Shown here: positions 1 to 64,000 of the stretch, piece after piece
Layout: each line of letters opens with the position of its first letter
Numbering within the stretch: position 1 is the stretch's first letter
IMG/VR virus record: IMGVR_UViG_3300017971_007904
Origin: a virus
Lineage: Duplodnaviria; Heunggongvirae; Uroviricota; Caudoviricetes
DNA: 64,000 nt
Strand: one strand, 5' to 3'
Made by a program: the position numbers and the translations under genes
Notes under the pieces: generated by a model
Seen by the model: the letters and a program-made list of their open reading frames with translations, nothing else
What the model was told of the DNA's origin: nothing
Database searches by the model: none

Positions 1-684
1 TCATGGTGCCAAATCTAAGGTGGCCGCTTGTCTGATACCTGCGGCAAATTGGTTGCGTTTGTGATCTGGAATGTCTGGGAGCACCTTTGCTAGGATATCT
101 GCTAGCTCTTCTACGCTCATATCGGCGATCTCCTCAGTACCCAGTTGGGCCCGCATACCCAACTTGTTTCTCAGGCTGTCGATGTAGGATTTTGTCCACT
201 CATCTTGATTGAGGGGCACCCCTGGCTCACGAGGTTCGTCTGGTTGGGCTTTACTTAATGCGGCCATAATTGCCTTCGCACCGATAGCGATACGATCAGG
301 TTCGATGTTTTTGGCTTGATCGGTAAGGGTACCCAGCGCTTCATCTCTATCGACAATCTCTACTCTGTCGATGTCATCTTTGTAGAAGATGTCCGGAGAA
401 GCCATTTTCCCCGATAAGGCTTTTGTGAGGTTGAACGCTTTGAAATGGGCTTGTTCAAACCCTAGATCGATATCATCATCATCGCTAGGATTCTTCATCC
501 GGGCGAAGGTGACTCGCTGGGGTTCATGAGTGGCGTAGATATCGCCCTCGAACTTGAAGTAGAAGACAAAATTCTGGCCATCAACAAGCAAACGGATGTG
601 ATTATCCCGTTTTTCTTGGATACAGACGGCATCCCACTTGTCGAGGAGTTCACGAAATTCATTACCTACGGGTGTTCGCCACAC
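1..684 (-). CDS. hypothetical protein (GTG start)
   Basis: 227-aa ORF; GGGAGA Shine-Dalgarno 6 nt upstream of GTG at 684; no recognisable motif. Confidence 0.45.
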   Translation of the reverse strand: MWRTPVGNEFRELLDKWDAVCIQEKRDNHIRLLVDGQNFVFYFKFEGDIYATHEPQRVTFARMKNPSDDDDIDLGFEQAHFKAFNLTKALSGKMASPDIFYKDDIDRVEIVDRDEALGTLTDQAKNIEPDRIAIGAKAIMAALSKAQPDEPREPGVPLNQDEWTKSYIDSLRNKLGMRAQLGTEEIADMSVEELADILAKVLPDIPDHKRNQFAAGIRQAATLDLAP

Positions 685-1143
685 AGTTCTTCTCCCATTA
701 TCAAACCTATCGTAGTATATACCTGTATGAGGTGTAAATTGCTTAAAAGCATCAATGAGTGGATGGAAGACGTTGAGAAATCCAAGAAGCCGAGCTTCGG
801 CGATTGGATGACGAGAGAGTTCGGCGTCGAGGATAAAGATTTCGCTGATATAGGCGACATTTGGCTGGCGAACACACTGTTGAAACCTGACGGCTCTGAC
901 GAGGAGATAGAAATCAAACGGCCCACGCTCTTTACGCTCTCAAGGAACGACGATGGCACTGTGTATAAACTGGTAGTTCAAGGTAAACCCGATCCTAGTG
1001 ATCCTAGAAAAGCGGCCTTTCCGCACGCTGCGGAAAGCCCGTATCACGGTAAGGAGTTCACCCTCACCAAGGATGAGTACGAGAAGTTGATAATGCCTGT
1101 TGCTCGCCAAGGTGGCGGACCAGGGCTAGGGCTTGGAATTTAG
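526..1143 (+). CDS. hypothetical protein (start uncertain: 526 or internal ATG 727)
   Basis: 205-aa ORF ending 8 nt before the REC-PAS gene; 459 nt of it lie outside any other ORF; overlaps the minus ORF 1..684 by ~160 nt if the 526 start is used. Confidence 0.4.
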   Translation: MSGVDIALELEVEDKILAINKQTDVIIPFFLDTDGIPLVEEFTKFITYGCSPHSSSPIIKPIVVYTCMRCKLLKSINEWMEDVEKSKKPSFGDWMTREFGVEDKDFADIGDIWLANTLLKPDGSDEEIEIKRPTLFTLSRNDDGTVYKLVVQGKPDPSDPRKAAFPHAAESPYHGKEFTLTKDEYEKLIMPVARQGGGPGLGLGI

Positions 1144-1151
1144 GAGGCAGA

Positions 1152-2012
1152 ATGGGGATGGCGTGCAATAAGAGATTGTTATTGCTCATAGCTGATTATG
1201 ATGAAGAGGAGCGGACGATGCTCGTGGAATATCTTCGTCCGATAAGTGCCAAGATCAAGGAGACGGATTCGGGGGAGGAGACGATTGCGCTCCTACAACA
1301 AGAACCTTTCGATTGTCTGATCACAGATTACATCCTTCCGGATTATGATGCCGTCGCCCTAATCGAGGACATCAAGAAGCTGGGAGTGAAAGTGCCCATC
1401 GTGGTTATTACGAAGAACGGGGACGAGATGACCGCTGTGAGCGTTATGAAGGCCGGGGCACATGACTACATCCCAAAAAGTAAGCTCAGTCCCGAAACGC
1501 TAACCCGTGGTGTCACCTCAGCCATCCGTTTCCAGAAATCGGCGGAAGAGGCGAACTTCTACCGGGATTTCTACGATACGGCACCAGTTGGTTTCTACAT
1601 GACGACGGTGGAGGACGGTACCTTCATCAAGGCAAATCAGCAGTGTGTGAAGATGTTCGGATACCGAACCTTCGAGCAGATGAAGGCGGATGTGAAGACT
1701 TCCGAGTTGTACTCCAAAGAACGTCGTTCAGAACTGATTGACCTGTTGAGAACTTGGGGGCAAGTAGGTCGCTTCGAGATCAAAATGATCCTCAAAGATG
1801 GTAGTGTGAAATATTTCCTGGTATCCGCCAAACTTTGTGATGACTTTGGTTGCGACTTGTGTTCTAAGGATCAGTGCATTAGGGGATCGATTATGGATAT
1901 AACTGATCAACGCATGTTGGAATTGCAACTCGATGAGTATAAGCAACAACAGCTTGAGAACATCAAGCATCTACGAGAATCCATTGAAATTAGGTTAGCA
2001 GAAGCGGTATAG
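1152..2012 (+). CDS. stand-alone response-regulator receiver (REC) domain fused to a PAS domain
   Basis: N-terminal CheY-like receiver sequence (LLLIADYDEEE...DCLITDYILPDYD...KVPIVVITKNGD...KAGAHDYIPK); C-terminal PAS-like fold (FYDTAPVGFYMTTVEDGTFIKANQQCVKMFGY...KDGSVKYFLVSAK); SD AGGAGG upstream. Confidence 0.8.
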   Translation: MGMACNKRLLLLIADYDEEERTMLVEYLRPISAKIKETDSGEETIALLQQEPFDCLITDYILPDYDAVALIEDIKKLGVKVPIVVITKNGDEMTAVSVMKAGAHDYIPKSKLSPETLTRGVTSAIRFQKSAEEANFYRDFYDTAPVGFYMTTVEDGTFIKANQQCVKMFGYRTFEQMKADVKTSELYSKERRSELIDLLRTWGQVGRFEIKMILKDGSVKYFLVSAKLCDDFGCDLCSKDQCIRGSIMDITDQRMLELQLDEYKQQQLENIKHLRESIEIRLAEAV

Positions 2013-2014
2013 AT

Positions 2015-2485
2015 ATGCGGTTTGCTGAATGGTTGCATAATATTGAAGAGAACAAGAAGCGAATGTCAGGCGGCGGTGGCGGCTCCTCTGGAGGCGGCGG
2101 TGCCGGTGGTGGTGGATCGGCTGGCGGCGGCGCAGCAGGCGGTGCTGCTGGTGGCTCTTCAGGTTCCTCAAGTAGCTCCTCAGGAGGAAGCGGCGGTGGT
2201 AATGGTGGCCCGTCAGCGGCCAGTACTTCCACAACGTCTGCTAACGGTAATGGCAACGGTTCAGATGGCGATGGTGACGGTGACGCCGGTGACGCCGGTG
2301 ACGGCGACGAGGATGGCGCAACCACTACGAAAGATATTGCCCGACGTTACCATTACTGGCCCGGTGTCTTTGCTCCCTTTTGGCGTCCTCTGAGGACCGG
2401 AAAAGAGGGTAAGCGTAAGAAGAAAAAGAAGGAGTGCAAATGGGGTCGCAAGAACGATGGGAAGTGCCGCAAGAAACCTAAGTGA
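2015..2485 (+). CDS. Gly/Ser-rich intrinsically disordered protein with aromatic motif and Lys-rich C-terminus
   Basis: Starts 3 nt after previous stop; long G/S/A low-complexity tract, then YHYWPGVFAPFWRPL and KRKKKKKECKWGRK tail; the antisense Pro-rich ORF 1990..2325 is judged its shadow. Confidence 0.45.
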   Translation: MRFAEWLHNIEENKKRMSGGGGGSSGGGGAGGGGSAGGGAAGGAAGGSSGSSSSSSGGSGGGNGGPSAASTSTTSANGNGNGSDGDGDGDAGDAGDGDEDGATTTKDIARRYHYWPGVFAPFWRPLRTGKEGKRKKKKKECKWGRKNDGKCRKKPK

Positions 2486-2669
2486 CTTCGTCTAGCTTCA
2501 TAACAATAAAGTTTTCCTTCAAATGTTCCATTCCGATAAGTCTCAGGTGATCAAAGAGGTCGAGTAAAGCTTCATCAGCCTCTTGTTTACTCATTGTATA
2601 CCAAGTCCCTACTTTAGGATGCGTTAGGACTCGTTTACTCTCTTTGTTGTAGAGTGTATACCCGGTCAT
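2478..2669 (-). CDS. hypothetical small protein
   Basis: 63-aa ORF with 4-nt overlap to the upstream minus-strand gene. Confidence 0.4.
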   Translation of the reverse strand: MTGYTLYNKESKRVLTHPKVGTWYTMSKQEADEALLDLFDHLRLIGMEHLKENFIVMKLDEVT

Positions 2670-3001
2670 ACTGTTGGTACCTGTTGCCCAGTAGTTGGTT
2701 GCACCGTTCCTGTGCCCGTGCTTAACGCCCCTGTCTTACCAGCGCCTTGTTGTAGTTGAGTTAGCCTATCCTGTAATTTCTTTTGTAGGGCCTGAATGTC
2801 TACGTCGGTGACTTTCGACGCTTCCTCTTCACCCTGTTGGTAGAGCCGTTGTTTTGACGTACCAGGAGGTGCTTTCGATGCTTGGTTTAGCTTATCTAAT
2901 GCACTGCTAATTTGTTGAGACATCGCAGCGGTGGTTGCTTCGGGGCCCTGGATATTAGGGTTGGCTAGCTCTCTTAGCTGGAAATATTCTTCAAAAGTCA
3001 T
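2666..3001 (-). CDS. hypothetical protein
   Basis: 111-aa ORF in the minus-strand gene block. Confidence 0.5.
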   Translation of the reverse strand: MTFEEYFQLRELANPNIQGPEATTAAMSQQISSALDKLNQASKAPPGTSKQRLYQQGEEEASKVTDVDIQALQKKLQDRLTQLQQGAGKTGALSTGTGTVQPTTGQQVPTV

Positions 3002-3034
3002 TGTTTGGCCTCATTTACACCGGATTCACAGTAT

Positions 3035-3361
3035 TTAGGGACCCTTCCATATTTCTTCGCCATTATCGAAGAAGTGGACTACCTCTCCACCAGTACTTTT
3101 GTACTTGCCCTCGATGACGATTTCGCCCGCATGTATGCGCCTGTGACAGTGACAACAGATGCAAAGTGTGTTGTGTTTGCGGTATTTACCACCTTCGGTG
3201 GCTGGGACGATGCGATGGACATCAAGAACATCGTAATTAGACTCGCCACATAACTGGCAAGCCTTCTCGATTCGCTTTCGACACTGTTGAAAAGACAATC
3301 TCTTTTTCACTTCCGTACTCCGTCTTAACAGAGTGCGGAGGTCAAAGTCTATGGAGACCAA
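3035..3361 (-). CDS. HNH homing endonuclease
   Basis: CQLCG...LDVHRIVP...HN..CICCHCHRRIH matches the HNH Cys/His/Asn signature. Confidence 0.8.
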   Translation of the reverse strand: MVSIDFDLRTLLRRSTEVKKRLSFQQCRKRIEKACQLCGESNYDVLDVHRIVPATEGGKYRKHNTLCICCHCHRRIHAGEIVIEGKYKSTGGEVVHFFDNGEEIWKGP

Positions 3362-3762
3362 TACTCAAAAAGAGATGCGTCATAGATGGGGAGGTCTGAA
3401 ACATCAGTAGACTCCTCTGGGGAGTCCTCTGGAGACTTCTCTGGCGGCTCCGGTCGCTTTGTATTAACGGTTTTGAGTTCCGAGAGGGCTTCCTTGTAGA
3501 TTCTGGCGATCTCTTGGTTCATCATTTCCACAGGAGACTCGTAACCGGCGATAAAAGCGTCTTCGAGCATCTTCTTCAATTTCTTCGGGGAGAGGATGTA
3601 CTGATCCATGGGTTGCTCCTTTTTAACCGGCAAGGTTTCTCTGGTGGTATCAGAGCTATAACAGCTAGAAGAAGTCGCAGAATAGTTGGAATAAGTTCCG
3701 TAATTGGAGTAAGGCGAGCCCAATGCAGAAGAAGTTGTGCTTATTGGAATATACTTAGGCAT
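3349..3762 (-). CDS. hypothetical protein (Ser/Tyr-rich N-terminus)
   Basis: 137-aa ORF overlapping its neighbours by a few nt in an operon-like arrangement. Confidence 0.45.
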   Translation of the reverse strand: MPKYIPISTTSSALGSPYSNYGTYSNYSATSSSCYSSDTTRETLPVKKEQPMDQYILSPKKLKKMLEDAFIAGYESPVEMMNQEIARIYKEALSELKTVNTKRPEPPEKSPEDSPEESTDVSDLPIYDASLFEYWSP

Positions 3763-4345
3763 CGATCTCTTTCTCCTTTACCTGTTCTAGGTTGACGCCC
3801 GCCATGCGGAACAAACCCCGGCTTGATTTACTATAGTCAGCCGCCGTTTGGAGACATACGACCTTGGCAATCTTAGCTTGAATGATCTGAATAGCACATT
3901 CATGACAAGGAACACCACAGTAGCAGTACATCGTCGAACCAACCGTGCTTACGCCCGATTGGTTCGCCGATGCGAGGGCATTTCGTTCTGCATGAGCACA
4001 CGGACAGAGGTCGAGTCGCTCCCCTGAGGGGACGCCCATAATTCGTCTGGGGCAAACTTTTTTTCCTTCATAGGCTTCGAGGAACTGTTCGAGATTGTTG
4101 ACCTTTTGAAGTTTCAGGAAGTTCTTATCGTCACCCGTTAGGAGTTCTTCCCACATGTAGGTTAGGTATTCAGCAGAATCCGGATGTGGTACCTTCTCCG
4201 CAGCGCCGTTGTACCCTAACGAAATGATGCGATTATGCTTACTGACGAGTACAACGCCTATTTTGCGTGAATAGCATGCGTCGTTATCATCAGCTAGTGT
4301 TCGTGCTAGCTTCAGGTACTTCTTAGTCCACTTATTCATACTCAT
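3755..4345 (-). CDS. dCMP (deoxycytidylate) deaminase
   Basis: Intact zinc-deaminase motifs CAHAERNAL (HAE) and PCHEC (PCxxC); GYNG motif. Confidence 0.8.
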   Translation of the reverse strand: MSMNKWTKKYLKLARTLADDNDACYSRKIGVVLVSKHNRIISLGYNGAAEKVPHPDSAEYLTYMWEELLTGDDKNFLKLQKVNNLEQFLEAYEGKKVCPRRIMGVPSGERLDLCPCAHAERNALASANQSGVSTVGSTMYCYCGVPCHECAIQIIQAKIAKVVCLQTAADYSKSSRGLFRMAGVNLEQVKEKEIDA

Positions 4346-5322
4346 TCCTTTCCGAGAACCTTCTTAAGTGATGAAGTCATATAGAATTGCCCTCCGGTTT
4401 CGTACCATGTCTCTTCGTACATGCGACTGAAGTCCTTGATATCATCTACTGCCGCCTTGATGATACCGCCTCTCGACCCGATTAGGTCAGCGCAGGATAC
4501 GATCCAGGCTTCATTAGTCATGGGCTCAGCAGCGGCTCCGAACTCTCTTCGGGTGTGATGGCTGGCTACGATGTGACTCACCTCCCTCACGAACCAGTCA
4601 TCTGTTTGGAGCTTCCTGGCCACAAGCTGAATAAAGTTAAGACCTTTACAAGCATGACCAATGAGTGTTTCTTCGGGTCGATAGGCGGGTTGTCCGACAT
4701 CATTGATGGTGTAGGTGAATACTTTGCCGATATCATGTAGGGAGGCTCCTGCAAATACGACATCGCCGCTAAGTTGTTCTTTCCAGGGGAAGTATTCCAC
4801 GATACCCTTACAGATGTTTAACACTTCTGCCGTGTGGATGATGAGCCCCCCTTGGTAAGCGTGGTGAACTTTCTTTCCTGCTGGGCACTTCAACCACTCT
4901 TCCTTATGAATCCCTAAGCATGCTGCGACAAATTGGAAGTGTCGTTCATCGGCATAAAGGCTTTGGTCCATGATAGTCTTGTATGCTTCGGCGATATCTT
5001 CTTCCTCTGCTTTCGGGACCGCCAGAAGTATTTCGAGAATCTCGGGAGGAAGCTCGCTTCTATCGACACGTTGGAACATACCTGGGTCGAAGCTGATATC
5101 GTTATATTGGCCACCACGGTTATCACGCACGCCTTTGGTGTCGGTGTTGAAGCGAATAACTTCCCCCAATCTTGGGACATCTTCTTTGTCGGGATTCACA
5201 ATACCCCACATTGTGACTTTTACCTTCTTGTCTTTGTATGTTTGCAACATAAGCTGCCAGAAGGTAGTGCTTGGGAGTTTTTTGAAGTCTTCGTGTGTTA
5301 CGAGTCCAAGTATCTCACTCAT
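4342..5322 (-). CDS. HD-domain metal-dependent phosphohydrolase
   Basis: His (LIIHTAEV) ... HD (ASLHDIGK) ... downstream His/Asp pattern typical of the HD superfamily. Confidence 0.7.
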   Translation of the reverse strand: MSEILGLVTHEDFKKLPSTTFWQLMLQTYKDKKVKVTMWGIVNPDKEDVPRLGEVIRFNTDTKGVRDNRGGQYNDISFDPGMFQRVDRSELPPEILEILLAVPKAEEEDIAEAYKTIMDQSLYADERHFQFVAACLGIHKEEWLKCPAGKKVHHAYQGGLIIHTAEVLNICKGIVEYFPWKEQLSGDVVFAGASLHDIGKVFTYTINDVGQPAYRPEETLIGHACKGLNFIQLVARKLQTDDWFVREVSHIVASHHTRREFGAAAEPMTNEAWIVSCADLIGSRGGIIKAAVDDIKDFSRMYEETWYETGGQFYMTSSLKKVLGKE

Positions 5323-5563
5323 TGTTTTCCTCGTTGTCTGTAAAGATGTTACATATCTCCTGCTTCCAGGCGGTGTCGACGGTGCCTAGGAACTCGCATA
5401 GGACGACGGAGGTACCGGACCACCAGAAAGCGATAGCTTCAGGCGCAGCCCAAGCAAGATTTTGCTTACTTTCTTCAAGTGCGGCTGCCAAGTCTTCTTG
5501 ATACTCGAAGTCGTCAGGGATGAGGGGAATGATTCGGTCGATCACGTTTTGTAGGTTTCGCAT
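5315..5563 (-). CDS. hypothetical small protein
   Basis: 82-aa ORF overlapping the hldE 3' end by 50 nt. Confidence 0.35.
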   Translation of the reverse strand: MRNLQNVIDRIIPLIPDDFEYQEDLAAALEESKQNLAWAAPEAIAFWWSGTSVVLCEFLGTVDTAWKQEICNIFTDNEENNE

Positions 5564-6989
5564 CTTTGATCTTTTCTATCGTTTTGGTTGTCGAAAAGTC
5601 CTCTAATAAAGGGCATATGATAACCTCATCCACGAGGTTACCCCCTATTACTTTATCGGCATGATAGTCCCCTCCCTTTACCAAAATCTCCATGGGAGAG
5701 AGATTTCTGATCAAATTGTACACATCACCATCGAAAGGTACGACAAAGTCAACATGCTGCATAGAAGCGATAAGCCGCATTCTTTCATCAAGTGACTTAA
5801 TCGGTTTATCTGCGCCTTTCAAACGTTTGACGTTAGCATCGCTATCGATACCAACGATTAAGATATCGCCTTGTGCCTTAGCAAACTCCAGAACCCTGAG
5901 ATGCCCTTGGTGAAGTAGATCGAAGCAACCGTTTGTAAAAACCTTGGTGCCTCGCAATGTATCAAGATGTGGACCTAACCACTTGGCGTTGTTGAAAATC
6001 TTCGCTTCTATCGGGTCAATATGAGCGTGTAGTTCCCAAGGTGTTACAGGGTCGGTGTGTTTCTTCTGGACAAAGATGGATGAGGCGTGATTGGCGATAA
6101 TGGCTGACTCTTGGAAGTCGAAGTTCAATGCGTATGCCATTGCATAAACCGCAGCAAAGCAATCCCCCGCTCCGCTGTAACCTAATGGGTGACCAACCAC
6201 TGGCTTGTCCGACTTGTATGAAAGGGGAGGTTTCTTAGGAAGGTACGTTTGGACACCATCTGCGCCTTGTGTGATAACTAGTGCCTCGCAACGCACCTCA
6301 CTGAGAATATCCTCGTTGTAACCATTGATAGTTCGGCAGAAGTCTTCTGCTTCTTTTGCATTAGGTTTGAAGATGGTACAGTTCAACCATTGATCTATAG
6401 GTTCCAACTTGGGATCAACTAGTGTGGGCACACCATACTCGCTGCATAGCTCGATCAGGTCTTGGGCCATAGTTTCGTAGAACAAACCTTTGCCATAGTC
6501 GCTGAGTATGATGATATCGGGGTCTGATCCATAGACATACTTCTCAAATTTCTCAACGAGTTGTTTGCGAGCTTTGATAAGTGGGGCCCACTCGGGATCA
6601 TAGGATTCGATATCCCATCGGCATAGCGGTAGGTCTTTGTCGAAGAACCGTCGCTTCCTAGGTGTTTGATAGCCAAATGTTATGAGGTCGCACTTGAATC
6701 CAAAATCATGCAAAAGGCTTGCGGCGTTCTTATCGGTGATACCGAACAGGGTACAATCGACGTTAAATCCCGCAAATTGATACGCCACATTCGCAGCCCC
6801 GCCCGGTAATGTCATGGTGGGTTCTTGCACTTCAGACGCCAGAACAGGTATGGGAAATTCTGGGCTAATACGATTTACTGCGACCTGATAGAATTGGTCA
6901 AGCAACACATCGCCAACGACGGCGATCTTGAGTTTTTCGTCCTCTTGAGTGTTAAGGAACTCGTGGATAAGCGAAGTGATATTTCTCAT
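5514..6989 (-). CDS. hldE: bifunctional D-beta-D-heptose 7-phosphate kinase / D-beta-D-heptose 1-phosphate adenylyltransferase (ADP-heptose synthase)
   Basis: N-terminal pfkB/ribokinase-like domain (LAVVGDVLLDQF...GAGDCF) plus C-terminal cytidylyltransferase motif (FTNGCFDLLHQGHLRVLEFAK); 491 aa, matching HldE/RfaE size. Confidence 0.85.
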   Translation of the reverse strand: MRNITSLIHEFLNTQEDEKLKIAVVGDVLLDQFYQVAVNRISPEFPIPVLASEVQEPTMTLPGGAANVAYQFAGFNVDCTLFGITDKNAASLLHDFGFKCDLITFGYQTPRKRRFFDKDLPLCRWDIESYDPEWAPLIKARKQLVEKFEKYVYGSDPDIIILSDYGKGLFYETMAQDLIELCSEYGVPTLVDPKLEPIDQWLNCTIFKPNAKEAEDFCRTINGYNEDILSEVRCEALVITQGADGVQTYLPKKPPLSYKSDKPVVGHPLGYSGAGDCFAAVYAMAYALNFDFQESAIIANHASSIFVQKKHTDPVTPWELHAHIDPIEAKIFNNAKWLGPHLDTLRGTKVFTNGCFDLLHQGHLRVLEFAKAQGDILIVGIDSDANVKRLKGADKPIKSLDERMRLIASMQHVDFVVPFDGDVYNLIRNLSPMEILVKGGDYHADKVIGGNLVDEVIICPLLEDFSTTKTIEKIKDAKPTKRDRPNHSPHP

Positions 6990-7016
6990 ACCGTTAACAA
7001 AGTAACGGTGTTATTA

Positions 7017-7316
7017 TTATTCGCCTAGCACGAGATCGAGGAGTGCATAGTATGTATCGGAGATCAACTTGATACGATTAACCGGTGATCGAAATCGCCA
7101 CAACCATGATTTCTCTAGCAGACCGATTGCTTGTTGAAGAATCACAAAGTTGATCTTATTTTCTTCGAGGCTAATCTCTGAACGCTTCCATTGTTGAATC
7201 AAATCAGCAGGAATTGCGCCGCCCACGATAGCTTCGTGTTCGCCTCCGTAATCCTCATCGTACTCAAAATGTTGGTCTTCGTCTCCGAAAAAGTCACCCT
7301 CTCCAAATCTTTTCAT
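7017..7316 (-). CDS. hypothetical acidic protein
   Basis: 99-aa ORF adjacent to hldE. Confidence 0.45.
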   Translation of the reverse strand: MKRFGEGDFFGDEDQHFEYDEDYGGEHEAIVGGAIPADLIQQWKRSEISLEENKINFVILQQAIGLLEKSWLWRFRSPVNRIKLISDTYYALLDLVLGE

Positions 7317-8080
7317 TATTTAACCATTTGATAGGTGTATCTCATTTGTTGCCACAGTTTCACTACCTGTAGCTCATCTGCCGAGAGGTCTGCGTTCTTA
7401 ACGAACTCACTCACCTGGGCAAATGGAGCCTGTAACGTCTTACTGCGAATCCATTCATCTTTTACGAAAAGACCGAATTTGTTATAACGGGTGAAGACGC
7501 CCATCTCGGAGGTTTCGGACTTACAACAAAGTTGTGATATCATATCAGGAGGTCCCATGACGGATTCCATCATCTTCATCACGGCTTGTTTATCATCCTT
7601 ATTTTCATTCCAAAACTCTCCAAAGGTATTTAGTGCTTTAACGAACCTTTCATTGTCACCACTTTTGAAGTACCATAATGGGTCGCAAACACCGAATGTA
7701 ATGTTCGGATCATTGAGTTGTTCTAACACGTCTTTTGAAAGTGATCTCACCGCCATTACATCGGGGTCAATTACAAGAAGGGGCTCTTGTACGAAGCCCT
7801 CTTTCAGAGCAATACAAGTGGCGTAGAGTTTGTTCAGCGCCGGACAGTTGTGTTTGTTTCCTAAATTTTCATGCTGAAAGAAGCGGATGCCGCATCGGTA
7901 AGGCCAGTTGAAGGATAGCTGACTTCCTGTGAAGTTGCGGGAGCACAGCACACTTACCTCAGCGTCCGGTAGATGTTGATATATCGAAAACCACGAGGCA
8001 AATGCCATCCAATCCTGGTGTTGCGAGTAATCGCAAGACAGTAGTATATTGAGCCGGTCGCCGCCTGATGTAATTTCCAT
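7316..8080 (-). CDS. hypothetical protein
   Basis: 254-aa ORF, first gene of the leftward block. Confidence 0.55.
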   Translation of the reverse strand: MEITSGGDRLNILLSCDYSQHQDWMAFASWFSIYQHLPDAEVSVLCSRNFTGSQLSFNWPYRCGIRFFQHENLGNKHNCPALNKLYATCIALKEGFVQEPLLVIDPDVMAVRSLSKDVLEQLNDPNITFGVCDPLWYFKSGDNERFVKALNTFGEFWNENKDDKQAVMKMMESVMGPPDMISQLCCKSETSEMGVFTRYNKFGLFVKDEWIRSKTLQAPFAQVSEFVKNADLSADELQVVKLWQQMRYTYQMVK

Positions 8081-8191
8081 GCCTTAATATAGTGTGGTCG
8101 TCAGGGTCTTCGGGCAAATTAGTCTTGCCCCAGTTTTACTATGAAAGTACACTGACTGGCTGACACACTGACACAAACTAAGAGGTTTATC
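8081..8191. promoter_or_regulatory. divergent intergenic/promoter region between leftward and rightward gene blocks
   Basis: 111-nt gap between divergent starts; AGAGG SD before the ATG at 8192. Confidence 0.4.
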
Positions 8192-8635
8192 ATGTCCGAA
8201 GAGCCATTGCGAGAGAAGTTAAGCGAACAATTTCTGGAAGATTGGTCGCCTGATGATGCTCAGGTCCTTTCCATGTTAGACGGAAGCGTTCAATCACAAG
8301 GTCTCGCAGTCAGTCACCGGGATTGGCTTGATATGGGTTCTGAAAGTTGGGGTGACACTCCCGACAATGTAAAAGCCGCAGCATATCAAGCCGCACACCT
8401 TACTGGCTGGGATGATGCTCGACTACGACAGATAATGCTTCACGCCTACACACATCTGACCGACCATCTAATGGATACGACAATGGAATGTCTCCGTGGC
8501 TTGGCTATGAAGTTTCCTCTTCACGTCGAAGCCGATTCTGAGAAACCGGTTGAGGTTGAAATTCGTCGTGGCTTGCAACAAGTCAAAGAGATACGTGACG
8601 AAGACGCCGATGCCGAACAAGCCGAAGCAAAGTGA
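8192..8635 (+). CDS. hypothetical acidic protein
   Basis: 147-aa ORF with SD; first gene of the rightward operon. Confidence 0.55.
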   Translation: MSEEPLREKLSEQFLEDWSPDDAQVLSMLDGSVQSQGLAVSHRDWLDMGSESWGDTPDNVKAAAYQAAHLTGWDDARLRQIMLHAYTHLTDHLMDTTMECLRGLAMKFPLHVEADSEKPVEVEIRRGLQQVKEIRDEDADAEQAEAK

Positions 8636-8644
8636 GGATATGCC

Positions 8645-9463
8645 ATGGCCCGCCGCAGAAAAGTAGTGATAGGTTGTACGGAACCTTCATATTTCACCAA
8701 CGATGTCATTCGGATGATCGAGTTGTTCTACAAAGCCAACCCCATCAAACTTTGTCAGAACGACAGCACAAACCTGAGATACTGGCTCGATCAATGTGAT
8801 GCCGTCATCCTTTCGGGAGGAAAGGACATTCATCCACGCTGCTATGGCTTCTCGGTGATGAATGAATATGGTTACAGCAACTTCGATGTTGATCGTGACC
8901 ATCGTGAGATACGGATCATCAACTATTGCTTCAAGAAAAAGAAGCCGATGTTTGGTATCTGTCGGGGGCACCAAATGTTAGGTATTCGTCACAAGGTCAG
9001 GTTTATTCCCGATCTTTCCGGTGGCGTTGTTTGCCACCAACCGATGGCGCAGAAAATCAGTCACGATAGGAATGAGCCCATGCACTGGGTTCAACTCCTC
9101 AAAGACGCCGACAAGAAGTTCCAGGTCGAAGACCCGGATGCAAAGTCCCTTCCTTCTCGGCGTGCATCAGATACGCATTGGCTCTGGGTGAACTCTTTCC
9201 ACCACCAGGGCTTGTACTACGAAGAGGGTGAGAACGATCTCGTCGAGGTACTTGGTATTACCTCTGGTACTCGCAAGCACCAGATCATCGAACTCATGCG
9301 TGGAAAGAAGAATCCGTGGTTGTCATGTCAATGGCATCCCGAGTACGACTGGGAGTTCAACGCCGCCTCCCGAATGGTTTTGACTCGCTTCGCCGAGATG
9401 ATTAAAGGGTCACTGGCAAAACCCCCGGTCGACAAAAGGGCTGCCGCCATAACCAAGAGATAA
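8645..9463 (+). CDS. class-I glutamine amidotransferase-like / peptidase C26 (gamma-glutamyl hydrolase-like) protein
   Basis: Nucleophile elbow FGICRGHQMLG and downstream WHPEYD (His-Pro-Glu) consistent with a GATase1 Cys-His-Glu triad. Confidence 0.75.
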   Translation: MARRRKVVIGCTEPSYFTNDVIRMIELFYKANPIKLCQNDSTNLRYWLDQCDAVILSGGKDIHPRCYGFSVMNEYGYSNFDVDRDHREIRIINYCFKKKKPMFGICRGHQMLGIRHKVRFIPDLSGGVVCHQPMAQKISHDRNEPMHWVQLLKDADKKFQVEDPDAKSLPSRRASDTHWLWVNSFHHQGLYYEEGENDLVEVLGITSGTRKHQIIELMRGKKNPWLSCQWHPEYDWEFNAASRMVLTRFAEMIKGSLAKPPVDKRAAAITKR

Positions 9464-9476
9464 GGAGAAACGTGAG

Positions 9477-10994
9477 ATGAACAGAAACGCTGTTCTAGCA
9501 GGCGTCGTAGGAGCCGTCTGTTTGTTTGGTGTCCTAATGGTCATCATTGTCTACAACTGCTTCAGGATCGACGTGCCTAGCAAACACATCGCCGTCCTAA
9601 CGAAGCGAACTGGTCTCGATATCGAGAACCATCAGGAGATTTCCCCAGATGCCGACCACAAAGGTATCCAGCGGGACATCCTGACTGAGGGTCGATATTT
9701 CCGGAATCCCTACTCGTGGGACTGGGAGATCATCCCCATGATCGAGGTTCCCACTGGTAAGCTTGGGGTCCCCGTGCGGCTCGTGGGGGATGACTTACCC
9801 TACGGTGATATCATCGCATGGAAAGAGGAACAGAAAGGCGTTGTCCCTAATGTTCTGCGACCTGGACGATACGCCATCAACCCCTGGATTGAAAAGGTGG
9901 AGATGCACACGCCCGTGACGGTTCCTGCCGGTTTCAAGGGAATTGTCACATTGCTTGCAGCCCCGATGCCAACCGACCCCAATGTCTTGTTGGTCGAAGC
10001 GGGTAAACGAGGTCCACAGAAAGAGACGTTGAATCCGGGGACGTATTACGTCAACCCGTATGTCAAGCGAATCAATCTTATGGACTGCCGTAGCCAACGA
10101 TTCAATCTCGGCCAGAACAAGGACTTTGGCTTTCCGAGTAAGGACGGCTTCTGGGTGAAGCTGGATGGTATCATCGAGTTCCGAGTCAAGCCCGATATGG
10201 CAGCGGAGGTTTTCGTCACCTACAACGAAGTTAGCAATGACTACGAAGGTGAGCGAGTGGACGCCGAAGTGATCAACAAGATCATCCTGCCTAACGCCCT
10301 ATCGTTCTGTCGTTTGAGAGGCTCAAATAACACCGGACGGGACTTTGTTGGTGGGGATACACGTATCCAGTTCCAAGAGGATTTCCAAAAGGCGATGCGA
10401 GCGGCCTGTGATCCGCTTGGCGTTGAGATTATTCAGGCTCTTGTTACGAAGATCGAACCGCCCGATGCCATCGCCTCCCCGATTCGGGATCGAGAGGTCG
10501 CCGAACAACGCTTGGGTCAGTACACACAACAGATCATTCAGCAGCAAAGTGAGAAGGCTCTTGAGATCGAGAAGGCACTCATCGAGCAGAAGAAGGAACT
10601 TATTGGTGCTGAACAGGAAGTTGTCGTGATGACGGTTAAGGCAAAAGAGGAACAGCAAGTTGCTGTGACTAAGGCCAATGAGAACCTTGGTGTGGCCCAA
10701 TTCAAACTGGAGGCCGCTAAGGATGAAGCACTTGCCATCGAAGCAAGAGGTAAGGCTACGGCGGACGTGATCATGTTCGACAACGCAGCCGAGGCTGCGG
10801 GGTGGAAACGTGCTGTCGCTGCGTTTAGTGGTAGCGGTCACGAGTACGCCAAGTATGTCCTCTACACCAAGTTGGCACCCGGCTTTAGGAGCATCATGGC
10901 CAATACAGCCGACTCGCCGCTGATGGAAATCTTCAAGGATTTCCGAAAGACCTCCCAATTCGCCCCGGTTCGATCTGCCCCGGCGACCCGTTAA
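9477..10994 (+). CDS. SPFH/band-7 (flotillin/YqiK-like) membrane protein, paralog 1
   Basis: N-terminal transmembrane helix; long C-terminal coiled coil with Ala/Glu-rich flotillin-like tail (EQRLGQY...KATADVIMFDNAAEAAGWKRAV..FSGSG). Confidence 0.65.
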   Translation: MNRNAVLAGVVGAVCLFGVLMVIIVYNCFRIDVPSKHIAVLTKRTGLDIENHQEISPDADHKGIQRDILTEGRYFRNPYSWDWEIIPMIEVPTGKLGVPVRLVGDDLPYGDIIAWKEEQKGVVPNVLRPGRYAINPWIEKVEMHTPVTVPAGFKGIVTLLAAPMPTDPNVLLVEAGKRGPQKETLNPGTYYVNPYVKRINLMDCRSQRFNLGQNKDFGFPSKDGFWVKLDGIIEFRVKPDMAAEVFVTYNEVSNDYEGERVDAEVINKIILPNALSFCRLRGSNNTGRDFVGGDTRIQFQEDFQKAMRAACDPLGVEIIQALVTKIEPPDAIASPIRDREVAEQRLGQYTQQIIQQQSEKALEIEKALIEQKKELIGAEQEVVVMTVKAKEEQQVAVTKANENLGVAQFKLEAAKDEALAIEARGKATADVIMFDNAAEAAGWKRAVAAFSGSGHEYAKYVLYTKLAPGFRSIMANTADSPLMEIFKDFRKTSQFAPVRSAPATR

Positions 10995-11027
10995 GTCAAC
11001 CATTCCGAATAAGTAAGGAGAAATATC

Positions 11028-12620
11028 GTGAATATGCAAAAGCTTAAGCTGATTGCAATAAGCATCGGCGTTGTGTTGTTTGTTGCGTTCTTTTTCGTCT
11101 GGACCGTCAACAGGGTCTACGTCCCCGAGGGCAAGAGTCTCTTGCTTCGATACAAGGGCCCACTGGTCTTCGGTAAGCGAGATATGGCCCCGAAGGGCCA
11201 CTTCGCCGCAGAGGGCCAAATCGGTGTTCGAGCAAAGCTGCGAGGTCCTGGTCGCCACTTCTACTGTCCCGTTTGGTGGGAGAGGACGATTGTGGATGAT
11301 CAAGTTGTCAAGCCGGGACAAGTGGCCATTGTTCGTTCCATGCTTGGTGACAATTTACCCTCTGGCCAATATCTCGTCGACGGCGAGCTTGGACAAACAA
11401 AGCACAAGGGTATTCTCCGCAAGGCGTATGCGCCAGGACGATACAGGGTTAACCCTTATGCCTACGAGTTTCAGATCGTAGAAGTCGTGAAGCAGAATGT
11501 CGGTAAACAGGTGAAGCATTCGGGGTGGGTAAGTATCCCCACCGGCTATGTCGGTGTTTGTACGAACCTTACGGATATCCCCCAACGCAAGCAAGTGACC
11601 GGTATCCAATCGAAAGTTCTGCCGCCCGGCATCTATCCTGTTAATAGTAAGGAACAACAGATCGACATCGTCGAGATCGGTTTCAGAGAAACCAGTGTTC
11701 ATGCCGAGCTACAACGGGATAGTGACGGTCAAGTGATACTGGACGATACTGGTGAACCGCAAATTGCGGATCAATCAACCGGCATCAACTACCCGAGTAA
11801 CGACGGGTTCCCCATCGTGATGGATTGGACCGCCATCTGGGGTATCATGCCCGATCAGGCACCGGAGGCCATCCGTACTTTCGGAGACGTTGATGCGGTC
11901 GAACAGAAGGTTGTCCTTCCTCAGACCGAGTCCATATGTAGGAATAAGGGCTCTCAGCACTCCGCTGTTGAACTCCTGGTTGGCGAACAACGCCAACAGT
12001 TCCAACTGGACGCCTCCGATGCCTTCCGTAATGTGCTGAAAGAGAAGAACCTCACTCTTCTCTACGGTTTGGTAAGCCACATCTACATTCCCCAAAGTGT
12101 GCGCAAGCCAATCCAGACAAAGTACATCGCCGACGAACTCAAGCTAACCAAAGACCAAGAGCAGAAAACTGCGAAGGTCGAAGCTGATCTGCGTGAGGCG
12201 GAAAGGCAGGTGGGCTTGGAAGGTGAACGAGTGAAATCTGACACGAGGAAGAAAGTTGCGGAAGCTATCGCCATGGGTCGTAAGACGGTTGGTGAAACGC
12301 ATGCCGAAACTACGAAGCTCGTGGCAGCCATCGATAAGGAGGTGGCCGAGTTAGAAGCCCAAGCAACCGTCGTGTTGGGTGAGGCGAGAGCCAACGCTGA
12401 GAAGATGCAAAAGGAGGCGAGATCGCAGAAGTTTGCGCTCGCCGTCGAAGCGTTTGGTTCCGGTTCCGCCTACAACGAGTGGGTGTTCGCTACTGGCCTG
12501 CCGGATGATGTAGACCTCAAGCTGCTATACGCAGGGGAGGGTACGTTCTGGACCGATGTCGACGGGTTCACGAACAAGCTCCTAGGCAAGCAGGAGAGGG
12601 AGCGTCAGAAGAGGAAATAA
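11028..12620 (+). CDS. SPFH/band-7 (flotillin/YqiK-like) membrane protein, paralog 2
   Basis: N-terminal TM helix; same domain order and similar C-terminal tail (…ANAEKMQKEARSQKFALAVEAFGSGSAY…) as the upstream paralog. Confidence 0.65.
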   Translation: MNMQKLKLIAISIGVVLFVAFFFVWTVNRVYVPEGKSLLLRYKGPLVFGKRDMAPKGHFAAEGQIGVRAKLRGPGRHFYCPVWWERTIVDDQVVKPGQVAIVRSMLGDNLPSGQYLVDGELGQTKHKGILRKAYAPGRYRVNPYAYEFQIVEVVKQNVGKQVKHSGWVSIPTGYVGVCTNLTDIPQRKQVTGIQSKVLPPGIYPVNSKEQQIDIVEIGFRETSVHAELQRDSDGQVILDDTGEPQIADQSTGINYPSNDGFPIVMDWTAIWGIMPDQAPEAIRTFGDVDAVEQKVVLPQTESICRNKGSQHSAVELLVGEQRQQFQLDASDAFRNVLKEKNLTLLYGLVSHIYIPQSVRKPIQTKYIADELKLTKDQEQKTAKVEADLREAERQVGLEGERVKSDTRKKVAEAIAMGRKTVGETHAETTKLVAAIDKEVAELEAQATVVLGEARANAEKMQKEARSQKFALAVEAFGSGSAYNEWVFATGLPDDVDLKLLYAGEGTFWTDVDGFTNKLLGKQERERQKRK

Positions 12621-12625
12621 CCCCC

Positions 12626-12961
12626 TTGTCGCCCCACCACCACCGGCGAAGCGAAAGCCGGTGGTGGTGGTTTTGTTATTCGAGGTATGTAGTGGTTAAG
12701 AAAAAAAGACGGCGAAAACGAAAGCGGGAACTCCGTTACGTTGCAGTTTGTGTTGACGGTCGACATATCGTTATCGGTCTGGATACGATCAGGGAGTATC
12801 GAGAGTTAGACAACGGCTTCATGTTCAAGTCGGGCTCGTTAGACTACTACTCTCCGTACTTCTTTCCTCACCATGACCTTGATATGGCTTGGCGATTCGC
12901 CAACAACTGTGCCGACGCCGAGAAGAAAGCTGACAAGATGATATGTCCCGATAAAGCATGA
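12626..12961 (+). CDS. hypothetical ORF (N-terminus coincides with terminator hairpin; real start probably internal or ORF spurious)
   Basis: 111-aa ORF whose first ~18 codons are the terminator stem; no SD. Confidence 0.2.
   Translation: MSPHHHRRSESRWWWFCYSRYVVVKKKRRRKRKRELRYVAVCVDGRHIVIGLDTIREYRELDNGFMFKSGSLDYYSPYFFPHHDLDMAWRFANNCADAEKKADKMICPDKA
12634..12680 (+). terminator. Rho-independent terminator
   Basis: CCACCACCACCGGC / GCCGGTGGTGGTGG 14-bp stem, 9-nt loop, then TTTTGTTATT. Confidence 0.75.
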
Positions 12962-12970
12962 GGTGACGCC

Positions 12971-13210
12971 ATGTTCAAATGTGGATTCTGTGGAAAGGAT
13001 GTTCCCCCTGGCATCAAAAGCACGGAGGTTATTACAAGAAGACGAAAGAAGGTTTATCCGTTTCGCCAAGATGCAAACCGGACGGCCACATGGAAGGAAG
13101 AGAAGGCCGACCGGCTGGCAAGTCAGAACGACAGTGGTGGCATCGGATGGGAGGCTGCGGAGACAGAGATCGCATGTCCTCAGTGTGTTAGAGCACGAGC
13201 CGAGAGCTAA
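12971..13210 (+). CDS. small zinc-ribbon protein
   Basis: CGFCG ... CPQC paired CxxC motifs. Confidence 0.5.
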   Translation: MFKCGFCGKDVPPGIKSTEVITRRRKKVYPFRQDANRTATWKEEKADRLASQNDSGGIGWEAAETEIACPQCVRARAES

Positions 13211-13229
13211 CAGTGTCTGCGAGGGAGCG

Positions 13230-13266
13230 AAATGCCCGCCCCGTCTAACGGGGCGGGCATTTCTAT
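13230..13266 (+). terminator. Rho-independent terminator
   Basis: AAATGCCCGCCCCG / CGGGGCGGGCATTT stem with 5-nt loop followed by T-rich tract. Confidence 0.8.
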
Positions 13267-13296
13267 TGACCTACAGGTCCTTGGTGTGGTTTAATG
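13266..13296 (+). promoter_or_regulatory. sigma70-like promoter (TTGACC, 18 nt, TGgTTTAAT extended -10) giving a near-leaderless transcript
   Basis: -35 TTGACC at 13266-71 and extended -10 TGGTTTAAT at 13287-95; ATG of the downstream gene at 13304 is only ~8 nt past the -10. Confidence 0.5.
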
Positions 13297-13303
13297 AGAT
13301 ATC

Positions 13304-15139
13304 ATGTTTGGATCAGAAGCTACACACGCCTTGGTGCAAGACAAAGAGTTTGTTAGCTGGGCCAGGAATTATCTCGTTCAGATGGCAAACAATGTGGTGG
13401 TTAAGGATTTCGACTTACTGGATAAACTCAAAGCGTCAGCCAAGTTGATGTACAATGAGTTGCAAGCGATTCATTGGACAACGTTTTACAGGCACAACTA
13501 TGCGACTGACGGTAATCTCGATTTCACGTCTCCATTCATGAAGGATTTTCTTCCGGCTCTGAGACACATTTACAACTTCACCCCTGGTATCGTTAAAGTA
13601 CATGAAGATATGAAGCGTTTAGGAAGAAAAAAACAACGTGGCAAGAAGCGGCGGCGGAAGGACCTACCACCGTTTAAGAAATTTGCGTCTGCTTGGCTCA
13701 AACGATTCTTCATCGAGGTTGTTCCTGAACCCAACCATATGCATTTCATGTGGGGCGATTTGAAGAATGCCGCTAGGCTTATCAAGTCGAAAGAAACATT
13801 TCAGAATATCGACCGGTTTCAACACGTCTCTCCACAGGATGCACATGTCAAAAACAAGGCGTTGAAGGTTTTCATTGCACCTTTGCGACATATCTACGAT
13901 AACCTTCCCGTCAGTCGCAGTGCTTTTGTTAATAAAGGTGGGGAGATCGGTTTTTCTTGGTCGCAGGTACCTTATGGCGGTAATCACCAGCAGGTGGTTA
14001 GTGGTAACGGTAAGACTACCAAACTCACCGATCTAAGAGATATTCCTGCTGATGAAATCGATGTGGTAGCGTATCCCGTTGAACTCAAGAGTAAGATGGA
14101 GGATGAGGCGTTCCGTCCGCTTGTGATAAAGGTATTGACCCACATGCTTAAGAAAGGGTATAAGTCAATATCGAGTGAGCAGTTAGCCGACTTCTTCAAA
14201 GTAGATCAGAGGGAGTTTGAGAAGTGGGCAGACGCTTGTCCGGATTTAGTTTGTAAAGAAAGCCTTCATACCAGTCGAATCTACTACGGCCTCAAACCAT
14301 TGGGGGATTTGAAAATGTCCAAGCGAGTAACTTCTGACGTTTCAGGACATACTGAGACATGCCGATGCCAGTCTTGTTGTGAGATGAGGTCTGAGGATTT
14401 TCACGCTGAGAACTGCATATGTTCGCTTTGCCGGAATACGGATTGCGAGTGCGAGTTCTGCACCAAAAAGAAAGCGAAGGCAACCGAATATGCCCTCAAT
14501 CACCCTGAGACAGAACTGGGGAGAGAGTTGGCTACGGAAGCTGCTGAGGCCGACCTCAAAAGTGCTGCGAAGTCGCTTGTTGACGAGCGCCCCGCTATGG
14601 GTACCGATGAGTTCGATACGTTTATCACGAAGTTCCTTTCTGAAGACAAAGATAAGCCTTGGCGGTCATCCGACGCCGTTACGATGTTGGGTTACGATGA
14701 GAAAAAGTTCGATGACTGGGCGTTGAAGAACCCGGCGATCACTCGACGCATCAGCACTAAGGCGACCAACGAGAAGCCGAAGATGTTATATGCCCTCGTC
14801 GCCCGGCTTGTACCGAAGCAGGAGCCTGCGGCGAAGGTAGAGCCTGAGAAGAACGGAGAGAAGAAGGAAGAGAAGAAGGACAAGAAGAAAGATGACAAAA
14901 AGAAGGTCGATGGCTCCTCTATTACAATGCAAGAGGTATTGGCCTTTGCCATGATACATAATATCTCCGATTCGCTGGTACGCACGATGAACTTCTATGC
15001 GAACAGTCTTGCGACTCGGCACCCGGAGGCATTCAGTCATCTGACAAAGGCCCAGAAGGATATGATGGCGGCTGTCGCTTTACTACAAAAAGGTGCGAAG
15101 GTAAACGACAACAAGCTACCCCCTCTAACGGATATCTGA
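13304..15139 (+). CDS. large hypothetical protein with internal duplication, Cys-cluster and Lys-rich C-terminal tract
   Basis: 611 aa; duplicated PALRHIYNF / APLRHIYDN motif; Cys cluster CRCQSCCEMRSEDFHAENCICSLCRNTDCECEFC; basic RKKQRGKKRRRK and KKEEKKDKKKDDKKK tracts. Confidence 0.6.
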   Translation: MFGSEATHALVQDKEFVSWARNYLVQMANNVVVKDFDLLDKLKASAKLMYNELQAIHWTTFYRHNYATDGNLDFTSPFMKDFLPALRHIYNFTPGIVKVHEDMKRLGRKKQRGKKRRRKDLPPFKKFASAWLKRFFIEVVPEPNHMHFMWGDLKNAARLIKSKETFQNIDRFQHVSPQDAHVKNKALKVFIAPLRHIYDNLPVSRSAFVNKGGEIGFSWSQVPYGGNHQQVVSGNGKTTKLTDLRDIPADEIDVVAYPVELKSKMEDEAFRPLVIKVLTHMLKKGYKSISSEQLADFFKVDQREFEKWADACPDLVCKESLHTSRIYYGLKPLGDLKMSKRVTSDVSGHTETCRCQSCCEMRSEDFHAENCICSLCRNTDCECEFCTKKKAKATEYALNHPETELGRELATEAAEADLKSAAKSLVDERPAMGTDEFDTFITKFLSEDKDKPWRSSDAVTMLGYDEKKFDDWALKNPAITRRISTKATNEKPKMLYALVARLVPKQEPAAKVEPEKNGEKKEEKKDKKKDDKKKVDGSSITMQEVLAFAMIHNISDSLVRTMNFYANSLATRHPEAFSHLTKAQKDMMAAVALLQKGAKVNDNKLPPLTDI

Positions 15140-15161
15140 TTTTAGGAAATAAAGGAGGCAC

Positions 15162-15575
15162 ATGCCTTTCTACACGTTTGCGACCATAGACGAGGATGTT
15201 GACAAGAAGGTTTTTGAGGTTCTTCTAACTTTTACCGGATATGACGAAGTAATGGCGGGCGATAAGCCCCTGATTCATCCGGACACTGAGAAGCCAGTAA
15301 AGGAATGGAAGCGAATCTTAGATAATGTCAACGTCCAGTTTGCACAACCTTGGGAATCATCTAAGTGGGACAACTTTGAGTACAGAGCCGCCTATAACCT
15401 CTACAAAGCACAAGATGAAAGACGAAACGCCGTGAATCGAAGTCATGTTGGAGGACAGCCATATGAGCGAACCGAACAACAATACATTGAGGGCGGACAC
15501 GTTCACGGCGTCGATTCTGGGTATTCTAACATCGCCGATCATGACATGGCAAATTTTGATGGAAAAGTGGTCTAG
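15162..15575 (+). CDS. hypothetical protein
   Basis: 137-aa ORF with SD AAGGAGG. Confidence 0.55.
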   Translation: MPFYTFATIDEDVDKKVFEVLLTFTGYDEVMAGDKPLIHPDTEKPVKEWKRILDNVNVQFAQPWESSKWDNFEYRAAYNLYKAQDERRNAVNRSHVGGQPYERTEQQYIEGGHVHGVDSGYSNIADHDMANFDGKVV

Positions 15576-15630
15576 CTTTAGATGTGAGATTTCAGTATGA
15601 TAACTTGCATCTAACCAAACGATTCTACCT

Positions 15631-15694
15631 CCGTTTTTTACTTGCGTTTTTTTTACCTGCGTTTTTTTTACCTGTTCATTGTGACTTGTGTCAC
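15631..15694 (+). repeat. three tandem T-rich ~15-nt repeats (CGTTTTTTT(T)ACYTG) followed by a 14-nt perfect palindrome GTGACTTGTGTCAC
   Basis: Direct reading of the intergenic sequence upstream of prkA; candidate UP-element or operator array. Confidence 0.6.
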
Positions 15695-15735
15695 TTGGAA
15701 ACCAGCAGGATTGACCCGCAATTTTGGAGGTAGCT

Positions 15736-17898
15736 ATGTCCACCGAGAATCCGGCCCCAGCCAGTGCCGTCGACAATGGTCAATCGACCTTTGATAAACT
15801 GGCCAAATCTTTCGACTGTGAAGAGTTCCGCAAGCTCACAACTGAGATGACCTTCTCCGAGTATCTCGAAGAGGCCGAGCGGAACCCCCTGGTGTGCCTC
15901 AGCGCCTACCAGAGAATCTACGACATGGTTCTTTCCGCTGGTGTCGAGCGCATCAAGCGGTTCAACAGAACCTTCACCCGCTACAAGTTCTTCGCCGAAC
16001 ATCCGGAGTTTCCGATCTACGGCCTGGAACAGGCCATCGACGGCTTCGTTGGCAACCTGAAAGGTGCCGCTGGGTACTATGGTACCGAAAAGCGAATCCT
16101 CCTGTTGCACGGCCCGGTCGGCTCGTCGAAGTCCACCGCTGTCCGAGCGCTCAAGCGGGGCTTGGAAGAGTACACCATGACGGATCGGGGTGCCCTCTAT
16201 ACCTTCGATTGGATTGACCTACCCGTCGAAGACGACGACGACGGCCCCGGCCTGGAGCTTCGCAAAATTGCGCCGTGCCCCATGCAGGACGACCCCGTCA
16301 AACTCATCCCGCCCGGCCCGATGCGAAAAGAGATGGAGAAGAAGCTCAACGTCGCATTGGAGAACATGAAACTCAGCGATGACGAAGCCGTCGACGCCGA
16401 GCTTCACCGCATCTTCAAGATTCGCCTGGATGGTGAACTCAACCCGCACGACAAGTTCTTCTACCGTGAGTTGCTTCGTCGCTACAAGGGCGACTGGCGG
16501 AGGGTCATGGAGAAGCACATTCGTGTGCGGCGTGTCGTCCTCTCCGAGTCCGACCGTGTCGGCATCGGTACGTTCAGCCCCAAGGACGAGAAGAACCAGG
16601 ATTCGACGGAGTTGAGTGGCGATGTCAACTATATGAAGTTGGGCCAGTACGGTGTCGACTCCGACCCCCGTGCCTTCAACTTTGATGGTGAGTTCGAGGT
16701 GAGCAACCGAGGGCTCTTGGAGATGATCGAAATGCTCAAACTCAACCAGGAGTTCTTGTACGACCTCCTGGGGGCAGCACAAGAGCGACAGATCAAACCC
16801 AAGAAGTTCCCGCAGGTTGGCATCGACGTGTGCATCCTCGGCCACACCAACGATCCGGAATACCAGAAGCTCCTCAAAAACGAGTGCATGGAGGCGCTGA
16901 AGGATAGGACGATTCGGGTCGACTGGCCCTACGTCCTTCGTTGGGAAGACGAGATCAATGTCCTTCGTCACGACTACAACCAGGAAAGGGTTCGACAGCA
17001 CATCGCTCCCCACACCATCGAGATCGCAGCGCTGTTCGCAATTCTCACCCGGTTGAAGACCGACAAGAACATCAAGCTCGATCCGGTCAAGAAGGCCAAG
17101 CTCTACAACGGCCAGACCGTCCCCGGCTATACGGAAGAAGCCGTCAAGGAGTTGATGGACGCCGAACCGTCCGAGGGTATGGACCAGGGCATCAGCGCCC
17201 GTTACGTCCAGAACAAGCTGTCGAACTCCCTCGTGTCCCACCACGACTACGTCAACCCGTTCATGGTTCTCCACGAACTGAAAGAGGGTCTGAAGACCTA
17301 CTCCCTCGTCGGTGACAACGAAAACCGTCGTGCGTTCTACGAGACGTGCGTCGACCTCGCCAAGAAGGAGTTGGACGAGATTCTCAAGAACGAGGTTCGT
17401 CGGGCTCTCGTTATGGACGATGAAGCCATCAGTCGGATGTTCACCTCGTACTTGGACAACGTCTTCGCCTATATCAACAACGAGAAGGTGAAGAACGAGT
17501 ACACCGGTGAGTTCGAGGAACCGAATGAGCGGTTGATGCGGTCCATCGAAGAGAAGATCGACGTTCCCGATCAGGGTGTCGACGACTTCCGCCGCAGCAT
17601 CGCCGCTTACGTCGGCCACATCACCCGCAACGAGGGCGAGAAGGCCCTCAAGTGGGACAGCAACCCCGATCTTGCAAGGGCACTGGAATTGAAGCTGTTC
17701 GAGGAAACGAAGGACAGCATCAAGCTCAGCAGCCTTACCAAGGTCACCGGCGTCATCGACCCGGATATGCAAGAGAAGATCAACCAGATCAAAACCCGGT
17801 TGGTCAAAAACTACGGTTACGACGAGCGCAGTGCGACCGACGTGTTGAACTACGTCGGCTCCATCTTCGCCCGTGGTGACATGGTCGAACAGCAGTAA
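15736..17898 (+). CDS. prkA: PrkA/YeaG-family serine protein kinase (AAA+ N-terminal domain)
   Basis: Walker A LLLHGPVGSSKST in a PrkA-type AAA domain; 721 aa from the ATG at 15736 (GGAGG SD); the C-terminal half matches the PrkA kinase region. Confidence 0.85.
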   Translation: MSTENPAPASAVDNGQSTFDKLAKSFDCEEFRKLTTEMTFSEYLEEAERNPLVCLSAYQRIYDMVLSAGVERIKRFNRTFTRYKFFAEHPEFPIYGLEQAIDGFVGNLKGAAGYYGTEKRILLLHGPVGSSKSTAVRALKRGLEEYTMTDRGALYTFDWIDLPVEDDDDGPGLELRKIAPCPMQDDPVKLIPPGPMRKEMEKKLNVALENMKLSDDEAVDAELHRIFKIRLDGELNPHDKFFYRELLRRYKGDWRRVMEKHIRVRRVVLSESDRVGIGTFSPKDEKNQDSTELSGDVNYMKLGQYGVDSDPRAFNFDGEFEVSNRGLLEMIEMLKLNQEFLYDLLGAAQERQIKPKKFPQVGIDVCILGHTNDPEYQKLLKNECMEALKDRTIRVDWPYVLRWEDEINVLRHDYNQERVRQHIAPHTIEIAALFAILTRLKTDKNIKLDPVKKAKLYNGQTVPGYTEEAVKELMDAEPSEGMDQGISARYVQNKLSNSLVSHHDYVNPFMVLHELKEGLKTYSLVGDNENRRAFYETCVDLAKKELDEILKNEVRRALVMDDEAISRMFTSYLDNVFAYINNEKVKNEYTGEFEEPNERLMRSIEEKIDVPDQGVDDFRRSIAAYVGHITRNEGEKALKWDSNPDLARALELKLFEETKDSIKLSSLTKVTGVIDPDMQEKINQIKTRLVKNYGYDERSATDVLNYVGSIFARGDMVEQQ

Positions 17899-17923
17899 CG
17901 CTCGCTGGGTTAGGGACGACCAG

Positions 17924-17966
17924 CCCCCACCTGTCGCTGCACGCTGCGACAGGTGGGGGCATTTTA
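17924..17966 (+). terminator. Rho-independent terminator after prkA
   Basis: CCCCCACCTGTCGC / GCGACAGGTGGGGG 14-bp stem followed by ATTTT. Confidence 0.7.
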
Positions 17967-17979
17967 CCCGAGGTTTGTC

Positions 17980-18258
17980 ATGGTCAAGTACGTTAACTTT
18001 CAGGTTCCCGGTTTTGGTTCGGTTGTGTCGGTCGAGTCGGGGCATTCGCTCGTCCGGTTGGCCCAGTTGCCGTTAGAAGATGCTATCGTTGCCCTGAAGG
18101 ATTGGGGTAAGAAGTTTCGCAAAAGGTTGATACAGCAATCAGCAACCCCACGAGACCGTTATACCGAATTGGCCCCTTATAACAACCCTCAAGGTTACAC
18201 GGAGCAATCTGCCCAGGATGTTTTCAATCACGTAGGTCAACTACTGGCCACTTCGTAG
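17980..18258 (+). CDS. small protein resembling the PrkA C-terminal tail
   Basis: ATG with GAGG SD; C-terminus GYTEQSAQDVFNHVGQLLA parallels the PrkA C-terminus GYDERSATDVLNYVGSIFA. Confidence 0.4.
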   Translation: MVKYVNFQVPGFGSVVSVESGHSLVRLAQLPLEDAIVALKDWGKKFRKRLIQQSATPRDRYTELAPYNNPQGYTEQSAQDVFNHVGQLLATS

Positions 18259-18268
18259 GAGGTGCAAC

Positions 18269-19501
18269 ATGCCACGGCGCATACAAGAAGATCATAAGAT
18301 GTTCCGAGACGTAGTGTCCGGAACCACAAGACGGGAGTTGAAGAAGTGGATTAAGAGTGGTCGTATCGTCCGCCGTCGAGGTAAGGACAAGCTTGCCATT
18401 CCGATCCCCCGAATCGACCTCCCGCATTTCATATTCGGTAGGCCGACCGAAGGCATCGGTCGGGGGCCCGGCAAGGATGGTGACAAGGTCGGTGAAGAAC
18501 CTGCCCCAAATCAAGGCGACGGGGCCAGCACCGATCCAGGTGATGCCATCCTGGTCGATGTCGACATGGAACGAATCCTCAAGGAAATGGGCGAGGATTG
18601 GGGCTTGCCGAACATGCTCCCGAAAGAGAACGCCACTTTCGAGGAAGTGAAGATTCGGTACAACAGCTTGTCGAAGATCGGCCCGCCGAGTTTGCTTCAC
18701 AAGCGGAAGACCATTCTTCAAACCCTCAAACGTATGTCGGCCATGGGCCAGTTGGGTCCGGAGAACGCACGGATACTCCCCGGTTACAACGTGCCCGTCA
18801 CGCCGCTGATTCCAATCAAGGATGATATGCGGTTTCGCAAGTGGACGGAGCAGCGCATCCCGTCCAGCAACGCCGTCATCTTCTTCGCCCGTGATATCTC
18901 GGGTTCGATGACGACATACAAGTGCGAGATCGTTTCGGACATGGCGTGGTGGATCGATATGTGGATTCGCCAGTTCTATGAAAAAACTGAGCGGGTCTAC
19001 GTTGTTCACGACACCCGTGCCAAAGAAGTCGACGAAGAACGGTTCTACAAGCTCAGGATGGGTGGTGGAACCATTTGCAGTAGCGCACTGAGGTACATCG
19101 CCAAACAGTTGAAGCATCGCTATCCCCCGGAGAAATGGAACGTGTACGTGTTCTATTTTTCGGACGGCGACAACTGGATGGACGACAACGACAAGTTCGT
19201 CAAGGTTCTCCGTGATGACCTTCCGCCCGACAAGGTCAACTTGTTTGGCATGACGCTGATTCTTCCCTGGTGCCAGGAGGGGCTCAAGGAACACCTGGAT
19301 GCTTTGATCAAGAATGGCAAGCTTGACAACAAGTTCATCCGTACCACCGGCATTGATCGTCCGGACAAGGATAAGAACGACCGGTGGGGTTGGTGGTGGT
19401 GGGACGAAACCATGGATGAAGATGCCCGTAACGATGCCATCCGCAACGCTATCCGAGAGTTGCTGGGGGCTCACGATCAGGCTTCCGAAAAAGCCGCATA
19501 A
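18269..19501 (+). CDS. yeaH: YeaH/YhbH-family DUF444 (vWA-like) protein
   Basis: vWA-like core FFARDISGSM...YVFYFSDGDNW; size and position between prkA and spoVR as in bacterial yeaG-yeaH-ycgB loci. Confidence 0.85.
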   Translation: MPRRIQEDHKMFRDVVSGTTRRELKKWIKSGRIVRRRGKDKLAIPIPRIDLPHFIFGRPTEGIGRGPGKDGDKVGEEPAPNQGDGASTDPGDAILVDVDMERILKEMGEDWGLPNMLPKENATFEEVKIRYNSLSKIGPPSLLHKRKTILQTLKRMSAMGQLGPENARILPGYNVPVTPLIPIKDDMRFRKWTEQRIPSSNAVIFFARDISGSMTTYKCEIVSDMAWWIDMWIRQFYEKTERVYVVHDTRAKEVDEERFYKLRMGGGTICSSALRYIAKQLKHRYPPEKWNVYVFYFSDGDNWMDDNDKFVKVLRDDLPPDKVNLFGMTLILPWCQEGLKEHLDALIKNGKLDNKFIRTTGIDRPDKDKNDRWGWWWWDETMDEDARNDAIRNAIRELLGAHDQASEKAA

Positions 19502-19515
19502 TTGGAGGTGCAACC

Positions 19516-21144
19516 ATGCCCAGTACGATGTTGCACGGGTCGCCGATTTTACTCGACGACAATACCGTGCCCGGCGTGAAGTACACGCCAGAACTTGAGG
19601 AGGTTATTCCAAAGGTCATCCAAGCGTGCTTGGACTTCGGGCTCAAGCCCTACAAGCCTGTTGTCGAGGTCCTCACATACGATGACATTTCGGAGGTGGC
19701 TGCCTACGGGGGCTTCCCCGTGAGGTTCCCCCACTGGTCCTTTGGGATGGAGTATGAAGAACTCAGCAAAGGCTATGAGTTCGGCATGCACAAGATTTAC
19801 GAGATGGTAATCAATACCAATCCGGCATACATCTACTGTCTCGATTCCAACCCCCTGCTCGACCACGTTACGGTCATCGCTCACGCCACAGGCCACAGCG
19901 ATTTCTTCCGCCAGAACGTCTGGTTCGAGCCGACTACCGAGAACGCTCTGAACGAATTGGCCAACCACGGCAGCCGGATTCGGCGGTACATGGACCGCTG
20001 GGGCCGGGAGAAGGTCGGCCAGTTCATCGATTGGGTCCTTTGCGTCGACGATCTGATCGACCTATCCGCATCGTGGCGGTCGAGGCAGGTCAAAGAGCTA
20101 CGAGTCAAGGATAGGCGGGAATACCACTACCCCCGTCGACTCAAGCTGCCGTCGACCGAGGACGAAGAGCACGATTACATGGAACCCTGGATCAACGACG
20201 ATCAGTGGAAGAAGTTCGAGAAGGAACGTCTGGCTCGCCTGGAAGCGGCGCAGACCTTGAACATCTTCAAAGGTAACGACAAGGATGTCCTGGGTTACCT
20301 CGTCAAGAACGCTCCGTTGGTCCCCTGGCAACAGGACATCATCAGTATGCTCTACCGGGAGGCGCAATACTTTGCCCCCCAAGCCTTGACCAAGATGATG
20401 AACGAGGGCTGGGCGTCCTACGTCGATTACAACATCATGGCCCGAAAGCATTGGGCTGGTGGTGGTGGAATCTACGACTACTCCAAGCACAAGATGGGTG
20501 TGCTGGGTGGTAAGTACTCGACCAACCCGTATGCCGTTGGGTTTAAGCTCTTCCTTTACATTGAAGAGCGATGGAACAAGGGCCGCTTCGGAAGGGAATA
20601 CGAGCAGTGCGAAGACATGACCAAGAGGAAGAATTGGGACACGAAGGCCGGTAAGGGCCACGAGAAGGTGTTCGAGGTTCGGGAAATCCACAACGACCTG
20701 ACGGCGATCCAGCAGTTCGTCGACCAGGAGTTCGTGGACCAGTACGAACTCTACGTCTGGGAGAAGTTCCCACGACCGGACGGCGGGTTCGACTACCGGA
20801 TCAAGACACGGGATGCCAAGGAGATCAAGAAAATCCTCATGCAGAGGTACTCCAACGGTGGTCGTCCCGACATCCGCCTTACCGACCCGAACTACGCCAA
20901 CAAGGACATCCTCTTATTGCAACACTTTTGGGAGGGACGAATCCTCGCCCGGCGCTACGCCCAGGCCACCCTCGTCTGCCTCTGGAACCTCTGGAACCAG
21001 GGTGGCGTGGCCGGAAAGCGGCCTGTCGCCGTTGCGACGAAGGACAAGGACGGCGAAGAATTTGTCTACGTCTGCACCGGTACCAAACCGGAGCAGAACC
21101 AGATTCTCCGTCGCAAGAAGTTCGAGGAAGAGTTCGGCTCCTAA
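19516..21144 (+). CDS. spoVR: SpoVR/YcgB-family protein
   Basis: Conserved FPHWSFGMEYEEL, IYEMVINTNPAYIY, HATGHSDFF motifs; 542 aa. Confidence 0.88.
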   Translation: MPSTMLHGSPILLDDNTVPGVKYTPELEEVIPKVIQACLDFGLKPYKPVVEVLTYDDISEVAAYGGFPVRFPHWSFGMEYEELSKGYEFGMHKIYEMVINTNPAYIYCLDSNPLLDHVTVIAHATGHSDFFRQNVWFEPTTENALNELANHGSRIRRYMDRWGREKVGQFIDWVLCVDDLIDLSASWRSRQVKELRVKDRREYHYPRRLKLPSTEDEEHDYMEPWINDDQWKKFEKERLARLEAAQTLNIFKGNDKDVLGYLVKNAPLVPWQQDIISMLYREAQYFAPQALTKMMNEGWASYVDYNIMARKHWAGGGGIYDYSKHKMGVLGGKYSTNPYAVGFKLFLYIEERWNKGRFGREYEQCEDMTKRKNWDTKAGKGHEKVFEVREIHNDLTAIQQFVDQEFVDQYELYVWEKFPRPDGGFDYRIKTRDAKEIKKILMQRYSNGGRPDIRLTDPNYANKDILLLQHFWEGRILARRYAQATLVCLWNLWNQGGVAGKRPVAVATKDKDGEEFVYVCTGTKPEQNQILRRKKFEEEFGS

Positions 21145-21193
21145 GGGCACGAAGCACCTCCTTGGGTCAAGTTCGCTGAACAGGGCCCTGCAC

Positions 21194-21233
21194 AGCCAGC
21201 CACCAGACATTGTCTGGTGGCTGGCTTTTTTTC
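21194..21233 (+). terminator. Rho-independent terminator after spoVR
   Basis: AGCCAGCCACCAGACA / TGTCTGGTGGCTGGCT stem followed by TTTTTTT. Confidence 0.8.
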
Positions 21234-21320
21234 TCATCTTTCTTGTCTCTCCTGCCGATACCTAGAATAGGAAGCATATTGCTACCTTAAGGATGAGGGT
21301 AACGTGTCCTTGGAGAAACC

Positions 21321-21989
21321 ATGCCTAGAGGTCCTAAGAAGCAAATCCCGCAATCAGAGGTGTCACAACTAATCAATGACGTGCATGGTTTGAATATCAA
21401 TGCACGAACCAGAGAACTCTTCTTAATGGGATATGCGGGAGATTCGCAGGAAGAAGACCCTGGAGTTGATTACCGTTCAGCCGGTACCTTTTTGAAGAAC
21501 TTGCACATCTTAGAGACCCTTGGCCGCTCCAAAATCATCGTCCACATGCAAATCACGGGCGGTGAGTGGAGTTATGGTATGGGCATTTACAATGCCATCC
21601 AGGCGGCAAAATCTTCTGTTACGATAGTCGCCTATGCTCACGCCACTTCGATGAGTGGTGTGATCCTTCAGGCGGCTGATAACCGCATCCTGATGCCGGA
21701 TACGCACTTCATGTTGCACTACGGTTCTCTGGGGATCGAATCGACCTCACAGGCCGTTTTAGCGTGTGTGGAGCAGAATGAGCGGGATAACAAGCGGATG
21801 CTTGAAATCTTCGCTGAGCGGGCCGTAGAGGGCCCACATTTCCGTGCCAAGCGGTGGGGCGTGAAACGAGTGTCCGATTACATCGACCACGAGATGCGGC
21901 AGAAAGGTGATTGGTACCTGAGCGCCACGGAGGCTGTGGAGTATGGCTTTGCGGATGGTGTCTTAGGACGAGACATTACGAAAGTATGA
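21321..21989 (+). CDS. ClpP-family (S14) serine peptidase
   Basis: ClpP-like core with catalytic Ser in ATSMSG and His in MPDTHFMLHYG; 222 aa. Confidence 0.75.
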   Translation: MPRGPKKQIPQSEVSQLINDVHGLNINARTRELFLMGYAGDSQEEDPGVDYRSAGTFLKNLHILETLGRSKIIVHMQITGGEWSYGMGIYNAIQAAKSSVTIVAYAHATSMSGVILQAADNRILMPDTHFMLHYGSLGIESTSQAVLACVEQNERDNKRMLEIFAERAVEGPHFRAKRWGVKRVSDYIDHEMRQKGDWYLSATEAVEYGFADGVLGRDITKV

Positions 21990-22000
21990 AAGGAGTAGAA

Positions 22001-22390
22001 ATGATTCAAGCATATAATATTGCTGAGTTCAGCAAGGTGACACTTTGGCACGAGTCGGAAGTGCTAAAAGCTAGACGAAAACGTAATTTGGCTCGCTTTT
22101 ACAAACAGTATGACGACTCGGATGGCTCTGGAACCCTTTGGCGGATATGCCTTAATTCGGATCACAACGAAAGTCTCGATATGGAGAAGGGTGGTTGCTA
22201 CGAGGTTCCTTTGTCTCGAATGACGACACCCGCAGCGTTTGTTAATTGGTTGGTCCATTTGAGTGACAAAGAGTGGTTCACGGCCCAAATGCAAGCCGAT
22301 TTTATCACAGAGTTATTTGATGCCTTAGTGGCGATAAATGTATCACCGCATGACTGCGGTAACGAGTGGAACTGGCCTGAAGGAGAATAA
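22001..22390 (+). CDS. hypothetical protein
   Basis: ATG at 22001 with AAAGGAG SD (listed ORF 21911..22390 starts inside clpP). Confidence 0.5.
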   Translation: MIQAYNIAEFSKVTLWHESEVLKARRKRNLARFYKQYDDSDGSGTLWRICLNSDHNESLDMEKGGCYEVPLSRMTTPAAFVNWLVHLSDKEWFTAQMQADFITELFDALVAINVSPHDCGNEWNWPEGE

Positions 22391-22391
22391 A

Positions 22392-22625
22392 ATGCCAAGA
22401 AAGAAAGAGGAACCTATGGATATCATGAACATTGACATCTTGAATCCAGAGTTTATAGCCTTAGCTACGGAAGCCAAGGAGCTTCACGACAAAAAAGAGG
22501 CTACCACCGCTGAGTTCAAGAAGCTTTATGTGAAGCACAAGGCCGACATGGCTGAACTCGAACACGAGGCCGAGGAACTCAAGAAGAAGATGGCTGCGCT
22601 AACCACAGAAAAAGCTTCAGAATGA
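22392..22625 (+). CDS. hypothetical coiled-coil protein
   Basis: ATG at 22392 with GGAGAA SD; charged helical sequence. Confidence 0.45.
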   Translation: MPRKKEEPMDIMNIDILNPEFIALATEAKELHDKKEATTAEFKKLYVKHKADMAELEHEAEELKKKMAALTTEKASE

Positions 22626-22664
22626 CCCCCGTATTCTCCGATACTTAAGAAGACGGAGGATGAC

Positions 22665-25193
22665 ATGAAGAAGTGTGAAACGTGTGGCCTAGAGCATTTG
22701 CATCGACACTCAGATTTCTCTCTCCTAGACGGGTTTGCTACCGTCGAGGAGTATGCGGCTTACTCCGAGGCCGCTAATCAGAAGTATCTGTGTATCAGCG
22801 ACCACGGTATGCTTGGTTGCATCCCCCGCCAGATTCGGGCTTGTGACGAGTACAATCTTCAGCCGGTATTTGCCTGTCTTACCGCTGGCCAGCCGATATA
22901 TCTAAAGGATGGAATCAAGCCAATCGAAGAGGTATTGGTTGGTGATCAGGTGTTGACCGATAAGGGTCGTTATCGCAAAGTACTACGAGTGATGAGTCGG
23001 CGGTATCAGGGAAGTCTTTATAAAGTCAAGTTGGCGAACCAAACTGGTAGAGCCTTGATGCAAACGCTAACAGGGGAGCATCCGATTCTCATAAGGAGCT
23101 ATAATGGTCAATATAGCTGGATACCAGTATCGCAAATATTGACAGGCCGTCCCACTACGAAGCGTGGACTTAAAAACCACAATTCGTATGTCTGTTATCC
23201 GCAGAGCAGATCGTCACGTTCTGTAACTTTGAAGATTAGTGACTATCTTCCTGATATTTTTGAATGCGGTGATACCATTGTTCGTACTGGTTGGAAAGGG
23301 GTAGCTGCTTATGAGTGGGAAATTCCACCTGAGTTTGAATTAGATGAGAATTTTGCATATTTCTTGGGCTTATATGTGGCGGAAGGCTCATCGACCACCA
23401 ATAAAAAAGGTTTGCCAAATGGAGCTATGAGGTTGTCATTACATGCCAAAGAGTCTCCTTTGGTGGAAAGGTGCCAACCTGCTGTTGAAGCATTTGGTAT
23501 CAAATTTCATTTGTATCCACGACCTGAGATCAATCGTTTAGATGTTCATTTTGGTTGTCTACCCTTATCTTACATCATTAGGCAACTGTGCGGTATTGGA
23601 TCGCATTGCAAAAAAGTACCCTCCCCAATCTTTCAAAGCTCACTTTCGGTGAAAAAGGCTTTTATGGAAGGTTTGATGGATGGCGATGGCAAAATTAGTG
23701 GTGTGCAAGATGTGTTGAGGGTAGCGTCAAAAGAGTTGGCGTGGGGTGTCAAGAGATTGTTATCCGATTTAGGGTATTGGTCTAATGTTGGGCTTTCTAA
23801 GGATGGTGACAAGGAGTGCTACCATCTCAGTTATTGTCCGGAACGAACATATGCTAGAAGTTTTGTCGAAGATGGCTCTGTAATGTCACCGGTTCAAGAC
23901 ATTGTTGAATTACGTGATCAAGATGTCATGGTATACAATTTAGAGGTAGAAGAGGACAACAGCTATGTCAGTTATTTCGCTGTACATAACTGTGAGTTGT
24001 ACGTCAACAACGCACAACCCATTTGCCGAGACCCAGAAGACTACGTCAAATACGTCGAAGAGAACTCTCCCGAGACGAAGGAGACCCTTCGTAAGTCCTA
24101 TCATCTACTGGCGATAGCTTACACGAATCAAGGTTACAGCAACCTCGTACAGCTTGCGTCGTGGGGCCACATTTATGGTTGGGGTGGCGTACCACGTCGA
24201 CCACGGATCACGCACGAGCAGTTGATGAAGCACAAAGAGGGCTTGATCTTTTCATCGTGTTGCTATCTCTCGGAGATTGGTCAAACCTTTGATCGGTACG
24301 GTCGAGATGCCGCTTTTGCCATGATCGAGAAGTACATGGCCATGTTTGGCGATAACTTCTATCTGGAGTTGATGCTCTTGGACTTCAAGAAGCAAAAGCC
24401 ATACGACCAGTTTCTTATTGAGGCTCATGACCGGTATCACATCCCTCTGAACATCACGCAGGATTGCCACTACTGCAAACAAGAGGATGCTAAGTACCAG
24501 CAGTATATGCTGATGATACGCACGAAGCACACGGTGGCTGACATTGAGGCGGCTATCGAACAGGGTGAGGCAAGGGAAGGTTTCTTTGAGTTACAGGATC
24601 AGCAACTTTGGATGAAAACTGAAGAGGAGTTGAACGAAAAGTGGAACGAAGATTACACCGACGCAATCCCGTATGAACTCTTTTGTCAGGCTAAGCATAA
24701 CACGGTCGAGATATGTCGGAAAGCCGAAGGAGTTGAGATCGACCGTACCATCAAGTTGCCCGAAATCGACGAGGCTGACGAGAAGCTCTGGGAGGGGCTT
24801 TGTAAAGGTTTCAAATGGCGAGGTTTGGAGGGTAAGGCTGACTATATGCAACGCTTGAGAGAGGAGTATGAGCTTATCTGCCGCAAAGACTTCTCCAGTT
24901 ACTTTCTCTTGACAAAGATGTTTACGGATGAGGGTCGTCGAGCGTGCCCCAAACTGATTGGTTGGGGAACTGGCGAAGAGGCAATTAGCCCTGGCCGAGG
25001 GTCGGGTGTGAGCTTCCTATCCAATTACGTCTTGGGTATTACGGATGTTGATCCAATCCGCCACGACTTAGTCCCAGAAAGGTTCCTCAGTGATGCACGG
25101 GGTGGTCGTCAACTGAAGCTACAGTTTGATAGTGAGCCGATTAGTACGGCTCATAGTCATCCGGAATCTCCCAATCATCCGGAATCGGAATGA
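22665..25193 (+). CDS. dnaE: DNA polymerase III alpha subunit (DnaE), N-terminal fragment (PHP domain through the GPGRGSG region), interrupted by an intein
   Basis: PHP motif LHRHSDFSLLDG; after the intein, SYFLLTKMF...SPGRGSGVSFLSNYVLGITDVDPIRHDLVPERFLSDAR aligns with E. coli DnaE ~residues 300-400; the last ~30 aa are non-homologous. Confidence 0.85.
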   Translation: MKKCETCGLEHLHRHSDFSLLDGFATVEEYAAYSEAANQKYLCISDHGMLGCIPRQIRACDEYNLQPVFACLTAGQPIYLKDGIKPIEEVLVGDQVLTDKGRYRKVLRVMSRRYQGSLYKVKLANQTGRALMQTLTGEHPILIRSYNGQYSWIPVSQILTGRPTTKRGLKNHNSYVCYPQSRSSRSVTLKISDYLPDIFECGDTIVRTGWKGVAAYEWEIPPEFELDENFAYFLGLYVAEGSSTTNKKGLPNGAMRLSLHAKESPLVERCQPAVEAFGIKFHLYPRPEINRLDVHFGCLPLSYIIRQLCGIGSHCKKVPSPIFQSSLSVKKAFMEGLMDGDGKISGVQDVLRVASKELAWGVKRLLSDLGYWSNVGLSKDGDKECYHLSYCPERTYARSFVEDGSVMSPVQDIVELRDQDVMVYNLEVEEDNSYVSYFAVHNCELYVNNAQPICRDPEDYVKYVEENSPETKETLRKSYHLLAIAYTNQGYSNLVQLASWGHIYGWGGVPRRPRITHEQLMKHKEGLIFSSCCYLSEIGQTFDRYGRDAAFAMIEKYMAMFGDNFYLELMLLDFKKQKPYDQFLIEAHDRYHIPLNITQDCHYCKQEDAKYQQYMLMIRTKHTVADIEAAIEQGEAREGFFELQDQQLWMKTEEELNEKWNEDYTDAIPYELFCQAKHNTVEICRKAEGVEIDRTIKLPEIDEADEKLWEGLCKGFKWRGLEGKADYMQRLREEYELICRKDFSSYFLLTKMFTDEGRRACPKLIGWGTGEEAISPGRGSGVSFLSNYVLGITDVDPIRHDLVPERFLSDARGGRQLKLQFDSEPISTAHSHPESPNHPESE
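22875..23990 (+). mobile_element. intein (372 aa) with LAGLIDADG homing-endonuclease domain inserted in the DnaE PHP domain
   Basis: N-splice block CLTAGQPIYL, block B TLTGEHPIL, LAGLIDADG-like FAYFLGLYVAEGS and FMEGLMDGDGKIS, C-terminal VYNLEVEE...FAVHN followed by extein Cys (CELYV). Confidence 0.8.
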
Positions 25194-25653
25194 ATTGTGG
25201 TGGTTTGTCGGCCCGGTACATGATGACTTCGGCGTGGGTTTCTTGTATATCGATATCCCAGCCCAACATGTCTTGTTCGGGCATTATCACAAAGAAGCAA
25301 TTACTGCCGTAGCTACCACCCATGCCCCATCGATCACTACCGAATGGTTCGCTTTTTGAAACAAAGACCCATCGTATTCCGTTATCCCATAGGAACTCTT
25401 CCATCTTTTCGGCCCACTCTTCATACTCACCGGAGTATTTGTCGTTGTTTGGAGGTTCTTGGATGCCTAAGTCGTAAAGTTTATCAGTTAGATTGTAAGG
25501 TATGTGCTCCAGAATCCAATTACCCCATTGTGACTGGGTAAAGTAACTGGCTACGATACGGCCATCTGGCTTTTCGTACTTGCTACAATGAAAACCCCTG
25601 AAGTCGGGACTCTCCATTGGATCGTTCTGTTCAAGCCATAGTCGGAATTGCAT
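25141..25653 (-). CDS. hypothetical protein (Trp/acidic-rich), overlapping the 3' tail of the dnaE N-fragment
   Basis: 170-aa ORF with protein-like composition; overlaps the non-homologous tail of the DnaE N-fragment by 53 nt. Confidence 0.5.
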   Translation of the reverse strand: MQFRLWLEQNDPMESPDFRGFHCSKYEKPDGRIVASYFTQSQWGNWILEHIPYNLTDKLYDLGIQEPPNNDKYSGEYEEWAEKMEEFLWDNGIRWVFVSKSEPFGSDRWGMGGSYGSNCFFVIMPEQDMLGWDIDIQETHAEVIMYRADKPPQFIPIPDDWEIPDDYEPY

Positions 25654-25718
25654 GTCATATCTACTGGGAGAAAGGAGAAAATTGCCCTCCCGATGCTAAA
25701 TAACAAACAGACTAGGAG

Positions 25719-25904
25719 GTGGTTATGATCAAACGTGACGTAGACAACGCTCTGGTATTTGGTGTGTGTGCTGGCATAGCGAAGCACCTGGATGTCAGTG
25801 TGGCGTTAGTGCGTGTGCTAACGGTTTTGAGTTTCATTTTCACGGGCTCCATTACGTTTTGGGCCTATATCATAGCTGCGATTTTGCTGCCAAAAGAAGA
25901 ATAA
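25719..25904 (+). CDS. PspC-domain small membrane protein
   Basis: GVCAGIAKHLDV...VRVLTVL followed by a TM segment; SD AGGAGG. Confidence 0.6.
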   Translation: MVMIKRDVDNALVFGVCAGIAKHLDVSVALVRVLTVLSFIFTGSITFWAYIIAAILLPKEE

Positions 25905-25919
25905 TGTGTAGGAGAAGCA

Positions 25920-27149
25920 ATGGGTAAATACCGTGCTTTTGATGATTTCGTTGAAGGTAAGAAGCTTGATGACAAGCCCCCTAAGAAGGCGAAGGTGAGT
26001 GCTGATGTGCCACCACAAGGTAAGAACCCCACGCCTTATTACGGCCCTCATGCGAAGAACGACCCCAAGCCGAAGCTGAGAGTTGTCGAGAAGCCAGCTA
26101 ATGCACTTGGCGATGAGGCAACACCGGCGCTGAAAAAACCCGAAGATAACCTTCCCTCTGGTAAGAAGCCGTCTCACGACCATATGACAATCGAGAGATA
26201 CATCGAAGCTAGGAATAAGGGTAAGAAGATCAAGGATGAGTACGATGGCAAAGTTCGTGTCAGGGTGACTGATAAGGTTGAAGCGGGTCTCGGCGACGAG
26301 GCTAGCCCCCGCATGGAGAAGCCAGATACGAACCTCCCCACGGGCAAAAAGCCGACTCGAAAGGGTTTGACTACTGAGGAATACTTGAGGGAAACGGAGG
26401 AGCTTTCCGACTCCGAGTTCATCATCTCTGAGGTAAAAAAAACGAAAAACGACGATGAAGATGTCGGCCCGGTAATGCATTGCCAACGAAGGGGTATCGC
26501 AATAGTCCCCTCATCGAGTGAGGCAGCTAGTTACATGGCCAGCGTTATACCCATCAATGATCGTGCGGTGCGAACACTCGTACACGAAGTGATAAACACT
26601 CCGGGTGCATTGGGAGCTTTGATCGCAGAATTGGCAGCACATAATGATACCTACTCAGAACTTGTAGGTCAGATGAATGGTCCTGATTCAAGAGTACCAC
26701 GTCGTTTGGTGAAAGCAATGAGAGAAGACTATGATAAGTTCATGTCAGACCTCGGGCTCAACGAAGCGGTGAATGCACCAATGGATGATCGGGATAAGGC
26801 TGCCGACCCGGTCCCGGCCCCGGCCCCCGAAGGAGCAGCCTCACCTACGTCTGAGATTACAGCAGGTGCTAGTTTAATGGGACCGGAAGGTGTTCCCGGT
26901 GGACCAGCCCCAGCAGCAGGACCAGGACCAGGACCAGGACCAGGACCAGTAGGGCCGCCTCCAGCACCGGCACCGGGACCTCCAGCGCCAGCGGCAGGTG
27001 CGCCAGCAATGCCGCCAGCAACGCCGCCAACAGCGGGTGGACGACAGCCACTAGCGGCAAACAGGAAGTTTGCATACCATCACGTCCTGAAAGAGATGGG
27101 CAAACACGATAACATGATGAATTATATGAGAGAGATAATAGGTGGTTAA
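25920..27149 (+). CDS. repeat-containing Pro/Ala/Gly-rich protein
   Basis: Two ~45-aa repeats (ALGDEATPALKKPEDNLPSGKKPS... / GLGDEASPRMEKPDTNLPTGKKPT...) and a C-terminal PAPAPGPGPGPGP tract; SD AGGAGA. Confidence 0.6.
   Translation: MGKYRAFDDFVEGKKLDDKPPKKAKVSADVPPQGKNPTPYYGPHAKNDPKPKLRVVEKPANALGDEATPALKKPEDNLPSGKKPSHDHMTIERYIEARNKGKKIKDEYDGKVRVRVTDKVEAGLGDEASPRMEKPDTNLPTGKKPTRKGLTTEEYLRETEELSDSEFIISEVKKTKNDDEDVGPVMHCQRRGIAIVPSSSEAASYMASVIPINDRAVRTLVHEVINTPGALGALIAELAAHNDTYSELVGQMNGPDSRVPRRLVKAMREDYDKFMSDLGLNEAVNAPMDDRDKAADPVPAPAPEGAASPTSEITAGASLMGPEGVPGGPAPAAGPGPGPGPGPVGPPPAPAPGPPAPAAGAPAMPPATPPTAGGRQPLAANRKFAYHHVLKEMGKHDNMMNYMREIIGG
26919..26948 (+). repeat. (GGACCA)x5 hexanucleotide tandem repeat inside the CDS (encodes GPGPGPGPGP)
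   Basis: Direct reading of the sequence. Confidence 0.8.
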
Positions 27150-27150
27150 C

Positions 27151-27582
27151 ATGACAAGATTCAAATCGTGGAACGAGTACGCTACGGAACGTGCGGCAAA
27201 CGAAGGTAAGGAGCCAACAAACGAAAGTAAGGACACCAAGAAGGAGTTCATCCATCTTTCTAAGACGCCTGAAGAGCAGAATGCTACGTGCTCTGGTGAG
27301 CCCCTTGATCTGACTTACCGTGAGGAAGACGAGTATAAGAAGATGTTAGACTTCCTTCGAGGTAAGAAGAATGTCCCCGATCCTCCGAAACCACCCGCCG
27401 AAGCACCGAAAGGTTGGTTCATCGCCGATGAGCAGAGCCGTGGTTTCTGGTATGACAATGGTTGGACTCAAGACACTAGTTTCCTCAATGAAGCGGTTAT
27501 CGATTCAGAGCGAGCAGCACACGCTTTAGCCCAGGTTGTGGGCGGCGTTGTCATCCCCGCTGAAGAGGTAATGGGTAACTGA
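27151..27582 (+). CDS. hypothetical protein
   Basis: ATG at 27151 with AGGTGG SD; 143 aa. Confidence 0.5.
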   Translation: MTRFKSWNEYATERAANEGKEPTNESKDTKKEFIHLSKTPEEQNATCSGEPLDLTYREEDEYKKMLDFLRGKKNVPDPPKPPAEAPKGWFIADEQSRGFWYDNGWTQDTSFLNEAVIDSERAAHALAQVVGGVVIPAEEVMGN

Positions 27583-27635
27583 CATTGACTCAGTTTTCTC
27601 CATAAATTACAATACGTCTACTCCATTGGGAGTAA

Positions 27636-27985
27636 GGGGGCGACAGGTATCGATTGGCTATGTCGATAACGGGTTGCCTGCCGTGGTTGGTCAGCAGGCC
27701 ACGTAAAAAGCCGACCACTAAACTTTAAGTGCCGAACCGGTACGAATGGCTGCTTAAGAGTAGCCCAGGCCAAGGAAGCCCGCCAGCGGCGTCCGGAAGC
27801 CTGCCGAAAATGTTGGCTGGATTCAGGTCATTGTCGACTACGCCTGGGTTGAGATCAGTTGTCATGACTAGCCGTTAGAACTTTGTTCGCCGAGGTCGAA
27901 TCGGTAAAACCAAAAGACGAACTATTGCAGGTAGACGCCTTTTTGAGACTAGTGCAACACAGCGGTTCGAGTCCGCTCGCCTCCA
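27636..27985 (+). ncRNA. ssrA: tmRNA (ssrA)
   Basis: 5' GGGGGCG pairs with 3' CGCCUCC as a 7-bp acceptor stem carrying the G3:U70 alanine identity pair; T-arm AGCGG-UUCGAGU-CCGCU; internal GGUUGG...CGUAAAAAGCCG closely matches E. coli tmRNA upstream of the tag ORF; candidate tag reading frame GCC GAA CCG GUA CGA AUG GCU GCU UAA (AEPVRMAA) at 27730-27756; discriminator A; CCA not fully encoded. Confidence 0.8.
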
Positions 27986-27994
27986 CTTTCTACA

Positions 27995-28040
27995 CCACCA
28001 CCCTTCCAGCCTAGTGGCTGGAAGGGTGGTGGCCCCTTTC
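27995..28040 (+). terminator. Rho-independent terminator after the tmRNA
   Basis: CCACCACCCTTCCAGCC / GGCTGGAAGGGTGGTGG 17-bp stem, 4-nt loop, then CCCCTTTCT. Confidence 0.7.
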
Positions 28041-28053
28041 TGAGGACGAACCG

Positions 28054-28260
28054 ATGAAAAGTCTTCCCTACCTTATCATGTTGTTCGTTATTTTTCCACT
28101 TGGCATCTGGCATCATTTTTGCAATAAAGTGGTGGTAACAGGCCCGGCAACTCCCCACGAGTTCATGATTGCGAATTACAGCCAACACCCCGTCTTCACA
28201 GGGGTCTTTTTCGGAGTCTTTGTACTAATACTCGTCTTGATGGCGATTACTTGGAAGTAA
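28054..28260 (+). CDS. small hydrophobic membrane protein
   Basis: 68 aa with two predicted TM helices. Confidence 0.4.
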   Translation: MKSLPYLIMLFVIFPLGIWHHFCNKVVVTGPATPHEFMIANYSQHPVFTGVFFGVFVLILVLMAITWK

Positions 28261-28283
28261 CCCTTTTATCAGGAGGTATCACG

Positions 28284-28418
28284 ATGAAACGGCTTTCAAT
28301 GTTAATCTATGATGTTTATCCGTGTGAAGGTTATCTTGCCGCCGACCCTCCTGACAACCCAGAGATTTCGGCACCGGACTCCATCGACTTATCAGAAGTT
28401 GGAACGGAACGAGAATGA
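28284..28418 (+). CDS. 44-aa upstream ORF translationally coupled to the GluRS-like gene (possible leader peptide)
   Basis: Strong SD AGGAGGT 6 nt upstream; its stop TGA overlaps the ATG of the next gene (gaATGa); its first 15 nt ATGAAACGGCTTTCA nearly duplicate the start of the next gene (ATGAAAACGGCTTTCA). Confidence 0.4.
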   Translation: MKRLSMLIYDVYPCEGYLAADPPDNPEISAPDSIDLSEVGTERE

Positions 28419-29743
28419 AAACGGCTTTCATTTACCACGCCTCCTGGGTGCCCGGATTGCATCTTGGAGCAGCCCGACTTGCGCTGTTGAACTACCTTTA
28501 TGCCAAAAAGCATGGTGGTTCGTGTGTTCTTATCTGTAATGATATCGCATCGCCGCCCAAGCCGTTCCACGACAGCCTCCCAATGTTGTTGGAGTGGCTG
28601 AACATCCGCTGGGGGGAAGGCCCATACCACAACGTCCACTTCAGGGGGAAGTATCGTGAGGTGGTAGAGCGTCTGCTCAGTTGCAACTTGGCCTATTACG
28701 ATTACGCCACACCGGAGGAGATTCACAGCGAGCAGCAAGCTGCTCGTAAGTCGAAGGAGCCATTCCTTTACAGTCGCTTGTATGAAGGTCACACGCCCAC
28801 TGACTGCCGGAACTGGGAGGCAGAAGGCCGGAAAGCTGTTATTAGGCTTCGGATGCCTCGGACGGATGATGAGACCTACCGTTACGAAGAGGCGATTATG
28901 GATGATATGATCTACGACCGCAAGATTACCGATCTGGCGACGGAAAATGACTACGTCATTCAGCGAACTGACGGCAGTTACACAACATATCTCACGCAAG
29001 CGGTTGATTACGATCTCCACAACATCGATGTTGTGTTCAGGGACATCAATGATCGGGCTTCGTTAGCCGCCGAAACCTTCATTGCCAGATGGGCGGGCTT
29101 GAAGCAGCCTAAGTTTGGCCATATTCCTTACTTTGCTGGGCCTGTTGGCTCTCATCGGTTCTCACCCAAGCACGATAAGGATTATGCCCGCCACGTCGAG
29201 TTTTGCGAGATGCTCGATCTGGTCATGGAGATTGACGCCAAGATTCCAACTTACTCACAATGGGGCGTTTTTCATCCGTGTTATGTGCGATTTTACGAGA
29301 AGGTTGGATTCCTCCCAGAGGCGGTTTCTCACTACCTGTATCAGTCGCTCCTGAAAACGTCTGTAGAATGCGATTCTAGGCCCCTCACAGCCTCTCAGAT
29401 GGCCTCTAAGCTCGAATTGGACTCAGTAGACCCTGGTATAAAACAATTCGATACAGAGGCTCTGGAAGCCTGCCAGAGGGAGGCTATGAAAGGCTGCGGA
29501 TTAGGGCGTAAAGCTAAGCTCATTCACTCATTGGCTCGCTCGATCCGCCCCTTCGATTACAAGCGTGATTTTGGAGGCGTGCAATCAGAAGCGGTTCAAG
29601 CCTTTAAGGATTTTGCTGAAAGCCAGGACCTCTTCTTGATAGGAGAGGCGGCTCTTCGCCCAAATGATCTTCCATGCGGCTTTGCACCTGAGCCTACGCT
29701 TGAAGAGGACGCTTTTACCAACGAAGGCTGTCCACACAGTTGA
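28415..29743 (+). CDS. class-I aminoacyl-tRNA synthetase catalytic-domain protein, glutamyl-tRNA synthetase / GluQ-RS-like
   Basis: N-terminal WVPGLHLGAARLALLNYLYAKKHGGSCVLICNDI resembles the GluRS HIGH region (PSPTGxLHxGxARTALxNWLxAR..GGxFxLRIEDTD); 442 aa, no recognisable anticodon-binding domain. Confidence 0.65.
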   Translation: MKTAFIYHASWVPGLHLGAARLALLNYLYAKKHGGSCVLICNDIASPPKPFHDSLPMLLEWLNIRWGEGPYHNVHFRGKYREVVERLLSCNLAYYDYATPEEIHSEQQAARKSKEPFLYSRLYEGHTPTDCRNWEAEGRKAVIRLRMPRTDDETYRYEEAIMDDMIYDRKITDLATENDYVIQRTDGSYTTYLTQAVDYDLHNIDVVFRDINDRASLAAETFIARWAGLKQPKFGHIPYFAGPVGSHRFSPKHDKDYARHVEFCEMLDLVMEIDAKIPTYSQWGVFHPCYVRFYEKVGFLPEAVSHYLYQSLLKTSVECDSRPLTASQMASKLELDSVDPGIKQFDTEALEACQREAMKGCGLGRKAKLIHSLARSIRPFDYKRDFGGVQSEAVQAFKDFAESQDLFLIGEAALRPNDLPCGFAPEPTLEEDAFTNEGCPHS

Positions 29744-29780
29744 ATCTTGCTCGTGAATACGCTAAATAGGGCGAGCCACG

Positions 29781-30482
29781 ATGTCTGATAACATCCACAG
29801 ACCGAAAGATGTGAGAGCAGCCATCTTCGATTTGGATGGTGTGATCATTTCGTCGAAAGTGGCCGAGTACGAATCGTGGCGTAGGGTCTTCCGAGTCTTC
29901 AACTCTAACTTGACACTCCAACAGTGGGTCAAGATCATCGACAGTCCAGACGGTGTATTCGATCCCGCAACCGTCTTGAGGCAAAAATGCAAGATAGAGT
30001 TGCTTGCCAACGGCCAAATCGAGACCATGAGGACGAACCTGTATGAGTCGCTGCGCCGGGAGCTAGTAGCATTGCCGGGGATCGTGGGGCTCATCAAAGA
30101 ATGCACATCAATGGATTTGATGCTTGGTGTGGCCTCCAACGGAGACCACACCAAGGTAATGTACCACTTAGGTCGACTCAAGTTGCTTCGTTACTTCCAT
30201 GTGATCAAGTGTCGGGACGATGTTCGGAACAAGAAGCCCGCCCCGGATATCTATATGGCCACCGTGCGGGACTTGGGCGTGAATCCTGGGACCGTAGTTG
30301 TCTTTGAGGATTCCCCACCAGGGATCACTGCCGCCAAAGCGGCTGGCCTGTATTGCATTGGGTGCCCGAACAAGATCACGAAGTATCTCGACCTTTCTGA
30401 AGCGGACGAGATATGCAAGTCCTTCAAACGTTTCTCTATGCAAGAGTTCATTAACCCTGCCAACAAACTGACGAGGTTGTAG
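29781..30482 (+). CDS. HAD-superfamily hydrolase, beta-phosphoglucomutase/phosphatase-like
   Basis: Motif I AAIFDLDGVII; motif II GVASNG; motif III/IV KKPAPDIY...FEDSPPGITAAKAAG. Confidence 0.8.
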   Translation: MSDNIHRPKDVRAAIFDLDGVIISSKVAEYESWRRVFRVFNSNLTLQQWVKIIDSPDGVFDPATVLRQKCKIELLANGQIETMRTNLYESLRRELVALPGIVGLIKECTSMDLMLGVASNGDHTKVMYHLGRLKLLRYFHVIKCRDDVRNKKPAPDIYMATVRDLGVNPGTVVVFEDSPPGITAAKAAGLYCIGCPNKITKYLDLSEADEICKSFKRFSMQEFINPANKLTRL

Positions 30483-30507
30483 ATGAAACAGGAGGTTATC
30501 AAAAAGC

Positions 30508-31440
30508 TCATGGGGTGAGTAGACATCGGCGAATAGCTTCTTTTACCTTGACGGTAGGTTGAAAGCCCAGGTCTCTTTCGGCTTTTGATATGTCTGGAAC
30601 CCTAACCAACACATCGTCTTTGTATTCCTTCATCGTTTCAAACTTGAGTTCCTCTTTGCCTTGGTAGATCAACCTCGCTAGGTCTTTCATTGTGATGGGT
30701 TCTGGATTCCCGATGTTGTAGGTTTCATTGTTGGTTTTGTCTTCAAATGACCACTCACCAATGATGTTAGCAACATCCTCGATCCAGGTGAAACACCTTA
30801 TCTGGTTACCGTCACCAATGATGGGCAATGGGTTTCTACTTTCATTCGCTATCTTCTGAATGAAGTCGGCGAACACATGACTTAAACCCTGTTCTTTCCC
30901 GGCAATTTCATGTGGGCTTATTATGTTGAAAGGTCTCCAGATGACGTACCGGATGTCATATTGTTGAGCGAAAGCCCTACACATTCTTTCGCCGACCACT
31001 TTGGACAAGCCGTAGTCTGTGGAGGGTGTCGGTGACTCAAATGCATCTTCTTCTTTACTTGGCTGGTTATGGCACCTTTCGTAGACCATGGAAGAACTGA
31101 TGTATGCTATCTTCTTGACATGATGCTTCACCATAGCCCACAGAATGTTTTGGTGTAGAGCGACATCTTTCGATAGAATATCTGCTGCGTGCTTGTGGAA
31201 TCCGCCCACACCGTAGCACAGCGCCGCTGCCTGTACTACGCCGTCGACTCCCGTCATCACCTCATCCACGAACTTGCTATCGGTAAGATCGCCTCGATGA
31301 AAGGTATAGGTTCTAGTTCTATTGATTTCACCGTATCGAACAAAGTTATCCACCCCTAGAACTTCATGGCCGTTCTTCATCAAGACTGGGATCACGAATT
31401 GCATCAATGACCCTTCTGATCCCGTAACAAGTATCTTCAC
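30508..31440 (-). CDS. NAD-dependent epimerase/dehydratase (extended SDR) family protein
   Basis: N-terminal Rossmann VTGSEGSLMQFV; catalytic YGLSK (YxxxK); 310 aa. Confidence 0.75.
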   Translation of the reverse strand: MKILVTGSEGSLMQFVIPVLMKNGHEVLGVDNFVRYGEINRTRTYTFHRGDLTDSKFVDEVMTGVDGVVQAAALCYGVGGFHKHAADILSKDVALHQNILWAMVKHHVKKIAYISSSMVYERCHNQPSKEEDAFESPTPSTDYGLSKVVGERMCRAFAQQYDIRYVIWRPFNIISPHEIAGKEQGLSHVFADFIQKIANESRNPLPIIGDGNQIRCFTWIEDVANIIGEWSFEDKTNNETYNIGNPEPITMKDLARLIYQGKEELKFETMKEYKDDVLVRVPDISKAERDLGFQPTVKVKEAIRRCLLTP

Positions 31441-32234
31441 ATCTCCCTCATTCCGTCAAAAACAGTTGTCTCGAACTGTTCGTTATCGCTCAAGACAGCT
31501 TGAAAGAGTCTTCCCTTTGTCTGTAGTTCGTTTGCCAGTTGACTGATGGTATGAGTATCTTTCGGTAGACACACGCCGCCGAAACCCTTGAAGTTATCGT
31601 TGCAGTCTAAGTAACTATCTGTAATATGGCTTCTATTCACAGCGGCGTTTTTAACCGTAGTGTAATCAACATTCATCTTCTCGCATATTTCGTAGAAGTT
31701 GTTTGCGAATGTCACTAGGGTGGCGTTGTAGACATTGATGAAGTATTTCACCAATTCGGCCTCTGTGGGAAGAAGTCGGACTGTTTTCTTCGGATACTTC
31801 CCATGAGCGGATTTAATGATCTCAAAGACACAGGAAGTCTTTGTTCCGATTACGCATAGGTCATGATTCTCCATAAAGTCAGATATAGCACATCGCTCTC
31901 TTAGGAACTCGGGAACATAGCATAGAATCCTACTTGGGTATTCGTGCTGTAGCCTTTCAGTAAAGCCCGGTTCTACAGTTGATTTGATTGCTATTATCCC
32001 AGCGTAGTCGATTGCGTCTAATTCGTTTATTACACTTTCGACAATGCTAACATCGCACTTGCCAGTGCCCAGTGAGGGTGTGGGTACGCAAATGAATGCG
32101 ATTTCCGTATTTTCCAGGTCTCGAATTGAGGTCTCGCATTTCGTATCGTGAACGAAGACTCTGTGCCCTATCTTCTCAAAGCCTTCCTTTATGGCTGAGC
32201 CTACAACACCTAAACCGATTATTCCTATCTTCAT
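31437..32234 (-). CDS. UDP-glucose/GDP-mannose dehydrogenase-family protein, short form
   Basis: Start taken at MKIGIIGLGVVGSA (GxGxxG); IKSTVEPGFTERL and YVPEFLRERCAISDF...DLCVIG match the UDPGDH N-terminal and central domains; no C-terminal UDP-binding domain (265 aa). Confidence 0.65.
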   Translation of the reverse strand: MKIGIIGLGVVGSAIKEGFEKIGHRVFVHDTKCETSIRDLENTEIAFICVPTPSLGTGKCDVSIVESVINELDAIDYAGIIAIKSTVEPGFTERLQHEYPSRILCYVPEFLRERCAISDFMENHDLCVIGTKTSCVFEIIKSAHGKYPKKTVRLLPTEAELVKYFINVYNATLVTFANNFYEICEKMNVDYTTVKNAAVNRSHITDSYLDCNDNFKGFGGVCLPKDTHTISQLANELQTKGRLFQAVLSDNEQFETTVFDGMREM

Positions 32235-32299
32235 GCCATAAGAGAGGGTTTGTTGAGAAAATGCTAAGGTTTTTGGCCCGATAAGCCGATACATGAAGT

Positions 32300-34936
32300 A
32301 TGACGAAGAAGGAACTGCTGAAGAAGTTATGCCTTGGGCGAATGAAGAAACTAGGCATACTTGATGCTGCGCACCTTGCTCGTCTCAAGAATGAACTTAT
32401 CGAGATCGAAGTTCAGGACCAATACGAGTATTTTCTAGGCCATTGTAAGAGTGGAACCCGCTGGGAACACAACGACCACAATCTGTTGGTTCCTTATCTC
32501 CTCAATCTATGTCCCGAGTTTGATATCACGAAGGAAACCGCCTTTACGATGGGTGAGTTTCCGGACATCGATGTGGACTATCTGGCTGTCGTGCGTGAGT
32601 ATCTGATGAACGAGTGGGCTCCAAAAAAGTTCGGAGCCGACAAGGTTTGCCATATTGGCACCTATTCCACGTACAACCTCAAACAGTCGCTAATCGACAT
32701 GGCTCGCATCTTTGGCGAGAGTAGAACTGAAGTGATGAATGTCACGACCCAGTTTGGTGCGAAGGATGACGAGGGTGATGCTTTGACCTGGGAAAAAGCC
32801 CTAACCATCTATCCGTCCTTTCGAGAGTACGTCAAGAACCACCCCGACGTGGCGGATGCCGCAAAGAAGATTTGTGGTCGGAATCGCAATATGGGCCAGC
32901 ATGCTGGTGGTTTCATTGTGTCTCGAACGCCCCTGACTGGTTTTGTACCATTGGTCCGAAACAAGAAGGATAACCAGCTTATGACGGCGTGGCCCGAGGG
33001 GCAGTCGGCGCAGGAGCTACAGGCGGTGGGCTTGGTAAAGCTGGACTTACTTTCGAGCAAGATGTCGACCCAGATCAAGGACTGTATTGGTTTGATTCGC
33101 CAGCGTCACGGCGAGGTGAAGATTTCGGCAAGAGAGGGGGGCTCGAATTGGTCGGATCATTCGTACTTGGACGATCCGAAGTGTATGGAAATGGCCAATA
33201 AGGGTGACTTACGATTCATCTTCCAATTTGATTCAGATGGTATCCGTCGTCTCGTTAGGACTGGTGGCGTCGATGGGTTTCAGGACTTAGAGGCATATTC
33301 GGCGTTATATCGTCCTGGGACCCTGAGCATGGGCATGCATGACGTGTACTGCAACCGGAAGAAAGGTAAGGAGGTATTCGACATACACCCTGTCTTGGAG
33401 CCGTATTTGCAAAAGACGTATGGTGTAGCAGTCTTCCAAGAGAGCGTGATGAAGGTTCTAAACAAGGCGGGCGGAATCCCGCTGCGGGATTGTATGGCGG
33501 TAATTAAGGCCATCAGCAAGAAGAAAATCGAGAAGTTTGCGAAGTACAAAGAGCTATTCATCCGGAACAGCCAGAGGATTCTGGGGATCAAGAAGGAGGC
33601 TGCCGGGCAGTTTTGGGAGCAGATTGAGGCGTTTGCTGGTTACGGGTTTAACAAGGCTCACTCTTGCGTCTATACGCATGTAAGCGCCCGACAGCTATAT
33701 CTGAAGTGTTACTATCCACTGGAGTACTATTGTAGTTATCTGAATCACATCAAAGGCGCAGACGCAAAGATGCGTGATTGTGTGCGGGATGCTGCTCGAC
33801 ACAATGTAACGGTTAACTCAATCGACATCAACAAGTCGGAAGAGCATTTTCAGATTGCGGATGACGATGAAATCTACTTCGGATTTGCCAACGTCAAGCA
33901 TGTGGGCGAGAAAGTGGCTACGAGGTTAGTAGAAGAGCGACGTAACGGCCCCTTTACGGACTTCCAGAACTTCCTAGATCGATTTGGGACGGATGCCAAG
34001 ATCATCCAGGCCCTTGTTTCTCTGGGGGCCTTTGAGGGTGATCCGGTTTGTCTCTACGAGTATTACGAGTACTACAAGGATTATCACACGAAGCAGACGC
34101 AGCGACGGAAGAGGTATGAGGTAGCACTTAAGAGGTACGAAGATCAATTCCATGAATTTGCCGGTCACAATTTCGCCTTTGGTACTGAGGAGCAGATTAC
34201 CTTCGCAATCGATAATATCGATGATGAGGAGGCTAAGGCAAAGCTTCGTCGCCTGCGTGGGAACTATCGCCGTACCTTGACGAACAATACAAACAACGAG
34301 CGGAACGATACAGGCCCTGTATCATTTGAAAATTTCGTTTCGCCAAAGAAATCTGCTATCAAAGAGGACCTTCGCAAGATTCTACAAGACAAGGCAGTAG
34401 CCGAAATTGAGTATTACGGTTTCACATGGTCCAGCCCGCTGGAAAGTTGCCCTAATCTCGAAGGGGACACGTTTGCGGAATACCGGTCTGCCCGTCTAGC
34501 TTTGGGCCCCGTGGAGGGAGCTATACAGGATGTGCGGGAGGTGAAGAGCCGAAAGGGTAATAAGTACTACGTTGTACAGCTTCTGGATGCTAACTGGGAA
34601 CTTGGGTTCGTCAATGTCTGGACGGCAGACATGGCTGAGTTTACCGATAAGTTGAAACCTGGGAATATTGTCCGCATGCGGCTTCAGGCTCCCAATCCTA
34701 AGTTTGCTTCTGAGCGGTACAGTCTGGAAAGCTACCCTCGGAAGCGACGGGGTATCACACGAGAACAGTCAAACGCTCGTGTTATGATACTACGTTCTCC
34801 GGATCAAGAGGTAAAGGTCGTGACCAATGAGCCCCCAATTACTCTTGATAAGGAAAGGGAAAAGAAATTGGAGGTAAAAGAGGATGTCGAAACAGCCGAA
34901 CTGTACCAAGACCTCGACAAACTCCTCGGCTTATGA
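32300..34936 (+). CDS. dnaE: DNA polymerase III alpha subunit (DnaE), C-terminal fragment (palm/fingers/thumb core)
   Basis: PDIDVDY, GQHAGGFIVSRTPL and FNKAHSCVYTHVSARQLYLKCYYPLEYY catalytic-core motifs; its N-terminal ~80 aa re-encode the helical region (ARLKNELIEIEVQDQYEYFL) also present at the end of the N-fragment. Confidence 0.88.
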   Translation: MTKKELLKKLCLGRMKKLGILDAAHLARLKNELIEIEVQDQYEYFLGHCKSGTRWEHNDHNLLVPYLLNLCPEFDITKETAFTMGEFPDIDVDYLAVVREYLMNEWAPKKFGADKVCHIGTYSTYNLKQSLIDMARIFGESRTEVMNVTTQFGAKDDEGDALTWEKALTIYPSFREYVKNHPDVADAAKKICGRNRNMGQHAGGFIVSRTPLTGFVPLVRNKKDNQLMTAWPEGQSAQELQAVGLVKLDLLSSKMSTQIKDCIGLIRQRHGEVKISAREGGSNWSDHSYLDDPKCMEMANKGDLRFIFQFDSDGIRRLVRTGGVDGFQDLEAYSALYRPGTLSMGMHDVYCNRKKGKEVFDIHPVLEPYLQKTYGVAVFQESVMKVLNKAGGIPLRDCMAVIKAISKKKIEKFAKYKELFIRNSQRILGIKKEAAGQFWEQIEAFAGYGFNKAHSCVYTHVSARQLYLKCYYPLEYYCSYLNHIKGADAKMRDCVRDAARHNVTVNSIDINKSEEHFQIADDDEIYFGFANVKHVGEKVATRLVEERRNGPFTDFQNFLDRFGTDAKIIQALVSLGAFEGDPVCLYEYYEYYKDYHTKQTQRRKRYEVALKRYEDQFHEFAGHNFAFGTEEQITFAIDNIDDEEAKAKLRRLRGNYRRTLTNNTNNERNDTGPVSFENFVSPKKSAIKEDLRKILQDKAVAEIEYYGFTWSSPLESCPNLEGDTFAEYRSARLALGPVEGAIQDVREVKSRKGNKYYVVQLLDANWELGFVNVWTADMAEFTDKLKPGNIVRMRLQAPNPKFASERYSLESYPRKRRGITREQSNARVMILRSPDQEVKVVTNEPPITLDKEREKKLEVKEDVETAELYQDLDKLLGL

Positions 34937-35552
34937 AAAGCTATTCGGGGAGAATCAGGACATTTTAGAGGAAGTGGAGAGCCGAGGGCATTCAATCAAT
35001 GAGTTCAAAGGTTGGTTGATGCGCAATGACGACCCGGCTCCCGACAAGTTGACACTCACAGATGTTTGCCATTTCCTTGACTGGAAAGAGTCCTTGAAAA
35101 CTGTCGAGATTGATGAATCTAACTTTGAGCAATACTTCTTTGACATTAGAAAGAACGGGCCAAAGCCTGGGCAGGTGCTGGCATGTTATGAAGCAATGGC
35201 AGATTTCGTGGATGGGAATATGAAGCGGGATGTCATCCACATACTCATGCACAGTGACAAAGGTGGCGAAGCGGGCCCGAGGTTACTTCGGAAGCTTGCC
35301 GGTGCCACAGAATCGTCTGCCTTTCGTGTTATTCGGGAGATGGTGAAGGACTTACTTTCCGGTATGAGTTCTGAAGAGGTAGCGAAGAAAGCGTATGAAA
35401 TGCGGTGCCAACACTTCTATTACACGCAAAAGGAGTGCCTTCCAGAGGATGATCCCCACTGGTGGAGCACCTGTTTGATTGATGTTAACCACCCATCACA
35501 GGAAGAAATCAACCGTGTAATGTCTGAACTTTCGCAAGAATCGCAAAATTAG
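34884..35552 (+). CDS. hypothetical protein
   Basis: 222 aa; GGAGG SD; overlaps the dnaE-C end by 53 nt. Confidence 0.5.
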   Translation: MSKQPNCTKTSTNSSAYEKLFGENQDILEEVESRGHSINEFKGWLMRNDDPAPDKLTLTDVCHFLDWKESLKTVEIDESNFEQYFFDIRKNGPKPGQVLACYEAMADFVDGNMKRDVIHILMHSDKGGEAGPRLLRKLAGATESSAFRVIREMVKDLLSGMSSEEVAKKAYEMRCQHFYYTQKECLPEDDPHWWSTCLIDVNHPSQEEINRVMSELSQESQN

Positions 35553-35602
35553 TAGTTCCTTGCTAAATACTACTGTGGTCATATACACAAAGGTCGATTG
35601 CT

Positions 35603-36157
35603 ATGGAACACGAAAATATACGAGACGAGTTGGAATACTACCAGGGCTTGTGGGACAATGCCCAAGACAAGATGCAAGTAGAACCAATCCACCCCCACCC
35701 CCAATCTGAAGAGGCTCCCAAGAGAATTGACGCCAATGAGCTTTTGAATGAGCGACGGGCGGCGGCTGACCGTGAACTGGATTGGCGGGATATGTTACTG
35801 GTGTCTGAGAACATCGATAAGATATTCAACCCCGAACGGATTGACGAAGCCGAAAGGAGTAAGTCAGCAGTAGCCGATGTCGCCAAACGAGCGGCCAGTG
35901 CCCCCAACCCAGTTGAGAAGTGGACTTTAGGGAAAGATCAGGCTTTGCGGGTTACTCCGAATTTCAACGATAGTGAAGCTCTTCGAGAATTGGCCGATCT
36001 GAAAATTCGTTTTGAGGCTCTGGAGCGGGAAATACATGCCTCTAATGTGCATGGTGAAGAAAAACAAGAAAATAAACTAAACAAACAGCTTGATTCTCTC
36101 CGATCTAAACTAGAGGAGCTTAACGATCAGTTAACTCCACACATGTACGACCTTTGA
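35603..36157 (+). CDS. hypothetical coiled-coil protein
   Basis: 184 aa, charged/helical. Confidence 0.5.
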   Translation: MEHENIRDELEYYQGLWDNAQDKMQVEPIHPHPQSEEAPKRIDANELLNERRAAADRELDWRDMLLVSENIDKIFNPERIDEAERSKSAVADVAKRAASAPNPVEKWTLGKDQALRVTPNFNDSEALRELADLKIRFEALEREIHASNVHGEEKQENKLNKQLDSLRSKLEELNDQLTPHMYDL

Positions 36158-36177
36158 TCTAGTTTCGGAGAAAGACA

Positions 36178-36708
36178 ATGCCAATTCGTCACGTAAAGGC
36201 TCCAGCCGCTATTATGGAGCGCATGGCCGCTGTCCAGGCCAAGAACCACCCGCACCTCGATGATGCACTCATCTGTATCGAGTTCGTCGACTCGAAGCCC
36301 TACCTGAAGGACAGGCTCAACCTCGGTAAGGTTGCTAAATTCTCAGCAGCCTTGAAGCTCTGGCTACACAACAGCTACGATTTTCGCCTGAGTATCTGTA
36401 GCGATGTGTGGTACGATCTACTGGATGATGACCAGCGAGAGGCGTATCTCGACCTCCTACTCACCCGGTGCCAGATCGAATACGAACCGAACACCGTGGT
36501 GGTGAATGGTAAGAGGCAGGTTGTGAAGGATGAGTGGGGTCGGATCGAATACACCGACGAACCCAAGTATGATGATGAGGGCCATCCGGTATGGAAAGTG
36601 TCGCCCTTGGACATCGCCGTCATCTCACAGAACATCAAACGGTATGGCTTGTGGTTTGATGATTTGGTAGAATTGAAACAAGCCATTGAATCCCATGAGA
36701 AGGAATGA
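36178..36708 (+). CDS. hypothetical protein
   Basis: 176 aa with SD. Confidence 0.5.
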   Translation: MPIRHVKAPAAIMERMAAVQAKNHPHLDDALICIEFVDSKPYLKDRLNLGKVAKFSAALKLWLHNSYDFRLSICSDVWYDLLDDDQREAYLDLLLTRCQIEYEPNTVVVNGKRQVVKDEWGRIEYTDEPKYDDEGHPVWKVSPLDIAVISQNIKRYGLWFDDLVELKQAIESHEKE

Positions 36709-36709
36709 G

Positions 36710-37153
36710 ATGTTCCGACAAATCCTAAAGGATAATGCGATCATTATCGGCATTGTGGTGGTAGTGGCCGTTGTCGGCCTCATCTTTACCGCTGTTTCGA
36801 GTCATGCGCCACCGCCCCCTTCTACATCCATACCTGGAAAAACCCTCGAAATAGGGAATAGGTACAAGGTATTGAAGGTTCGTGTATTGGAAGGCCACGT
36901 TTTTGATGTTTACTTGGAAAACCAGAAGCGGTATCTTGTAGCGTTGGAGGGGGTGATCGGTACGCCCCCAGAGGCGAAAGAACATGTCGTTCGATTACTC
37001 AATAAATCTCAGGACGAGGGCCATTTTGTCACGATCATTCCACGAGAGTGGAATGATCGTGAATACTGGTGGATGGTTGATATGTACTTCAACTCCCAAG
37101 ACGTTACATTAGCCGAGTGGCTTAGGGCGAGGGAGTTGGTGTATAACCAATAG
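36710..37153 (+). CDS. hypothetical membrane-anchored protein
   Basis: ATG at 36710 just after the previous stop; N-terminal TM helix. Confidence 0.5.
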   Translation: MFRQILKDNAIIIGIVVVVAVVGLIFTAVSSHAPPPPSTSIPGKTLEIGNRYKVLKVRVLEGHVFDVYLENQKRYLVALEGVIGTPPEAKEHVVRLLNKSQDEGHFVTIIPREWNDREYWWMVDMYFNSQDVTLAEWLRARELVYNQ

Positions 37154-37164
37154 CAGGTGTAACA

Positions 37165-38277
37165 ATGGCCAAAACCGATAAAGAACCATTGCCTAGCAAT
37201 GGTAAAGGGAAGTCCGTGGCAACCTCTGACTCGCAGAAGTTAGACGACTTTCTGACTAAAAAGCTCGTTTCTGTGAAGGGGACGAAGAGGGTAGCGATCT
37301 TTAGTCATGCAACACCCGACCCAGATACCATAGGGTCGTTTGTAGCGTTGCGGCATCTGCTCCTTCACTCTCATGATCTGGAAGCCGACTGCTTCTATGA
37401 CGGCGACATTTCACACCCCCAGAATAAGACGGCGGTTCAGCTTCTGAACCCTGATATGAAACGGGTGAGGAACTACAAGGCGAGTGACTATTTGGTGAAT
37501 ATTCTGGTGGATACCATTCCAAGTCATGCTGGCACCGGCGATCACGATATCGATTTCGATATCGTGATCGACCACCACAAGGAGCTTCCTGGTGAGGAGT
37601 TCAAAGGGCTCTGCATACACCATCATAGTGGAAGTTGCACTGGCATCATCCATAGTTTGATGGAAGAGTATAGTCTGGAGTGGCAGGATGATGACGAGTC
37701 GCATATCCAGGTGGCGTCGGCTATCCTCGTCGGGATTATGACTGATACGGACTTTTGCACAAGGCCCGACACGACATACCGTGACTTCCAAGCCCAACAA
37801 CACATGTTTCGCTACAGCGATGCTGACATTGTGCGAAAGGTAGTGCGGTTCAACTGGCCTATGAGTTGGATCAAATTGATGGGCACGGCAATCAATGAAT
37901 ATCACGTTCAAGAGGGTGTCGCTGTTGCTGGTCTCGGTGCGTTAGAGGCGAACCAAAAGGATGCCGTTGCGTCCATCGCTGACTGGATGCTGACGTGGGG
38001 GAATATCCAAACGTCGGTTGTATTTGCTTTCTTTGATGGCGAGTACATTTCTGGGTCCATTCGGACGGTCGACCCAACGATTGAGGTCCACGAACTCTGC
38101 GCTAAATTGGGTGGCCGATTTGGTGAGGGGGGCGGAAAGAGTTTCGCCGGGCGGTACGCTAAGCCACTGGGTGCATTCGAGTTCGATCACGAGGAGGACC
38201 CGGAAGTGGTTGATCGCTGGTGGAGCCTCCAGAAGGAGCGTGAGATCGGCAAGATATTCAAGCTTCTCAATAAGTAG
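37165..38277 (+). CDS. DHH-family phosphoesterase (NrnA-like nanoRNase / pAp phosphatase)
   Basis: Motif I VAIFSHATPDPDTIGS, DHH motif IVIDHHK; DHHA1-like C-terminal region with GGG..FAG; 370 aa. Confidence 0.75.
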   Translation: MAKTDKEPLPSNGKGKSVATSDSQKLDDFLTKKLVSVKGTKRVAIFSHATPDPDTIGSFVALRHLLLHSHDLEADCFYDGDISHPQNKTAVQLLNPDMKRVRNYKASDYLVNILVDTIPSHAGTGDHDIDFDIVIDHHKELPGEEFKGLCIHHHSGSCTGIIHSLMEEYSLEWQDDDESHIQVASAILVGIMTDTDFCTRPDTTYRDFQAQQHMFRYSDADIVRKVVRFNWPMSWIKLMGTAINEYHVQEGVAVAGLGALEANQKDAVASIADWMLTWGNIQTSVVFAFFDGEYISGSIRTVDPTIEVHELCAKLGGRFGEGGGKSFAGRYAKPLGAFEFDHEEDPEVVDRWWSLQKEREIGKIFKLLNK

Positions 38278-38304
38278 ATCGACCACTCCTCACTCTAATA
38301 GGGT

Positions 38305-38610
38305 ATGGCACAACGACTATACCTTATCTACTGCTCACACTGTCACTTCAAGAAGTTGACAGACGGTTCTGACCTCGCCAATTTCGTTGAGGTTAAGACC
38401 TGCAAAGACTGTGGCGGCGCTCGCAAGTTCAAGTGTCCCCAATGTGGCCGTTTAGCGAAGGCTACAAAGGCGAATATCGGTACGCAAACCGAATCGCAAA
38501 AGCACATAGAGAAGATACGGGCGCAGCAAGAGTTGGAAAAAGAGAAGCGTAAGAAAGATCATCGCCGCTGGGTTAAAGAACGGTACGAAAAGGAGAAACG
38601 AGACGAATGA
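38305..38610 (+). CDS. small zinc-ribbon protein with Lys/Glu-rich tail
   Basis: CSHCH ... CKDCGG...CPQCG. Confidence 0.5.
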   Translation: MAQRLYLIYCSHCHFKKLTDGSDLANFVEVKTCKDCGGARKFKCPQCGRLAKATKANIGTQTESQKHIEKIRAQQELEKEKRKKDHRRWVKERYEKEKRDE

Positions 38611-39812
38611 AATTAAAGACGCTGCCCGGCGTACTTTACAACCCCGGTAATAGGGTTGAGGTTGATTCAGAAGAACCGTTACAAGATGTTCAATTCAACG
38701 TCCATAAGTTCACCAACCGTCCCAAACCGCCGAAGTCGAAGATTGTGATTATGTCAGCCTTCTCCGAGTTTGGGTGCGAATCGCTCATCCCCCTATATTG
38801 CATCCCTAGTTTACTTCAGAAGAAGTATCGTGGGTACTATTCTGTCGTTATGGGTTGGTATGGACGGGAATATCTCTACCGTCACCTAGTGGACGAGTTT
38901 TGGGAGTTGAAGGAGGAGTTTCAACCGCTACGGGATTACTGTCGGGCGTTTCACCACACGTCAAAAAACTTGAAGAACGTGGAGCGAAAGGCTGCTGAGT
39001 TCGGTAACGTAGTCAATGCGGGCGAGATCGGCGCTGTGGCGACTTACCCTCGTTTCTTGGTATGCGTGGTAGAACGGAAGGGTGTAAAGTGTGGCGGGCG
39101 TGTGACACAATTTCAAGAGTTTCAACAATGTCAAAAGTGTGGTTTCAGATATCAAGCTGCTGGAGTATTTGCGGATTGCGAAAAGGCTAGGAAGTCGGCA
39201 CGTTGGCTACCAATGCCTGCGAGCGAGAAGATGGAGCATGCGAAATCCATACTTCCGCCTAACGCCGTTGGTGTAACCGCTCGTGGTCGCAAGTGTTATG
39301 GTCGGAACTTGACCCCGGAGTTTTACGAAAGGCTCATTTGGTTGCTTGAGGATTTGGGGTATTCGCCCGTTTGGTTAGGAGAGAAGGTCACTACGTTACC
39401 ATGTCCTTGTTCTCACATTCTTGACATGAGTCGAAATACTGGGGCGAGGGATTTTGAACAAACACTGGCGTATGTGTCGCATATGACTTTTACAATCCAG
39501 TTTTGGACAGCATCGACACGTTTGGCCGGTCTAGTTGGTACGCCATTTGTCCTTTTCGAGTCGCCGGATCAGATATGGGGAGGTGGCCAGGAGGGTTACC
39601 GGTTACATCTTACAACGAGAGGTTCAAAGAAACTTGTCGCCGCTGATTACTTAACTGTAAATGAGAACAATACGAAGGCCCTTAAAGTGGTGGAGTCCGC
39701 AGTCCATGGTGTTGAAGAGGGGGACTTCTCGACAATGATAGGCCCCGTGGCGGACGAGTCAGCCGTCAAGAACATAATGCGTGGACGGCGTCATGAAATT
39801 AGTTGGTTTTAA
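38607..39812 (+). CDS. hypothetical protein
   Basis: 401 aa; ATGA overlap with the upstream gene. Confidence 0.55.
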   Translation: MKLKTLPGVLYNPGNRVEVDSEEPLQDVQFNVHKFTNRPKPPKSKIVIMSAFSEFGCESLIPLYCIPSLLQKKYRGYYSVVMGWYGREYLYRHLVDEFWELKEEFQPLRDYCRAFHHTSKNLKNVERKAAEFGNVVNAGEIGAVATYPRFLVCVVERKGVKCGGRVTQFQEFQQCQKCGFRYQAAGVFADCEKARKSARWLPMPASEKMEHAKSILPPNAVGVTARGRKCYGRNLTPEFYERLIWLLEDLGYSPVWLGEKVTTLPCPCSHILDMSRNTGARDFEQTLAYVSHMTFTIQFWTASTRLAGLVGTPFVLFESPDQIWGGGQEGYRLHLTTRGSKKLVAADYLTVNENNTKALKVVESAVHGVEEGDFSTMIGPVADESAVKNIMRGRRHEISWF

Positions 39813-40933
39813 GGAGAGCAATGTCAGAAGTACTTGATTTCATCCAGCGGGTTATCGATAGGACGGGGTTCACACGAGAGGTCTTTGTCGATAGGAAACT
39901 GCCGCTCAATCTCTCACGCTTGAGGATTATCCCCTTTTTCGGAGATAGCCGATCCGAATTTGTTTTAGCGACACTGATCCTTCCGAGACTCTTCCCAGAG
40001 GATTACACGATAGTGTGTTCGTGGCCCGGCCATGGTGGTCTTTATTCTGGCATTTCCGAGTACTGGTCAATTACTGACGAGGATGCCTTGTCTGATCTTG
40101 CTCGCAATCTCGATGGGTTTAACAACTTCAAAGCGGGTCAATACGAGCGGTTATTACTTCGCTACTTTGACAACGTCACAACCATTGACCAGTTGGTTCC
40201 CCAGTACTATCTGCACGGTTTCGGAGAGATGTTTTTCGAGAATTTCGATAAGATCGAGTATCACTTACCTTCGCTACCCTCAGTGAGCCTGGGGTGGGAT
40301 GATACCGCTGCTTTGAATCGTAAGGAGCGAATCTTTCTGATGCCGACGAAGTATATTACCCGTTGGTCCAACAAAGGTAGCTCGTCACAAATGTTTGTCG
40401 AGGAGAAGTTCTGGAGTAATCTTGTTAATAAGCTTCTCGCTAGAGATTACATGCCGATCCTCATGCAGAATTATATGACATACGACCTGTCACCGGAGTT
40501 TGCGAGCCAATGTGCTTACATCACCGAGAGGAATATCCTTGCTCGTCTCGGCGTTATGCGGGCTTGCGATTGCGTATTGGATGTCTTCAATGGTTTGTCA
40601 CGTTATGCTTTGGCGGCTCGATGTCCTTATTTCATTTGTGACGAAAGACAAAGGTACTTTTCGACGAGAGACTACATCCTTGACGACTTGTGTGGTAGTG
40701 AGTTACCAAAGGGTTTCTTGTTCTCTTTTGCTCCCATGGCGACAACTGATGCGGCTGAAAGGGTGAATAGTGCTATTGTGAATCGTTTGTATGACTTCCT
40801 TCTCAAGGTGAATCGTAATAGCTTGCCATCCACGGTTGAATGCACCCAGAGTCTTTCATATGACAACATTCGCAAGAGAGAGATCAATCGCATAGGCGTG
40901 CGTTTCATTTCATTACCACAAGAGGATAAGTAA
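39803..40933 (+). CDS. hypothetical protein
   Basis: 376 aa, overlapping the upstream gene by 10 nt. Confidence 0.55.
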   Translation: MVLRRAMSEVLDFIQRVIDRTGFTREVFVDRKLPLNLSRLRIIPFFGDSRSEFVLATLILPRLFPEDYTIVCSWPGHGGLYSGISEYWSITDEDALSDLARNLDGFNNFKAGQYERLLLRYFDNVTTIDQLVPQYYLHGFGEMFFENFDKIEYHLPSLPSVSLGWDDTAALNRKERIFLMPTKYITRWSNKGSSSQMFVEEKFWSNLVNKLLARDYMPILMQNYMTYDLSPEFASQCAYITERNILARLGVMRACDCVLDVFNGLSRYALAARCPYFICDERQRYFSTRDYILDDLCGSELPKGFLFSFAPMATTDAAERVNSAIVNRLYDFLLKVNRNSLPSTVECTQSLSYDNIRKREINRIGVRFISLPQEDK

Positions 40934-40999
40934 TTTGAGGAGGTTCATACTTTAATAATGCGGGTAAGCAAGCCCGTAACCTGAGGAAGAAGAACGAAT

Positions 41000-41206
41000 A
41001 TGAGCGTTTGCAATGTAAGAGTAGTTAACAGGCGGGGCTTTGAGCAGATGTTGAGAGCTTTCCGCCGAGCTTGTACCGAACACGGTATTCTGCATGAATG
41101 GAAAAGGCATGAATACTATGAGAAACCATCAGAGAAGCGAAGAAAGAAGGTTCGACAGATGGAGCGAGAAAAGAAGAAGGCCCAGCGTAAAAGAGGGAAA
41201 CGGTGA
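41000..41206 (+). CDS. rpsU: ribosomal protein bS21 homolog
   Basis: VRVVNRRGFEQMLRAFRRACTEHGILHEWKRHEYYEKPSEKRRKK parallels bacterial S21 ([39 protein letters not shown]..RKR). Confidence 0.8.
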   Translation: MSVCNVRVVNRRGFEQMLRAFRRACTEHGILHEWKRHEYYEKPSEKRRKKVRQMEREKKKAQRKRGKR

Positions 41207-41209
41207 TTT

Positions 41210-41566
41210 ATGAGTAAAACAACGAAAGTAATCAGTTTGTCAGTGCCGCCTCCCATCGATGATCACCTCACCGAAGTAGCGACCTTGCACGGACACGGTA
41301 ATCGGTCTAAGATAGCATGTGAAGTATTTGGGGATTTCCTCGACTTGAGTCCAAAGTCCCAAAGTGCCCTGCGGCGTGCTGCTGAGAAGCGTGGCGCTAC
41401 GGTGGCCGAACTGGTTGAATTTTTAGTCGACAAATTTCCTTTAGAAGATGATAGTGTTAGGCCGATAGTACTAAAGGTACCGGTGGATGTTTTGCGAGAC
41501 CCAGTGATGCTTGAATCCTGGCTTAAACGGAAAGTCGCCGCTTTGGTAAACCATCTTCATTCGTAA
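41210..41566 (+). CDS. hypothetical protein, possible ribbon-helix-helix N-terminus
   Basis: Beta strand (VISLSVP) followed by helices, weakly Arc/CopG-like. Confidence 0.4.
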   Translation: MSKTTKVISLSVPPPIDDHLTEVATLHGHGNRSKIACEVFGDFLDLSPKSQSALRRAAEKRGATVAELVEFLVDKFPLEDDSVRPIVLKVPVDVLRDPVMLESWLKRKVAALVNHLHS

Positions 41567-41585
41567 CGGTTAGCACAACGTAACC

Positions 41586-42059
41586 ATGCAAATTGTCGAA
41601 TCTAACGCAATACCAACTGATGTACGTCCGGTAATCGCCGAGGAGGTTGTGGAGGCGTTTAAGGTGGCTACACAGATGGAGAAAATTTGCCGGGAACATG
41701 ACGGTTTAGGAGTAGCAGCAGTCCAAGTCGGAATCCCTTGGCAACTTTTTGTTATTGCATTAAACGGCGATTTCCGCTATTGTGTTAATTGTACATACGA
41801 GCCAACGCCGGGCACATCTCGTGCCAGTAGTATCGAGGGTTGCCTGTCGTTACCAGGAAGGTTTTTTACTGTTGAAAGGTGGGCTGAAGTTCAAGTGGAG
41901 GGTCAGGAGATCATTCTGGAGGATGGGAAGCCAGCATTTACCGCATTCAGCATGTTAACGAACTTCATCGCCTTTCAGCACGAAATTGATCATCAGAACG
42001 GAATCTTGATTAGTGACTGTGGGGGTGAAGTGTTTCTTAGGCCCCTTAAGAGAAAGTAA
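41586..42059 (+). CDS. def: peptide deformylase
   Basis: All three PDF motifs: GVAAVQVG, EGCLSLPG, HEIDHQNG. Confidence 0.88.
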   Translation: MQIVESNAIPTDVRPVIAEEVVEAFKVATQMEKICREHDGLGVAAVQVGIPWQLFVIALNGDFRYCVNCTYEPTPGTSRASSIEGCLSLPGRFFTVERWAEVQVEGQEIILEDGKPAFTAFSMLTNFIAFQHEIDHQNGILISDCGGEVFLRPLKRK

Positions 42060-42067
42060 GGATTGTC

Positions 42068-42415
42068 ATGCCACTCACCGAAAAACAAGTACAACACGTT
42101 TGCCTTGCACACGTTGGTGCCAGAACCTGTCGTTACCTGGAGAACGACAAGAAGAATTGGCGGCTTCATCACTGTGTAAAGAAGGTATCTGGCAAGAAGA
42201 GGGCTATCGACAAAGAAGTCGCCAAGTATCTTGCCGATTGTAAAGCCAATCACAGCGACCCGAAGCAAGGTTGGAAACCCATTGGAGACGGTGGCACTTG
42301 TCAGGGCTATGCCTACCTGCCAACTGTTCTTCAGGGTTATGATATGAGTCATCAGAATGTCAACACGAGCCCGCCAAAGGTGAAGAAGGCGAAAAAGTTG
42401 CATTCGCATCCGTAA
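42068..42415 (+). CDS. hypothetical basic protein
   Basis: 115-aa ORF in an operon with def. Confidence 0.45.
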   Translation: MPLTEKQVQHVCLAHVGARTCRYLENDKKNWRLHHCVKKVSGKKRAIDKEVAKYLADCKANHSDPKQGWKPIGDGGTCQGYAYLPTVLQGYDMSHQNVNTSPPKVKKAKKLHSHP

Positions 42416-42429
42416 CCCAGGAGGCAATC

Positions 42430-42666
42430 ATGCCGAACCCCGAACTACGAGAGACAAAACCTGAACTCGCTGACGTGGTCGAACAACTTGAAGCTCGATA
42501 CGGAAGGGCTTTTGACCTTGGCGAAATGGCCGACCAAGCGACTTGCGCCGAAGGTATGCAGGAGCTTGGAAGGCACATCGCTAGGAACAGTTCGCAGGCC
42601 ACCATCAGCATTGGCGTCGGAGCCAAGGGTATCACACAAGTGACCATCACCGCAAACCCCAAGTAA
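42430..42666 (+). CDS. hypothetical small protein
   Basis: 78 aa, SD AGGAGG. Confidence 0.45.
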   Translation: MPNPELRETKPELADVVEQLEARYGRAFDLGEMADQATCAEGMQELGRHIARNSSQATISIGVGAKGITQVTITANPK

Positions 42667-42701
42667 TCAGGGAAACCCCGTAGAATCGCCCTGGTTAGAT
42701 G

Positions 42702-42731
42702 CCCTCGCACGCATGGCGTGCGAGGGTTTTT
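42702..42731 (+). terminator. Rho-independent terminator (between convergent genes)
   Basis: CCCTCGCACGC / GCGTGCGAGGG stem followed by TTTTT. Confidence 0.75.
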
Positions 42732-43177
42732 CATTTGATCATTTTGTATACGGTCTTCTCAACCTCGGTGTTCCAGGCGGCAGCCATAATGTCATCCTTC
42801 AAGTCCCAGTCGTCCACCATCCGAACTTGATCTGCGAGGATCGTAGAGACCTTCTTGTACTTCGATGACTTGTACATGTAGAACAGCAACAGGCCGATAG
42901 TGCCGATACCAAAAACTCCGATCAAGATACCGTCAGCTTGGATGTTAAGCCAGCCTTGCTGGACCTCATTATTTTCACCCTGGATTTCCAGAGCGTTTTG
43001 CAAACGGCCCAGTTCGATTTTGATGGCGTTCTGGTTGTTTTCTAGTGTGTTTTGATTCCCCTTAAGCTCTTCCAGTTGTTGTTCGAGTTCTGGGTTAATT
43101 CGGGGTGATAAATTGCCGCATCCGGATAGTGCTATCACACATATGACAGCTATCATAGCGATTGCGAGTCTAACCAT
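42731..43177 (-). CDS. lipoprotein with coiled-coil region and C-terminal TM helix (unimolecular-spanin-like architecture)
   Basis: Start at MVRLAIAM with AAGGAGG SD; lipobox LSGC; heptad-like QQLEELKGNQNTLENNQNAIKIELGRLQNALEIQ; TM segment ILIGVFGIGTIGLLLFYMY near the C-terminus. Confidence 0.55.
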   Translation of the reverse strand: MVRLAIAMIAVICVIALSGCGNLSPRINPELEQQLEELKGNQNTLENNQNAIKIELGRLQNALEIQGENNEVQQGWLNIQADGILIGVFGIGTIGLLLFYMYKSSKYKKVSTILADQVRMVDDWDLKDDIMAAAWNTEVEKTVYKMIK

Positions 43178-43264
43178 GTTCCCTCCTTTGTGAATATCTA
43201 TTGACGTAGATTGAAACTTCTGGTTCAATAAGGGTGTCAACCAAGTTCTGTGTGAGGTAGTCCT

Positions 43265-43750
43265 ATGTCTATACAACCAACGGACCCGTCTAAGCAACGG
43301 GAAATGGAGTCGTTTTTTCTGTCAGAAAGCGAACAGGACGACACTTTTACGGATGAAAGTGACGTAATGGAATTGATCGCTGTAGCGCCCAAGTCTCGTA
43401 TCCTTGAAGATGGCGATGAAGATGACACACCGGACGAGTCCGTAACAATGGAAGATGCGGCGGATTTCCTTACTCGTTTTTTCGAGGGCAAACGATGGCA
43501 TTGTGGTGGTCCGATCCCTAAAGCGGTTCTTCTATGTGACCGCCACCTGCAAATGGTTTTACGGCTTGAAATGAACGATTGCGTTGACCTCTTTTATGAG
43601 GCGCTGGGTGTTCCCAAACGATTTACTCGTAAAGAAACAAAGTTGCTATCATCTCTTTTGGATGAGGCGTACCAGAAGTCAATTCCGAAACATCATACTG
43701 GAGGTTTGGTGTTGGTGTATTTGCGGCTTTGCATCGGTCTGGATATCTGA
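43265..43750 (+). CDS. hypothetical acidic protein
   Basis: 161 aa. Confidence 0.5.
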   Translation: MSIQPTDPSKQREMESFFLSESEQDDTFTDESDVMELIAVAPKSRILEDGDEDDTPDESVTMEDAADFLTRFFEGKRWHCGGPIPKAVLLCDRHLQMVLRLEMNDCVDLFYEALGVPKRFTRKETKLLSSLLDEAYQKSIPKHHTGGLVLVYLRLCIGLDI

Positions 43751-43772
43751 TCGCAACATACTCCAATAGTGC

Positions 43773-44102
43773 ATGGACCTAGAATTGATATCAGGTGCGT
43801 TCTTTTACGATGATATCGTGCCGAAAGACAAGCGATACCTATTTAAGTACTTCAGTGGTGATCCACAACGGAGGTTTGTTGCATACGCATTTACTTTCGA
43901 GAAATTCAGAGATCGTCATGGGTCGTACAAGTTCTGCCGTGGCTTTGTAGACCATACTGGGTTTCAGGTGACACGGCGTGTCATTTTCAAATGGCTAGCA
44001 CGGATTAGAGACATCGAGGCAGCGCTATCAGAAGCCACCAAAGCTTTTGATATGCAGACGATAGAGACCATCAGGACAGGTAAATTTCGCTTTAGGTGTT
44101 AA
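43773..44102 (+). CDS. hypothetical protein
   Basis: 109 aa. Confidence 0.45.
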   Translation: MDLELISGAFFYDDIVPKDKRYLFKYFSGDPQRRFVAYAFTFEKFRDRHGSYKFCRGFVDHTGFQVTRRVIFKWLARIRDIEAALSEATKAFDMQTIETIRTGKFRFRC

Positions 44103-45073
44103 CAATGCCACAGCTTCGAGCGGTTCTCATAATGGGTTCCCCGTCTTCTGGGAAGACGAGCTATGCAATGTCGGATGTCTTCTCCAACTTTGTTCGCATA
44201 TCGCCTGAGGCATTTGACAGCAAAGAGGCATTACGAGAGACGATCCAGATCGTAGTGGAGAAAGGTCGGCACCTCGTCATCGATGCTTGTAATGGAACGG
44301 TTTCCCAGAGAAAGTTCTACATCGATATCATTCAGCCCAGTGGAAAGTATCAGATCGAATGCCACCACCTAAAGACCACCATGAGGGAAGCCAGAGACAA
44401 CGCCCGTGTTCGCCAGAAACGTGGTGGGCATCGTTTGAACACGGCTCAATTCATCAAGTACAGAAATGGCCTCGTTTCGCCGTCTGCCGAGGAAGGTTTT
44501 TCCGTTGTAGTGGAGATTGATTTTGTTCGCCGGGCCGAGCGGGAGTTTCACAATATTGGCGTCTTCTTGTCGTTATGGTCTATATGTTTCTCCAAGGTAC
44601 CGAAGGAATTTCCCCGTCATCCTGACGAGTTGGAGATGCATTCGGATATCGACGACATCTTGTTAGCGTACTTCAAGCGGGGTTACAAGTTTGTGATCTT
44701 GGCCAACATACCTGAAATTGCCGAGAGGGTTGTGACCGAGACAATGGCGCAGAATTGTATCATCGAGGCTATCAAAAGGTTATCGGTGCCCGTTGATGCG
44801 TTCTACTACAGCCCCCACGCATTGACTGAAGCTCACGATACAACCCTTCCTAACACCAAGTTTGCTATCTTGGCGAGAGACAAACACAAGATCGACCTGG
44901 GTCGGTCTACCATGGTGGGCCACTCAGAAGTAGAGAGGTGTTTCGCTCGCCAAGCCGGATTTGGATTGTACCTGCCAAGAGATCAGTTCTTTTGGAGTGG
45001 CAGGAACCGCCTGACGGAAGAAGAGCCGGATGGCGAAGCAAAAGAAGCCCTCAAAGTGGTGGAAGACTCATGA
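44096..45073 (+). CDS. P-loop kinase-like protein (polynucleotide-kinase-like N-terminus)
   Basis: Walker A MGSPSSGKTS within the first 25 aa; C-terminal half sits where T4 Pnk carries its HAD phosphatase, but the DxDGT motif is not conserved. Confidence 0.5.
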   Translation: MLTMPQLRAVLIMGSPSSGKTSYAMSDVFSNFVRISPEAFDSKEALRETIQIVVEKGRHLVIDACNGTVSQRKFYIDIIQPSGKYQIECHHLKTTMREARDNARVRQKRGGHRLNTAQFIKYRNGLVSPSAEEGFSVVVEIDFVRRAEREFHNIGVFLSLWSICFSKVPKEFPRHPDELEMHSDIDDILLAYFKRGYKFVILANIPEIAERVVTETMAQNCIIEAIKRLSVPVDAFYYSPHALTEAHDTTLPNTKFAILARDKHKIDLGRSTMVGHSEVERCFARQAGFGLYLPRDQFFWSGRNRLTEEEPDGEAKEALKVVEDS

Positions 45074-45705
45074 GTGTTTTGAAGATTCGAGATGATGACC
45101 TTCTTTGGAAGTACTACCAGAAGTATTACACGGTGGATGACCTTAAGGTTCCACATCCGCAGAACCTCTGTAACTACTTTTGGACGGCGGTCTTTGGTGC
45201 TATTCGATCCTTCTATATTGAAAAGCCGCTGTGGGTCGTTTGGCTGTCCGCCATTGTCTTGATTGGTGGGGTGCAGATGCTATTCTCTTGTTTGGGAACT
45301 TGGAATTTACCCGTGTTCATTCGTGTGTTCTTTGTTCCGCTTATTTTTGTCATACCTATAAGCGGGGCATTAACACTCGCCTCGACAGGGGGACGATTAA
45401 AGGGTTGGGCACTTTCCATCTATGCTGGTCTTCTACTGGGGGCGGTCATCGGTATGTTCATCGGGGCTCTGATGCTGGCGTTCAATGATCCTAACCTCAC
45501 ATGGGAGTCGTTTCTATTGTGCTTTGCTGCTCTCGCAGGTGCCGCTCTGGTGGTCGGCGTGTTCATAGGTCTAGGCTTCTTGATATATACCATCTGTAAA
45601 CCGGTGGCTGGCTGGCGGTTTGTTAAGACGATAGGCGTTTACCTTATGGCCGTCAAGCATCGTATGTGTCCTTTGATGGAACCTCCCCAGTCATTCAAAG
45701 AATAA
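45070..45705 (+). CDS. integral membrane protein (about 4 TM helices)
   Basis: ATG at 45070 overlapping the previous stop (ATGA); hydrophobic segments. Confidence 0.5.
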   Translation: MSVLKIRDDDLLWKYYQKYYTVDDLKVPHPQNLCNYFWTAVFGAIRSFYIEKPLWVVWLSAIVLIGGVQMLFSCLGTWNLPVFIRVFFVPLIFVIPISGALTLASTGGRLKGWALSIYAGLLLGAVIGMFIGALMLAFNDPNLTWESFLLCFAALAGAALVVGVFIGLGFLIYTICKPVAGWRFVKTIGVYLMAVKHRMCPLMEPPQSFKE

Positions 45706-46150
45706 CCGAATCTTCATCGACACAGATACCTCGATAGACATTCACACAGTCAGAATCTTCCGACACCATGAGGTAGTCGAGATGGTAGTCGGAGGTGAAA
45801 TACTCGCAAAATGAAGGGGTGTCGCTGGTGGCGTAGGCTGCTTGACCCTTTTGATAGACGAAGTCTTCCTCGCCGCCACACAAGACAATTTCGTCAGCAA
45901 AGTCGTCGCTATCAAAACAGTCGATTTCTTCGCCGAAACCCTCACAAATGGCGCAAATCATGCTACCGCTTAGATACGTCACGATCAAGGAGTAGTCACC
46001 GAGTTCGGCGATTGCGATATCCACACCGTCGACATCGTACCTCTCAACTTGGTTGATCACAAAGTCCTCTTGACCAGTGAACTGCTTTGATATTTCATCG
46101 TCGACCGATATCATTGCACCGCTTTTCAGCATGGCCAGTTCGTCAATCAT
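45695..46150 (-). CDS. hypothetical acidic protein
   Basis: 151 aa, Asp/Glu/Cys-rich. Confidence 0.45.
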   Translation of the reverse strand: MIDELAMLKSGAMISVDDEISKQFTGQEDFVINQVERYDVDGVDIAIAELGDYSLIVTYLSGSMICAICEGFGEEIDCFDSDDFADEIVLCGGEEDFVYQKGQAAYATSDTPSFCEYFTSDYHLDYLMVSEDSDCVNVYRGICVDEDSVIL

Positions 46151-46273
46151 GCGTATCTCCCTTTTCGTATATCTAGTAACATCCCAGATTTTATGACTAA
46201 TTTGCCTAAGGAATGTGGGTTCTGGATGCCGATAAAGGAAATAGACCCAATTTATCTCCTAAAGGATTAACTG

Positions 46274-46849
46274 ATGCCTGGCTCATTACCCTTCGTTAAA
46301 GCTGAGATGCAGAGACTGTATGAGAAATACCTAGGAAGTGATCTTGTGCAAAGACGGCGTTTAGGCGACAATAACTTAGACGATGATGAGTCGTTAGCTA
46401 AAGCTGGAGCATCTACCATGAACGAAGATACAAGACAGAAAGATATCGTCGACATACAGGAATCACTTGAGATTCAAGCGATTCCTGGTAGGACGTATCT
46501 GTGCGTTGTGGTTTTGGACTCTCCCAAAGAGGGTCAGAGGCGTATGCACAAAGTGCGGCATGTTCGGTGTTATCACGGTTCGGCTTTCACTCAAGGCTAT
46601 CCCTACGATCAGAATAGCGACTCATATCTAATCAACTGCGTAGAGGCTCTACACATAGGCCACATTTCACTTGCATTTCAAGTGGCCGTGCCTGATACGG
46701 AATGGAAAGTGACGATTCCCGTGCCGCCATCTGTTGTGGATCGCCACCTGTCCGATTCTCAGAAAGCAGAACTCAAAATGATACGAGACAGGTATAAGGA
46801 CGACCGGTTTCAACTTAAGATGGTACAAATGTCGGGGTGTGAGTGCTAA
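46274..46849 (+). CDS. hypothetical protein
   Basis: 191 aa. Confidence 0.5.
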   Translation: MPGSLPFVKAEMQRLYEKYLGSDLVQRRRLGDNNLDDDESLAKAGASTMNEDTRQKDIVDIQESLEIQAIPGRTYLCVVVLDSPKEGQRRMHKVRHVRCYHGSAFTQGYPYDQNSDSYLINCVEALHIGHISLAFQVAVPDTEWKVTIPVPPSVVDRHLSDSQKAELKMIRDRYKDDRFQLKMVQMSGCEC

Positions 46850-47415
46850 CAATGGCTGCTATCGATAAGAAAGAACGAAGGCTGCAAGCTAGAATAACGC
46901 CTGCGAAGGAAGAGTACTTCATGGGCGTTTTGTTCATGCTATCCGCCATATGCAAGGACCCACATGGCCAGGAAGCGGCCCTATTGATCGATAACAAGGA
47001 TCGGCTAATCACCTTTGGAGTCAACCATATCTCACAGCCCGCAGGTTACCAGAACAGAAAGCTCAGTTGGGACCCCGAGGATCGGTACCTTGGGATGACC
47101 GCTTCCGGCGACTCAGCAATGGATCGGGCTTTGAAATTGTATGTCCCAGCGTCGACGATGTGCGAACCGTTTACAAGCCACACGATGTATCTGACTGGAC
47201 CGCCGACTTTGCGGTTGGTTAACCGAGCGGCGGCGAATGGTCTCAAGAATTTCATATATGGGCCACTAAGGTCTCAGATGTTTGACGAAGACGATTGGAA
47301 GCAGGCGGTCGAGCTTGCCAAAGTACACGACATGACACTGAAGGAGTTTAATGGGAATTTAGGTTGGTTGCGTGATCGCACGAAAGCCCTATCTGAGACA
47401 TTCCGTTTATTCTAA
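46843..47415 (+). CDS. dCMP-deaminase-fold protein with degenerate zinc/catalytic motifs
   Basis: KEEYFMGVLFMLSAICKDPHGQEAALLIDNKDRLITFGVNH parallels the dCMP deaminase N-terminal core (EYFMxVAxLSAxRSKDPxxQVGAxIVxxxNKIVGIGYNG), but the HAE and PCxxC positions read GMTASGD / PASTMCEP. Confidence 0.45.
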   Translation: MLTMAAIDKKERRLQARITPAKEEYFMGVLFMLSAICKDPHGQEAALLIDNKDRLITFGVNHISQPAGYQNRKLSWDPEDRYLGMTASGDSAMDRALKLYVPASTMCEPFTSHTMYLTGPPTLRLVNRAAANGLKNFIYGPLRSQMFDEDDWKQAVELAKVHDMTLKEFNGNLGWLRDRTKALSETFRLF

Positions 47416-48256
47416 CGGTTTGCCGCTGGATAGGATCAATGTTCAATCACTATATACTTACATGACAAATTCCTGCTCAACAACTAGTGGTGTGAATCAG
47501 TTAGGTTGTCCCGACCCATCGTTGGGCATCTGTCCTGACTTTCGCATCAAACGACATGACACGAAACCACCCTTCGAGGTAGTAGTAAAAGATTGTAACG
47601 AGCCGATTGACTTGACCAATACAGTTGTCGAGGCTTCCATGTGGGCTACGGCAAAATTCAAGTCGGCAGTTGCGGAAACGGATACGTACTTCCGTTTGGC
47701 TGATGACATCGGATTTGAGCAATCTATGGTTGGAGATATCATCGTAATCGCAAATCAGGTACGAGCACCAGAGCAGATGCTTGTAACTGGTTTCGATGAA
47801 GAGAATAAGTTGATTCGGGTTCAAAGGGAATACAACGGAACGAAAGCTTGGCCATACAAGAAAGGCACCCCAATCAGGATATTTAGATTCATCAATTCGG
47901 TCGGTTCGACCGAGATGACGTATATGGATATCGCACAGGTGGATGGAACAACTGAAGAAGATGTTCTGGTTGAAAGCAAATTGATTTATGAGTGGACATC
48001 ACAGGACACCTGCCTTCCTGGCTGTTATTATCTGGAGTTGAAATTACTGAAAATGGTTTTACCTAACGGTTCTCCAAGTAATGTGTCTTCAATGTACCTT
48101 ACATCGCCTATAGTACCGAGTTTTGTTAGTCCCAGTGCCTCTGATCTAGGGTGCGACCTTGGATTGGGGGTTGAATGGGTTCGTCGATTTCCGGTGGACA
48201 AACCCGGTTTCCTTATCGAAATTGTCGATTCTCCGACAAATGAAAACCTTGTGTAA
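47372..48256 (+). CDS. hypothetical protein (start ambiguous: GTG 47372 or ATG 47462)
   Basis: 294-aa ORF; no clear SD at either start. Confidence 0.45.
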   Translation: MIARKPYLRHSVYSNGLPLDRINVQSLYTYMTNSCSTTSGVNQLGCPDPSLGICPDFRIKRHDTKPPFEVVVKDCNEPIDLTNTVVEASMWATAKFKSAVAETDTYFRLADDIGFEQSMVGDIIVIANQVRAPEQMLVTGFDEENKLIRVQREYNGTKAWPYKKGTPIRIFRFINSVGSTEMTYMDIAQVDGTTEEDVLVESKLIYEWTSQDTCLPGCYYLELKLLKMVLPNGSPSNVSSMYLTSPIVPSFVSPSASDLGCDLGLGVEWVRRFPVDKPGFLIEIVDSPTNENLV

Positions 48257-48270
48257 AGGGGGTTAAACTC

Positions 48271-49893
48271 ATGCCTAGTGTAGCGCAGTTCCTAATGGAG
48301 CGACTCGATCCATTAGTAGATTCAATCTTCGGTATTCCAGGCGACTACATCCTAAATTTCTACAACCAAATAGACCAGAAATTCGATGTGATCAATACCA
48401 CGGATGAGCAATGCGCCGGGTTTGCGGCGGATGCTTATGCACGAGTCCACGGCTTTGGCGTGGTATGTGTCACCTATTGTGTTGGCGGCTTTAAGTTACT
48501 CAACTCAGTAGCGTGCGCCTACGCTGAAAAGTCGCCAGTCTTGATTATCAGTGGTGCCCCTGGCGTAAAGGAGAGGCATGCTGGGTTACTACTCCATCAT
48601 GCTGCTGGGCCGTATGAGTGCCAACGACGTGTCTTCGAGCACGTCACCTGCGCAAGCGCTATCCTCGATGACCCAACATGGGCTGGTCACGAGATTGACC
48701 GTGTCATTGATGCGATACAGCACTTCAAGCAGCCCGGCTACTTGGAGATACCTAGGGACATGGTCGACAAGAACGTCAAGTACGATGTGTACGCTCAGGG
48801 TACGCCACAGTCCTTCGTGGGAGACCCGGAGAATCTCCAAGAGGCTCTCGAAAAGTCCATCGAGTGGATCAGCAACAGCGAAAAGCCGGTGATCCTCGCT
48901 GGTGTTGAACTCGCCCGTTTCGATCTGGGTTCAGAGTTGATTAAGTTCGCAGAGCGAACTAACATTCCTGTGGCCACGACAATTCTCGGCAAGTCAGTTG
49001 TCAGCGAGTACCACCCGCTCTGCCTCGGTGTGTACGGCGGAACGATGAGTCGTGATGTGGTACGGGAAATGGTCGAGACCTCCGATTGCGTTCTACAGTT
49101 GGGCGTGATGCAAACCGACATGAACTTGGGCTTCCGACCCTTCCAATGCAATCAAACCAACGTGATCATGGCGAACACGGATCGAGTTCGTATTCGTCGG
49201 AGTACCTACGAGAACGTTGCCTTCTTGGAGTTCGTTAACAGCCTTCTCAAGTCCGAAGTCGAACCGAAGGTCTCGGTGAAGGTTCCCCGAAAGCAAGTCA
49301 CTAAGTTTGTTCCGCAAAATTCGCCGATCACTGCGGAGCGGTTGTTCGAGAAGATCGATTCGATCCTCGACACCAACACAGCTATCATCGCTGATGTCGG
49401 CGACAGTTTGTTCGGCGCAACGGACCTGACCGTCCGCCACCACAACCACTTTCTGGCCCCGGCGTTCTACACCAGTATGGGCAATGCCGTGCCCGGAGCC
49501 CTCGGCGTCCAGACGGCCATCCCTGATGTTCGTCCAGTCGTCATCGTCGGCGATGGGGCGTTCCAGATGACTGGTATGGAAATATCGACCATTGTGCGGC
49601 GAGGTTTGAACCCCATTATCATTGTCCTCAACAATGACGGGTATGGGACAGAGCGATGCCTGGGCAATGATGGCCAATACAATGACCTACAGCGGTGGGA
49701 TTACCACCGGGTCACAGAAGTCGTAGGTGGTGGTAACGGTTTTCTTGTTGAAAATGAGCGAGAGTTGGATGCGGCGATGACCGAAGCTTTAGCAGATAAA
49801 AAATCGGTCTCGATCCTCAACGTCGTTATTGATAGGATGGACGTTACGCCAGCCCTGAAACGAATGACAGCCAATTTGAAAGATAGAGTATAG
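48271..49893 (+). CDS. thiamine-diphosphate-dependent 2-keto-acid decarboxylase (indolepyruvate/pyruvate decarboxylase family)
   Basis: N-terminal PYR domain GIPGDYILNF...; C-terminal TPP-binding motif GDGAFQMTGMEISTIVRRGLNPIIIVLNNDGYG; 540 aa. Confidence 0.85.
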   Translation: MPSVAQFLMERLDPLVDSIFGIPGDYILNFYNQIDQKFDVINTTDEQCAGFAADAYARVHGFGVVCVTYCVGGFKLLNSVACAYAEKSPVLIISGAPGVKERHAGLLLHHAAGPYECQRRVFEHVTCASAILDDPTWAGHEIDRVIDAIQHFKQPGYLEIPRDMVDKNVKYDVYAQGTPQSFVGDPENLQEALEKSIEWISNSEKPVILAGVELARFDLGSELIKFAERTNIPVATTILGKSVVSEYHPLCLGVYGGTMSRDVVREMVETSDCVLQLGVMQTDMNLGFRPFQCNQTNVIMANTDRVRIRRSTYENVAFLEFVNSLLKSEVEPKVSVKVPRKQVTKFVPQNSPITAERLFEKIDSILDTNTAIIADVGDSLFGATDLTVRHHNHFLAPAFYTSMGNAVPGALGVQTAIPDVRPVVIVGDGAFQMTGMEISTIVRRGLNPIIIVLNNDGYGTERCLGNDGQYNDLQRWDYHRVTEVVGGGNGFLVENERELDAAMTEALADKKSVSILNVVIDRMDVTPALKRMTANLKDRV

Positions 49894-49903
49894 GAGAACA
49901 GTT

Positions 49904-50431
49904 ATCGATAAGAAGCGTTCACACCAACCAGATCAACGACGCCCTACAAACAATAATATCAGGGCGTCCAAGGTTCGAGTAATCTTGGAAGGTCGCAATA
50001 TGGGTATTGTTTCAAGGTATGATGCCCTTACTCTCGCCAGAGAGCGAAAGCTTGACCTCGTCCAGGTCTCGGAAAGTAAGAAAGGGGAACCTCCCGTTTG
50101 CCAAATCATCGATTACGGTAAGTTCTGTTACAACCAGAAGAAACGGGCGAAGAAGAATAAGCAGAAACAAATTGACTGGAAGGAAGTGCGAATGACGCCC
50201 GGTACGGGTGAGCACGATATCCAGACTAAGATACGCCAGATTCGACAGTTTTTAGAACAGGGCAAGTATGTAAAGCTCGCTATCAAATATCGAAGGCGAC
50301 AGATTGTCCATGTTGACGAAGGTCACAAGATCATGGAGAGCGTGCTTGCTGCCATTGAGGATGTGGGGAAATCACAAAATCGACCCCGTATGGAAAACAG
50401 ACAGCTTACCATCCACATCGTTCCCAAATAG
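49904..50431 (+). CDS. infC: translation initiation factor IF-3 with a non-AUG (AUC) start codon
   Basis: Translated sequence RRPTNNNIRASKVRVILEGRNMGIVSRYDALTLARERKLDLVQVS..EPPVCQIIDYGKF aligns with E. coli IF3 ([61 protein letters not shown]); the conserved N-terminus has no in-frame AUG/GUG/UUG upstream, only ATC at 49904 preceded by AGGAGA SD with a 6-nt spacer. Confidence 0.75.
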   Translation: MDKKRSHQPDQRRPTNNNIRASKVRVILEGRNMGIVSRYDALTLARERKLDLVQVSESKKGEPPVCQIIDYGKFCYNQKKRAKKNKQKQIDWKEVRMTPGTGEHDIQTKIRQIRQFLEQGKYVKLAIKYRRRQIVHVDEGHKIMESVLAAIEDVGKSQNRPRMENRQLTIHIVPK

Positions 50432-50439
50432 GCTCACCG

Positions 50440-51879
50440 ATGCCTACTACCAACGAGAACATCGCTCTTAAATTAACGAGGTTGCTTCGTGAAGGTCGCT
50501 TCCTTGATGCTGCGCACTTCTACCGGGATCAGAGTGGGGTTAGTCGTGATGAAGCATCGGGTTTCATTGCCGACCTCATCCAAGGGATTCATGTGGATAA
50601 GCCTGATCTTTTTGGCCACCTTAAAGCTAAGAACAAAATCCCAGATGATGTCGAAGAGGCTCAGGAGATAGCCCTCTCTACACTAGGTAAACCCTCGAAG
50701 TGTCTCCCAAAATCGAAGGTGAGTATTCTGGAGAAGCTCGCTGACTATGATGCGGACCTCATTGTATTCGCTCTCGGTGATCTGGGTCGAGATTTCTTAA
50801 GATTTCGAGATAGCGTGAATGCTGGACATCCGTGTTTGAGTCGGATCAACAGTGGTACACTTGTGGAAGGGGGTAAAGTTTTTGAACGGCTCTACGAGTC
50901 GGTCGTGCTGGCGAAGTTCGCCAAAGAAAACAAACTTTGCACGATGCCGCTTGTGATACGTGATTGGCTCAATCGAAACCATGGCCGCATCCGCAAAGTC
51001 ATGCAGAAACCACCCGCCTCTATATACAAGAGTCCGGCGTCCCGTAAGGCGGCTCGTAGTATCGCCAAGCAGAAAGACATTAACTTGAGTGAGGTGCTTG
51101 AGCGAGGCCGTCGAACAAGTTGGGATGGCCTCCCAAAGTCATTTGTACCCTTTGTTCGCCAAGGCCCTGGCTTCCGAAAGGAAAAGGAGAGGATAGGCAA
51201 AATGGCTAGCGAGTTCAAGTCGCTAGGAATGATTAACCAGGAAAGTGCAATGTTGGTGTCTGTGTCTGCTATGGACGACTGTATCTCCGATCAGTATTGT
51301 GGCTTCGTCCGAATCAAAATGACCGACGCCGCTCTCATAGCTGCCAAGACTATGAGGGCCGAATGGAACAGAGTTCTGGGCACCCGCATCGCCATCCCAA
51401 CAAGTCACTTTACCGTCCCCGTATGGTTAACTAACAACACCGGCGATAAGATGGAGGACGATCCGCTCCTTACGGATGTTTACGAGCGACACATCCAAGT
51501 TGAGGCTAACTACCCCCAGACGGGAAGTTCTGTCATATCGCTCACCTACGCCCCCAGAGCGTATCCCCTGTGTCATTTTACAGCCGAGATGCCCGAGAGG
51601 GCGTCTCGGCTCATCGAAGCCGTAGAAAGCCACCCAGACGCCGCAGGGGGCCCCCTGTTCGATAATCTGTGGGTGATCGTCCCCTCGGTGCATGTCAACC
51701 CAAAAAAAGGAGATCATTACGAGTTCTTTGACGGGGCGACACACCGCAAGTACTATGAGTATTGGGAATACTGCAAGGCGCTCGATACCTACCTTGTCGA
51801 AACACAACAGGTTTTTCCGTTGCTCCTAGGCGAACAAGTTATGCTGAAGAAGTGTTACTTCTTAGGATATTGGGCATAG
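50440..51879 (+). CDS. hypothetical protein
   Basis: 479 aa immediately downstream of infC. Confidence 0.55.
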   Translation: MPTTNENIALKLTRLLREGRFLDAAHFYRDQSGVSRDEASGFIADLIQGIHVDKPDLFGHLKAKNKIPDDVEEAQEIALSTLGKPSKCLPKSKVSILEKLADYDADLIVFALGDLGRDFLRFRDSVNAGHPCLSRINSGTLVEGGKVFERLYESVVLAKFAKENKLCTMPLVIRDWLNRNHGRIRKVMQKPPASIYKSPASRKAARSIAKQKDINLSEVLERGRRTSWDGLPKSFVPFVRQGPGFRKEKERIGKMASEFKSLGMINQESAMLVSVSAMDDCISDQYCGFVRIKMTDAALIAAKTMRAEWNRVLGTRIAIPTSHFTVPVWLTNNTGDKMEDDPLLTDVYERHIQVEANYPQTGSSVISLTYAPRAYPLCHFTAEMPERASRLIEAVESHPDAAGGPLFDNLWVIVPSVHVNPKKGDHYEFFDGATHRKYYEYWEYCKALDTYLVETQQVFPLLLGEQVMLKKCYFLGYWA

Positions 51880-51890
51880 TCTTTGTTGAA

Positions 51891-51924
51891 CCACCACCCG
51901 CACGCCTAGGCGTGCGGGTGGTGG
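51891..51924. terminator. strong GC hairpin between convergent genes (putative bidirectional terminator; weak U-tract)
   Basis: CCACCACCCGCACGCC / CGTGCGGGTGGTGG stem with 4-nt loop. Confidence 0.5.
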
Positions 51925-51934
51925 TGGTGGGTAC

Positions 51935-52294
51935 TCAAACTGGTGATTGGCTCCAAGAGTTTCCTAAGGTATCAAGGTCTTGGATGATTTGGGGTAATTG
52001 CTGTTGCTGCCAAGATGATGGCATATCGACTGCCGTGCGTTGAAGTCTATCTTTCACGAGTCGCACATTTCGTGCTGACCGTTTCCCAAAGCTTTTCAGG
52101 TTATCGTTGATACTCTTGATCATATCACGCATCCTCTTAGCCTCTCCTGTAAATGAGCTTCCGCCATAACCGGTAACGCCCGTTGCGCCGCCTCCAACGA
52201 CATCTTGAAAAGCTTGCCAAGTGCGGTTCAAGATTTCTTCTTCTTCGGCGGTTGCCCTGCCCATCTCGGCTAAGAATTGCTTGAATTTCTCCAT
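51935..52294 (-). CDS. hypothetical protein
   Basis: 119 aa. Confidence 0.45.
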   Translation of the reverse strand: MEKFKQFLAEMGRATAEEEEILNRTWQAFQDVVGGGATGVTGYGGSSFTGEAKRMRDMIKSINDNLKSFGKRSARNVRLVKDRLQRTAVDMPSSWQQQQLPQIIQDLDTLGNSWSQSPV

Positions 52295-52350
52295 GACATA
52301 TCCTCTGGTGATATGTAGTTGGATTTGCTGGATTATTACTCATTCACGGT

Positions 52351-52743
52351 ATGAAGAAGATACATTACCTGATATTTGGGTGGGTGAGTTTCCTGCTACT
52401 ATATGCCGCAGCATTGGGTTGGTATGTGCGGTATTGGTCTCAGTCGCCCCAAACCCAGCTACCAACAGCGAGTGTCTTACTGTTGGAAGAAGTGTCACCC
52501 GCCTCCTACCAGAATCTTGCCCTGGATGTTTTCCTCTTTCCAGAGGTGAAGCCATTGATCGAGATGGCGATGGAAGATGATAAAGTGACTATGTTGGAAC
52601 TGCATTACATTTACAGTAGTTGGGAGTGGTGGCTAAGTTACGAATCGCCTAATCCCCTCGTCCGAAAATGGGTCGAGCGCAAGGGTGAGGCGACGAAATT
52701 GTACAAACGAGAGTTGAGAGAAGCCTTAAAGGAGGCAAGATGA
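52351..52743 (+). CDS. hypothetical membrane-anchored protein
   Basis: N-terminal TM helix; ATGA overlap with the downstream gene. Confidence 0.5.
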   Translation: MKKIHYLIFGWVSFLLLYAAALGWYVRYWSQSPQTQLPTASVLLLEEVSPASYQNLALDVFLFPEVKPLIEMAMEDDKVTMLELHYIYSSWEWWLSYESPNPLVRKWVERKGEATKLYKRELREALKEAR

Positions 52744-53633
52744 AAACCATTGGTGTTGTTGGTTGTGGGTTTGTGGGTACGGCGGTTGCCAAGGGTATGT
52801 GTCATGCATTTCAGGTATATGGTGTAGACAAGAAGGACCCTGGCTTGTTAAAGAAGTGGTGTGGCTTAGACGACCACGTAGTTTCAGCAGGGGGAAACGA
52901 TTCGTTAGAGGAACTTATCGAGAGGGTGGATGGACCCATCTTCATTTGTGTGCCGACGCCGATGAGACCTAATGGTAGTTGTGACACTACCATTGTGCAG
53001 TCGGTGATATCTGGTATCGACTCTTTAGCTCTTGTGGCGAAACGTCAGATTGTGGTAGTAATCAAATCGACGGTACCGCCCGGCACAACAGATCGTTTGA
53101 ATGGGCAGTTTCACCATGTACATGTGTGCTTCAATCCTGAGTTCTTAAGGGAGGCTACGGCGGTGGAGGACTTCAAGAACCAAGATAGAATCATTCTAGG
53201 TGGCCCTCGTTCTGGTACGAACATCTTGAAGCAAATGTACCAACATGCGTATCCCGATGTTCCCACCACGAAGACACACTCGACAATCGCAGAGATGGTC
53301 AAATATGTGACCAACTGCTTTCTCGCCACAAAAGTGAGTTTCGCTAATGAGGTTTACCAGTTGTGCGAGGCTCTGGAGATCGATTATGACAAGGTCGTAG
53401 AGTATGCAACTAAGGATAAGCGGCTTGGCATATCGCACTGGGCGGTGCCAGGACCTGATGGGCATTACGGTTTTGGTCTAACGTGCTTCCCTAAGGATTT
53501 GAATGCACTCATGTACAAGGCCGGGGAGTTGGGTGTGGAACCGACAATCATGCAAGCTGCTTGGCGTAAGAATTTGGAAGTTCGACCAGAAAAGGATTGG
53601 GAGCAGATGAAGGGCCGTGCTGTTAGCGAATAG
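52740..53633 (+). CDS. UDP-glucose/GDP-mannose dehydrogenase-family protein, short form (paralog of 31437..32234)
   Basis: MKTIGVVGCGFVGTAVA Rossmann fold; VIKSTVPPGTTDRL; FNPEFLREATAVEDF...RIILGG; 297 aa, no C-terminal UDP-binding domain. Confidence 0.7.
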   Translation: MKTIGVVGCGFVGTAVAKGMCHAFQVYGVDKKDPGLLKKWCGLDDHVVSAGGNDSLEELIERVDGPIFICVPTPMRPNGSCDTTIVQSVISGIDSLALVAKRQIVVVIKSTVPPGTTDRLNGQFHHVHVCFNPEFLREATAVEDFKNQDRIILGGPRSGTNILKQMYQHAYPDVPTTKTHSTIAEMVKYVTNCFLATKVSFANEVYQLCEALEIDYDKVVEYATKDKRLGISHWAVPGPDGHYGFGLTCFPKDLNALMYKAGELGVEPTIMQAAWRKNLEVRPEKDWEQMKGRAVSE

Positions 53634-53641
53634 GAGGTTGC

Positions 53642-54127
53642 ATGGATTTTGAATCATTTCGGATCAAGAAGGATAAATTGGCGGTCAAATCGCATGAGGA
53701 GTACATGGGAATTGCGATAACTGCGGCTAAGGCTGCCAAGTCGAAAGGATTTGCGCCTATCGGTGCGTGTTTAGCTTTCACCAGTAGCCACCTAAGTGAG
53801 CACTCTACTGGCGATGTGCTGCGAACCGCTGGTATCAACGTCATTCGGAAGGCGATGGATATGTTGCCATACAAAGTGCCTAATAGTGTTTTGTATTGTA
53901 CCGTGGAGCCTGACGCTCTTACGGCGCTGGCGGCATACAAAAGTGGTATCAATGAGATTGTATTTGGTGCATTCGACCCCAAGAATGGGTTTGTTAGTTC
54001 TACTTCAAGGAATCTAAATCCCGAACTTTGCGCCATAAAGCAACGGGGTGGCGTTCTAGCGAATGAGTGCTGTGAGCTTTTATCTGAAGATATGAGGGAA
54101 TATTGTGAGACCGACCCCCAAACCTAA
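53642..54127 (+). CDS. TadA/cytidine-deaminase-fold protein with degenerate active site (predicted catalytically inactive)
   Basis: Aligns with TadA (HEEYMGIAITAAK..PIGACLAF; LYCTVEPDALTALAAYKSGINEIVFGAFDPKNG; LANECCELLSE), but PCxxC reads PDALT and HAE reads HST. Confidence 0.55.
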   Translation: MDFESFRIKKDKLAVKSHEEYMGIAITAAKAAKSKGFAPIGACLAFTSSHLSEHSTGDVLRTAGINVIRKAMDMLPYKVPNSVLYCTVEPDALTALAAYKSGINEIVFGAFDPKNGFVSSTSRNLNPELCAIKQRGGVLANECCELLSEDMREYCETDPQT

Positions 54128-54410
54128 GCGTGTGCATTGCACCGAAAAGGACATTCTATTGGCTCTAAGGGAAGCCTTCGAGGCGGGGCTGTCCAGTCCT
54201 TATGAATTGAAGTCACAAGAGGTCAATAGGATTTACAAGAAGTTGGCCGAGTCGCCTAAACCACGACCTCCTAAGGTCAAACCGTCCATCTGTCCAAATT
54301 GTTCTTCCTCTAATCTTGAGCACATGGTAGAATCGTGTGGTTTTGTTGGGCCTATTTACACCACAAAATGCAAGGACTGTTGGTATCGGTCATTTGGATC
54401 GGGGGTTTGA
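54105..54410 (+). CDS. hypothetical protein with C-terminal Cys pairs
   Basis: GTG start with GAGGGA SD; CPNC...CKDC. Confidence 0.4.
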   Translation: MRPTPKPKRVHCTEKDILLALREAFEAGLSSPYELKSQEVNRIYKKLAESPKPRPPKVKPSICPNCSSSNLEHMVESCGFVGPIYTTKCKDCWYRSFGSGV

Positions 54411-54412
54411 AC

Positions 54413-55501
54413 ATGGCACAAGACTACTACGAAACTCTTGGTCTCAAAAAAAACGCCTCGCCCGACGAGATTAGCGATGCTTACCGTGAGATGGCAAAGC
54501 TATATCACCCGGATCGCAACCCTGGTGACGAAGAGTCGGTGAAACGGTTCAAAGCTTGCGCTGAAGCTTTCGAGGTCCTGAGCGATCCCGTGAGGCGACG
54601 GGAGTTCGATCAGTATGGTAAGGTCGGGGGTGGACCGTCCATTCATATTAACCCATTCGATGTTTTCAACAACATCTTTGGCGATCCATTTGGCGACCGT
54701 CCCCGAAAAGGCGCAGATATTCATAGAGAGGTTCGGCTCTCACTTAAAGAGGCGTTCACCGGTTGCAAGCGAACGATTACCTCATGTGCTCACGTCAACT
54801 GCGAGCCGTGCGCCGGTACCGGGGTTTCAAAATGGGATTCTTGTCCGACATGTGGAGGTGAAGGTCAGGTTGTTACCCAAAGAGGGCCGATTTCTATCGC
54901 CGTTACCTGCACCCGTTGCCAGGGTAGAGGAGAGCTTCCTGTTGTCAAGTGTGAAGAATGCGGCGGCGAAGGTCGCATAGCTTGTAATGAGAAGGAACAC
55001 GAAATCAATCTTCCCCCTGGAATTGATACCGGCGTCAGTGTGAAGTTGCCAGGAAAGGGAGAGGTTTCTCAGAGCGGTTATGCAGGTGACCTGTATTGCA
55101 CCGTGTATGTAGACCCTGATGACCTCTTTGAGCGAGATGGTCCCGATCTATTCTGTGCGGTACCCATAACCTACGCCCAGGCTATTCTCGGCCACAAGAT
55201 GAAATTGCCATTGCTTTCGGGAAATCAATGTACTGTTAAGATTCCGCCCGGCACCCGATCTGGACAACTCCTGCGCATTGCCGGGATGGGAATGCCAACG
55301 ACGGTCGACCGGATGCGCAAGAAAAAGCCCTTTGGAGACTTGATAGTTCGTGTCGACATACAAATCCCCACCGAGCCTAGCAAAAAATATCTGGATTTGG
55401 TTAAGAAATTGGCTGATTTAGACGATAACGAATCATATGGGAGGATTCTGTCGTTTGAATCCTGTGTTGACAAATGCCGAGCTTTAGAAAAAGGAGCCTA
55501 A
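54413..55501 (+). CDS. dnaJ: DnaJ (Hsp40) co-chaperone
   Basis: J domain with HPD motif (DYYETLGL...LYHPDRNPGD); four CxxCxGxG zinc-finger repeats; C-terminal substrate-binding domains; start at ATG 54413 with GGGGGT SD. Confidence 0.88.
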   Translation: MAQDYYETLGLKKNASPDEISDAYREMAKLYHPDRNPGDEESVKRFKACAEAFEVLSDPVRRREFDQYGKVGGGPSIHINPFDVFNNIFGDPFGDRPRKGADIHREVRLSLKEAFTGCKRTITSCAHVNCEPCAGTGVSKWDSCPTCGGEGQVVTQRGPISIAVTCTRCQGRGELPVVKCEECGGEGRIACNEKEHEINLPPGIDTGVSVKLPGKGEVSQSGYAGDLYCTVYVDPDDLFERDGPDLFCAVPITYAQAILGHKMKLPLLSGNQCTVKIPPGTRSGQLLRIAGMGMPTTVDRMRKKKPFGDLIVRVDIQIPTEPSKKYLDLVKKLADLDDNESYGRILSFESCVDKCRALEKGA

Positions 55502-55503
55502 CT

Positions 55504-55707
55504 GTGCAATTTCTCACAAAGTCATGGCTATTCCCAGCTATTTTGGTTATCTTCGCATTGATTGCTATCGTCCATCAGACCAACTTCTCAGTTGTGGATT
55601 GTCTTCCGGATCGGCTCGTGGATCGAGTTGCGGATCGAGTGATCGAGAAGCTGGATGCTGACTACAGTCCATTTGGACCCTCGGGACCTGTGGAACCCGG
55701 CAACTAG
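55504..55707 (+). CDS. small membrane protein
   Basis: GTG start with AAAGGAG SD; hydrophobic N-terminus. Confidence 0.4.
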   Translation: MQFLTKSWLFPAILVIFALIAIVHQTNFSVVDCLPDRLVDRVADRVIEKLDADYSPFGPSGPVEPGN

Positions 55708-56156
55708 TGGCCGTATTGGTCTGTTGGGCCGACAGAGCCACTCGTGGGCGACTTATGTCCCCATGTGCGGACGAACACATCAGGTTTGGCTTGTACTAGC
55801 TTGTAGTCGCTTAGGCTGCCGTCTTGGTCGAAGACGACATGGATAATATCACCTTCTTTGGGTGGCTCCGTGTCTTTCGATACGAATTTGTCGTATGGAA
55901 TGTTGACCTCTGCGGAGTTCCCATTCGGGTCTTCAACAGAGAGGGTGACGGTATCTCCCTCCACCTCTTTACTGCGAATGACACCTTGGATATCGCTCTG
56001 TCCGAGGACCATCCGCACCCCAGGCATTTCTTGTTGACGGCCTGAGCCAGTAGGTTTGGTTCCTTCGGGCTCGAAGTAACCCGCCGTTATCTCTAGGAAT
56101 TTTCGGAATCTCATTTCTCTGATGTATATAGGAGAACCAATGAGAATCAAGAACAT
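55704..56156 (-). CDS. hypothetical protein (start uncertain)
   Basis: 150-aa ORF; an alternative start at 56114 gives 136 aa. Confidence 0.4.
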   Translation of the reverse strand: MFLILIGSPIYIREMRFRKFLEITAGYFEPEGTKPTGSGRQQEMPGVRMVLGQSDIQGVIRSKEVEGDTVTLSVEDPNGNSAEVNIPYDKFVSKDTEPPKEGDIIHVVFDQDGSLSDYKLVQAKPDVFVRTWGHKSPTSGSVGPTDQYGH

Positions 56157-56454
56157 TCATCCACTTATACCGTTCTGCGTAGAACTAGAATCTGGCGGTT
56201 CGGCCTTCTTCTTTGTTGATAAGGATTGCCGAGAACTTATTCCGTTGAACTCGTCCACCTCACAGGGGTGGTATGAGGATTCATGGAATGAATTGACGGA
56301 GGCCGTTTTTGCCGAGCTTGATGAGCAAGACGCCACAGTTTTCAAAGCCCCGGTAATTCCGAAGCAGGTATTGGAATCGGCCAATAAGTGTACGTTGAAG
56401 ATGAATCAATACCGGGAAGAGGCGGTAAAGAAAGCGGGTCCTAATGCATTTTGA
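56140..56454 (+). CDS. hypothetical protein
   Basis: ATG at 56140 with AGGAGA SD. Confidence 0.45.
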   Translation: MRIKNIHPLIPFCVELESGGSAFFFVDKDCRELIPLNSSTSQGWYEDSWNELTEAVFAELDEQDATVFKAPVIPKQVLESANKCTLKMNQYREEAVKKAGPNAF

Positions 56455-56710
56455 AAATTTCAAATCGGAAGTCACGATGCCGGGCGACCGACCTAGGTCG
56501 AAAAGGCAGAATGTGCTCAGCCCGGATAAGCTTACGCATTATCATATGCGCAACTGGGTTCAGAATGCTGCCCTCGATGAAGAGACCAAAGTTGAGCTTC
56601 TCAAAGAGATTGCGAAGTACCCCGCCAACACGATGCACCACTTCTTTGACAACATCCACAAACATATCGCTCGTATTCACAAGAAGCGAAACAAAAAAGA
56701 AGAAGATTGA
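56444..56710 (+). CDS. hypothetical basic protein
   Basis: 88 aa. Confidence 0.4.
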   Translation: MHFENFKSEVTMPGDRPRSKRQNVLSPDKLTHYHMRNWVQNAALDEETKVELLKEIAKYPANTMHHFFDNIHKHIARIHKKRNKKEED

Positions 56711-56754
56711 TACTCATATACTCATAATAACCCCTTAAGATTGTGAGTGTATGT

Positions 56755-57240
56755 ATGGCAACGATTGATACAGAAAACCCTGTTGTCCATCTGGACGAAT
56801 TGAAGGAATTAGCGGGAAGAGTGGCGGAACTTGAGAAAGACGCCGTCAAAGTAATGAAGCAACGTGTTGAACAGGTCAAAATCTACGCCAGTGATGAAGC
56901 TTGCTTCCCCACGCCTGATGGAAGTCATGGCTTTGATTTGAAGTTCAGTTCCGACTCGCCAGAACCAGCAATTCCACCACGGATGGCTTTTCCCCTTGAC
57001 TGCGGCTTCTCGGTTGAACTACCCAAGGGAATGCGGGTAGCAGTACAAGTAACCGAAGATTGGGCCAAGAAGGGCCTTATCCTTACCGTCAATACGTATG
57101 ACGAGTCCGTAGAACGCCGTCAGGTTACCGTTATGGCTTACAATGTCGGAAGGCAAATTCTGGCCTTTGAGCACGGTCAAATCCTTGGCAAAATCTGGTT
57201 TGTGAAAGCCGACCAAGTAGCTTTGGTGAGTTGCAAATGA
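56755..57240 (+). CDS. hypothetical protein, possibly dUTPase/dCTP-deaminase-like beta-barrel fold
   Basis: Weak resemblance to dUTPase motifs (DGSHGFDL; AKKGLILTVNTYDES); no SD. Confidence 0.3.
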   Translation: MATIDTENPVVHLDELKELAGRVAELEKDAVKVMKQRVEQVKIYASDEACFPTPDGSHGFDLKFSSDSPEPAIPPRMAFPLDCGFSVELPKGMRVAVQVTEDWAKKGLILTVNTYDESVERRQVTVMAYNVGRQILAFEHGQILGKIWFVKADQVALVSCK

Positions 57241-57452
57241 AACAAGCTTGGGTAGTTTGGCAAGTAGCGAGACAAGTCGAAGGAGACAATCTCAGTCCGT
57301 TGATCGAATTGGTTACGACGAATAAGCAACGGGCCGAGCAATTTGTACAAGACAATCAAATCAAAGATAGATTCGTCAACATCGGCGGTCACCAATATGC
57401 CGTAGTTCAACGTGCAATTATTGAAGTTGATCTTGACGATAGCGAAGAATAA
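57231..57452 (+). CDS. hypothetical small protein
   Basis: 73 aa. Confidence 0.4.
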   Translation: MQMKQAWVVWQVARQVEGDNLSPLIELVTTNKQRAEQFVQDNQIKDRFVNIGGHQYAVVQRAIIEVDLDDSEE

Positions 57453-57460
57453 GGAGTTGC

Positions 57461-58198
57461 ATGACAACAGTATACAATCCTTTAGAGGGAGATCGTGCCG
57501 AACTAAGTATCGATGTGGCCGAACAGGGTTCTGAAGAGCGAATCTCGATCATCATCATACACAAAGATCGACCAGAGTACTTAAACATCTGCCTCCAGAC
57601 CATTACAGTTACCAGTCTTAATAACAACTATGAGTTAATTGTGGTCGATAATGGTTCGGGTCAAAGAACTCAAGACTTCCTCACTGAACTAGAGGAAGAT
57701 GGTGTTAAGGTCATCCGGAATGATGAGAATGTTTGGTGGGCCGAGGCTGCGAATCAAGGGGTAAAAGCCGCTAGTAAGAACTCGAAGTACCTCGTATTCC
57801 TCCACCACGATATCAACGTGACTAATCCAGCGTGGCTTGATCTCATGATCAATGTATCAGAGGCTACAAAGTCTGGGCTCGTGGGAATGAATCTGCGACG
57901 TTACGAGTTGAATAACCAGTTTATTCCGTTTGTTGACGAGAGTTGTATGATGGTTAGTCGAGAGTGTTGGAATGATGTTGGTCCCTTTGTTGAAGATTTC
58001 AAACAAGAGGGGGCACCGTTTTTCTTTACATTCAAAGCCAACAAGTTGGGTTACAACCCTCAGGCAATCGATCAGAAGCACACGCCGTGTGTACATCATT
58101 TTCGTATCTTCGCTTTGGATTATAGTGATTACGAAAGGTTCTGTGAGAAGGCCCGAATTACCCTCCCGCAACACATTGGTGAATTGCAAAAGGTATGA
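57461..58198 (+). CDS. family-2 glycosyltransferase (GT-A fold)
   Basis: ISIIIIHKDRPEYLNICLQTI...YELIVVDNGSG and a DxD-like region; 245 aa. Confidence 0.75.
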   Translation: MTTVYNPLEGDRAELSIDVAEQGSEERISIIIIHKDRPEYLNICLQTITVTSLNNNYELIVVDNGSGQRTQDFLTELEEDGVKVIRNDENVWWAEAANQGVKAASKNSKYLVFLHHDINVTNPAWLDLMINVSEATKSGLVGMNLRRYELNNQFIPFVDESCMMVSRECWNDVGPFVEDFKQEGAPFFFTFKANKLGYNPQAIDQKHTPCVHHFRIFALDYSDYERFCEKARITLPQHIGELQKV

Positions 58199-58500
58199 AG
58201 TATTGCACCGCAGAGGACATTGCGACACGTATCATAAGGAGGTACCCAGATGCGGGTTACTTCCCCGAGGCTTCTCGCCTTGTTGTAGGGACACCAGGAA
58301 GGCGACATTCGCAGCCCGGTTGGTGTGCGATTGGGCTTTTGTATGAAGTCGAGGCTAATTCATGGGCCATTTTGACTGGCTTGATGGATGAGGATGGCTA
58401 CCGACCGCTATGGGATGTATACGCCAACCGGGAGTTGGTAGAGGAAGAACTGGCGAAAGCATGTAAGGGTCTGGGCGGCGTGTACGCTAAAGGTTATTAG
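58195..58500 (+). CDS. hypothetical protein
   Basis: 101 aa; ATGA overlap with the upstream gene. Confidence 0.45.
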   Translation: MKYCTAEDIATRIIRRYPDAGYFPEASRLVVGTPGRRHSQPGWCAIGLLYEVEANSWAILTGLMDEDGYRPLWDVYANRELVEEELAKACKGLGGVYAKGY

Positions 58501-58946
58501 ACCATTTTCTTGATGAATCTCTCCCATTCGGGATGGTTGTGAACTTCGATCTTATTCTTGGCATATGTGTTGGCATAAGCGTGACAGAATAACTCTTCGG
58601 CTCCCTGATTCACCTTACCTTTTGTCTTTTTGACGATTGCTTTCCATTGCCTTTTCGTATGCGCACACATCAGGTGACACCAGACGAGGTGTCCTATCTC
58701 ATGGAGAATGGCAAACTCACGCCCATAATTCCAAGGTGCCGCAATTACAATCTTTTTATGATCAAGATCATTTGAGCCGATATTGTCGTCTGAGCCTGAT
58801 AGCACGTTATCGCCTTGGAAGTCGAAGCTGTAACCCTTTAGGAATTTGCGGTGACTCTTAGGTATCTTTCCCAGCGTGGTACTCAGGTCCCCAGACTCTT
58901 TTTTGCTCTTAGCTTCGTTCAGATAGTAGAAAACTCGGAATTGCAT
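58497..58946 (-). CDS. putative zinc metallopeptidase (HExxH)
   Basis: FAILHEIGHLVWCH HExxH motif with a downstream His/Glu. Confidence 0.5.
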   Translation of the reverse strand: MQFRVFYYLNEAKSKKESGDLSTTLGKIPKSHRKFLKGYSFDFQGDNVLSGSDDNIGSNDLDHKKIVIAAPWNYGREFAILHEIGHLVWCHLMCAHTKRQWKAIVKKTKGKVNQGAEELFCHAYANTYAKNKIEVHNHPEWERFIKKMV

Positions 58947-59462
58947 GTGTTATTTAGCCAAGAAAAACTCAAATTGCATTACGATCTTGCCGATGGTATA
59001 AATAGGGGCAACGGCAACGATTTGTTTCCGTTGCCCTGATTGTCCAGAAAGGTGGAAACCGCCATTAGTCATCACGGGTCTGCTATCTATCTGCGGCGGC
59101 GAGGTTTGTCATTGAGTGATCATAACACGTCATATCCCTCACGTCGCAGAGAAGTAGAGACAAAGCATCAAAGGTGATCCCAAATATGCGAAACTATCAT
59201 GTTTGTCGTTTCATGATACTACGCAGACCGAGGAGATTCGGAGGTGTCAACGGCCTGACCCAAATGACCAAGCACCTATTGTAAGGATCGGTGCCGTAAT
59301 TTTGCATTACGTGGCTTCGGTGTCGTCACCCACCTTTCATTGACTCCGGAAACGGACAGTGGACCACTCTTTATGGCCACTGCCCAATTCCGGAGTCTTT
59401 ACTTGTGAAAAGGCACTTTATCTTGGCTATTATAAAGAAAGACTTCAGAGGAAAGTTCATAC
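58947..59462. promoter_or_regulatory. 516-nt noncoding region with several hairpins/inverted repeats upstream of phoH
   Basis: Hairpins at ~59013-59037 (GGGCAACGG/CCGTTGCCC), ~59195-59218 (TATCATG/CATGATA) and a nested inverted repeat at 59342-59397 (GACTCCGGAA ... TTCCGGAGTC with inner CAGTGGACC/GGCCACTG); TATTATAAA -10-like element and AGAGGAAAG SD precede the phoH ATG. Confidence 0.5.
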
Positions 59463-60137
59463 ATGCCAAGACGTAGTGCGAGACGCAAGGAACAGGAATC
59501 ATCCCACGTTCCAATACCGCAAGAGTTTGCGTTAGAGTTTTTACACCCATCACAGGAGTTAGCATACCGTCAGTACCAACGACATGACCTACTGTTTTTG
59601 CTGGGTCCCGCTGGAACTGGAAAAACGCATTTAGCGACTGGGTTTGCTATTCAGGAGATTCTGCAAAAGAGAAAAGAACGTATCATTGTGACAAGGCCAG
59701 TCGTAGAGTCGGGGGAAAGCCTTGGCTACCTCCCAGGAGATTTCTACGAGAAGGTTTTACCATATATGATGCCGGTCTACGATTGCATCGATAAGATTGT
59801 CGGAAAAGGTAGTGTAAACTGGGAGAAGGTTCGAGCCGCCCTCGAAATCGTACCTATCAATTACATGAGGGGGCGAACATTTGATTCATCAGTATTCATT
59901 TTGGACGAGGCGCAAAATTGCACATATGACCAAATCAAGCTAGCCATCAGCCGGTTGGGTTTTGATAGTAAAATGGTCATTACCGGTGATCCGCAACAAT
60001 CGGATTTAGTTGGTGAAGTTGCGTTGGAGAATGTTGTAGCGAAAATTAGCCCACTTTCGGGAGTTGCAACCATGCGGTTCAAGGAGAACGATATCGTAAG
60101 GCATTCTCTTATTGCACGTATCCTTAAAAGGTTGTAG
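59463..60137 (+). CDS. phoH: PhoH-like ATPase
   Basis: Walker A GPAGTGKT and the typical PhoH core (VTRPVVE...LGYLPGD...DEAQN...ITGDPQQSD). Confidence 0.9.
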   Translation: MPRRSARRKEQESSHVPIPQEFALEFLHPSQELAYRQYQRHDLLFLLGPAGTGKTHLATGFAIQEILQKRKERIIVTRPVVESGESLGYLPGDFYEKVLPYMMPVYDCIDKIVGKGSVNWEKVRAALEIVPINYMRGRTFDSSVFILDEAQNCTYDQIKLAISRLGFDSKMVITGDPQQSDLVGEVALENVVAKISPLSGVATMRFKENDIVRHSLIARILKRL

Positions 60138-60156
60138 AATACTGTACGGTGATGAT

Positions 60157-61071
60157 ATGGATGAACCGATAACATATCCTACATGGTCCGATGTGAACAT
60201 CCCCCAATCGCTCATTCATGATGTGCGCCGATTGGGTACCGGGATCATTCTCGATTACCTGATCCTGAATCGCATCTATCGATTCCAGATCAAGGCTCAG
60301 TATGTTTATACCTGTCAGAGTTGCGGTTACCAAAAGCGGATAAGTCGAAACTACGAGAGCTATCTGCAATGCGAACAGTGTAGGTCGGGCTTGATATCTT
60401 CCCTTGCCAACTGGCGTATGGGTAAGGATCGGATCGAAGGGTGGAGCCGAAAGACTAACGATGGTTTATTGAGAAAAACCATTCGCCAGATGTCGGCGAA
60501 CTATACCCACTACTTTAGAGATTACCCGCCTGAGGATTTCTTGAAGTGTGATTGGGTCATGAAAAAACCATCGTTTGATATTCCTGAAAACGGAGTTGCA
60601 TGGGGTCAAAATTCGCCGGACCTTATGGACCTTCCTTCCGAAATGCCGTCATTCGCAGCGAAGTTCTGTTGTGGCGAGCAGGTGGTGGGTGGTAACCAGC
60701 AGATATGCATTTACAAAGCCGCTGTGTTGTGTCCGTTTCTTTGGGATGACTGTTTCGATTGGAAATACCTATCACCCAAGGATTCTGGTCGAGAGACGCA
60801 CATTTTTCCCGTCTTAAACCTTTGGTGTAAACTAAAGGGTGATCGTAAATCTAAGAAGTCCGCTTGGGCCTCCTCATCAGAAGGATTCCAATTCGCCGAT
60901 GAGGAGGAAGTTCCTATGTACAATCCTCCCCAACCTTTGCATGCCCCAGATCAGCAGAACGAAGCGCCCGCACCAGTGGAAGCTGCTCCTGTTGGACCCA
61001 ACTCTGTACCTGCGGCTGTTCTCGAAGCTCTTGCCGATGATCCCGATATATTGAATGAAATGTTCCAATGA
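60157..61071 (+). CDS. hypothetical protein with Cys pairs (start uncertain: TTG 60112 or ATG 60157)
   Basis: CQSCG...CEQC motifs; Pro/Ala-rich C-terminus. Confidence 0.45.
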   Translation: MDEPITYPTWSDVNIPQSLIHDVRRLGTGIILDYLILNRIYRFQIKAQYVYTCQSCGYQKRISRNYESYLQCEQCRSGLISSLANWRMGKDRIEGWSRKTNDGLLRKTIRQMSANYTHYFRDYPPEDFLKCDWVMKKPSFDIPENGVAWGQNSPDLMDLPSEMPSFAAKFCCGEQVVGGNQQICIYKAAVLCPFLWDDCFDWKYLSPKDSGRETHIFPVLNLWCKLKGDRKSKKSAWASSSEGFQFADEEEVPMYNPPQPLHAPDQQNEAPAPVEAAPVGPNSVPAAVLEALADDPDILNEMFQ

Positions 61072-61616
61072 GTAACTTGCTTGAAGAATACCGCCGACGC
61101 CATCGCATTCCCAGCGTGTGGCCGGTGAACGAGGGTATGTTGTTTTTCGACTTCAAGAAGAAGCCGGGTTTGATCGCAATTACAAGTTCATTCAGCAAGA
61201 GCGTGCATGCGTGTCCTGCCTGTCCGGAGAATACGGAAGCAATCGTGTTGGAAATCTTTCGATCATATCGCTTCCCACATTGCGTCCAACGGGTGATTCA
61301 TACTCACATGCCACCGGATGCCGACCTACTTCAGTATGTTCGTAACCACGTTCCGAAAGGGGATAAATTCGATCCTTATATTTCGCCAGGAGAGCGTAAT
61401 CAAGAGCGGTGGTTGTGGGAGTTCTTCCTTCAATCAAACCCGCTTAGTTCAAAGGCCCACGAGCAAATGGCTAAACTTCCATGCGAGCGACCTGACCTGC
61501 TCTGGTTGGAGCAGGCAATATGGATGATGAATAGGCAGCCGGAACAGTTCCGTACATTCTACCAAAATGTTTACTCGATATGCATGGTAAACCGCCGTTA
61601 CATTCTCATGGCTTAG
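61068..61616 (+). CDS. hypothetical protein
   Basis: 182 aa; ATGA overlap. Confidence 0.5.
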   Translation: MSNLLEEYRRRHRIPSVWPVNEGMLFFDFKKKPGLIAITSSFSKSVHACPACPENTEAIVLEIFRSYRFPHCVQRVIHTHMPPDADLLQYVRNHVPKGDKFDPYISPGERNQERWLWEFFLQSNPLSSKAHEQMAKLPCERPDLLWLEQAIWMMNRQPEQFRTFYQNVYSICMVNRRYILMA

Positions 61617-61882
61617 ACCTTGAGATTTGGCATGATTGCCTCGGCGATCCGGTGCTGTTCAAAAGCGGCTTGTTCCTGCTCCTTCTGAACGATAAATCGA
61701 CCGATCAACCAGCGTCGGTATTCACCATCAAGTGCTCTGGCTTCGCTTGGTGCCATTTGTAGGTGGTAGATTAGGAAAAAGCACTCTTCGTCTTGTTCGG
61801 TGGCTTGGTAAGTCACTTCGAGGACGTGCTCGCCATCGTTTTGATCTTTATCGCTGGGCTCTGGCATGATGATTTTGGGCAT
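61613..61882 (-). CDS. hypothetical small protein
   Basis: 89 aa, convergent with the upstream gene. Confidence 0.4.
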   Translation of the reverse strand: MPKIIMPEPSDKDQNDGEHVLEVTYQATEQDEECFFLIYHLQMAPSEARALDGEYRRWLIGRFIVQKEQEQAAFEQHRIAEAIMPNLKV

Positions 61883-61914
61883 TATTCTCTCCTTTTGTGT
61901 TAATGTAGTATTGG

Positions 61915-62442
61915 GTGTCTAAATACCACATGCGATGCTTCAAGGAGTCTAGCTGGGACGAACTTTACCAAAGTGCTGTGGATGCATTTCCACGTACTAC
62001 GATGCGACAACATGCGACCGATCCGATTGATATCACCAACTTGACGGTTGTTCCATTTCTCGGGTTCAAGACATTGTTTCTGCGCTCTAGGGCTTTGAAT
62101 GAAGATCGTGAATACTCGCCAATCGTACTCGTGAAAGGTGTTATTTATCGAGAGGATCGGCAGCCCGGTGTGATAGAAATTGAGGCGTCAGACGGGGAGA
62201 CTTATCTATTTGATCGCTTGTCGTTGGCAGACCATGACGTTTTACTGCGGTGTAATTGTCCCGACTTCTATTGGCGGTTCAATTATTACGACCACTTGGA
62301 TCACTCATTGTACGGACGGAAGCGAGCGTCCTATACAGCGACGGTGAACCCAGGATCGGCCAATCCTCTTCATATGCCTGGGGCCTGCAAACACATCATG
62401 AAGATGATGCAAGTTCTATTTAACAGTGGCATTTTTAGGTAA
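61915..62442 (+). CDS. SWIM zinc-finger-containing protein
   Basis: CNCPDF ... CKHI matches the SWIM CxCxnCxH pattern. Confidence 0.5.
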   Translation: MSKYHMRCFKESSWDELYQSAVDAFPRTTMRQHATDPIDITNLTVVPFLGFKTLFLRSRALNEDREYSPIVLVKGVIYREDRQPGVIEIEASDGETYLFDRLSLADHDVLLRCNCPDFYWRFNYYDHLDHSLYGRKRASYTATVNPGSANPLHMPGACKHIMKMMQVLFNSGIFR

Positions 62443-63373
62443 CCAAATTGACCATTTCATCTAAAAGGGACTCGAAGGTATAATCGGCTTTCCAACCTAG
62501 TACGGATTTCGCCTTGTTGGCATCCCCTTTGATACGTTGCGATTTCTTGGGCGGATCGGGTGTTACATACTGTTCATAATTGATGTCGAGTTTCTGGAAC
62601 ACGTACCTACACATATCTTCGATGGTATGTTCGTCCCCGGATGCAAGAACAAAGTCATCTGGTTCCTTGTGGTGCATTATAAGATGTATTGCACGAACAT
62701 AGTCTTTAGTGTGTCCCCAGTCTCTATACTCATTCACGTTAGGTAACTTGAGGTTTGATTGCTTACCCGCCTTGATTGCTTTGGCTGCCCTTATCACTTG
62801 TACGGTAATAGAACTGGGGTTGCTACGGGGGCTTTCGTGATCAAAGATGATACCGTTAACCGCAAATATTTTGTGCGACATACGGTAGTTCCGAACCATA
62901 TGGTATCCAAATAGCTTTGAACAACCATATGGTGTGACGGGATTCATTCTGGTAGCTTCCCTTTGATAACCATCTTCATCCGTTTCAATGCCAAACATCT
63001 CTGCTGAGGCCGTGTTATAGAACTTACAATAGGGTGCATTCAATCTACATGCCTCTAATATGTTCACGGTGCCTAGGATATTCGCTTTGGTTGTCATCAT
63101 CGGCCAATGGTTATTTGGCCGTACTGAGGCGAGGTGGTACACCTCGTCGGGCTGTATCGAGCGAATGAATCTTTCAACACCACTCGCATCGGTGATATCT
63201 CCATACTCCACGTCGATTGCGTCTTCTATGTGCCTTAGCCGTGAAGGGTGGTGGTCCGCCAGGGAGTTTTTGCGGGCTAGACCATGCACCTTGTAGTTTT
63301 TTTTCAGCAGATGTTCTGCGAGATAACTTCCGTCTTGACCGCAGATACCCGTGATAATAGCAGTTTTCTTCAT
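62435..63373 (-). CDS. gmd: GDP-mannose 4,6-dehydratase
   Basis: MKKTAIITGICGQDGSYLAEHLLKKNYKVHG, PDEVYHLA, YGCSKLFGY, NGIIFDHESPRSN, RDWGHTKDY closely track E. coli Gmd. Confidence 0.9.
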   Translation of the reverse strand: MKKTAIITGICGQDGSYLAEHLLKKNYKVHGLARKNSLADHHPSRLRHIEDAIDVEYGDITDASGVERFIRSIQPDEVYHLASVRPNNHWPMMTTKANILGTVNILEACRLNAPYCKFYNTASAEMFGIETDEDGYQREATRMNPVTPYGCSKLFGYHMVRNYRMSHKIFAVNGIIFDHESPRSNPSSITVQVIRAAKAIKAGKQSNLKLPNVNEYRDWGHTKDYVRAIHLIMHHKEPDDFVLASGDEHTIEDMCRYVFQKLDINYEQYVTPDPPKKSQRIKGDANKAKSVLGWKADYTFESLLDEMVNLVT

Positions 63374-63447
63374 ACATCACCCCCAACGTTTGATGTCCTA
63401 AGTTAGTGTAAGATTCTATCTAATTACTCCTTTATCTCATAAAAACA

Positions 63448-63699
63448 ATGAGGTTTGCCATGGAAATTGCCATTCTCGTATTAGTCTGCATATCACTCTT
63501 CTTTCACATCGTAATGGGTATCTTCCTGGTACGGATGCGTGAAAACCACGAAAACATAACGAAAGACCTGAACCGCCGCATAGAGAATCTCACAAAGGAG
63601 TTGCTTGTTAGATTGCCACCTCGACCTTATGGAGTAAATGTTGAAGAGAGGGAACCGGCTCTCACAACGGGGCCGATGGATTGGCGCACGCCAACGTGA
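63448..63699 (+). CDS. small membrane protein
   Basis: N-terminal TM helix. Confidence 0.4.
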   Translation: MRFAMEIAILVLVCISLFFHIVMGIFLVRMRENHENITKDLNRRIENLTKELLVRLPPRPYGVNVEEREPALTTGPMDWRTPT

Positions 63700-63770
63700 G
63701 ATTGACATTCACTTCTTCGTGATTTACACTGCCTGTGTAAGGATAAGTTCTCACAGGAGTTGGTAGGTCC

Positions 63771-64000
63771 AATGAAGGTGAAATATCTCAAGTTCAACAC
63801 GAAGCGTCGGTTTGGAGTTGAAATAGAACTGAACCGCCACTTAAGCCAGCAAGGTCTTCGTGAGGTAGTCGGTGATGTTGTCGGTTATGATAATACGGCG
63901 ATCCATGGATGGGGTTATACCTGTAATAACACCCAATGGATCATCAAGCCGGATTCCTCATGCGGAGATTTAGGAAACAAAAACAAAGACGGCGGCGGTT
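63771..64000 (+). CDS. hypothetical protein, 3'-truncated by window edge
   Basis: ORF running off the end; AGGT upstream. Confidence 0.4.

Follow-up and report, generated by a model that had tools for sequence, protein, structure and literature searches.

In this study, we found that the DNA polymerase III alpha gene (dnaE) is carried as two separate genes in a 64,000-nucleotide stretch of viral DNA (the window), and that this two-gene DnaE is conserved in uncultured huge phages that form a large, widespread clade. Bacteria use DnaE as their main replicase, and it is regarded as a single-chain enzyme. The two halves most likely bind each other non-covalently as a heterodimer with a composite active site, and the split dnaE is probably a working two-subunit enzyme, not a broken gene. 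After its intein has spliced out, the N subunit would bring the PHP domain and the GS motif, and the C subunit would bring the three catalytic aspartates, the thumb, the fingers, the HhH and the OB fold. Binding of N to C would rebuild a single composite active site. Each subunit keeps a degenerate vestige of the element supplied by the other, namely palm helices without the GS loop in C and a tail at the place of DxDxD in N. The putative classification of the window as phage DNA comes from its relatives, LR756511 and IMG/VR contigs. When the region was compared by megablast with 50,697 phage records, there was no match. By protein, the sole close phage record was LR756511, in which dnaE is intact, and other phage DnaE matches were below about 32% identity.

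As originally described, dnaE was present as two ORFs, 7,106 bp apart, with the following features.

22665..25193, plus strand: N half of DnaE, an 842-aa precursor (470 aa without its intein) with the PHP domain and the helical, NTP-binding first part of the palm
24993-25004, plus strand: GS motif GRGS (aa 777-780 of the N-half precursor), within the N-half copy of the overlap segment
32300..34936, plus strand: C half of DnaE, 878 aa, with vestigial palm helices, catalytic palm, thumb, fingers, HhH and OB fold
32561..32581, plus strand: catalytic strand PDIDVDY, with D89, D91 and D93
33035-33052, plus strand: VKLDLL, with the third catalytic Asp, D249

The N half matched PHP in Pfam (E 9e-25) and positions 18-98 of DNA_pol3_alpha, and it aligned to residues 8-458 of Taq DnaE. 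The C half matched positions 100-259 of DNA_pol3_alpha, DNA_pol3_finger (E 1e-35) and HHH_6 (E 3e-19), and it aligned to Taq DnaE 460-945 (E 3e-67). These alignments mapped the break to Taq 458/460 and to positions 98/100 of the Pfam DNA_pol3_alpha domain. Within the Pol-beta-like palm, the cut separates the NTP-binding helices with the GS motif from the strand with the two metal-binding aspartates. DnaE is not a single polypeptide here. The N half ends at a stop codon (25191-25193), and the C half starts at a separate ATG at 32300 with an in-frame TGA two codons upstream.

The active-site residues are distributed over the two chains. The GRGS of the Pol-beta-like palm is in the N half, and D89, D91 and D249 are in the C half. 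G-R-G-S was invariant in 94/94 N halves and present only in N halves. The columns P88, D89, D91, D93, K247 and D249 were invariant among 89 C halves, and D89/D91/D93/D249 were present only in C halves. These catalytic residues align with 'PDIDTDF' of Taq and with 'PDFDVDF' and 'VKFDFL' of E. coli. The fingers, the HhH (beta-binding region) and the C-terminal OB fold were all found in the C half. The PHP ligands (H,H,D,H,E,H,C,D,H) lie in HLHRH, LLDG, DHG, CELY, YHLL, SSCCY and DCHY, and their nine columns were invariant or nearly so in 94 N-half homologues. Since all nine metal ligands are in the N half, it is probably an active 3'-5' exonuclease. The AF2 model of an N-half proxy (P0121, 77% identical) had a pLDDT of 88.5 and a TMq of 0.60-0.65 to DnaE structures. 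The model of the C half had a pLDDT of 88.6, and its best structural matches were the full-length DnaE of M. tuberculosis, Taq and E. coli, to which it aligned over 822-909 columns (top nine matches). The C-terminal part of this model matched OB/SSB folds.

The two halves also overlap, through the following elements at the break.

24783..25100, plus strand: N-half copy of the overlap segment, palm helices with an intact GS motif, through RFLSDAR
25098..25127, plus strand: conserved tail motif RGGRQLKLQF of the N half, where canonical DnaE has the xMPDIDVDF strand
25128..25193, plus strand: end of the N half, non-conserved after the conserved DSEPI (25128-25142), overlapping the 3' end of a convergent ORF
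25150-25185, plus strand: 18-nt tandem repeat in the N-half end
25141-25653, minus strand: convergent ORF of 170 aa, its 3' end overlapped by the N-half end
32300..32560, plus strand: C-half head (aa 1-87), degenerate helices of the palm N-part without the 10-11 residues that bear the GS motif

Both halves cover residues 317-397 of E. coli alpha, that is, about 80-100 residues of canonical DnaE; the N-family profile reaches residue 397 and the C-family profile begins at 317. The N-half copy matched the palm of intact DnaEs (hhalign E 2e-28), and residues 1-85 of the C head matched the palm N-part of intact DnaEs (hhalign E 1e-9). The window queries overlapped by 287-299 nt in nine intact DnaE loci, out of 17 distant intact loci (L070-L086). 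A direct BLASTP between the two copies was not significant (E 0.09), so the homology of the copies rests on the profile comparisons. The claim that both halves retain the same ~80-aa segment is thus upheld by profile but not by pairwise comparison. The segment of the C fragment is not a like copy, however. The HMMER alignment of the C head to E. coli alpha had a gap over 'VPVGPGRGSG', the hhalign alignment to the intact palm had a gap over 'IPCGARGSGVG', and the GS motif is missing. E32, N58 and N61 were invariant in the C head, which was modelled with four helices at a pLDDT above 90. A phmmer search with the C head alone found 91 representative proteins, with nearly all matches at the protein N-terminus.

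The last ~30 residues of the N half, which overlap the minus-strand gene as described, had been considered non-homologous. This is correct for the last ~16, which look lineage-specific, but the first ~10-14 (RGGRQLKLQF..PI) form a conserved family motif. The tail consensus was R-G-G-[KR]-[SQ]-[MIL]-K-[LI]-[RK]-F, and its F was found in 117 of the 120 N halves listed. A global profile alignment placed L/L/F of the tail at hydrophobic positions and Q/K/Q at the three Asp, an alignment that is not independently significant. The tail motif had low AF2 confidence and was disordered when the N half was modelled alone. A highly conserved segment that is disordered alone is as expected of a partner-binding peptide, and the best candidates for docking surfaces between the halves are the C-half head and the N-half tail. 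Reassembly through the duplicated segment, as originally proposed, is plausible. More tentatively, the tail might serve in addition as a QLxLxF-type motif that binds the sliding clamp.

Over 100 homologues of the N half and over 100 of the C half, at 40-77% identity, show this split with the same protein ends. None of the best 120 C-half homologues had a PHP domain; these were about 810-955 aa, plus longer ones, several with intein domains. Some homologues sit on contigs of up to 670 kb. In all 27 split loci in which both halves were seen, the N half was upstream on the same strand. The gap between the halves ranged from 887 to 9,605 bp with a median of about 3.9 kb, and the intervening DNA was very different across these 27 related contigs. 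Pairwise distances among the N halves and among the C halves were correlated (Mantel r 0.74, p 2e-4). Since more than 100 homologues share the same ends and invariant active sites while their intervals vary, the gene was not recently broken. A functional split polymerase, one of two readings proposed originally, is therefore supported by the conservation, by the correlated divergence and by the intact versions in relatives. The 20 largest of the window's remaining ORFs included no family B polymerase; the window covers 64 kb of a genome of roughly 300 kb. In the literature searched, no full-length split DnaE was described for huge phages, and absence there is not proof.

A search of related phages for an uninterrupted dnaE found intact orthologues in LR756511 (1179 aa) and L065, and these intact relatives keep a single canonical palm. 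LR756511 was closest to the split pair of L011 (64%/60% identity vs 47-56% for others), and it fell inside the split clade in most bootstraps of neighbor-joining (NJ) trees built with 22 taxa and 200 bootstraps. Because of this nesting, re-fusion of a split gene is suggested in LR756511. As a tentative and on balance doubtful scenario, the first ~100 palm residues may have been duplicated and then have undergone complementary loss, with the vestiges forming the heterodimer interface around the composite site. The C copy of the duplicated segment would have lost the GS loop, and the N copy would have lost the DxDxD aspartates, giving [QS]-x-K-x-[RK]. The split would then be ancestral to a large clade of huge phages and would have been re-fused at least once (LR756511/L065).

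It is unlikely that the C half is a self-sufficient polymerase with no need of the GS motif and that the N half is a separate, epsilon-like PHP exonuclease or pyrophosphatase subunit, its palm remnant serving as a tether or for nothing. The C half retains palm helices (pLDDT above 90), the PHP ligands are all invariant in the N half, and no N half was present within 10 kb in 8/28 loci with 10 kb of upstream sequence, all of which agree with separate subunits. The high-confidence model of the C half's own palm helices was also counted against the two-subunit enzyme, as were the position of the C-half ATG, 5 nt from the start codon of a divergent gene, and the lack of an obvious Shine-Dalgarno sequence at the C-half start. 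Promoter-like sites (17 vs 14.3 expected) and terminator-like sites (8 vs 11.4) were not above shuffles. However, G-R-G-S is invariant in all 94 N halves while its 10-11 residues are deleted from every aligned C head, which is hard to reconcile with a dispensable motif. The intact relatives with one canonical palm also speak against separate subunits.

The DNA between the halves contains the following features.

25194..32299: interval between the halves, 7,106 bp, with genes on both strands
26918..26948, plus strand: (GGACCA)5 repeat inside the 409-aa gene, where near-identical assemblies diverge
27636..27988, plus strand: tmRNA gene, tag AEPVRMAA (ARAGORN; Rfam RF00023, 95.6 bits)

The interval genes are ORF170 (minus strand), PspC, a 409-aa Pro/Ala-rich protein, ORF146, the tmRNA, a GluRS-like gene encoding a GluRS-catalytic-domain protein, a HAD hydrolase gene, an epimerase (minus strand) and a UDPGDH-like gene (minus strand). 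All of the genes that had been named there (PspC, the repeat protein, tmRNA, GluRS-like, HAD, epimerase and UDPGDH-like) were found. The order N half-PspC-repeat protein-ORF146-tmRNA-GluRS-like-C half was common to the window and L005, and L005, L011, L015, L049, L050 and L066 likewise have a tmRNA between their halves. None of the related loci has a counterpart of the HAD, epimerase or UDPGDH gene. PHROGs gave no match for ten unannotated window ORFs, among them ORF170, the 409-aa protein, ORF146 and the conserved downstream ORF222. Among ten ORFs of relatives with short gaps, Pfam found one ankyrin-repeat protein and one LAGLIDADG/HTH protein, and eight were without a match. The relative L006 has two LAGLIDADG genes between its halves; no homing endonuclease was detected in the window's interval by Pfam or PHROGs. 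A Rfam scan of 20000-37000 found only the tmRNA and no introns or ribozymes. No repeats link ~25194 and ~32299, where target-site duplications had been proposed; only short chance-level repeats, the 18-nt tandem repeat and the GGACCA tract were found. The interval acts as a variable site for cargo and measures 0.9 to more than 10 kb in relatives.

We consider it improbable that the 7.1-kb linkage is an assembly artefact, with halves that are real but placed elsewhere relative to each other. The original concern about an assembly chimera does not hold for the split itself, but it does touch the link between the halves, which crosses the (GGACCA)5 repeat, where two other assemblies with 99.99% identical DNA diverge. 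L089 and L090 track the N-half side only to 26945 and then carry other genes, L087 joins the C-half side only from 26918, and the piece common to these diverging assemblies is the repeat. Alternative configurations were seen in ERZ27256783 and ERZ27256798. However, the 409-aa ORF spans the repeat, and the C-terminus of its protein after the repeat (FAYHHVLKEMGKHDNMMNYMREIIGG) matches the C-terminus of a homologue in the N-C interval of L006. Moreover, the alternative assemblies enter junk or non-coding sequence at the repeat, and L005, L007 and L008 share the window's gene order to either side of the repeat. The window's join is supported because the repeat-containing gene is homologous to the relative's gene.

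The N half contains an intein that the earlier description of this fragment had missed.

22875..23990, plus strand: class-1 LAGLIDADG intein, 372 aa (aa 71-442 of the N half), in the PHP domain

The intein interrupts the PHP domain in frame, immediately ahead of the metal-ligand Glu in CELYVN. It begins with CLTAGQ (N-terminal Cys), has block B TGEH and ends ...AVHN/CELYVN, with HN followed by Cys+1. Its two LAGLIDADG motifs are FAYFLGLYVAEGS and FMEGLMDGDGK. It matched LAGLIDADG_3 in Pfam (E 1e-10) with weak Hint matches, and PI-PkoII in the PDB. With all of these elements present, it is predicted to be a full class-1 LAGLIDADG intein. The intein is absent from LR756511 ('PVFGCELYVN'), orthologues read FxCELYVN, and 118/120 listed N-half homologues are 426-483 aa, too short for an intein. 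The GC content was 0.429 in the intein vs 0.499 in the exteins.

Covalent joining of the halves after expression, by a split intein, RNA trans-splicing or programmed excision of the interval, is very improbable. Inteins and homing endonucleases have invaded the gene family heavily, and phage metagenomes are known to contain atypical split inteins whose N part is short. However, the N half does not end in a Cys-led IntN; its tail opens with RGG..., and the junction lacks a Cys/Ser/Ala nucleophile. Rather than an IntC, the C head is a homologue of the DnaE palm helices, and it runs ...TMGEF/PDIDVDY without an HN + Cys/Ser/Thr end. In addition, no Rfam intron was found in 20000-37000, no recombinase or flanking repeats were found, and the interval holds conserved genes on both strands. 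It is just as improbable that dnaE is a decaying pseudogene or was broken by a recent insertion, as also originally proposed: unrelated genes lie on both strands between the halves, and the HAD, epimerase and UDPGDH genes are unique to the window's lineage, but both ORFs are intact with ends common to more than 100 homologues each, the same split is seen on 27 contigs, the catalytic and metal-binding residues are invariant, and there is no target-site duplication.

Like canonical DnaE (E. coli, Taq and M. tuberculosis; PDB 2HNH, 2HPI and 5LEW), the window version has all domains and catalytic residues, and its models match. Unlike canonical DnaE, it consists of two polypeptides, with a duplicated, degenerate palm N-part and an intein in the PHP domain. 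In cyanobacteria, the natural split of DnaE is repaired by protein splicing: the halves of Ssp and Npu DnaE, whose two genes are far apart on one strand, bear IntN and IntC and are ligated by trans-splicing at a site in the fingers region. The window's dnaE likewise consists of two distant genes on the same strand, but it is cut in the palm, its ends overlap and carry no intein halves, and its intein is contiguous and in the PHP domain. In the 'genes in pieces' of T4-related phages, essential replication genes are interrupted and the pieces reassemble non-covalently, often with homing endonuclease genes between them; examples are gp43 as 43A/43B and Aeh1 NrdA, split by the homing endonuclease mobE. 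Here the enzyme is different, the interval is much larger and contains conserved cargo (tmRNA and PspC) with no detected homing endonuclease, and the halves overlap in homology.

The closest mechanistic precedent is the B-family polymerase of the chimallivirus PhiKZ, which is also encoded by two genes, split inside the palm, and has a composite site. Its DNAP-N and DNAP-C form a stable 1:1 complex with one catalytic Asp from each chain, the exonuclease in the N chain and the fingers and thumb in the C chain, and the C-terminal segment of the N chain folds together with the N-terminal segment of the C chain (Basu et al. 2026 preprint, PMC13648687). This assembly was shown by cryo-EM and activity assays, and no duplicated or vestigial overlap was reported (PMC13648687). 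In contrast, the polymerase of the window belongs to family C, and its assembly is inferred from sequence. In group 2.2 jumbo phages, a 'minimal' Pol III alpha is made as two proteins from separate genes, divided between an N-terminal NTP-binding and a C-terminal Mg2+/template-binding subdomain; reconstitution of the enzyme was proposed, not shown (Iyer et al. 2021, Viruses 13:63, PMC7824862). It is described as just the core nucleotidyltransferase and the template-binding domain, lacking PHP and the remaining Pol III domains, and it occurs alongside a family B polymerase (PMC7824862). The window's DnaE is cut at the same NTP-binding/Mg2+-binding boundary. Unlike the minimal form, its halves make up a full-length DnaE (PHP, palm, thumb, fingers, HhH and OB) and overlap by a vestigial ~80-100 aa, and no other polymerase was seen in the window.

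Annotation pipelines label both halves 'DNA polymerase III alpha' or 'hypothetical', which can distort dnaE counts and phylogenies in huge phages. The variable interval can be recognised as a hotspot of cargo (tmRNA, PspC, homing endonucleases and sugar-modifying genes). The nested intact relatives provide a natural fusion control. If the scenario of duplication, loss and re-fusion is true, the family would offer a natural fission-and-fusion series for a replicative polymerase. If the composite enzyme is true, it would provide, in family C, a counterpart of the split B-family polymerase of PhiKZ, whose structure was solved recently, and it would mean that the DnaE fold tolerates a two-subunit state and can be maintained so.

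The original prediction held that DnaE, the C-family polymerase Pol III alpha, is encoded as two ORFs about 7 kb apart, and this was borne out by Pfam searches and Taq DnaE alignments of both ORFs. The two long plus-strand ORFs are separated by 7,106 bp.

22665-25193, plus strand: N half of DnaE, 842 aa; Pfam PHP, DNA_pol3_alpha (18-98), LAGLIDADG_3 and weak Hint
32300-34936, plus strand: C half of DnaE, 878 aa; Pfam DNA_pol3_alpha (100-259), then DNA_pol3_finger and HHH_6

Of the 260 positions in the DNA_pol3_alpha model, the N half accounts for just 18-98, and the C half takes the model up at position 100. The N half was aligned to residues 8-458 of Taq DnaE, its DnaE-like part stopping at ...ERFLSDAR, and the C half to residues 460-945 (E 3e-67). 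These alignments map the break to Taq 458/460 and thus place the cut inside the palm. It falls C-terminal to the GS-motif helices (GPGRGSG...ERFLS) and 1-2 residues ahead of the catalytic PDIDVDY strand. In the family alignment, GRGS and the PHP ligands were the invariant columns of the N halves, and P88-D89-x-D91-x-D93 and K247-x-D249 those of the C halves.

The ~30 residues that end the N half had been described as non-homologous. This did not hold for their first part, since a common motif, R-G-G-[KR]-[SQ]-[MIL]-K-[LI]-[RK]-F...P (RGGRQLKLQFDSEPI in the window), follows RFLSxAR in 120 N halves, with the F found in 117 of them. Lineage specificity seems confined to the last ~16 residues, whose coding DNA contains an 18-nt tandem repeat and which, as predicted, overlap a minus-strand ORF, the convergent 170-aa ORF170, which shares 53 nt with the N half.

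25150-25185, plus strand: 18-nt tandem repeat, read as HSHPES/PNHPES at the N-half end and, on the other strand, as IPDDWE/IPDDYE where the convergent ORF170 ends

In a global profile alignment, the tail and the canonical hDhDh strand had their hydrophobic residues in register, and the three aspartates were matched by Q/K/Q; this alignment, which has no significance of its own, is suggestive. The bacterial clamp-binding consensus is QLxLxF. The tail motif resembles it, and Q[LMI]x[LIFM]xF was fitted by 36 of the 120 tails. When the N half was modelled by itself with AF2, its tail had pLDDT 53-60 and no secondary structure, and the rest averaged 88.5. This fits a peptide that would fold only on a partner.

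Both halves had also been predicted to retain the same ~80-aa helical segment. Homology of the copies was confirmed by profile-profile comparison (local E 5e-6 to 8e-5); their close similarity was not, as direct BLASTP gave E 0.09. On E. coli alpha, the N-family profile reached residue 397 and the C-family profile began at residue 317. Against just the palm N-part of intact DnaEs, residues 1-85 of the C half (its head) scored E 1e-9 over 68 columns, and the window's two proteins hit overlapping DNA (287-299 nt) in 9 of 17 distant intact DnaE loci. In the head, two independent alignments showed a gap of 10-11 residues that coincides exactly with the GS motif ('VPVGPGRGSG' in E. coli and 'IPCGARGSGVG' in L070, a distant intact locus), which indicates that the C-half copy is a GS-less vestige. 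The head is well conserved (RLxxELxEI...YFL...NxxNLLVPYLLG; E32, N58 and N61 invariant) and was predicted to form four helices with pLDDT above 90. When only the head was used as a phmmer query, 91 of 1.84 billion representative proteins matched. In nearly all of the 91 the match fell within residues 1-90, so the head is a signature of split C halves.

Since the invariant GS motif is found only in the N half and the three invariant aspartates only in the C half, the best-supported model is a non-covalent heterodimer with a composite active site, to which the N half would contribute the GS motif and the C half the three catalytic aspartates. The GS subdomain of the N half would have to dock on a C half that retains its own helical vestige of the palm segment, and the most evident candidate interface elements are the head and the tail. 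The N half would also supply a PHP proofreading exonuclease that is probably active. Covalent rejoining of the halves is unlikely because intein signatures are missing from their ends at the split and the head consists of DnaE sequence.

The distribution of the split was then examined. With an E-value limit of 1e-30, the C-half search gave 5,526 proteins. None of the best 120 had a PHP domain, and these were ~810-955 aa except for longer ones, several with intein domains; contigs bearing some C-half matches reach 670 kb. Matches listed for the spliced N half were nearly all 426-483 aa, carried PHP plus the beginning of DNA_pol3_alpha, and showed 54-77% identity. Among 86 loci drawn from IMG/VR, metagenomes and look-ups, all 27 split loci showing both halves had the N half upstream of the C half and in the same orientation, with a gap of 887-9,605 bp (median ~3.9 kb). 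In 8 loci with the full 10 kb upstream of the C half, the N half was absent from that 10 kb. Pairwise divergences of N and C halves were correlated (Mantel r 0.74, p 2e-4; 14 genomes, comprising 13 split pairs and the intact LR756511). These comparisons indicate that the split is old and widespread. Because the same split is widespread, the active-site columns are invariant and the halves co-diverge, a recent disruption or a pseudogene is excluded. The proposed insertion that broke dnaE was thus not borne out, and a search for target-site duplications found no repeats flanking the interval. The other original proposal, a functional split polymerase, is supported by these data and by intact orthologues. 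One split C half (P0043) lies on a 546-kb contig labelled 'Crenarchaeota archaeon' MAG at NCBI, which probably comes from a huge phage and was binned with an archaeal genome. The assignment of the window itself to a phage rests on its relatives.

An assembly chimera had also been considered. The split itself is real: the exact N and C proteins reappear in several independent assemblies. The join between the halves crosses a tract at which other assemblies diverge.

26918-26948: (GGACCA)5 tract inside a 409-aa Pro/Ala-rich gene, where assemblies L087, L089, L090 and L091 diverge

L089 and L090 are 99.99% identical to the N side of the window up to 26945 and then carry different genes, and L087 joins its C side only from 26918, with different genes before. 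The 28 bp common to the diverging assemblies are the tract, with one side leading to a TIR-domain gene and the other to thymidine kinase. The 409-aa ORF spans the tract, and its C-terminus beyond it, FAYHHVLKEMGKHDNMMNYMREIIGG, matches that of the homologous protein in the related locus L006; in the alternative assemblies the tract is followed by a nonsense tail or by non-coding AT-rich DNA. Gene order on either side is kept in L005, L007 and L008. These results point to the window's join as the coherent version. Either misjoining at the repeat or a real strain-level rearrangement or recombination at a microsatellite would account for the alternatives; the existence of the split is independent of which join is right.

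The DNA between the halves is a cargo site. The genes originally listed for the interval were recovered, the tmRNA by ARAGORN and Rfam.

27636-27988 (16444-16796 in L001): tmRNA; ARAGORN, Rfam 95.6 bits
28415-29743: GluRS-like protein, 442 aa; Pfam tRNA-synt_1c, E 2e-25
30508-32294, minus strand: epimerase and UDPG-dehydrogenase-like gene
34884-35552: ORF222, 222 aa, unmatched in Pfam and PHROG; shares 53 nt with the C-half end
15724-21989: PrkA-DUF444-SpoVR module, then ClpP, immediately 5' of the N half

The order in L005 (52-66% identity), PrkA-DUF444-SpoVR-ClpP-x-N half-x-PspC-rep-ORF146-tmRNA-GluRS-like-C half, is that of the window without HAD, epimerase and UDPGDH; the epimerase and UDPG-dehydrogenase-like gene occur only in the window's lineage. 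A second sugar-nucleotide set, a UDPG-dehydrogenase-like gene and GDP-mannose 4,6-dehydratase, lies elsewhere in the window (52740-53633, 62435-63373). The tmRNA sits between the DnaE halves in seven genomes (the window, L005, L011, L015, L049, L050 and L066) and ~1.9 kb upstream of dnaE in LR756511. In the window it has a 10/12 sigma-70-like site upstream (27585-27613) and a perfect 17-bp hairpin downstream (27995-28032); tag peptides vary widely among genomes. The 442-aa protein is a class-I Glu/Gln-tRNA synthetase catalytic domain only, and its homologues adjoin the C half on its upstream side in L005, L007 and L008. The L006 interval holds two LAGLIDADG endonuclease genes, and those of other loci an ankyrin-repeat protein or ORFs without recognisable domain. 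Rfam found no intron at the window's split region. In 42 related loci ORF222 directly follows the C half, which makes it a candidate accessory factor of the polymerase. Ten loci have SpoVR close to dnaE, and this kinase module of bacterial stress/sporulation type is apparently kept stably in these phage genomes. Among the window's other unusual cargo are two adjacent SPFH/Band-7 proteins, a TPP-dependent enzyme, a full DnaJ and a response-regulator-PAS protein (9477-12620, 48271-49893, 54335-55501, 1152-2012).

The original prediction had overlooked an intein within the N half.

22875-23990, plus strand: class-1 intein, N-half aa 71-442; Cys1, TGEH, two LAGLIDADG motifs, HN then Cys+1
1231-6345 of L065: intact DnaE of the split-DnaE clade, 1704 aa, several inteins

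The window's intein lies directly ahead of a PHP metal-ligand Glu (PVFA|C...HN|CELYVN), and its removal leaves a predicted mature N half of 470 aa. Its GC content is 0.429 versus 0.499 for the exteins. The closest intact relative, LR756511, has PVFGCELYVN without insert, and the N-half homologues listed, nearly all 426-483 aa, are too short for such an intein. One L065 intein sits at another site, exactly in the GS motif (GPGRG|CLTGD...VHN|SDVG).

The proposed search for an uninterrupted dnaE in relatives thus yielded both L065 and LR756511, a 595-kb uncultured phage whose contiguous 1179-aa DnaE has a canonical junction, RFLSKFRKDYPDVDVDF, and neither intein nor duplicated segment. Three NJ trees, one for the N core, one for the C core and one for the two combined, were rooted on eight distant intact DnaEs and bootstrapped 200 times. 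LR756511 was sister to the L011 split pair in all three (64%/60% identity, and 47-56% to all others); an all-split clade without it appeared in 33, 0 and 19 of 200 bootstraps, respectively. Since the derived head and tail are common to all split members, the simpler reading is that the split arose once and was reversed by re-fusion in one lineage; this is provisional because the trees are distance-based and small. In either direction of change, a one-chain orthologue joining both parts supports that they work together.

No other polymerase was found within the 64-kb window, and among deposited phage genomes the split-DnaE clade is represented only by the intact LR756511. A close precedent is the solved split B-family polymerase of PhiKZ, in which the palm is likewise cut, each chain bears one catalytic Asp and the terminal segments fold together (PMC13648687). 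The minimal Pol III alpha of other jumbo phages described by Iyer et al. is split at the same subdomain boundary as the window's DnaE (PMC7824862). In the searchable literature, no account was found of huge phages that encode a full-length DnaE in two genes with overlapping halves. Split phage polymerases are already known, and the window's DnaE is a new form of them.

Follow-up and report, generated by a model that had tools for sequence, protein, structure and literature searches.

Evidence for a class 1 LAGLIDADG intein in the PHP domain of a two-gene DnaE polymerase of an uncultured huge phage

Results

The intein and its boundaries

Our analysis indicates that positions 22875..23990 on the plus strand of the window (the whole 64,000-nucleotide stretch of Caudoviricetes DNA analysed here) very probably encode a true intein that carries a LAGLIDADG domain. 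It is a class 1 LAGLIDADG intein, a new example of a well-known kind. The insert comprises 372 in-frame codons (1116 nt) within ORF 22665..25193 (plus strand, 842 aa), which is open throughout. At the 5′ junction the DNA reads GCC (Ala70) and then TGT at 22875-22877; at the 3′ junction it reads AAC at 23988-23990 and then TGT GAG (Cys, Glu). The insertion point lies between Ala70 and Cys71, one residue ahead of a conserved PHP-domain Glu, and splicing would therefore be needed to rebuild that site. In alignments this Glu corresponds to that of GYEAY in Taq and of GVEAY in M. tuberculosis DnaE1. The features of the intein and its N-terminal flank are as follows.

22665..22874, plus strand: N-extein, the first 70 residues of the DnaE N-part, ending ...QPVFA, with PHP motifs HLHRHS..LLDG and SDHG (Pfam PHP, 88 bits)
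22875..23990, plus strand: intein, 372 aa, class 1 (Cys1 ... His371-Asn372), with LAGLIDADG endonuclease domain (reading frame, empty sites, same-site alleles, Foldseek)
22875..22913, plus strand: splicing block A, CLTAGQPIYLKDG, intein residues 1-13; Cys1 is the first nucleophile (motif read; pLDDT above 90)
23067..23090, plus strand: splicing block B, LTGEHPIL, with the T66-x-x-H69 motif (motif read)
23352..23393, plus strand: LAGLIDADG motif 1, FAYFLGLYVAEGSS, with catalytic Glu170 (...VAE170-G) (Pfam LAGLIDADG_3)
23655..23696, plus strand: LAGLIDADG motif 2, KAFMEGLMDGDGKI, with catalytic Asp271 (...DGD271-G) (aligned to motif 2 of PI-PkoII and TliVMA)
23925..23990, plus strand: splicing blocks F and G, VMVYNLEVEEDNSYV (23925..23969) and YFAVHN (23973..23990), with penultimate His371 and terminal Asn372 (motif read)
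23991..23996, plus strand: +1 Cys (second nucleophile) and then the conserved PHP-domain Glu, the CE of CELYVN (sequence read)

Class 2 inteins have no N-terminal nucleophile, and class 3 inteins carry a WCT motif with a block F Cys. Here Cys1 is present, and Asn355 stands at the block F position occupied by Cys in class 3.

The first-pass annotation had proposed a LAGLIDADG intein at 22875-23990, right after the QPVFA stretch of the DnaE PHP domain, with canonical boundaries. Its coordinates proved exact: the N-extein ends at 22874, and Cys1, the block B TxxH, both LAGLIDADG motifs, the C-terminal HN and the +1 Cys are all in place. Empty sites, same-site alleles, block conservation and fold match agree with this reading. 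It had also named two findings that would speak against an intein, loss of block A/B/F/G conservation and loss of the terminal Asn or the extein nucleophile; the key block residues are invariant in a seven-sequence alignment of the intein family (A1), and Asn372 and the +1 Cys were retained on re-inspection.

Empty sites and same-site alleles

At 10 related huge-phage loci, among them L001, L002, L004-L007, L009 and L010, the site reads P(V/I/L)(F/Y)(G/A) followed directly by CELY(V/L)N, with nothing between. Cys-Glu is kept in all 10, and removal of the insert restores the motif of these ten intein-less homologs. The N-extein aligns with residues 4-66 of the contiguous DnaE in L001, and also with Taq and M. 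tuberculosis DnaE; BLASTP against the L001 DnaE skips precursor residues 71-442. The closest relative (P0014/L009, 77% extein identity) is intein-less. Of the 120 best N-part homologs, at least 118 lack the insert, which is the patchy distribution expected of a mobile element.

Homologous inteins were found at the identical site in P0001/L008 (44% identity over 366 aa) and in P0134 (56% over 123 aa), which come from two independent metagenomic assemblies. P0134 was the one new same-site allele among 10 candidates obtained with a query spanning the junction (the N-extein and the first 73 residues of the intein). The intein identity of these alleles (44-56%) is no higher than that of their exteins (55-59%), and so does not in itself show recent transfer between these particular lineages.

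Inteins of this family occur in at least six different host proteins, and every member has a +1 Cys. The hosts include ribonucleotide reductase (RNR), UDP-glucose dehydrogenase, two methyltransferases and DnaE, and outside A1 also a primase (P0010, truncated) and phage P1 Dmt. Invariant in A1 are C1, G13, K15, I17, T66 and H69 of the N-terminal part; G165, G171, K246, G266, D271 and G272 (with E or D at position 170 in 7/7); and VYN(L/F)EVEEDN(S/T)Y, H371 and N372 at the C-terminal end. At 90% identity clustering the window's intein is a singleton.

Profile matches and predicted structure

Pfam LAGLIDADG_3 matched the intein with 45 bits (cut-off 22.5; E 1.4e-11). The Hint and intein sequence profiles each scored, singly, at or below their curated cut-offs: Hint_2 25.9 (28.4), Hom_end_hint 20.1 (32.1), Intein_splicing 13.5 (35.8), TIGR01445 19.8 (24.5), and TIGR01443 intein_Cterm 15.6, equal to its cut-off of 15.6. 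The scores below cut-off nonetheless lean towards an intein. The best sequence match in the PDB was PI-PkoII (9e-9).

The AF2 model of the intein has a mean pLDDT of 75 and values above 90 in the splicing domain. Its beta-rich residues 1-90 and 330-372 (pLDDT mostly 85-94) form a Hint fold from both termini together, while residues 158-321 (pLDDT about 75-90) take the alpha-beta-beta-alpha-beta-beta-alpha double-domain endonuclease fold. Residues 93-153 were modelled with pLDDT below 50. In a Foldseek search of the PDB the best 15 matches were all LAGLIDADG inteins, headed by PI-SceI (4e-17), TliVMA, PI-PkoII and PI-PfuI (down to 2e-12), and were followed by I-DmoI (target-normalised TM about 0.7, E 3e-6).

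Composition and state of the endonuclease

No other 1.1-kb stretch of the window is as low in GC as the intein, which has 42.9% against a window mean of 49.2 ± 2.9%, within the lowest 0.2% of sliding windows. Its GC3 is 39%, as compared with 58% in both DnaE pieces, and this suggests a fairly recent acquisition. The L008 allele shows a composition shift in the same direction.

In the homing cycle, most fixed inteins end with a dead endonuclease. It is thus possible, though in our view unlikely, that the window's intein splices while its endonuclease is dead or decaying, so that it no longer homes and is kept only because its loss must be precise. The poor modelling of residues 93-153, which adjoin the endonuclease domain, would fit this, as would the age of the same-site alleles, old enough for divergence to 44% identity. 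However, the acidic residues of both LAGLIDADG motifs, as well as Lys246, are retained here and in P0001 and conserved across the family, and the endonuclease domain is kept at full length, as opposed to the mini-intein found at another site in the relative P0099. The strongly foreign GC3, moreover, argues for a recent arrival, which needs an active nuclease. Judging from residue conservation, we regard the intein as likely to be splicing-competent, and consider, with less assurance, that it probably has an active endonuclease today. The first-pass annotation had called the element active; this is a predicted property, in keeping with the intact catalytic positions and the foreign-looking composition. 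Cleavage of the intein-less allele and homing have indirect evidence in the patchy distribution, the same-site alleles of divergent hosts and the foreign GC3.

Other explanations for the insert

The sub-threshold Hint scores could point to a permanent, non-splicing Hint/LAGLIDADG or disabling insertion, the N-part gene being then a pseudogene or a gene with an extra domain. Block F (VYNLEVEEDNSY) likewise departs from the commonest class 1 consensus, with Asn355 and Asp361-Asn where most class 1 inteins have Asp and many have His-Asn. But these variants are invariant family traits in A1, shared by inteins from many essential host genes. C1, H69, H371-N372 and the +1 Cys are all present, the 2.5-kb ORF is open throughout, and an unspliced protein would lose an otherwise fully conserved site, its PHP motif being split one residue from the Glu. 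We therefore consider such an insertion very unlikely.

LAGLIDADG genes are common in group I introns, phage ones included, and the insert might on that ground be a free-standing or intron-encoded gene, in frame by chance and removed at the RNA level. An Rfam gathering scan of the whole window, whose sole match was a tmRNA, turned up neither a group I intron nor any other RNA family in 22600..24200. The endonuclease domain lies between Hint blocks A/B and F/G, the model shows a single intein fold, and the boundaries fall exactly at the Cys and at the Asn-Cys junction, all of which makes this explanation more improbable still. As for a misjoining of the insert to the DnaE gene during the metagenomic assembly from which the window comes, the chance is negligible, since three contigs of three different sources encode the exact 842-aa product, two other assemblies have homologous inteins at the same codon, and both junctions are in frame.

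The two-gene DnaE

The DnaE that hosts the intein is encoded by two genes lying 7.1 kb apart, an N-part (22665..25193) and a C-part (32300..34936). This two-gene nature had been missed in the first-pass annotation; the host of the intein is the N-terminal gene and not the whole DnaE. The remaining features of the two genes are as follows.

23991..25193, plus strand: C-extein of the N-part, with the remainder of PHP, the beginning of the palm (GPGRGS..ERFLS) and a tail of 33 aa, then stop (Pfam PHP; DNA_pol3_alpha profile positions 18-98 only)
25095..25127, plus strand: tail ARGGRQLKLQF, a degenerate copy of the catalytic PDIDIDF strand (phmmer alignment to PERTSMPDIDIDF of M. tuberculosis DnaE1)
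32300..34936, plus strand: DnaE C-part gene (878 aa), with an 85-aa helical head, catalytic FPDIDVDY, palm, thumb, fingers, HhH and OB (Pfam DNA_pol3_alpha positions 100-259, finger, HHH_6)
32300..32557, plus strand: C-part head, a diverged second copy of the N-part segment LWEGLCKGF..YFL..(GPGRGS)..LGIT (hhalign)

The C-extein is 51% identical to residues 67 to about 430 of the L001 DnaE, and the C-part is 41% identical to residues 435-1149. The AF2 model of the C-part matches Taq, M. tuberculosis and E. coli Pol III alpha. The two-gene layout is common among relatives: at least 691 N-part homologs were counted, of which the best 120 include at least 118 with a length of about 450 aa, and the distance between the two genes ranges from 1.7 kb to more than 10 kb in different relatives. 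The tail motif ARGG(R/K)..K..F recurs in L002, L007, P0014, P0015, P0032, P0116 and P0120, with SRGG in P0099.

Comparison of the head profile with that of the N-part segment by hhalign gave a probability of 94.6% (E 6.5e-8, 45 columns), and in tblastn the C-part alignment extends into the preceding DnaE segment of L004. Of the duplicated segment, the N-part keeps GPGRGS and has K/Q in place of the catalytic Asps, whereas the C-part keeps PDIDVD and is without GPGRGS.

A split intein at the break between the two genes was considered and rejected. The 33-aa tail after ERFLS is without a Cys/Ser start motif and aligns with the DnaE catalytic strand; neither this tail nor the C-part head has a Hint match; the head is helical and homologous to a DnaE segment; and the HN dipeptides in the head precede D or L.

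Intein sites in this DnaE family are found between FG and CE (the site used in the window), between GPGRG and S in P0099, and between FNK and S in P0144 and P0150. We tentatively propose that the C-family polymerase of this huge-phage clade is a two-gene enzyme (a PHP/early-palm part of about 450 aa and a catalytic part of about 850 aa) without a joining split intein, with a duplicated overlap of about 110 residues of which complementary halves are kept, and that it is a hot spot for inteins, with three sites or more. A literature search for earlier descriptions of a non-intein split DnaE in huge phages found only papers on cyanobacterial split inteins, which is no proof of novelty.

Other mobile elements in the window

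A free-standing HNH endonuclease and the intein had together been read as marking a mobile-element-rich replication module. The HNH ORF does exist (3035..3361, minus strand, 108 aa; Pfam HNH 24.1 bits against a cut-off of 21.4). But it is a single ORF on the opposite strand, 19.5 kb from the intein, adjoining dCMP deaminase and HD-domain genes outside the polymerase module, and the description of the module is an overstatement. Pfam searches of 40 of the approximately 79 ORFs gave no HNH, GIY-YIG, LAGLIDADG, Hint or transposase domains beyond these two elements, and neither tblastn with the intein nor a block F motif scan revealed a second copy or other inteins in the window.

Discussion

Proposed splicing and homing

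If the canonical pathway applies, splicing would start with translation of the 842-aa precursor. Cys1, aided by Thr66 and His69 of block B, would turn the Ala70-Cys1 peptide bond into a thioester, which the +1 Cys would attack to give a branched intermediate. Asn372, aided by His371, would then cyclise and release the intein, and an S-to-N shift would yield a normal Ala-Cys bond, restoring ...PVFA-CELYVN... in a mature N-subunit of 470 aa. This subunit is predicted to pair non-covalently with the separate C-subunit (32300..34936, 878 aa), giving the polymerase. Once freed, the 372-aa intein would act as a monomeric two-motif LAGLIDADG endonuclease, cutting an intein-less allele in a co-infection around the junction of CCGGTATTTGCC and TGTGAGTTGTACGTC, and would spread when the cut was repaired from the intein-bearing copy. 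More speculatively, N-subunit maturation might respond to redox state or zinc, given that the intein has a Cys at each junction and borders on the PHP metal site.

Comparison with known inteins and split enzymes

The layout of the window's intein, a Hint domain interrupted by a monomeric two-motif LAGLIDADG endonuclease, is that of PI-SceI, PI-PkoII, PI-PfuI and TliVMA, and PI-SceI likewise has Cys1, a C-terminal His-Asn and a +1 Cys. Identity to these four is only 12-17%, however, and the host here is a phage DnaE. The window's intein also differs in block F and in the extra, poorly modelled stretch of about 60 residues (93-153) between the N-terminal splicing subdomain and the endonuclease domain. 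Closer to it is a metagenomic and phage intein subfamily with block F VYNLEVEEDNSYV (P0001-P0006 and phage P1-like Dmt inteins), whose members are full-length homologs with 24-44% identity, the same invariant residues and a +1 Cys in all. P0001 and P0134 are the same-site DnaE alleles of this subfamily, but most members lie in other genes (RNR, UDP-glucose dehydrogenase, DNA methyltransferases, primase, portal).

The cyanobacterial Ssp and Npu DnaE inteins also have a Pol III alpha host, and that host gene too is in two pieces. Those inteins are themselves split and without endonuclease, at a site between EY and CFNKSH in the fingers, and their halves are joined by trans-splicing. The window's intein, in contrast, is contiguous and in the PHP domain, and the gene break lies elsewhere (after ERFLS and before PDIDVDY), without intein halves. 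GYGFNKAHS (33638..33664), the counterpart of the cyanobacterial site, is uninterrupted in the C-part. The insertion site in the window thus differs from the cyanobacterial one, as it does from the GPGRG-S site of P0099. Cis-splicing inteins occur in bacterial DnaE as well, namely DnaE-1 and DnaE-2 of Thermus thermophilus and Ter DnaE-1 and DnaE-2 of Trichodesmium. [quoted passage not shown] No site-level table of known DnaE intein insertion sites was found in our literature search.

Other essential phage replication enzymes are likewise encoded by two genes whose products have to come together non-covalently. NrdA of Aeromonas phage Aeh1 is reportedly split by a homing-endonuclease gene, and gp43 polymerases are split in some T4-like phages. 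In those cases the enzyme is an RNR or a family B polymerase and the pieces are adjacent, whereas here a C-family polymerase is in pieces 1.7 kb to more than 10 kb apart, with an overlapping duplicated segment that has degenerated in complementary fashion.

Significance

The intein adds a PHP-domain insertion site in a C-family polymerase, immediately next to the conserved active-site Glu, and enlarges by one member a compact all-Cys (Cys1 and +1 Cys) subfamily that moves between genes of phage DNA metabolism. Inteins of this kind provide starting material for protein-engineering tools and mark the flow of genes among uncultured huge phages. The value of the intein itself is modest, and the wider DnaE context matters more. 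To judge from the sequences, hundreds of metagenomic relatives have a naturally split DnaE, probably assembled non-covalently. Automated annotation geared to a DnaE of 1,100-1,200 aa will mislabel such two-piece genes as truncated. The split DnaE would show, as an experiment of nature, at which points Pol III alpha can be divided without loss of function.

Boundaries and motifs of the intein

The host ORF (22665..25193, +) is an open frame of 842 codons encoding the N-terminal part of DnaE (N-part). Reading of the DNA at both junctions showed that the element spans exactly 22875..23990 (1116 nt, 372 codons), as proposed in the first-pass annotation. The Ala70 codon GCC is followed from 22875 by TGT CTT ACC GCT GGC (CLTAG), and 23985-23996 reads CAT AAC / TGT GAG, that is, His-Asn / Cys-Glu. 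Every motif named in that annotation (Cys1, block B, two LAGLIDADG motifs, terminal HN, and +1 Cys) was found. On re-inspection, Asn372 and the extein Cys that follows it are both intact.

Motifs of the intein, numbered from Cys1
Block A: CLTAGQPIYLKDG, intein aa 1-13
Block B: LTGEHPIL, with T66 and H69
LAGLIDADG motif 1: FAYFLGLYVAEGSS, with E170
LAGLIDADG motif 2: KAFMEGLMDGDGKI, with D271
Block F: VMVYNLEVEEDNSYV
Block G: YFAVHN

Evidence for the intein

Pfam LAGLIDADG_3 gave a clearly significant match (E 1.4e-11; 45 bits, cut-off 22.5). Scores for the Hint and intein profiles were 25.9 (Hint_2; curated cut-off 28.4), 20.1 (Hom_end_hint; 32.1), 19.8 (TIGR01445; 24.5), and 15.6 (TIGR01443; 15.6). 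Since each of these is at or under its cut-off, profiles alone would not decide the intein identity. It is settled by three independent lines: empty sites, occupied sites, and fold. These also back the earlier placement of a LAGLIDADG intein inside the PHP domain of DnaE.

The nearest relative in the annotated collection, L001 (LR756511.1, from a 595-kb uncultured phage), has a single 1179-aa DnaE without intein, reading ...LTPVFG / CELYVNP.... BLASTP against it aligned window residues 5-70 and 440-842 and skipped the insert. Nine more IMG/VR and ENA loci are empty at the same codon, with P(V/I/L)(F/Y)(G/A) / CELY(V/L)N. L009 is one of these empty loci; its N-part (P0014) and the spliced window protein share 77% identity.

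The same site is occupied in L008, a 97-kb ENA contig which shares the PrkA/DUF444/SpoVR/ClpP synteny with the window. Its protein P0001 reads ...SPIFA / CLPAGHP...EFAVHN / CELYVN, and the two inteins are 44% identical over 366 residues. It is also occupied in the fragment P0134 (...KPIFA / CLTAGNF..., 56% identity over 123 residues).

An AlphaFold2 model of the intein, built from a 7-sequence alignment, had a mean pLDDT of 75, with the splicing domain mostly >90. LAGLIDADG inteins took all 15 top places among the Foldseek matches in the PDB (PI-SceI, 4e-17, followed by TliVMA, PI-PkoII, and PI-PfuI), and the next were free-standing I-DmoI, covering the endonuclease half. A PDB sequence search with the intein found PI-PkoII at 9e-9. 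The segment joining the N-splicing subdomain to the endonuclease domain (aa 93-153; 23151..23333) had pLDDT <50. Its opening portion (TGRPTTKRGLKNHNSYVCYPQ) shows conservation in the two alleles at this site, P0001 and P0134. The segment may be a DNA-recognition insertion.

Intein family and class

Full-length homologs of the intein (24-44% identity) were found in ribonucleotide reductase, UDP-glucose dehydrogenase, N6/N4 and C5 DNA methyltransferases, DnaG primase, phage P1-type Dmt, and portal protein. L001, whose DnaE lacks the intein, holds a homolog in another gene (~444432..445514, record coordinates; 26% identity over 95% of its length).

Conservation of splicing blocks A, B, F, and G was checked in an alignment of seven inteins, and the key residues were invariant: C1, G13, K15, I17, T66, H69, H371, and N372 in the splicing part, and further G165, G171, K246, G266, D271, G272, and S285. 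The block F core VYN(L/F)EVEEDNxY was invariant throughout, and every host supplied the +1 Cys. Block F of the window intein has Asn355 and Asp361-Asn; most class-1 inteins have Asp at the position equivalent to 355, and His-Asn is common where the window has Asp361-Asn. Because these variants are invariant in inteins of essential genes, we take them for a selected signature of the subfamily rather than signs of decay. With Cys1 in place and no Cys at the class-3 position of block F, this is a class-1 intein. Apart from the Hint and intein profile scores, which are at or under their cut-offs, the element has the testable features of a class-1 LAGLIDADG intein, and its activity is predicted.

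The window site is neither the cyanobacterial split-intein site nor either of two others seen in relatives. In the N-part P0099, a mini-intein interrupts GPGRG / S. The C-terminal DnaE proteins P0144 and P0150 have ~420-aa inserts after GY(S/G)FN(K/A), with recognisable F/G blocks, a middle of low complexity, and the end ...TSN / SHS. This second site is four residues from the cyanobacterial one. The sites matching these inserts are uninterrupted in the window. The exact window protein is a singleton in a 15-billion-protein collection, found on contigs up to 340 kb. The feature is real, and the intein adds a further example of an already known element type.

Position in the PHP domain and proposed splicing

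When the spliced N-part was compared by phmmer with Pol III alpha, ...QPVFA-CELYV stood opposite ...KPIIG-YEAYV of Thermus aquaticus and ...KPIIG-VEAYI of M. tuberculosis. The Glu after the +1 Cys is probably one of the nine PHP metal ligands. The intein thus interrupts a conserved motif of the active site, a typical location for inteins, and a precursor that has not spliced should be without an intact PHP site. The nine ligand positions and their conservation are described in PMC3919608.

By the class-1 pathway, splicing would proceed through an N-S shift at Cys1, trans-thioesterification onto the +1 Cys, cyclisation of Asn372, and an S-N shift, to give an N-subunit of 470 aa and release the endonuclease (372 aa). 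The latter would be expected to cut intein-less alleles in co-infection, and the intein to be copied in by recombinational repair. Both the splicing chemistry and the DNA cleavage are inferred from sequence.

Indications of mobility

No other 1.1-kb stretch of the 64-kb window is as low in GC as the intein (42.9%; mean 49.2 +/- 2.9%), which falls in the lowest 0.2% of sliding windows. GC3 in the intein is 39%, compared with 58% in each DnaE piece, and the L008 allele is shifted in the same direction (53% against 66%). Among the 120 best N-part homologs, at least 118 lack the insert. Conservation of the target codons in DNA is good, chiefly in the 3' half TGY GAR YTN TAY GTN AAY. Intein identities between same-site alleles are not above extein identities, so a recent jump between those lineages cannot be demonstrated.

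Neighbourhood of the polymerase genes

Genes on either strand, a PspC-like ORF among them, occupy the 7.1-kb gap that separates the two parts of DnaE.

Features between the DnaE genes
27636..27988 (+): tmRNA (Rfam RF00023, 95.6 bits; ARAGORN tag peptide AEPVRMAA*)
28415..29743 (+): GluRS-like ORF, 442 aa, class I Glu/Gln-tRNA synthetase catalytic domain (Pfam tRNA-synt_1c, 2e-25)
29781..30482: HAD hydrolase
30508..31440: NAD-dependent epimerase
31437..32294 (-): UDP-glucose/GDP-mannose dehydrogenase-like ORF 1

Features elsewhere in the window
3035..3361 (-): HNH ORF, 108 aa (Pfam HNH, 24.1 bits against a cut-off of 21.4)
3755..4345: dCMP deaminase, adjoining the HNH ORF
4342..5322: HD-domain protein, adjoining the HNH ORF
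5514..6989: bifunctional sugar kinase/cytidylyltransferase
9477..12620: two SPFH/Band-7 proteins
15724..21989 (+): PrkA kinase/DUF444 (YeaH-like)/SpoVR triad, then ClpP-like protease, directly upstream of the polymerase gene
48271..49893: TPP enzyme
52740..53633 (+): UDP-glucose/GDP-mannose dehydrogenase-like ORF 2
54368..55501: DnaJ

A homolog of the GluRS-like gene follows the N-part gene in L009, and a different aaRS is there in L008. The PrkA/DUF444/SpoVR/ClpP arrangement is syntenic in L001, L008, and L010, which marks it as a conserved huge-phage module. The dehydrogenases, epimerase, HAD hydrolase, kinase/cytidylyltransferase, TPP enzyme, DnaJ, and Band-7 proteins make a sizeable auxiliary-metabolism load.

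The freestanding HNH ORF noted earlier exists, on the minus strand instead of the implied plus strand. It lies 19.5 kb away from the polymerase gene, and Pfam scans of 40 of the ~79 window ORFs found no other mobile-element nuclease. Over 64 kb, one intein and one distant HNH ORF are nothing unusual in huge phages, and the proposal of a mobile-element-rich replication module is weak.

Host DnaE encoded as two genes

The first-pass annotation missed that DnaE is encoded by two genes. The N-part ends at 25193 with ...GPGRGS...ITDVDPIRHDLVPERFLS and 33 more residues, and covers only profile positions 18-98 of the Pfam palm. The C-part (32300..34936, 878 aa) supplies the rest: palm positions 100-259, the fingers, and HhH. 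Its alignment with residues 435-1149 of the L001 DnaE starts at residue 86 (EFPDIDVDY...), and a model of it matches Pol III alpha from Taq, M. tuberculosis, and E. coli. The break falls between ERFLS and PDIDVDY, and the genes are 7.1 kb apart.

The same-place split was found in L002, L007, and L008, with spacers of 1.7 kb to ~8 kb; no C-part was found within 10 kb of the N-part in L009 or L010. The N-part matches 691 database proteins at E < 1e-30. Among the best 120, nearly all have lengths of 426-483 aa, on contigs up to 634 kb, and judging by length have the same split. An exhaustive C-part search gave many representatives of ~820-890 aa aligned from residue 1. This recurrence in relatives indicates that the split is no accident of the window contig.

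A split intein at the break was ruled out by the homology of both tail and head to DnaE itself. The conserved N-part tail ARGG(R/K)x.K.(R/Q/K)F aligns with PER..MPDIDIDF of M. tuberculosis DnaE1; it is a copy of the catalytic strand that has degenerated, the Asps being replaced. The C-part head (85 aa) is helical; its profile matched the N-part segment LWEGLCKGF...YELICRKDFSSYFL (hhalign probability 94.6%, E 6.5e-8), and tblastn likewise extended it into the preceding segment of DnaE in a relative whose gene is contiguous. These homologies indicate that the two genes overlap by a duplicated segment, degenerated in complementary ways.

No description of this two-gene architecture was found in the searchable literature, and it might be new. 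The interest of the intein is slightly raised by this context, which merits separate study.

Follow-up and report, generated by a model that had tools for sequence, protein, structure and literature searches.

The 64-kb stretch of DNA that we analyzed (64,000 nucleotides, referred to below as the window) contains a tmRNA (ssrA) as its only RNA gene, lying between two ORFs for the two halves of DnaE (Table 1). Two independent detectors made the same full-length call: ARAGORN reported a single tmRNA at 27636-27986 on the plus strand with the tag AEPVRMAA*, and Rfam matched RF00023 at 27636-27988 over the whole model (1-374) with 95.6 bits (E=5.2e-36), above the gathering score of 47 bits. A first-pass annotation of this DNA had proposed a tmRNA with a G3:U70 acceptor pair, and both detectors bear out the tmRNA. 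The acceptor strands with this pair and the T-arm are visible in the sequence as it had claimed, and the internal GGUUGG...CGUAAAAAGCCG stretch to which it had drawn attention corresponds to pseudoknot 1.

Table 1. Features of the tmRNA locus and its flanks, in window coordinates.
Feature	Position	Strand	Description and basis
DnaE, N-terminal half	22665..25193	+	PHP domain and start of the pol III alpha domain; Hint/LAGLIDADG intein inside
146-aa protein	27142..27582	+	Upstream neighbor; no family match; conserved near the L039 tmRNA (58% identity)
Putative sigma-70-like promoter, TTGACT-17 nt-TACAAT	27585..27613	+	10/12 consensus matches; function predicted
tmRNA (ssrA) gene	27636..27985	+	350 nt, G1 to discriminator A; ARAGORN, RF00023, family covariation
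Acceptor stem, 5' strand GGGGGCG	27636..27642	+	Pairs with CGCCUCC at 27978-27984; includes G3:U70
Pseudoknot 1 (PK1)	27682..27717	+	CGUGG/CCACG (tmRNA 47-51 with 64-68) crosses UGGUCAGC/GCCGACCA (53-60 with 75-82)
Tag frame GCC GAA CCG GUA CGA AUG GCU GCU UAA	27731..27757	+	AEPVRMAA-stop; ARAGORN, Rfam alignment
Helix 5, GGCUGCU/AGUAGCC	27748..27765	+	UAA stop in or beside the loop; helix 7 of the tested structure, 90.5% of cells paired
Pseudoknots 2-4 (PK2-4)	27766..27922	+	Per-sequence complementarity in five sequences
PK2			CAGGC/GCCUG and CCAGC/GCUGG
PK3			AUUCAGG/CCUGGGU and CGACU/AGUUG
PK4			Outer hairpin ACUUUG/CGAGGU and GUUCG/CGAAC
T-arm, acceptor 3' strand CGCCUCC and discriminator A	27961..27985	+	Sequence, Rfam, helix 11 covariation
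Perfect 17-bp GC-rich hairpin	27995..28032	+	9 nt past the tmRNA; -41.3 kcal/mol, z=-7.2
GluRS-like protein	28415..29743	+	Downstream neighbor; class-I Glu/Gln catalytic domain only (PF00749, E=2e-25)
DnaE, C-terminal half	32300..34936	+	Rest of the pol III alpha domain, finger domain, HhH

Within the tRNA-like domain, the acceptor stem (helix 1) is invariant in 7/7 aligned homologues and also in LR756511.1, a published uncultured huge phage of 595 kb. The G3:U70 pair, formed by G 27638 and U 27982, is G:U in each of these sequences. The T-arm, AGCGG-UUCGAGU-CCGCU at 27961-27977, shows compensatory change in four of its five pairs (helix 11), and the discriminator A is at 27985. Several positions of helix 2 of the window tmRNA are non-canonical in the Rfam alignment. 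In the D-loop region the window tmRNA has GGUAUCGAUUGG, which recurs in nine of the tmRNA homologues that we found; the LR756511.1 tmRNA departs from this motif.

The predicted tag frame has the organization of an ssrA reading frame in that it begins on an Ala codon without a start codon, ends with hydrophobic-Ala-Ala and has its stop codon enclosed by helix 5. The resume codon GCC comes after a conserved UUUAAGU and sits on the consensus resume codon of the Rfam alignment. The tags of the homologues are in frame, are 8-10 codons long and all end in AA: AEVPARMAA in the related phage contig L039, ANPEFAMAA in LR756511.1, and ATKANLALAA, GNTQLALAA, GTNQLALAA and GETQLALAA (the last found twice) in others. 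The end MAA is found in the three closest members (the window, L039 and LR756511.1), and the more distant members have ALAA. Synonymous differences between homologues occur in the last tag codons, and the tags of the window and L039 are a 3-nt indel apart. Together with the in-frame tags and their AA ends, these differences argue that the tag frame is under selection. The short tag AEPVRMAA-stop of the first-pass annotation thus agrees with the ARAGORN call, the position of the resume codon and the tags of the homologues.

Covariation supports the remainder of the fold. In the seven-member alignment, standard pairs made up 94.8% of the tested pair cells and compensatory changes were found in 36/72 pairs, the tested structure being the RNAalifold consensus plus PK1 and thus partly derived from the same alignment on which it was tested. 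Controls in which the pairing partners were slid by 1-3 columns gave 36-48% standard pairs and 3-10 compensatory pairs, and 0/500 shuffles matched the observed pairing values. The two PK1 helices (helices 5 and 6 of the tested structure) are paired in 100% and 98% of cells, with three and five compensatory pairs, respectively (eight together). The MAFFT alignment was misaligned in the central region, and PK2-4 were therefore drawn by per-sequence stem searches; the alignment-based test of these pseudoknots covers the distal helices of PK3 and PK4 only (helices 9 and 10), both of which covary. On that alignment, hand-drawn registers did not hold for helices 2a, 5, 6 to 10 and 12, as a result of register errors and misalignment. 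By the stem searches, PK2-4 can be drawn in the window, L039, L099, L040 and L135 with the same topology and different sequences, so that all four pseudoknots are drawable in five diverged sequences. The predicted pseudoknots therefore hold up, with both PK1 helices covarying and PK2-4 drawable in all sequences examined, and the pattern of change points to selection on the tmRNA fold.

At its 3' end, the gene does not encode CCA and reads ...CCUCC-A-CUU. Since ACUU comes after the acceptor stem in 8/8 CCA-less family members, CCA would have to be added post-transcriptionally. At the other end, the mature tmRNA begins 22 nt past the end of the putative promoter, one of six promoter-like sites in the region (1.6 expected). 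This spacing would imply a leader of ~15 nt, presumably cut off by RNase P. At the corresponding place, the LR756511.1 homologue carries TTGACA and then a TATATA box. A strong terminator had been proposed downstream of the gene. A perfect hairpin is indeed present, but it has no U-run, only CCCCUUUCU comes after it, and it (27995-28032) went uncalled in the scan for intrinsic terminators; it is probably a transcription stop or a structure that protects the 3' end. SmpB was not found in the 64-kb window, nor in LR756511.1 by tblastn of phage records with two different queries, and the phage tmRNA therefore probably uses SmpB of the host. Several 'phage' records that do contain SmpB are prophage ends carrying host flank.

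The window has no capsid, tail or terminase gene that we could find, and PHROG scans of ten large ORFs without annotation revealed no structural genes, so that the assignment to a virus rests on relatives. The L039 tmRNA is 72% identical to that of the window and lies in the same gene order (DnaE-N / PspC / ~400-aa / ~130-aa / tmRNA / GluRS-like), on a contig that also carries T4-type Gp23 capsid and prohead-protease (Peptidase_S77) genes. In the annotated phage collection, the only annotated one in which DnaE was searched, the best DnaE match is LR756511.1, which has a syntenic PrkA-DUF444-SpoVR...tmRNA...DnaE block with the tmRNA at 11444-11796 of locus L135. Further homologues come from five other metagenomic or viral contigs; one of the family members, L040, is a viral contig from IMG/VR that has genes for DNA ligase, endonuclease VII and GIY-YIG. 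Rfam scores the L039 and L040 homologues at 99-102 bits and ARAGORN misses both, so ARAGORN alone under-counts the family. The identity of the tmRNA drops from 72% to 59% in step with protein divergence, and its position and covarying structure are kept across phages with only 40-58% protein identity. The syntenic relatives and the viral contig L040 thus place the gene on a phage genome, as the first-pass annotation had it.

The window tmRNA, the 24 kb around it and two family members gave no blastn match to GenBank phages, and neither the GluRS-like protein nor the 3' 22-mer of the tmRNA gave a match in an IMG/VR scan. In GTDB genomes this 22-mer, GGTTCGAGTCCGCTCGCCTCCA, occurs at 33 loci, nearly all of them tRNA-Ala genes; one match is a Bacteroidales tmRNA unrelated outside the 3' end, and we drew no host inference from it. 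The pattern GTCATTGYCGACTACGC had 29 matches in IMG/VR, with no tmRNA among them. A chimeric join was suspected at a (GGACCA)n repeat (26918-26945) since ENA contigs of two samples diverge there. It was rejected as the main reading because a 409-aa ORF crosses the repeat and can be aligned over its full length with the L039 orthologue, and because the gene order matches that of L039.

The tmRNA had been described as part of an insert splitting dnaE. It does lie between the DnaE halves, but the description is overstated, as the linkage is also seen where DnaE is intact. In L039 the C-terminal half of DnaE is >10 kb from the tmRNA, and in LR756511.1 DnaE is intact (1179 aa) with the tmRNA upstream, which argues that the tmRNA has long been settled in this neighborhood and is not the cargo of one insertion. 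The L039 orthologue of the N-terminal half is 483 aa long and lacks intein domains. We found no support for a split intein at the break in DnaE: the N-terminal half ends ...ERFLSDARGGRQLKLQFDSEPISTAHSHPESPNHPESE with no intein-like start there, and the C-terminal half opens with an 85-aa extension ahead of PDIDVDY. The aaRS-like gene reported next to the tmRNA is the GluRS-like ORF identified by PF00749. It scores 119 bits, where the equivalog cutoff is 290, and no anticodon-binding domain was detected in it; PF19269 is present in cellular homologues and absent from both the window protein and the phage relative P0002. Comparisons of cellular-type proteins of the window with bacterial ones hint at Planctomycetota as the host group. 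Other translation and proteostasis genes on the segment encode S21, IF3, peptide deformylase, DnaJ and a ClpP-like protease.

Taken together, the detector calls, the covariation and the synteny leave us nearly certain that this stretch is a genuine tmRNA gene that is phage-borne and maintained by selection. We further consider it likely that the gene is functional in a very large phage, was inherited within the phage lineage rather than copied recently from a host, and serves in ribosome rescue. In this model, the gene would be transcribed from its own sigma-70-type promoter, and the transcript would be trimmed at the 5' end by RNase P and at the 3' end back to the discriminator A. Because CCA is not encoded, a CCA-adding enzyme would supply it. 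Host AlaRS could then charge the tmRNA with alanine by way of G3:U70, and the charged molecule would bind SmpB, most likely that of the host, and enter ribosomes stalled during infection on broken or stop-less mRNAs. Translation would resume on GCC, append (A)AEPVRMAA and release the ribosome at UAA. We assume that the hydrophobic-Ala-Ala C-terminus would mark the product for ClpXP-type proteolysis, given a tag that is short and ends in MAA rather than the canonical LAA. The likely benefit would be extra capacity for ribosome rescue while host and phage nucleases and host defenses yield truncated mRNAs. Such a role is in keeping with the further translation and proteostasis genes of the segment, and it seems reasonable to infer that the phage tmRNA manages stalled host ribosomes.

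Two readings would deny the gene a phage function. The window could be bacterial, or a bacterial/phage chimera, and the tmRNA a plain host ssrA: PrkA-DUF444-SpoVR, DnaJ, IF3, S21, peptide deformylase and sugar-nucleotide enzymes are typical cellular genes, the window has no structural phage gene, and alternative assemblies break at the 28-nt repeat 700 nt upstream of the tmRNA. However, the ORF over that repeat shows the join to be authentic, the cellular-type genes share only 33-44% identity with bacterial counterparts, smpB is not nearby, and no family was matched by most of the ORFs. Moreover, the closest relative, L039, joins the same block to capsid and prohead-protease genes, and the best DnaE match within the annotated phage collection is a 595-kb phage with this block and a tmRNA of its own, making a bacterial origin very improbable. 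Alternatively, the locus could be a relic of integration, that is, attP-like or host-derived ssrA DNA. The ssrA gene is a common integration target, and temperate phages and islands often carry a copy of its 3' part; the SmpB-bearing prophage ends described above lend this idea some credence. Yet the window tmRNA is full length (model 1-374) and not a 3' fragment, has its own putative promoter and is kept, with compensatory changes, at one position among diverged phages. Pfam scans found no integrase family among the window ORFs, and the 3' 22-mer scan of genomes gave one bacterial tmRNA, dissimilar elsewhere. This explanation is largely refuted, and we give it even less credence than a bacterial origin.

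A further possibility, which we regard as unlikely, accepts a functional phage tmRNA but makes it a competitor that displaces the host tmRNA on host SmpB and stalled ribosomes. A phage-specific ...RMAA tag might escape adaptors like SspB or feed a phage ClpP-like protease, and host responses that sense ribosome stalling might be blunted. The MAA ends shared by the window, L039 and LR756511.1, with ALAA in distant members, would suit such re-routing, but the tag keeps a hydrophobic-Ala-Ala terminus, which is the central ClpX degron of the ssrA tag, and any difference from the host's tag would be supposition. Likewise, a ClpP-like gene lies 6 kb upstream of the tmRNA, but its product scores equally well as a head-maturation protease, and in LR756511.1 the 200-aa ORF at the corresponding position does not match Clp. 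With no SmpB in the window or LR756511.1, the RNA would have to compete for that of the host, and a phage molecule consisting of the tRNA-like domain alone may inhibit tmRNA by SmpB titration (PMC4131195). We hold in similarly low expectation a reading in which the family is a distinct tmRNA lineage, vertically inherited over a long time in a huge-phage clade and specialized to take over host SmpB and rescue, with the lack of an encoded CCA, the ACUU end, the MAA tags of the window subclade, the presence of GGUAUCGAUUGG in most members and the lack of phage SmpB as its hallmarks. If so, rescued proteins would receive a phage-defined fate and the host function would not merely be duplicated. 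Ribosome rescue by a lineage-inherited phage tmRNA remains the reading we prefer.

Huge phages from metagenomes are known to carry tmRNA genes (Al-Shayeb et al. 2020, PMC7162821), and phage tmRNAs have been documented in Bxz1-type mycobacteriophages, phage G and huge phages (PMC4131195, PMC7162821, PMC12484599). With these published, the novelty implied by the first-pass annotation was too high. The modestly new part is comparative and lies in the position, the covariation, the shared ACUU end and the apparent absence of SmpB. Together these features suggest that the phage lineage has retained the tmRNA over a long time and relies on SmpB of the host. In addition, the tag variants RMAA, AMAA and ALAA provide a small family for protease-targeting tests.

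Among known systems, LR756511.1 is the most similar. Its tmRNA is also full length on a phage of several hundred kb, with PrkA-DUF444-SpoVR upstream and DnaE downstream, and shares the acceptor stem with G3:U70, the lack of an encoded CCA, the ACUU end, the MAA tag, a putative promoter of its own and a hairpin after the gene. It differs in nucleotide sequence (only 59% identity), in tag (ANPEFAMAA versus AEPVRMAA), in GC content (43% versus 54%), in a U-run after the hairpin and in having an intact DnaE downstream rather than two flanking ORFs. Bacterial SsrA (for example that of E. coli) shares the tRNA-like domain, G3:U70, four pseudoknots, the Ala resume codon, a stop in the helix-5 loop and the hydrophobic-Ala-Ala tag end. 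The E. coli tag has 10 codons and ends in ALAA, compared to 8 codons and RMAA in the window, and the window tmRNA is distinguished by being phage-borne, by CCA not being encoded, by the lack of smpB nearby and by GGUAUCGAUUGG in the D-loop region. Bxz1-group mycobacteriophages and Bacillus phage G likewise carry a complete tmRNA and are large lytic phages with tRNAs or translation genes (PMC4131195, PMC12484599). Their hosts differ, however, and the window tmRNA has no blastn similarity to any GenBank phage; the phage G tag, AKLNITNNELQVA, is longer and has another ending (PMC12484599). The ssrA of mycobacteriophage DS6A and the attP sites made of ssrA 3' fragments are also phage-borne and ssrA-derived, but DS6A retains the tRNA-like domain without the mRNA-like part and attP sites copy 3' fragments, whereas the window tmRNA is complete with a conserved tag frame. 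Overall, since huge-phage tmRNAs are known and one lies in the same neighborhood in the closest relative that has been published, the window tmRNA opens no new category and is a new example rather than a new kind of thing: a well-supported further case of very large phages carrying translation and quality-control machinery.

Both ARAGORN and the Rfam tmRNA model RF00023, the two checks for which the first-pass annotation had asked, identified a full-length tmRNA in the window. ARAGORN called it as the single RNA gene of the 64 kb (27636-27986, plus strand), with the tag peptide AEPVRMAA-stop at gene positions 96-122 (window 27731-27757), and the RF00023 match spans 27636-27988 and the full model (1-374) at 95.6 bits (E=5.2e-36; gathering score 47). 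RF00023 was the sole Rfam family over threshold within the window, and a chance match is excluded. In the sequence-level tests of membership other than that of a 3'-terminal CCA, the gene behaved as a tmRNA. The G3:U70 acceptor pair, the tag and the tmRNA-like GGUUGG stretch proposed earlier all hold: the pair is present in the sequence, the GCC of the predicted tag aligns to the consensus resume codon in the Rfam alignment, and the stretch corresponds to pseudoknot 1 (PK1). The UAA stop lies at the loop of helix 5. CCA is absent from the gene sequence, the DNA reading ...CCUCC-A-CUU.

Features of the tmRNA, its relatives and its neighbourhood (window positions unless a contig is named; L135 is the tmRNA neighbourhood of the 595-kb phage LR756511.1)
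Feature	Position	Detail
Sigma-70-type promoter, rated good	27585-27613	TTGACT, 17 nt, TACAAT
Acceptor strands		GGGGGCG / CGCCUCC, G3:U70 pair (from sequence)
Discriminator A	27985	from sequence
T-arm		AGCGG-UUCGAGU-CCGCU (from sequence)
Pseudoknot 1		GGUUGG...CGUAAAAAGCCG (from sequence)
PK2 stem		window CAGGC/GCCUG; L039 CGGAC/GUCCG; L099 GGCGAC/GUCGCC; L040 ACAAUCUU/AAGAUUGU
PK4 loop pairing		window GUUCG/CGAAC; L039 AGCCCG/CGGGCU; L040 UUUGUUC/GAACAAA; LR756511.1 GUUUG/CAAAC
A-CUU sites	27985-27988; L039 4595-4598; L135 11796-11799	also L040, L087, L096, L099, L127
Perfect 17-bp hairpin	27995-28032	-41.3 kcal/mol, z=-7.2
Tags		L040 (shares contig with L103) GNTQLALAA; L087 GTNQLALAA; L096 and L127 GETQLALAA; L099 ATKANLALAA
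tmRNAs missed by ARAGORN	L039 4243-4598; L040 6151-6504 (minus)
Longer tmRNA variant	L100 1535-1960; L123 1060-640 (minus)	about 425 nt
Other cellular-type genes	1152-2012, 9477-12620, 48271-49893	response-regulator-PAS protein, two adjacent SPFH/Band-7 proteins, thiamine-pyrophosphate enzyme
PrkA	15724-17898
DUF444	18269-19501
SpoVR	19516-21144
PrkA/DUF444/SpoVR block	15724-21144; L135 4066-9547
ClpP-like protease	21321-21989
DnaE N-terminal half	22665-25193	with Hint/LAGLIDADG intein
DnaE break sites	25100-25193 and 32300-32560; L039 1400-1648; L135 13699-17238	DnaE intact in L135
PspC-domain ORF, then 409-aa and 146-aa proteins	between DnaE N-half and tmRNA	409-aa and 146-aa proteins without assigned function
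(GGACCA)n repeat, 28 nt	26918-26945	inside ORF 25920-27149
68-aa strongly hydrophobic ORF	28054-28260	directly after tmRNA hairpin
GluRS-like protein	28415-29743
HAD hydrolase	after GluRS-like gene
Two sugar-nucleotide enzymes	before DnaE C-half	minus strand
DnaE C-terminal half	32300-34936
Ribosomal protein S21	41000-41206
Peptide deformylase	41586-42059
IF3	49985-50431
DnaJ	54335-55501

We found homologues that allowed the structure to be compared across diverged sequences. On a related phage contig (L039), a tmRNA scoring 99.2 bits in Rfam and 72% identical to the window copy lies between an orthologue of the 146-aa gene and a GluRS-like gene, and has the tag AEVPARMAA. Using GCGANAGGTATCGATTGG, a motif common to these two tmRNAs, we identified additional full-length copies (L040, L087, L096, L127 and L099) among the metagenome contigs of IMG/VR and JGI. 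The neighbours of the L040 gene (ATP-dependent DNA ligase, endonuclease VII and GIY-YIG endonuclease) are phage-like. The published phage LR756511.1 has a 122-bit tmRNA with the tag ANPEFAMAA and a double stop. Two longer relatives (L100 and L123) that also emerged share the 5' GGGGGCGAAAGGUAUCGAUUGG motif; in this variant CCA is encoded, the terminator is U-rich and the tag, GKTLETLATLGLVREDAVVAA, has 21 residues. ARAGORN misses the L039 and L040 genes, whose T-loop region (GCUUCGAUGC or GCUUCAAUGC) is one base below the usual length; because it fails where Rfam gives 99-102 bits, surveys using ARAGORN only would under-count the family.

The tag is conserved as a peptide. Between the window and L039, a 3-nt indel preserves the frame and a CGA/CGC difference is synonymous, and ...QLALAA is kept in the four AT-rich members (L040, L087, L096 and L127) despite synonymous CUU/CUC and GCU/GCC changes, with the stop codon varying between UAA and UGA.

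RNAalifold on a seven-member MAFFT alignment recovered the acceptor stem, helix 2, one PK1 helix, helix 5, the T-arm and, from PK3 and PK4, the distal helices, with compensatory changes in 35 of 72 pairs. In a second count, with one tag-internal helix swapped for the second PK1 helix, standard pairs made up 94.8% of cells versus 36-48% when partners were slid 1-3 columns, and both sides changed in 36 of 72 pairs versus 3-10, values reached by none of 500 column shuffles; the tested structure derives partly from the same alignment, yet it agrees with the canonical architecture against which Rfam scores tmRNAs. The pseudoknot covariation for which the first-pass annotation had also asked is seen in both PK1 helices, which are 100% and 98% paired with 3 and 5 covarying pairs, respectively. 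Because MAFFT misaligned GC-rich with AT-rich members in the centre of the molecule, we searched for stems in each sequence separately. In five members (window, L039, L099, L040 and LR756511.1), PK2, PK3 and PK4 could all be drawn in matching positions and with matching topology from differing sequences.

The promoter ends 22 nt ahead of G1, the mature 5' nucleotide. The 'strong terminator' described earlier is a perfect hairpin after the gene; it is followed by CCCCUUUCU rather than a U-run, and the terminator scan made no intrinsic terminator call there. The tmRNA of LR756511.1 is preceded by a TTGACA/TATATA promoter and followed by a canonical terminator. All eight CCA-less members (window, L039, L099, L040, L087, L096, L127 and LR756511.1) have an identical acceptor stem with G3:U70 and an ACUU end without encoded CCA. 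Since the A-CUU after the acceptor stem is conserved in all eight, it suggests a shared 3'-processing signal.

The tmRNA sits in a gene array running mostly in one direction. Many window ORFs have no family match, among them the 68-aa hydrophobic ORF, which is called as a gene in ENA contigs as well. No capsid, tail or terminase gene was found among the window ORFs, so the viral assignment rests on relatives. L039 has the genes around the tmRNA in matching order and, further along, two capsid genes of Gp23 type and a prohead protease of T4 type, and its GluRS-like protein (P0002) is the nearest relative of the window's, at 44% identity. LR756511.1 ('uncultured phage') is the top DnaE match among GenBank phages (40% identity), and metagenomic contigs of 179-340 kb hold exact copies of window proteins. 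Through L039 and LR756511.1, the earlier claim of a tmRNA near an aaRS-like gene on viral DNA is borne out. Huge phages with a gene repertoire like the window's have been described (PMC7162821).

The GluRS-like protein has the class-I Glu/Gln catalytic domain only (aa 15-250), its C-terminal ~190 aa gave no match, and it scores far under the GluRS and GluQRS equivalog cutoffs; the anticodon-binding domain PF19269 of cellular homologues is absent from it and its phage relative. Its nearest named cellular homologues are in Gemmataceae and Pirellulales (Planctomycetota; 33-35% identity), and the best ones for it and DnaJ are both Planctomycetota (33-42%); Planctomycetota as host is a tentative hint only. 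S21, peptide deformylase, IF3, DnaJ and the ClpP-like protease form a translation/proteostasis set on one segment, although the last scores equally as a head-maturation protease. The other cellular-type genes in the table are unusual phage cargo. The PrkA/DUF444/SpoVR trio, a bacterial stress module of the yeaG-yeaH-ycgB type, keeps its order upstream of the tmRNA in LR756511.1 and in three assembled contigs (L003-L005).

The 'dnaE-splitting insert' in which the tmRNA had been placed holds insofar as DnaE is in two ORFs. The N-half finishes with ...ERFLSDARGG and a tail of 30 aa, PDIDVDY in the C-half is preceded by an extension of 85 aa, and no split-intein signature is present at the break. 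The extension resembles a second copy of the region before the break. L039 has the same break, but its C-half lies more than 10 kb from the tmRNA. In LR756511.1 the tmRNA has the PrkA-DUF444-SpoVR block on its upstream side and, 1.9 kb downstream, a DnaE that is full-length at 1179 aa. Because the neighbourhood exists with unsplit DnaE too, the tmRNA should not be regarded as having arrived as the cargo of one insertion. The intein (Hint plus LAGLIDADG homing-endonuclease domain, roughly aa 70-400) is inside the PHP region; the 483-aa L039 orthologue is without these domains, and the intein was thus gained or lost recently.

Other assemblies separate DnaE-N and tmRNA/DnaE-C on different contigs of 180-340 kb (L001-L005). 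At the (GGACCA)n repeat, which codes for Gly-Pro runs, the MEGAHIT contigs that ENA has for two samples (L001-L004) depart from the window sequence, and a Logan contig (L005) terminates. The window order is nevertheless authentic, and the other assemblies are structural variants or mis-joins, because the 409-aa ORF across the repeat aligns end to end with its L039 orthologue (47% identity), the downstream 146-aa ORF also aligns (58%), and synteny agrees.

Overall, these comparisons show that diverged huge phages retain, in one neighbourhood, a complete tmRNA that is under structural constraint and has a predicted promoter of its own, and support the first-pass interpretation with corrections on the hairpin, CCA and the dnaE insert. 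Following established knowledge of trans-translation, RNase P would process the 5' end, the 3' end would be trimmed and CCA then added, and AlaRS would charge the RNA via G3:U70. In complex with SmpB and EF-Tu it would enter ribosomes stalled on truncated mRNAs; translation would resume at GCC, append (A)AEPVRMAA and terminate at UAA, and ClpXP-type proteases would degrade the product through its hydrophobic-Ala-Ala end.

With SmpB of E. coli as query, a phmmer search of the six-frame translation of the window gave nothing below E=3, and Pfam listed no SmpB there either; as positive controls, the same procedure gave IF3 at E=5e-35 and deformylase at E=5e-9. The query is valid because annotated SmpB genes were matched at 100%. 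Phage records positive by tblastn with E. coli and huge-phage SmpB queries include Lak phages (MK2500xx), LR756501-504 and LR745206; LR756511.1 is absent with both queries despite its own tmRNA, and huge phages thus differ in carrying SmpB. Since SmpB is missing from the window and LR756511.1 is not among the matching records, this lineage probably uses host SmpB. That it is a phage-specialised tmRNA lineage commandeering host SmpB and giving rescued proteins a phage-defined fate seems to us unlikely.

Catalogued phage tmRNAs include those of Bxz1-group mycobacteriophages and Bacillus phage G and, in DS6A, a form consisting of the tRNA-like domain only (PMC4131195); that of phage G was re-described in 2025 (PMC12484599), and metagenomic huge phages are reported with tmRNAs and SmpB (PMC7162821). 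The window gene is a further example; among published sequences, the tmRNA closest to it is that of LR756511.1, which is unannotated. What it adds is incremental: the apparent absence of phage SmpB, MAA-type tags in the window's subclade, a CCA-less ACUU end in common, and evidence for long-term vertical retention of a tmRNA in a huge-phage lineage.
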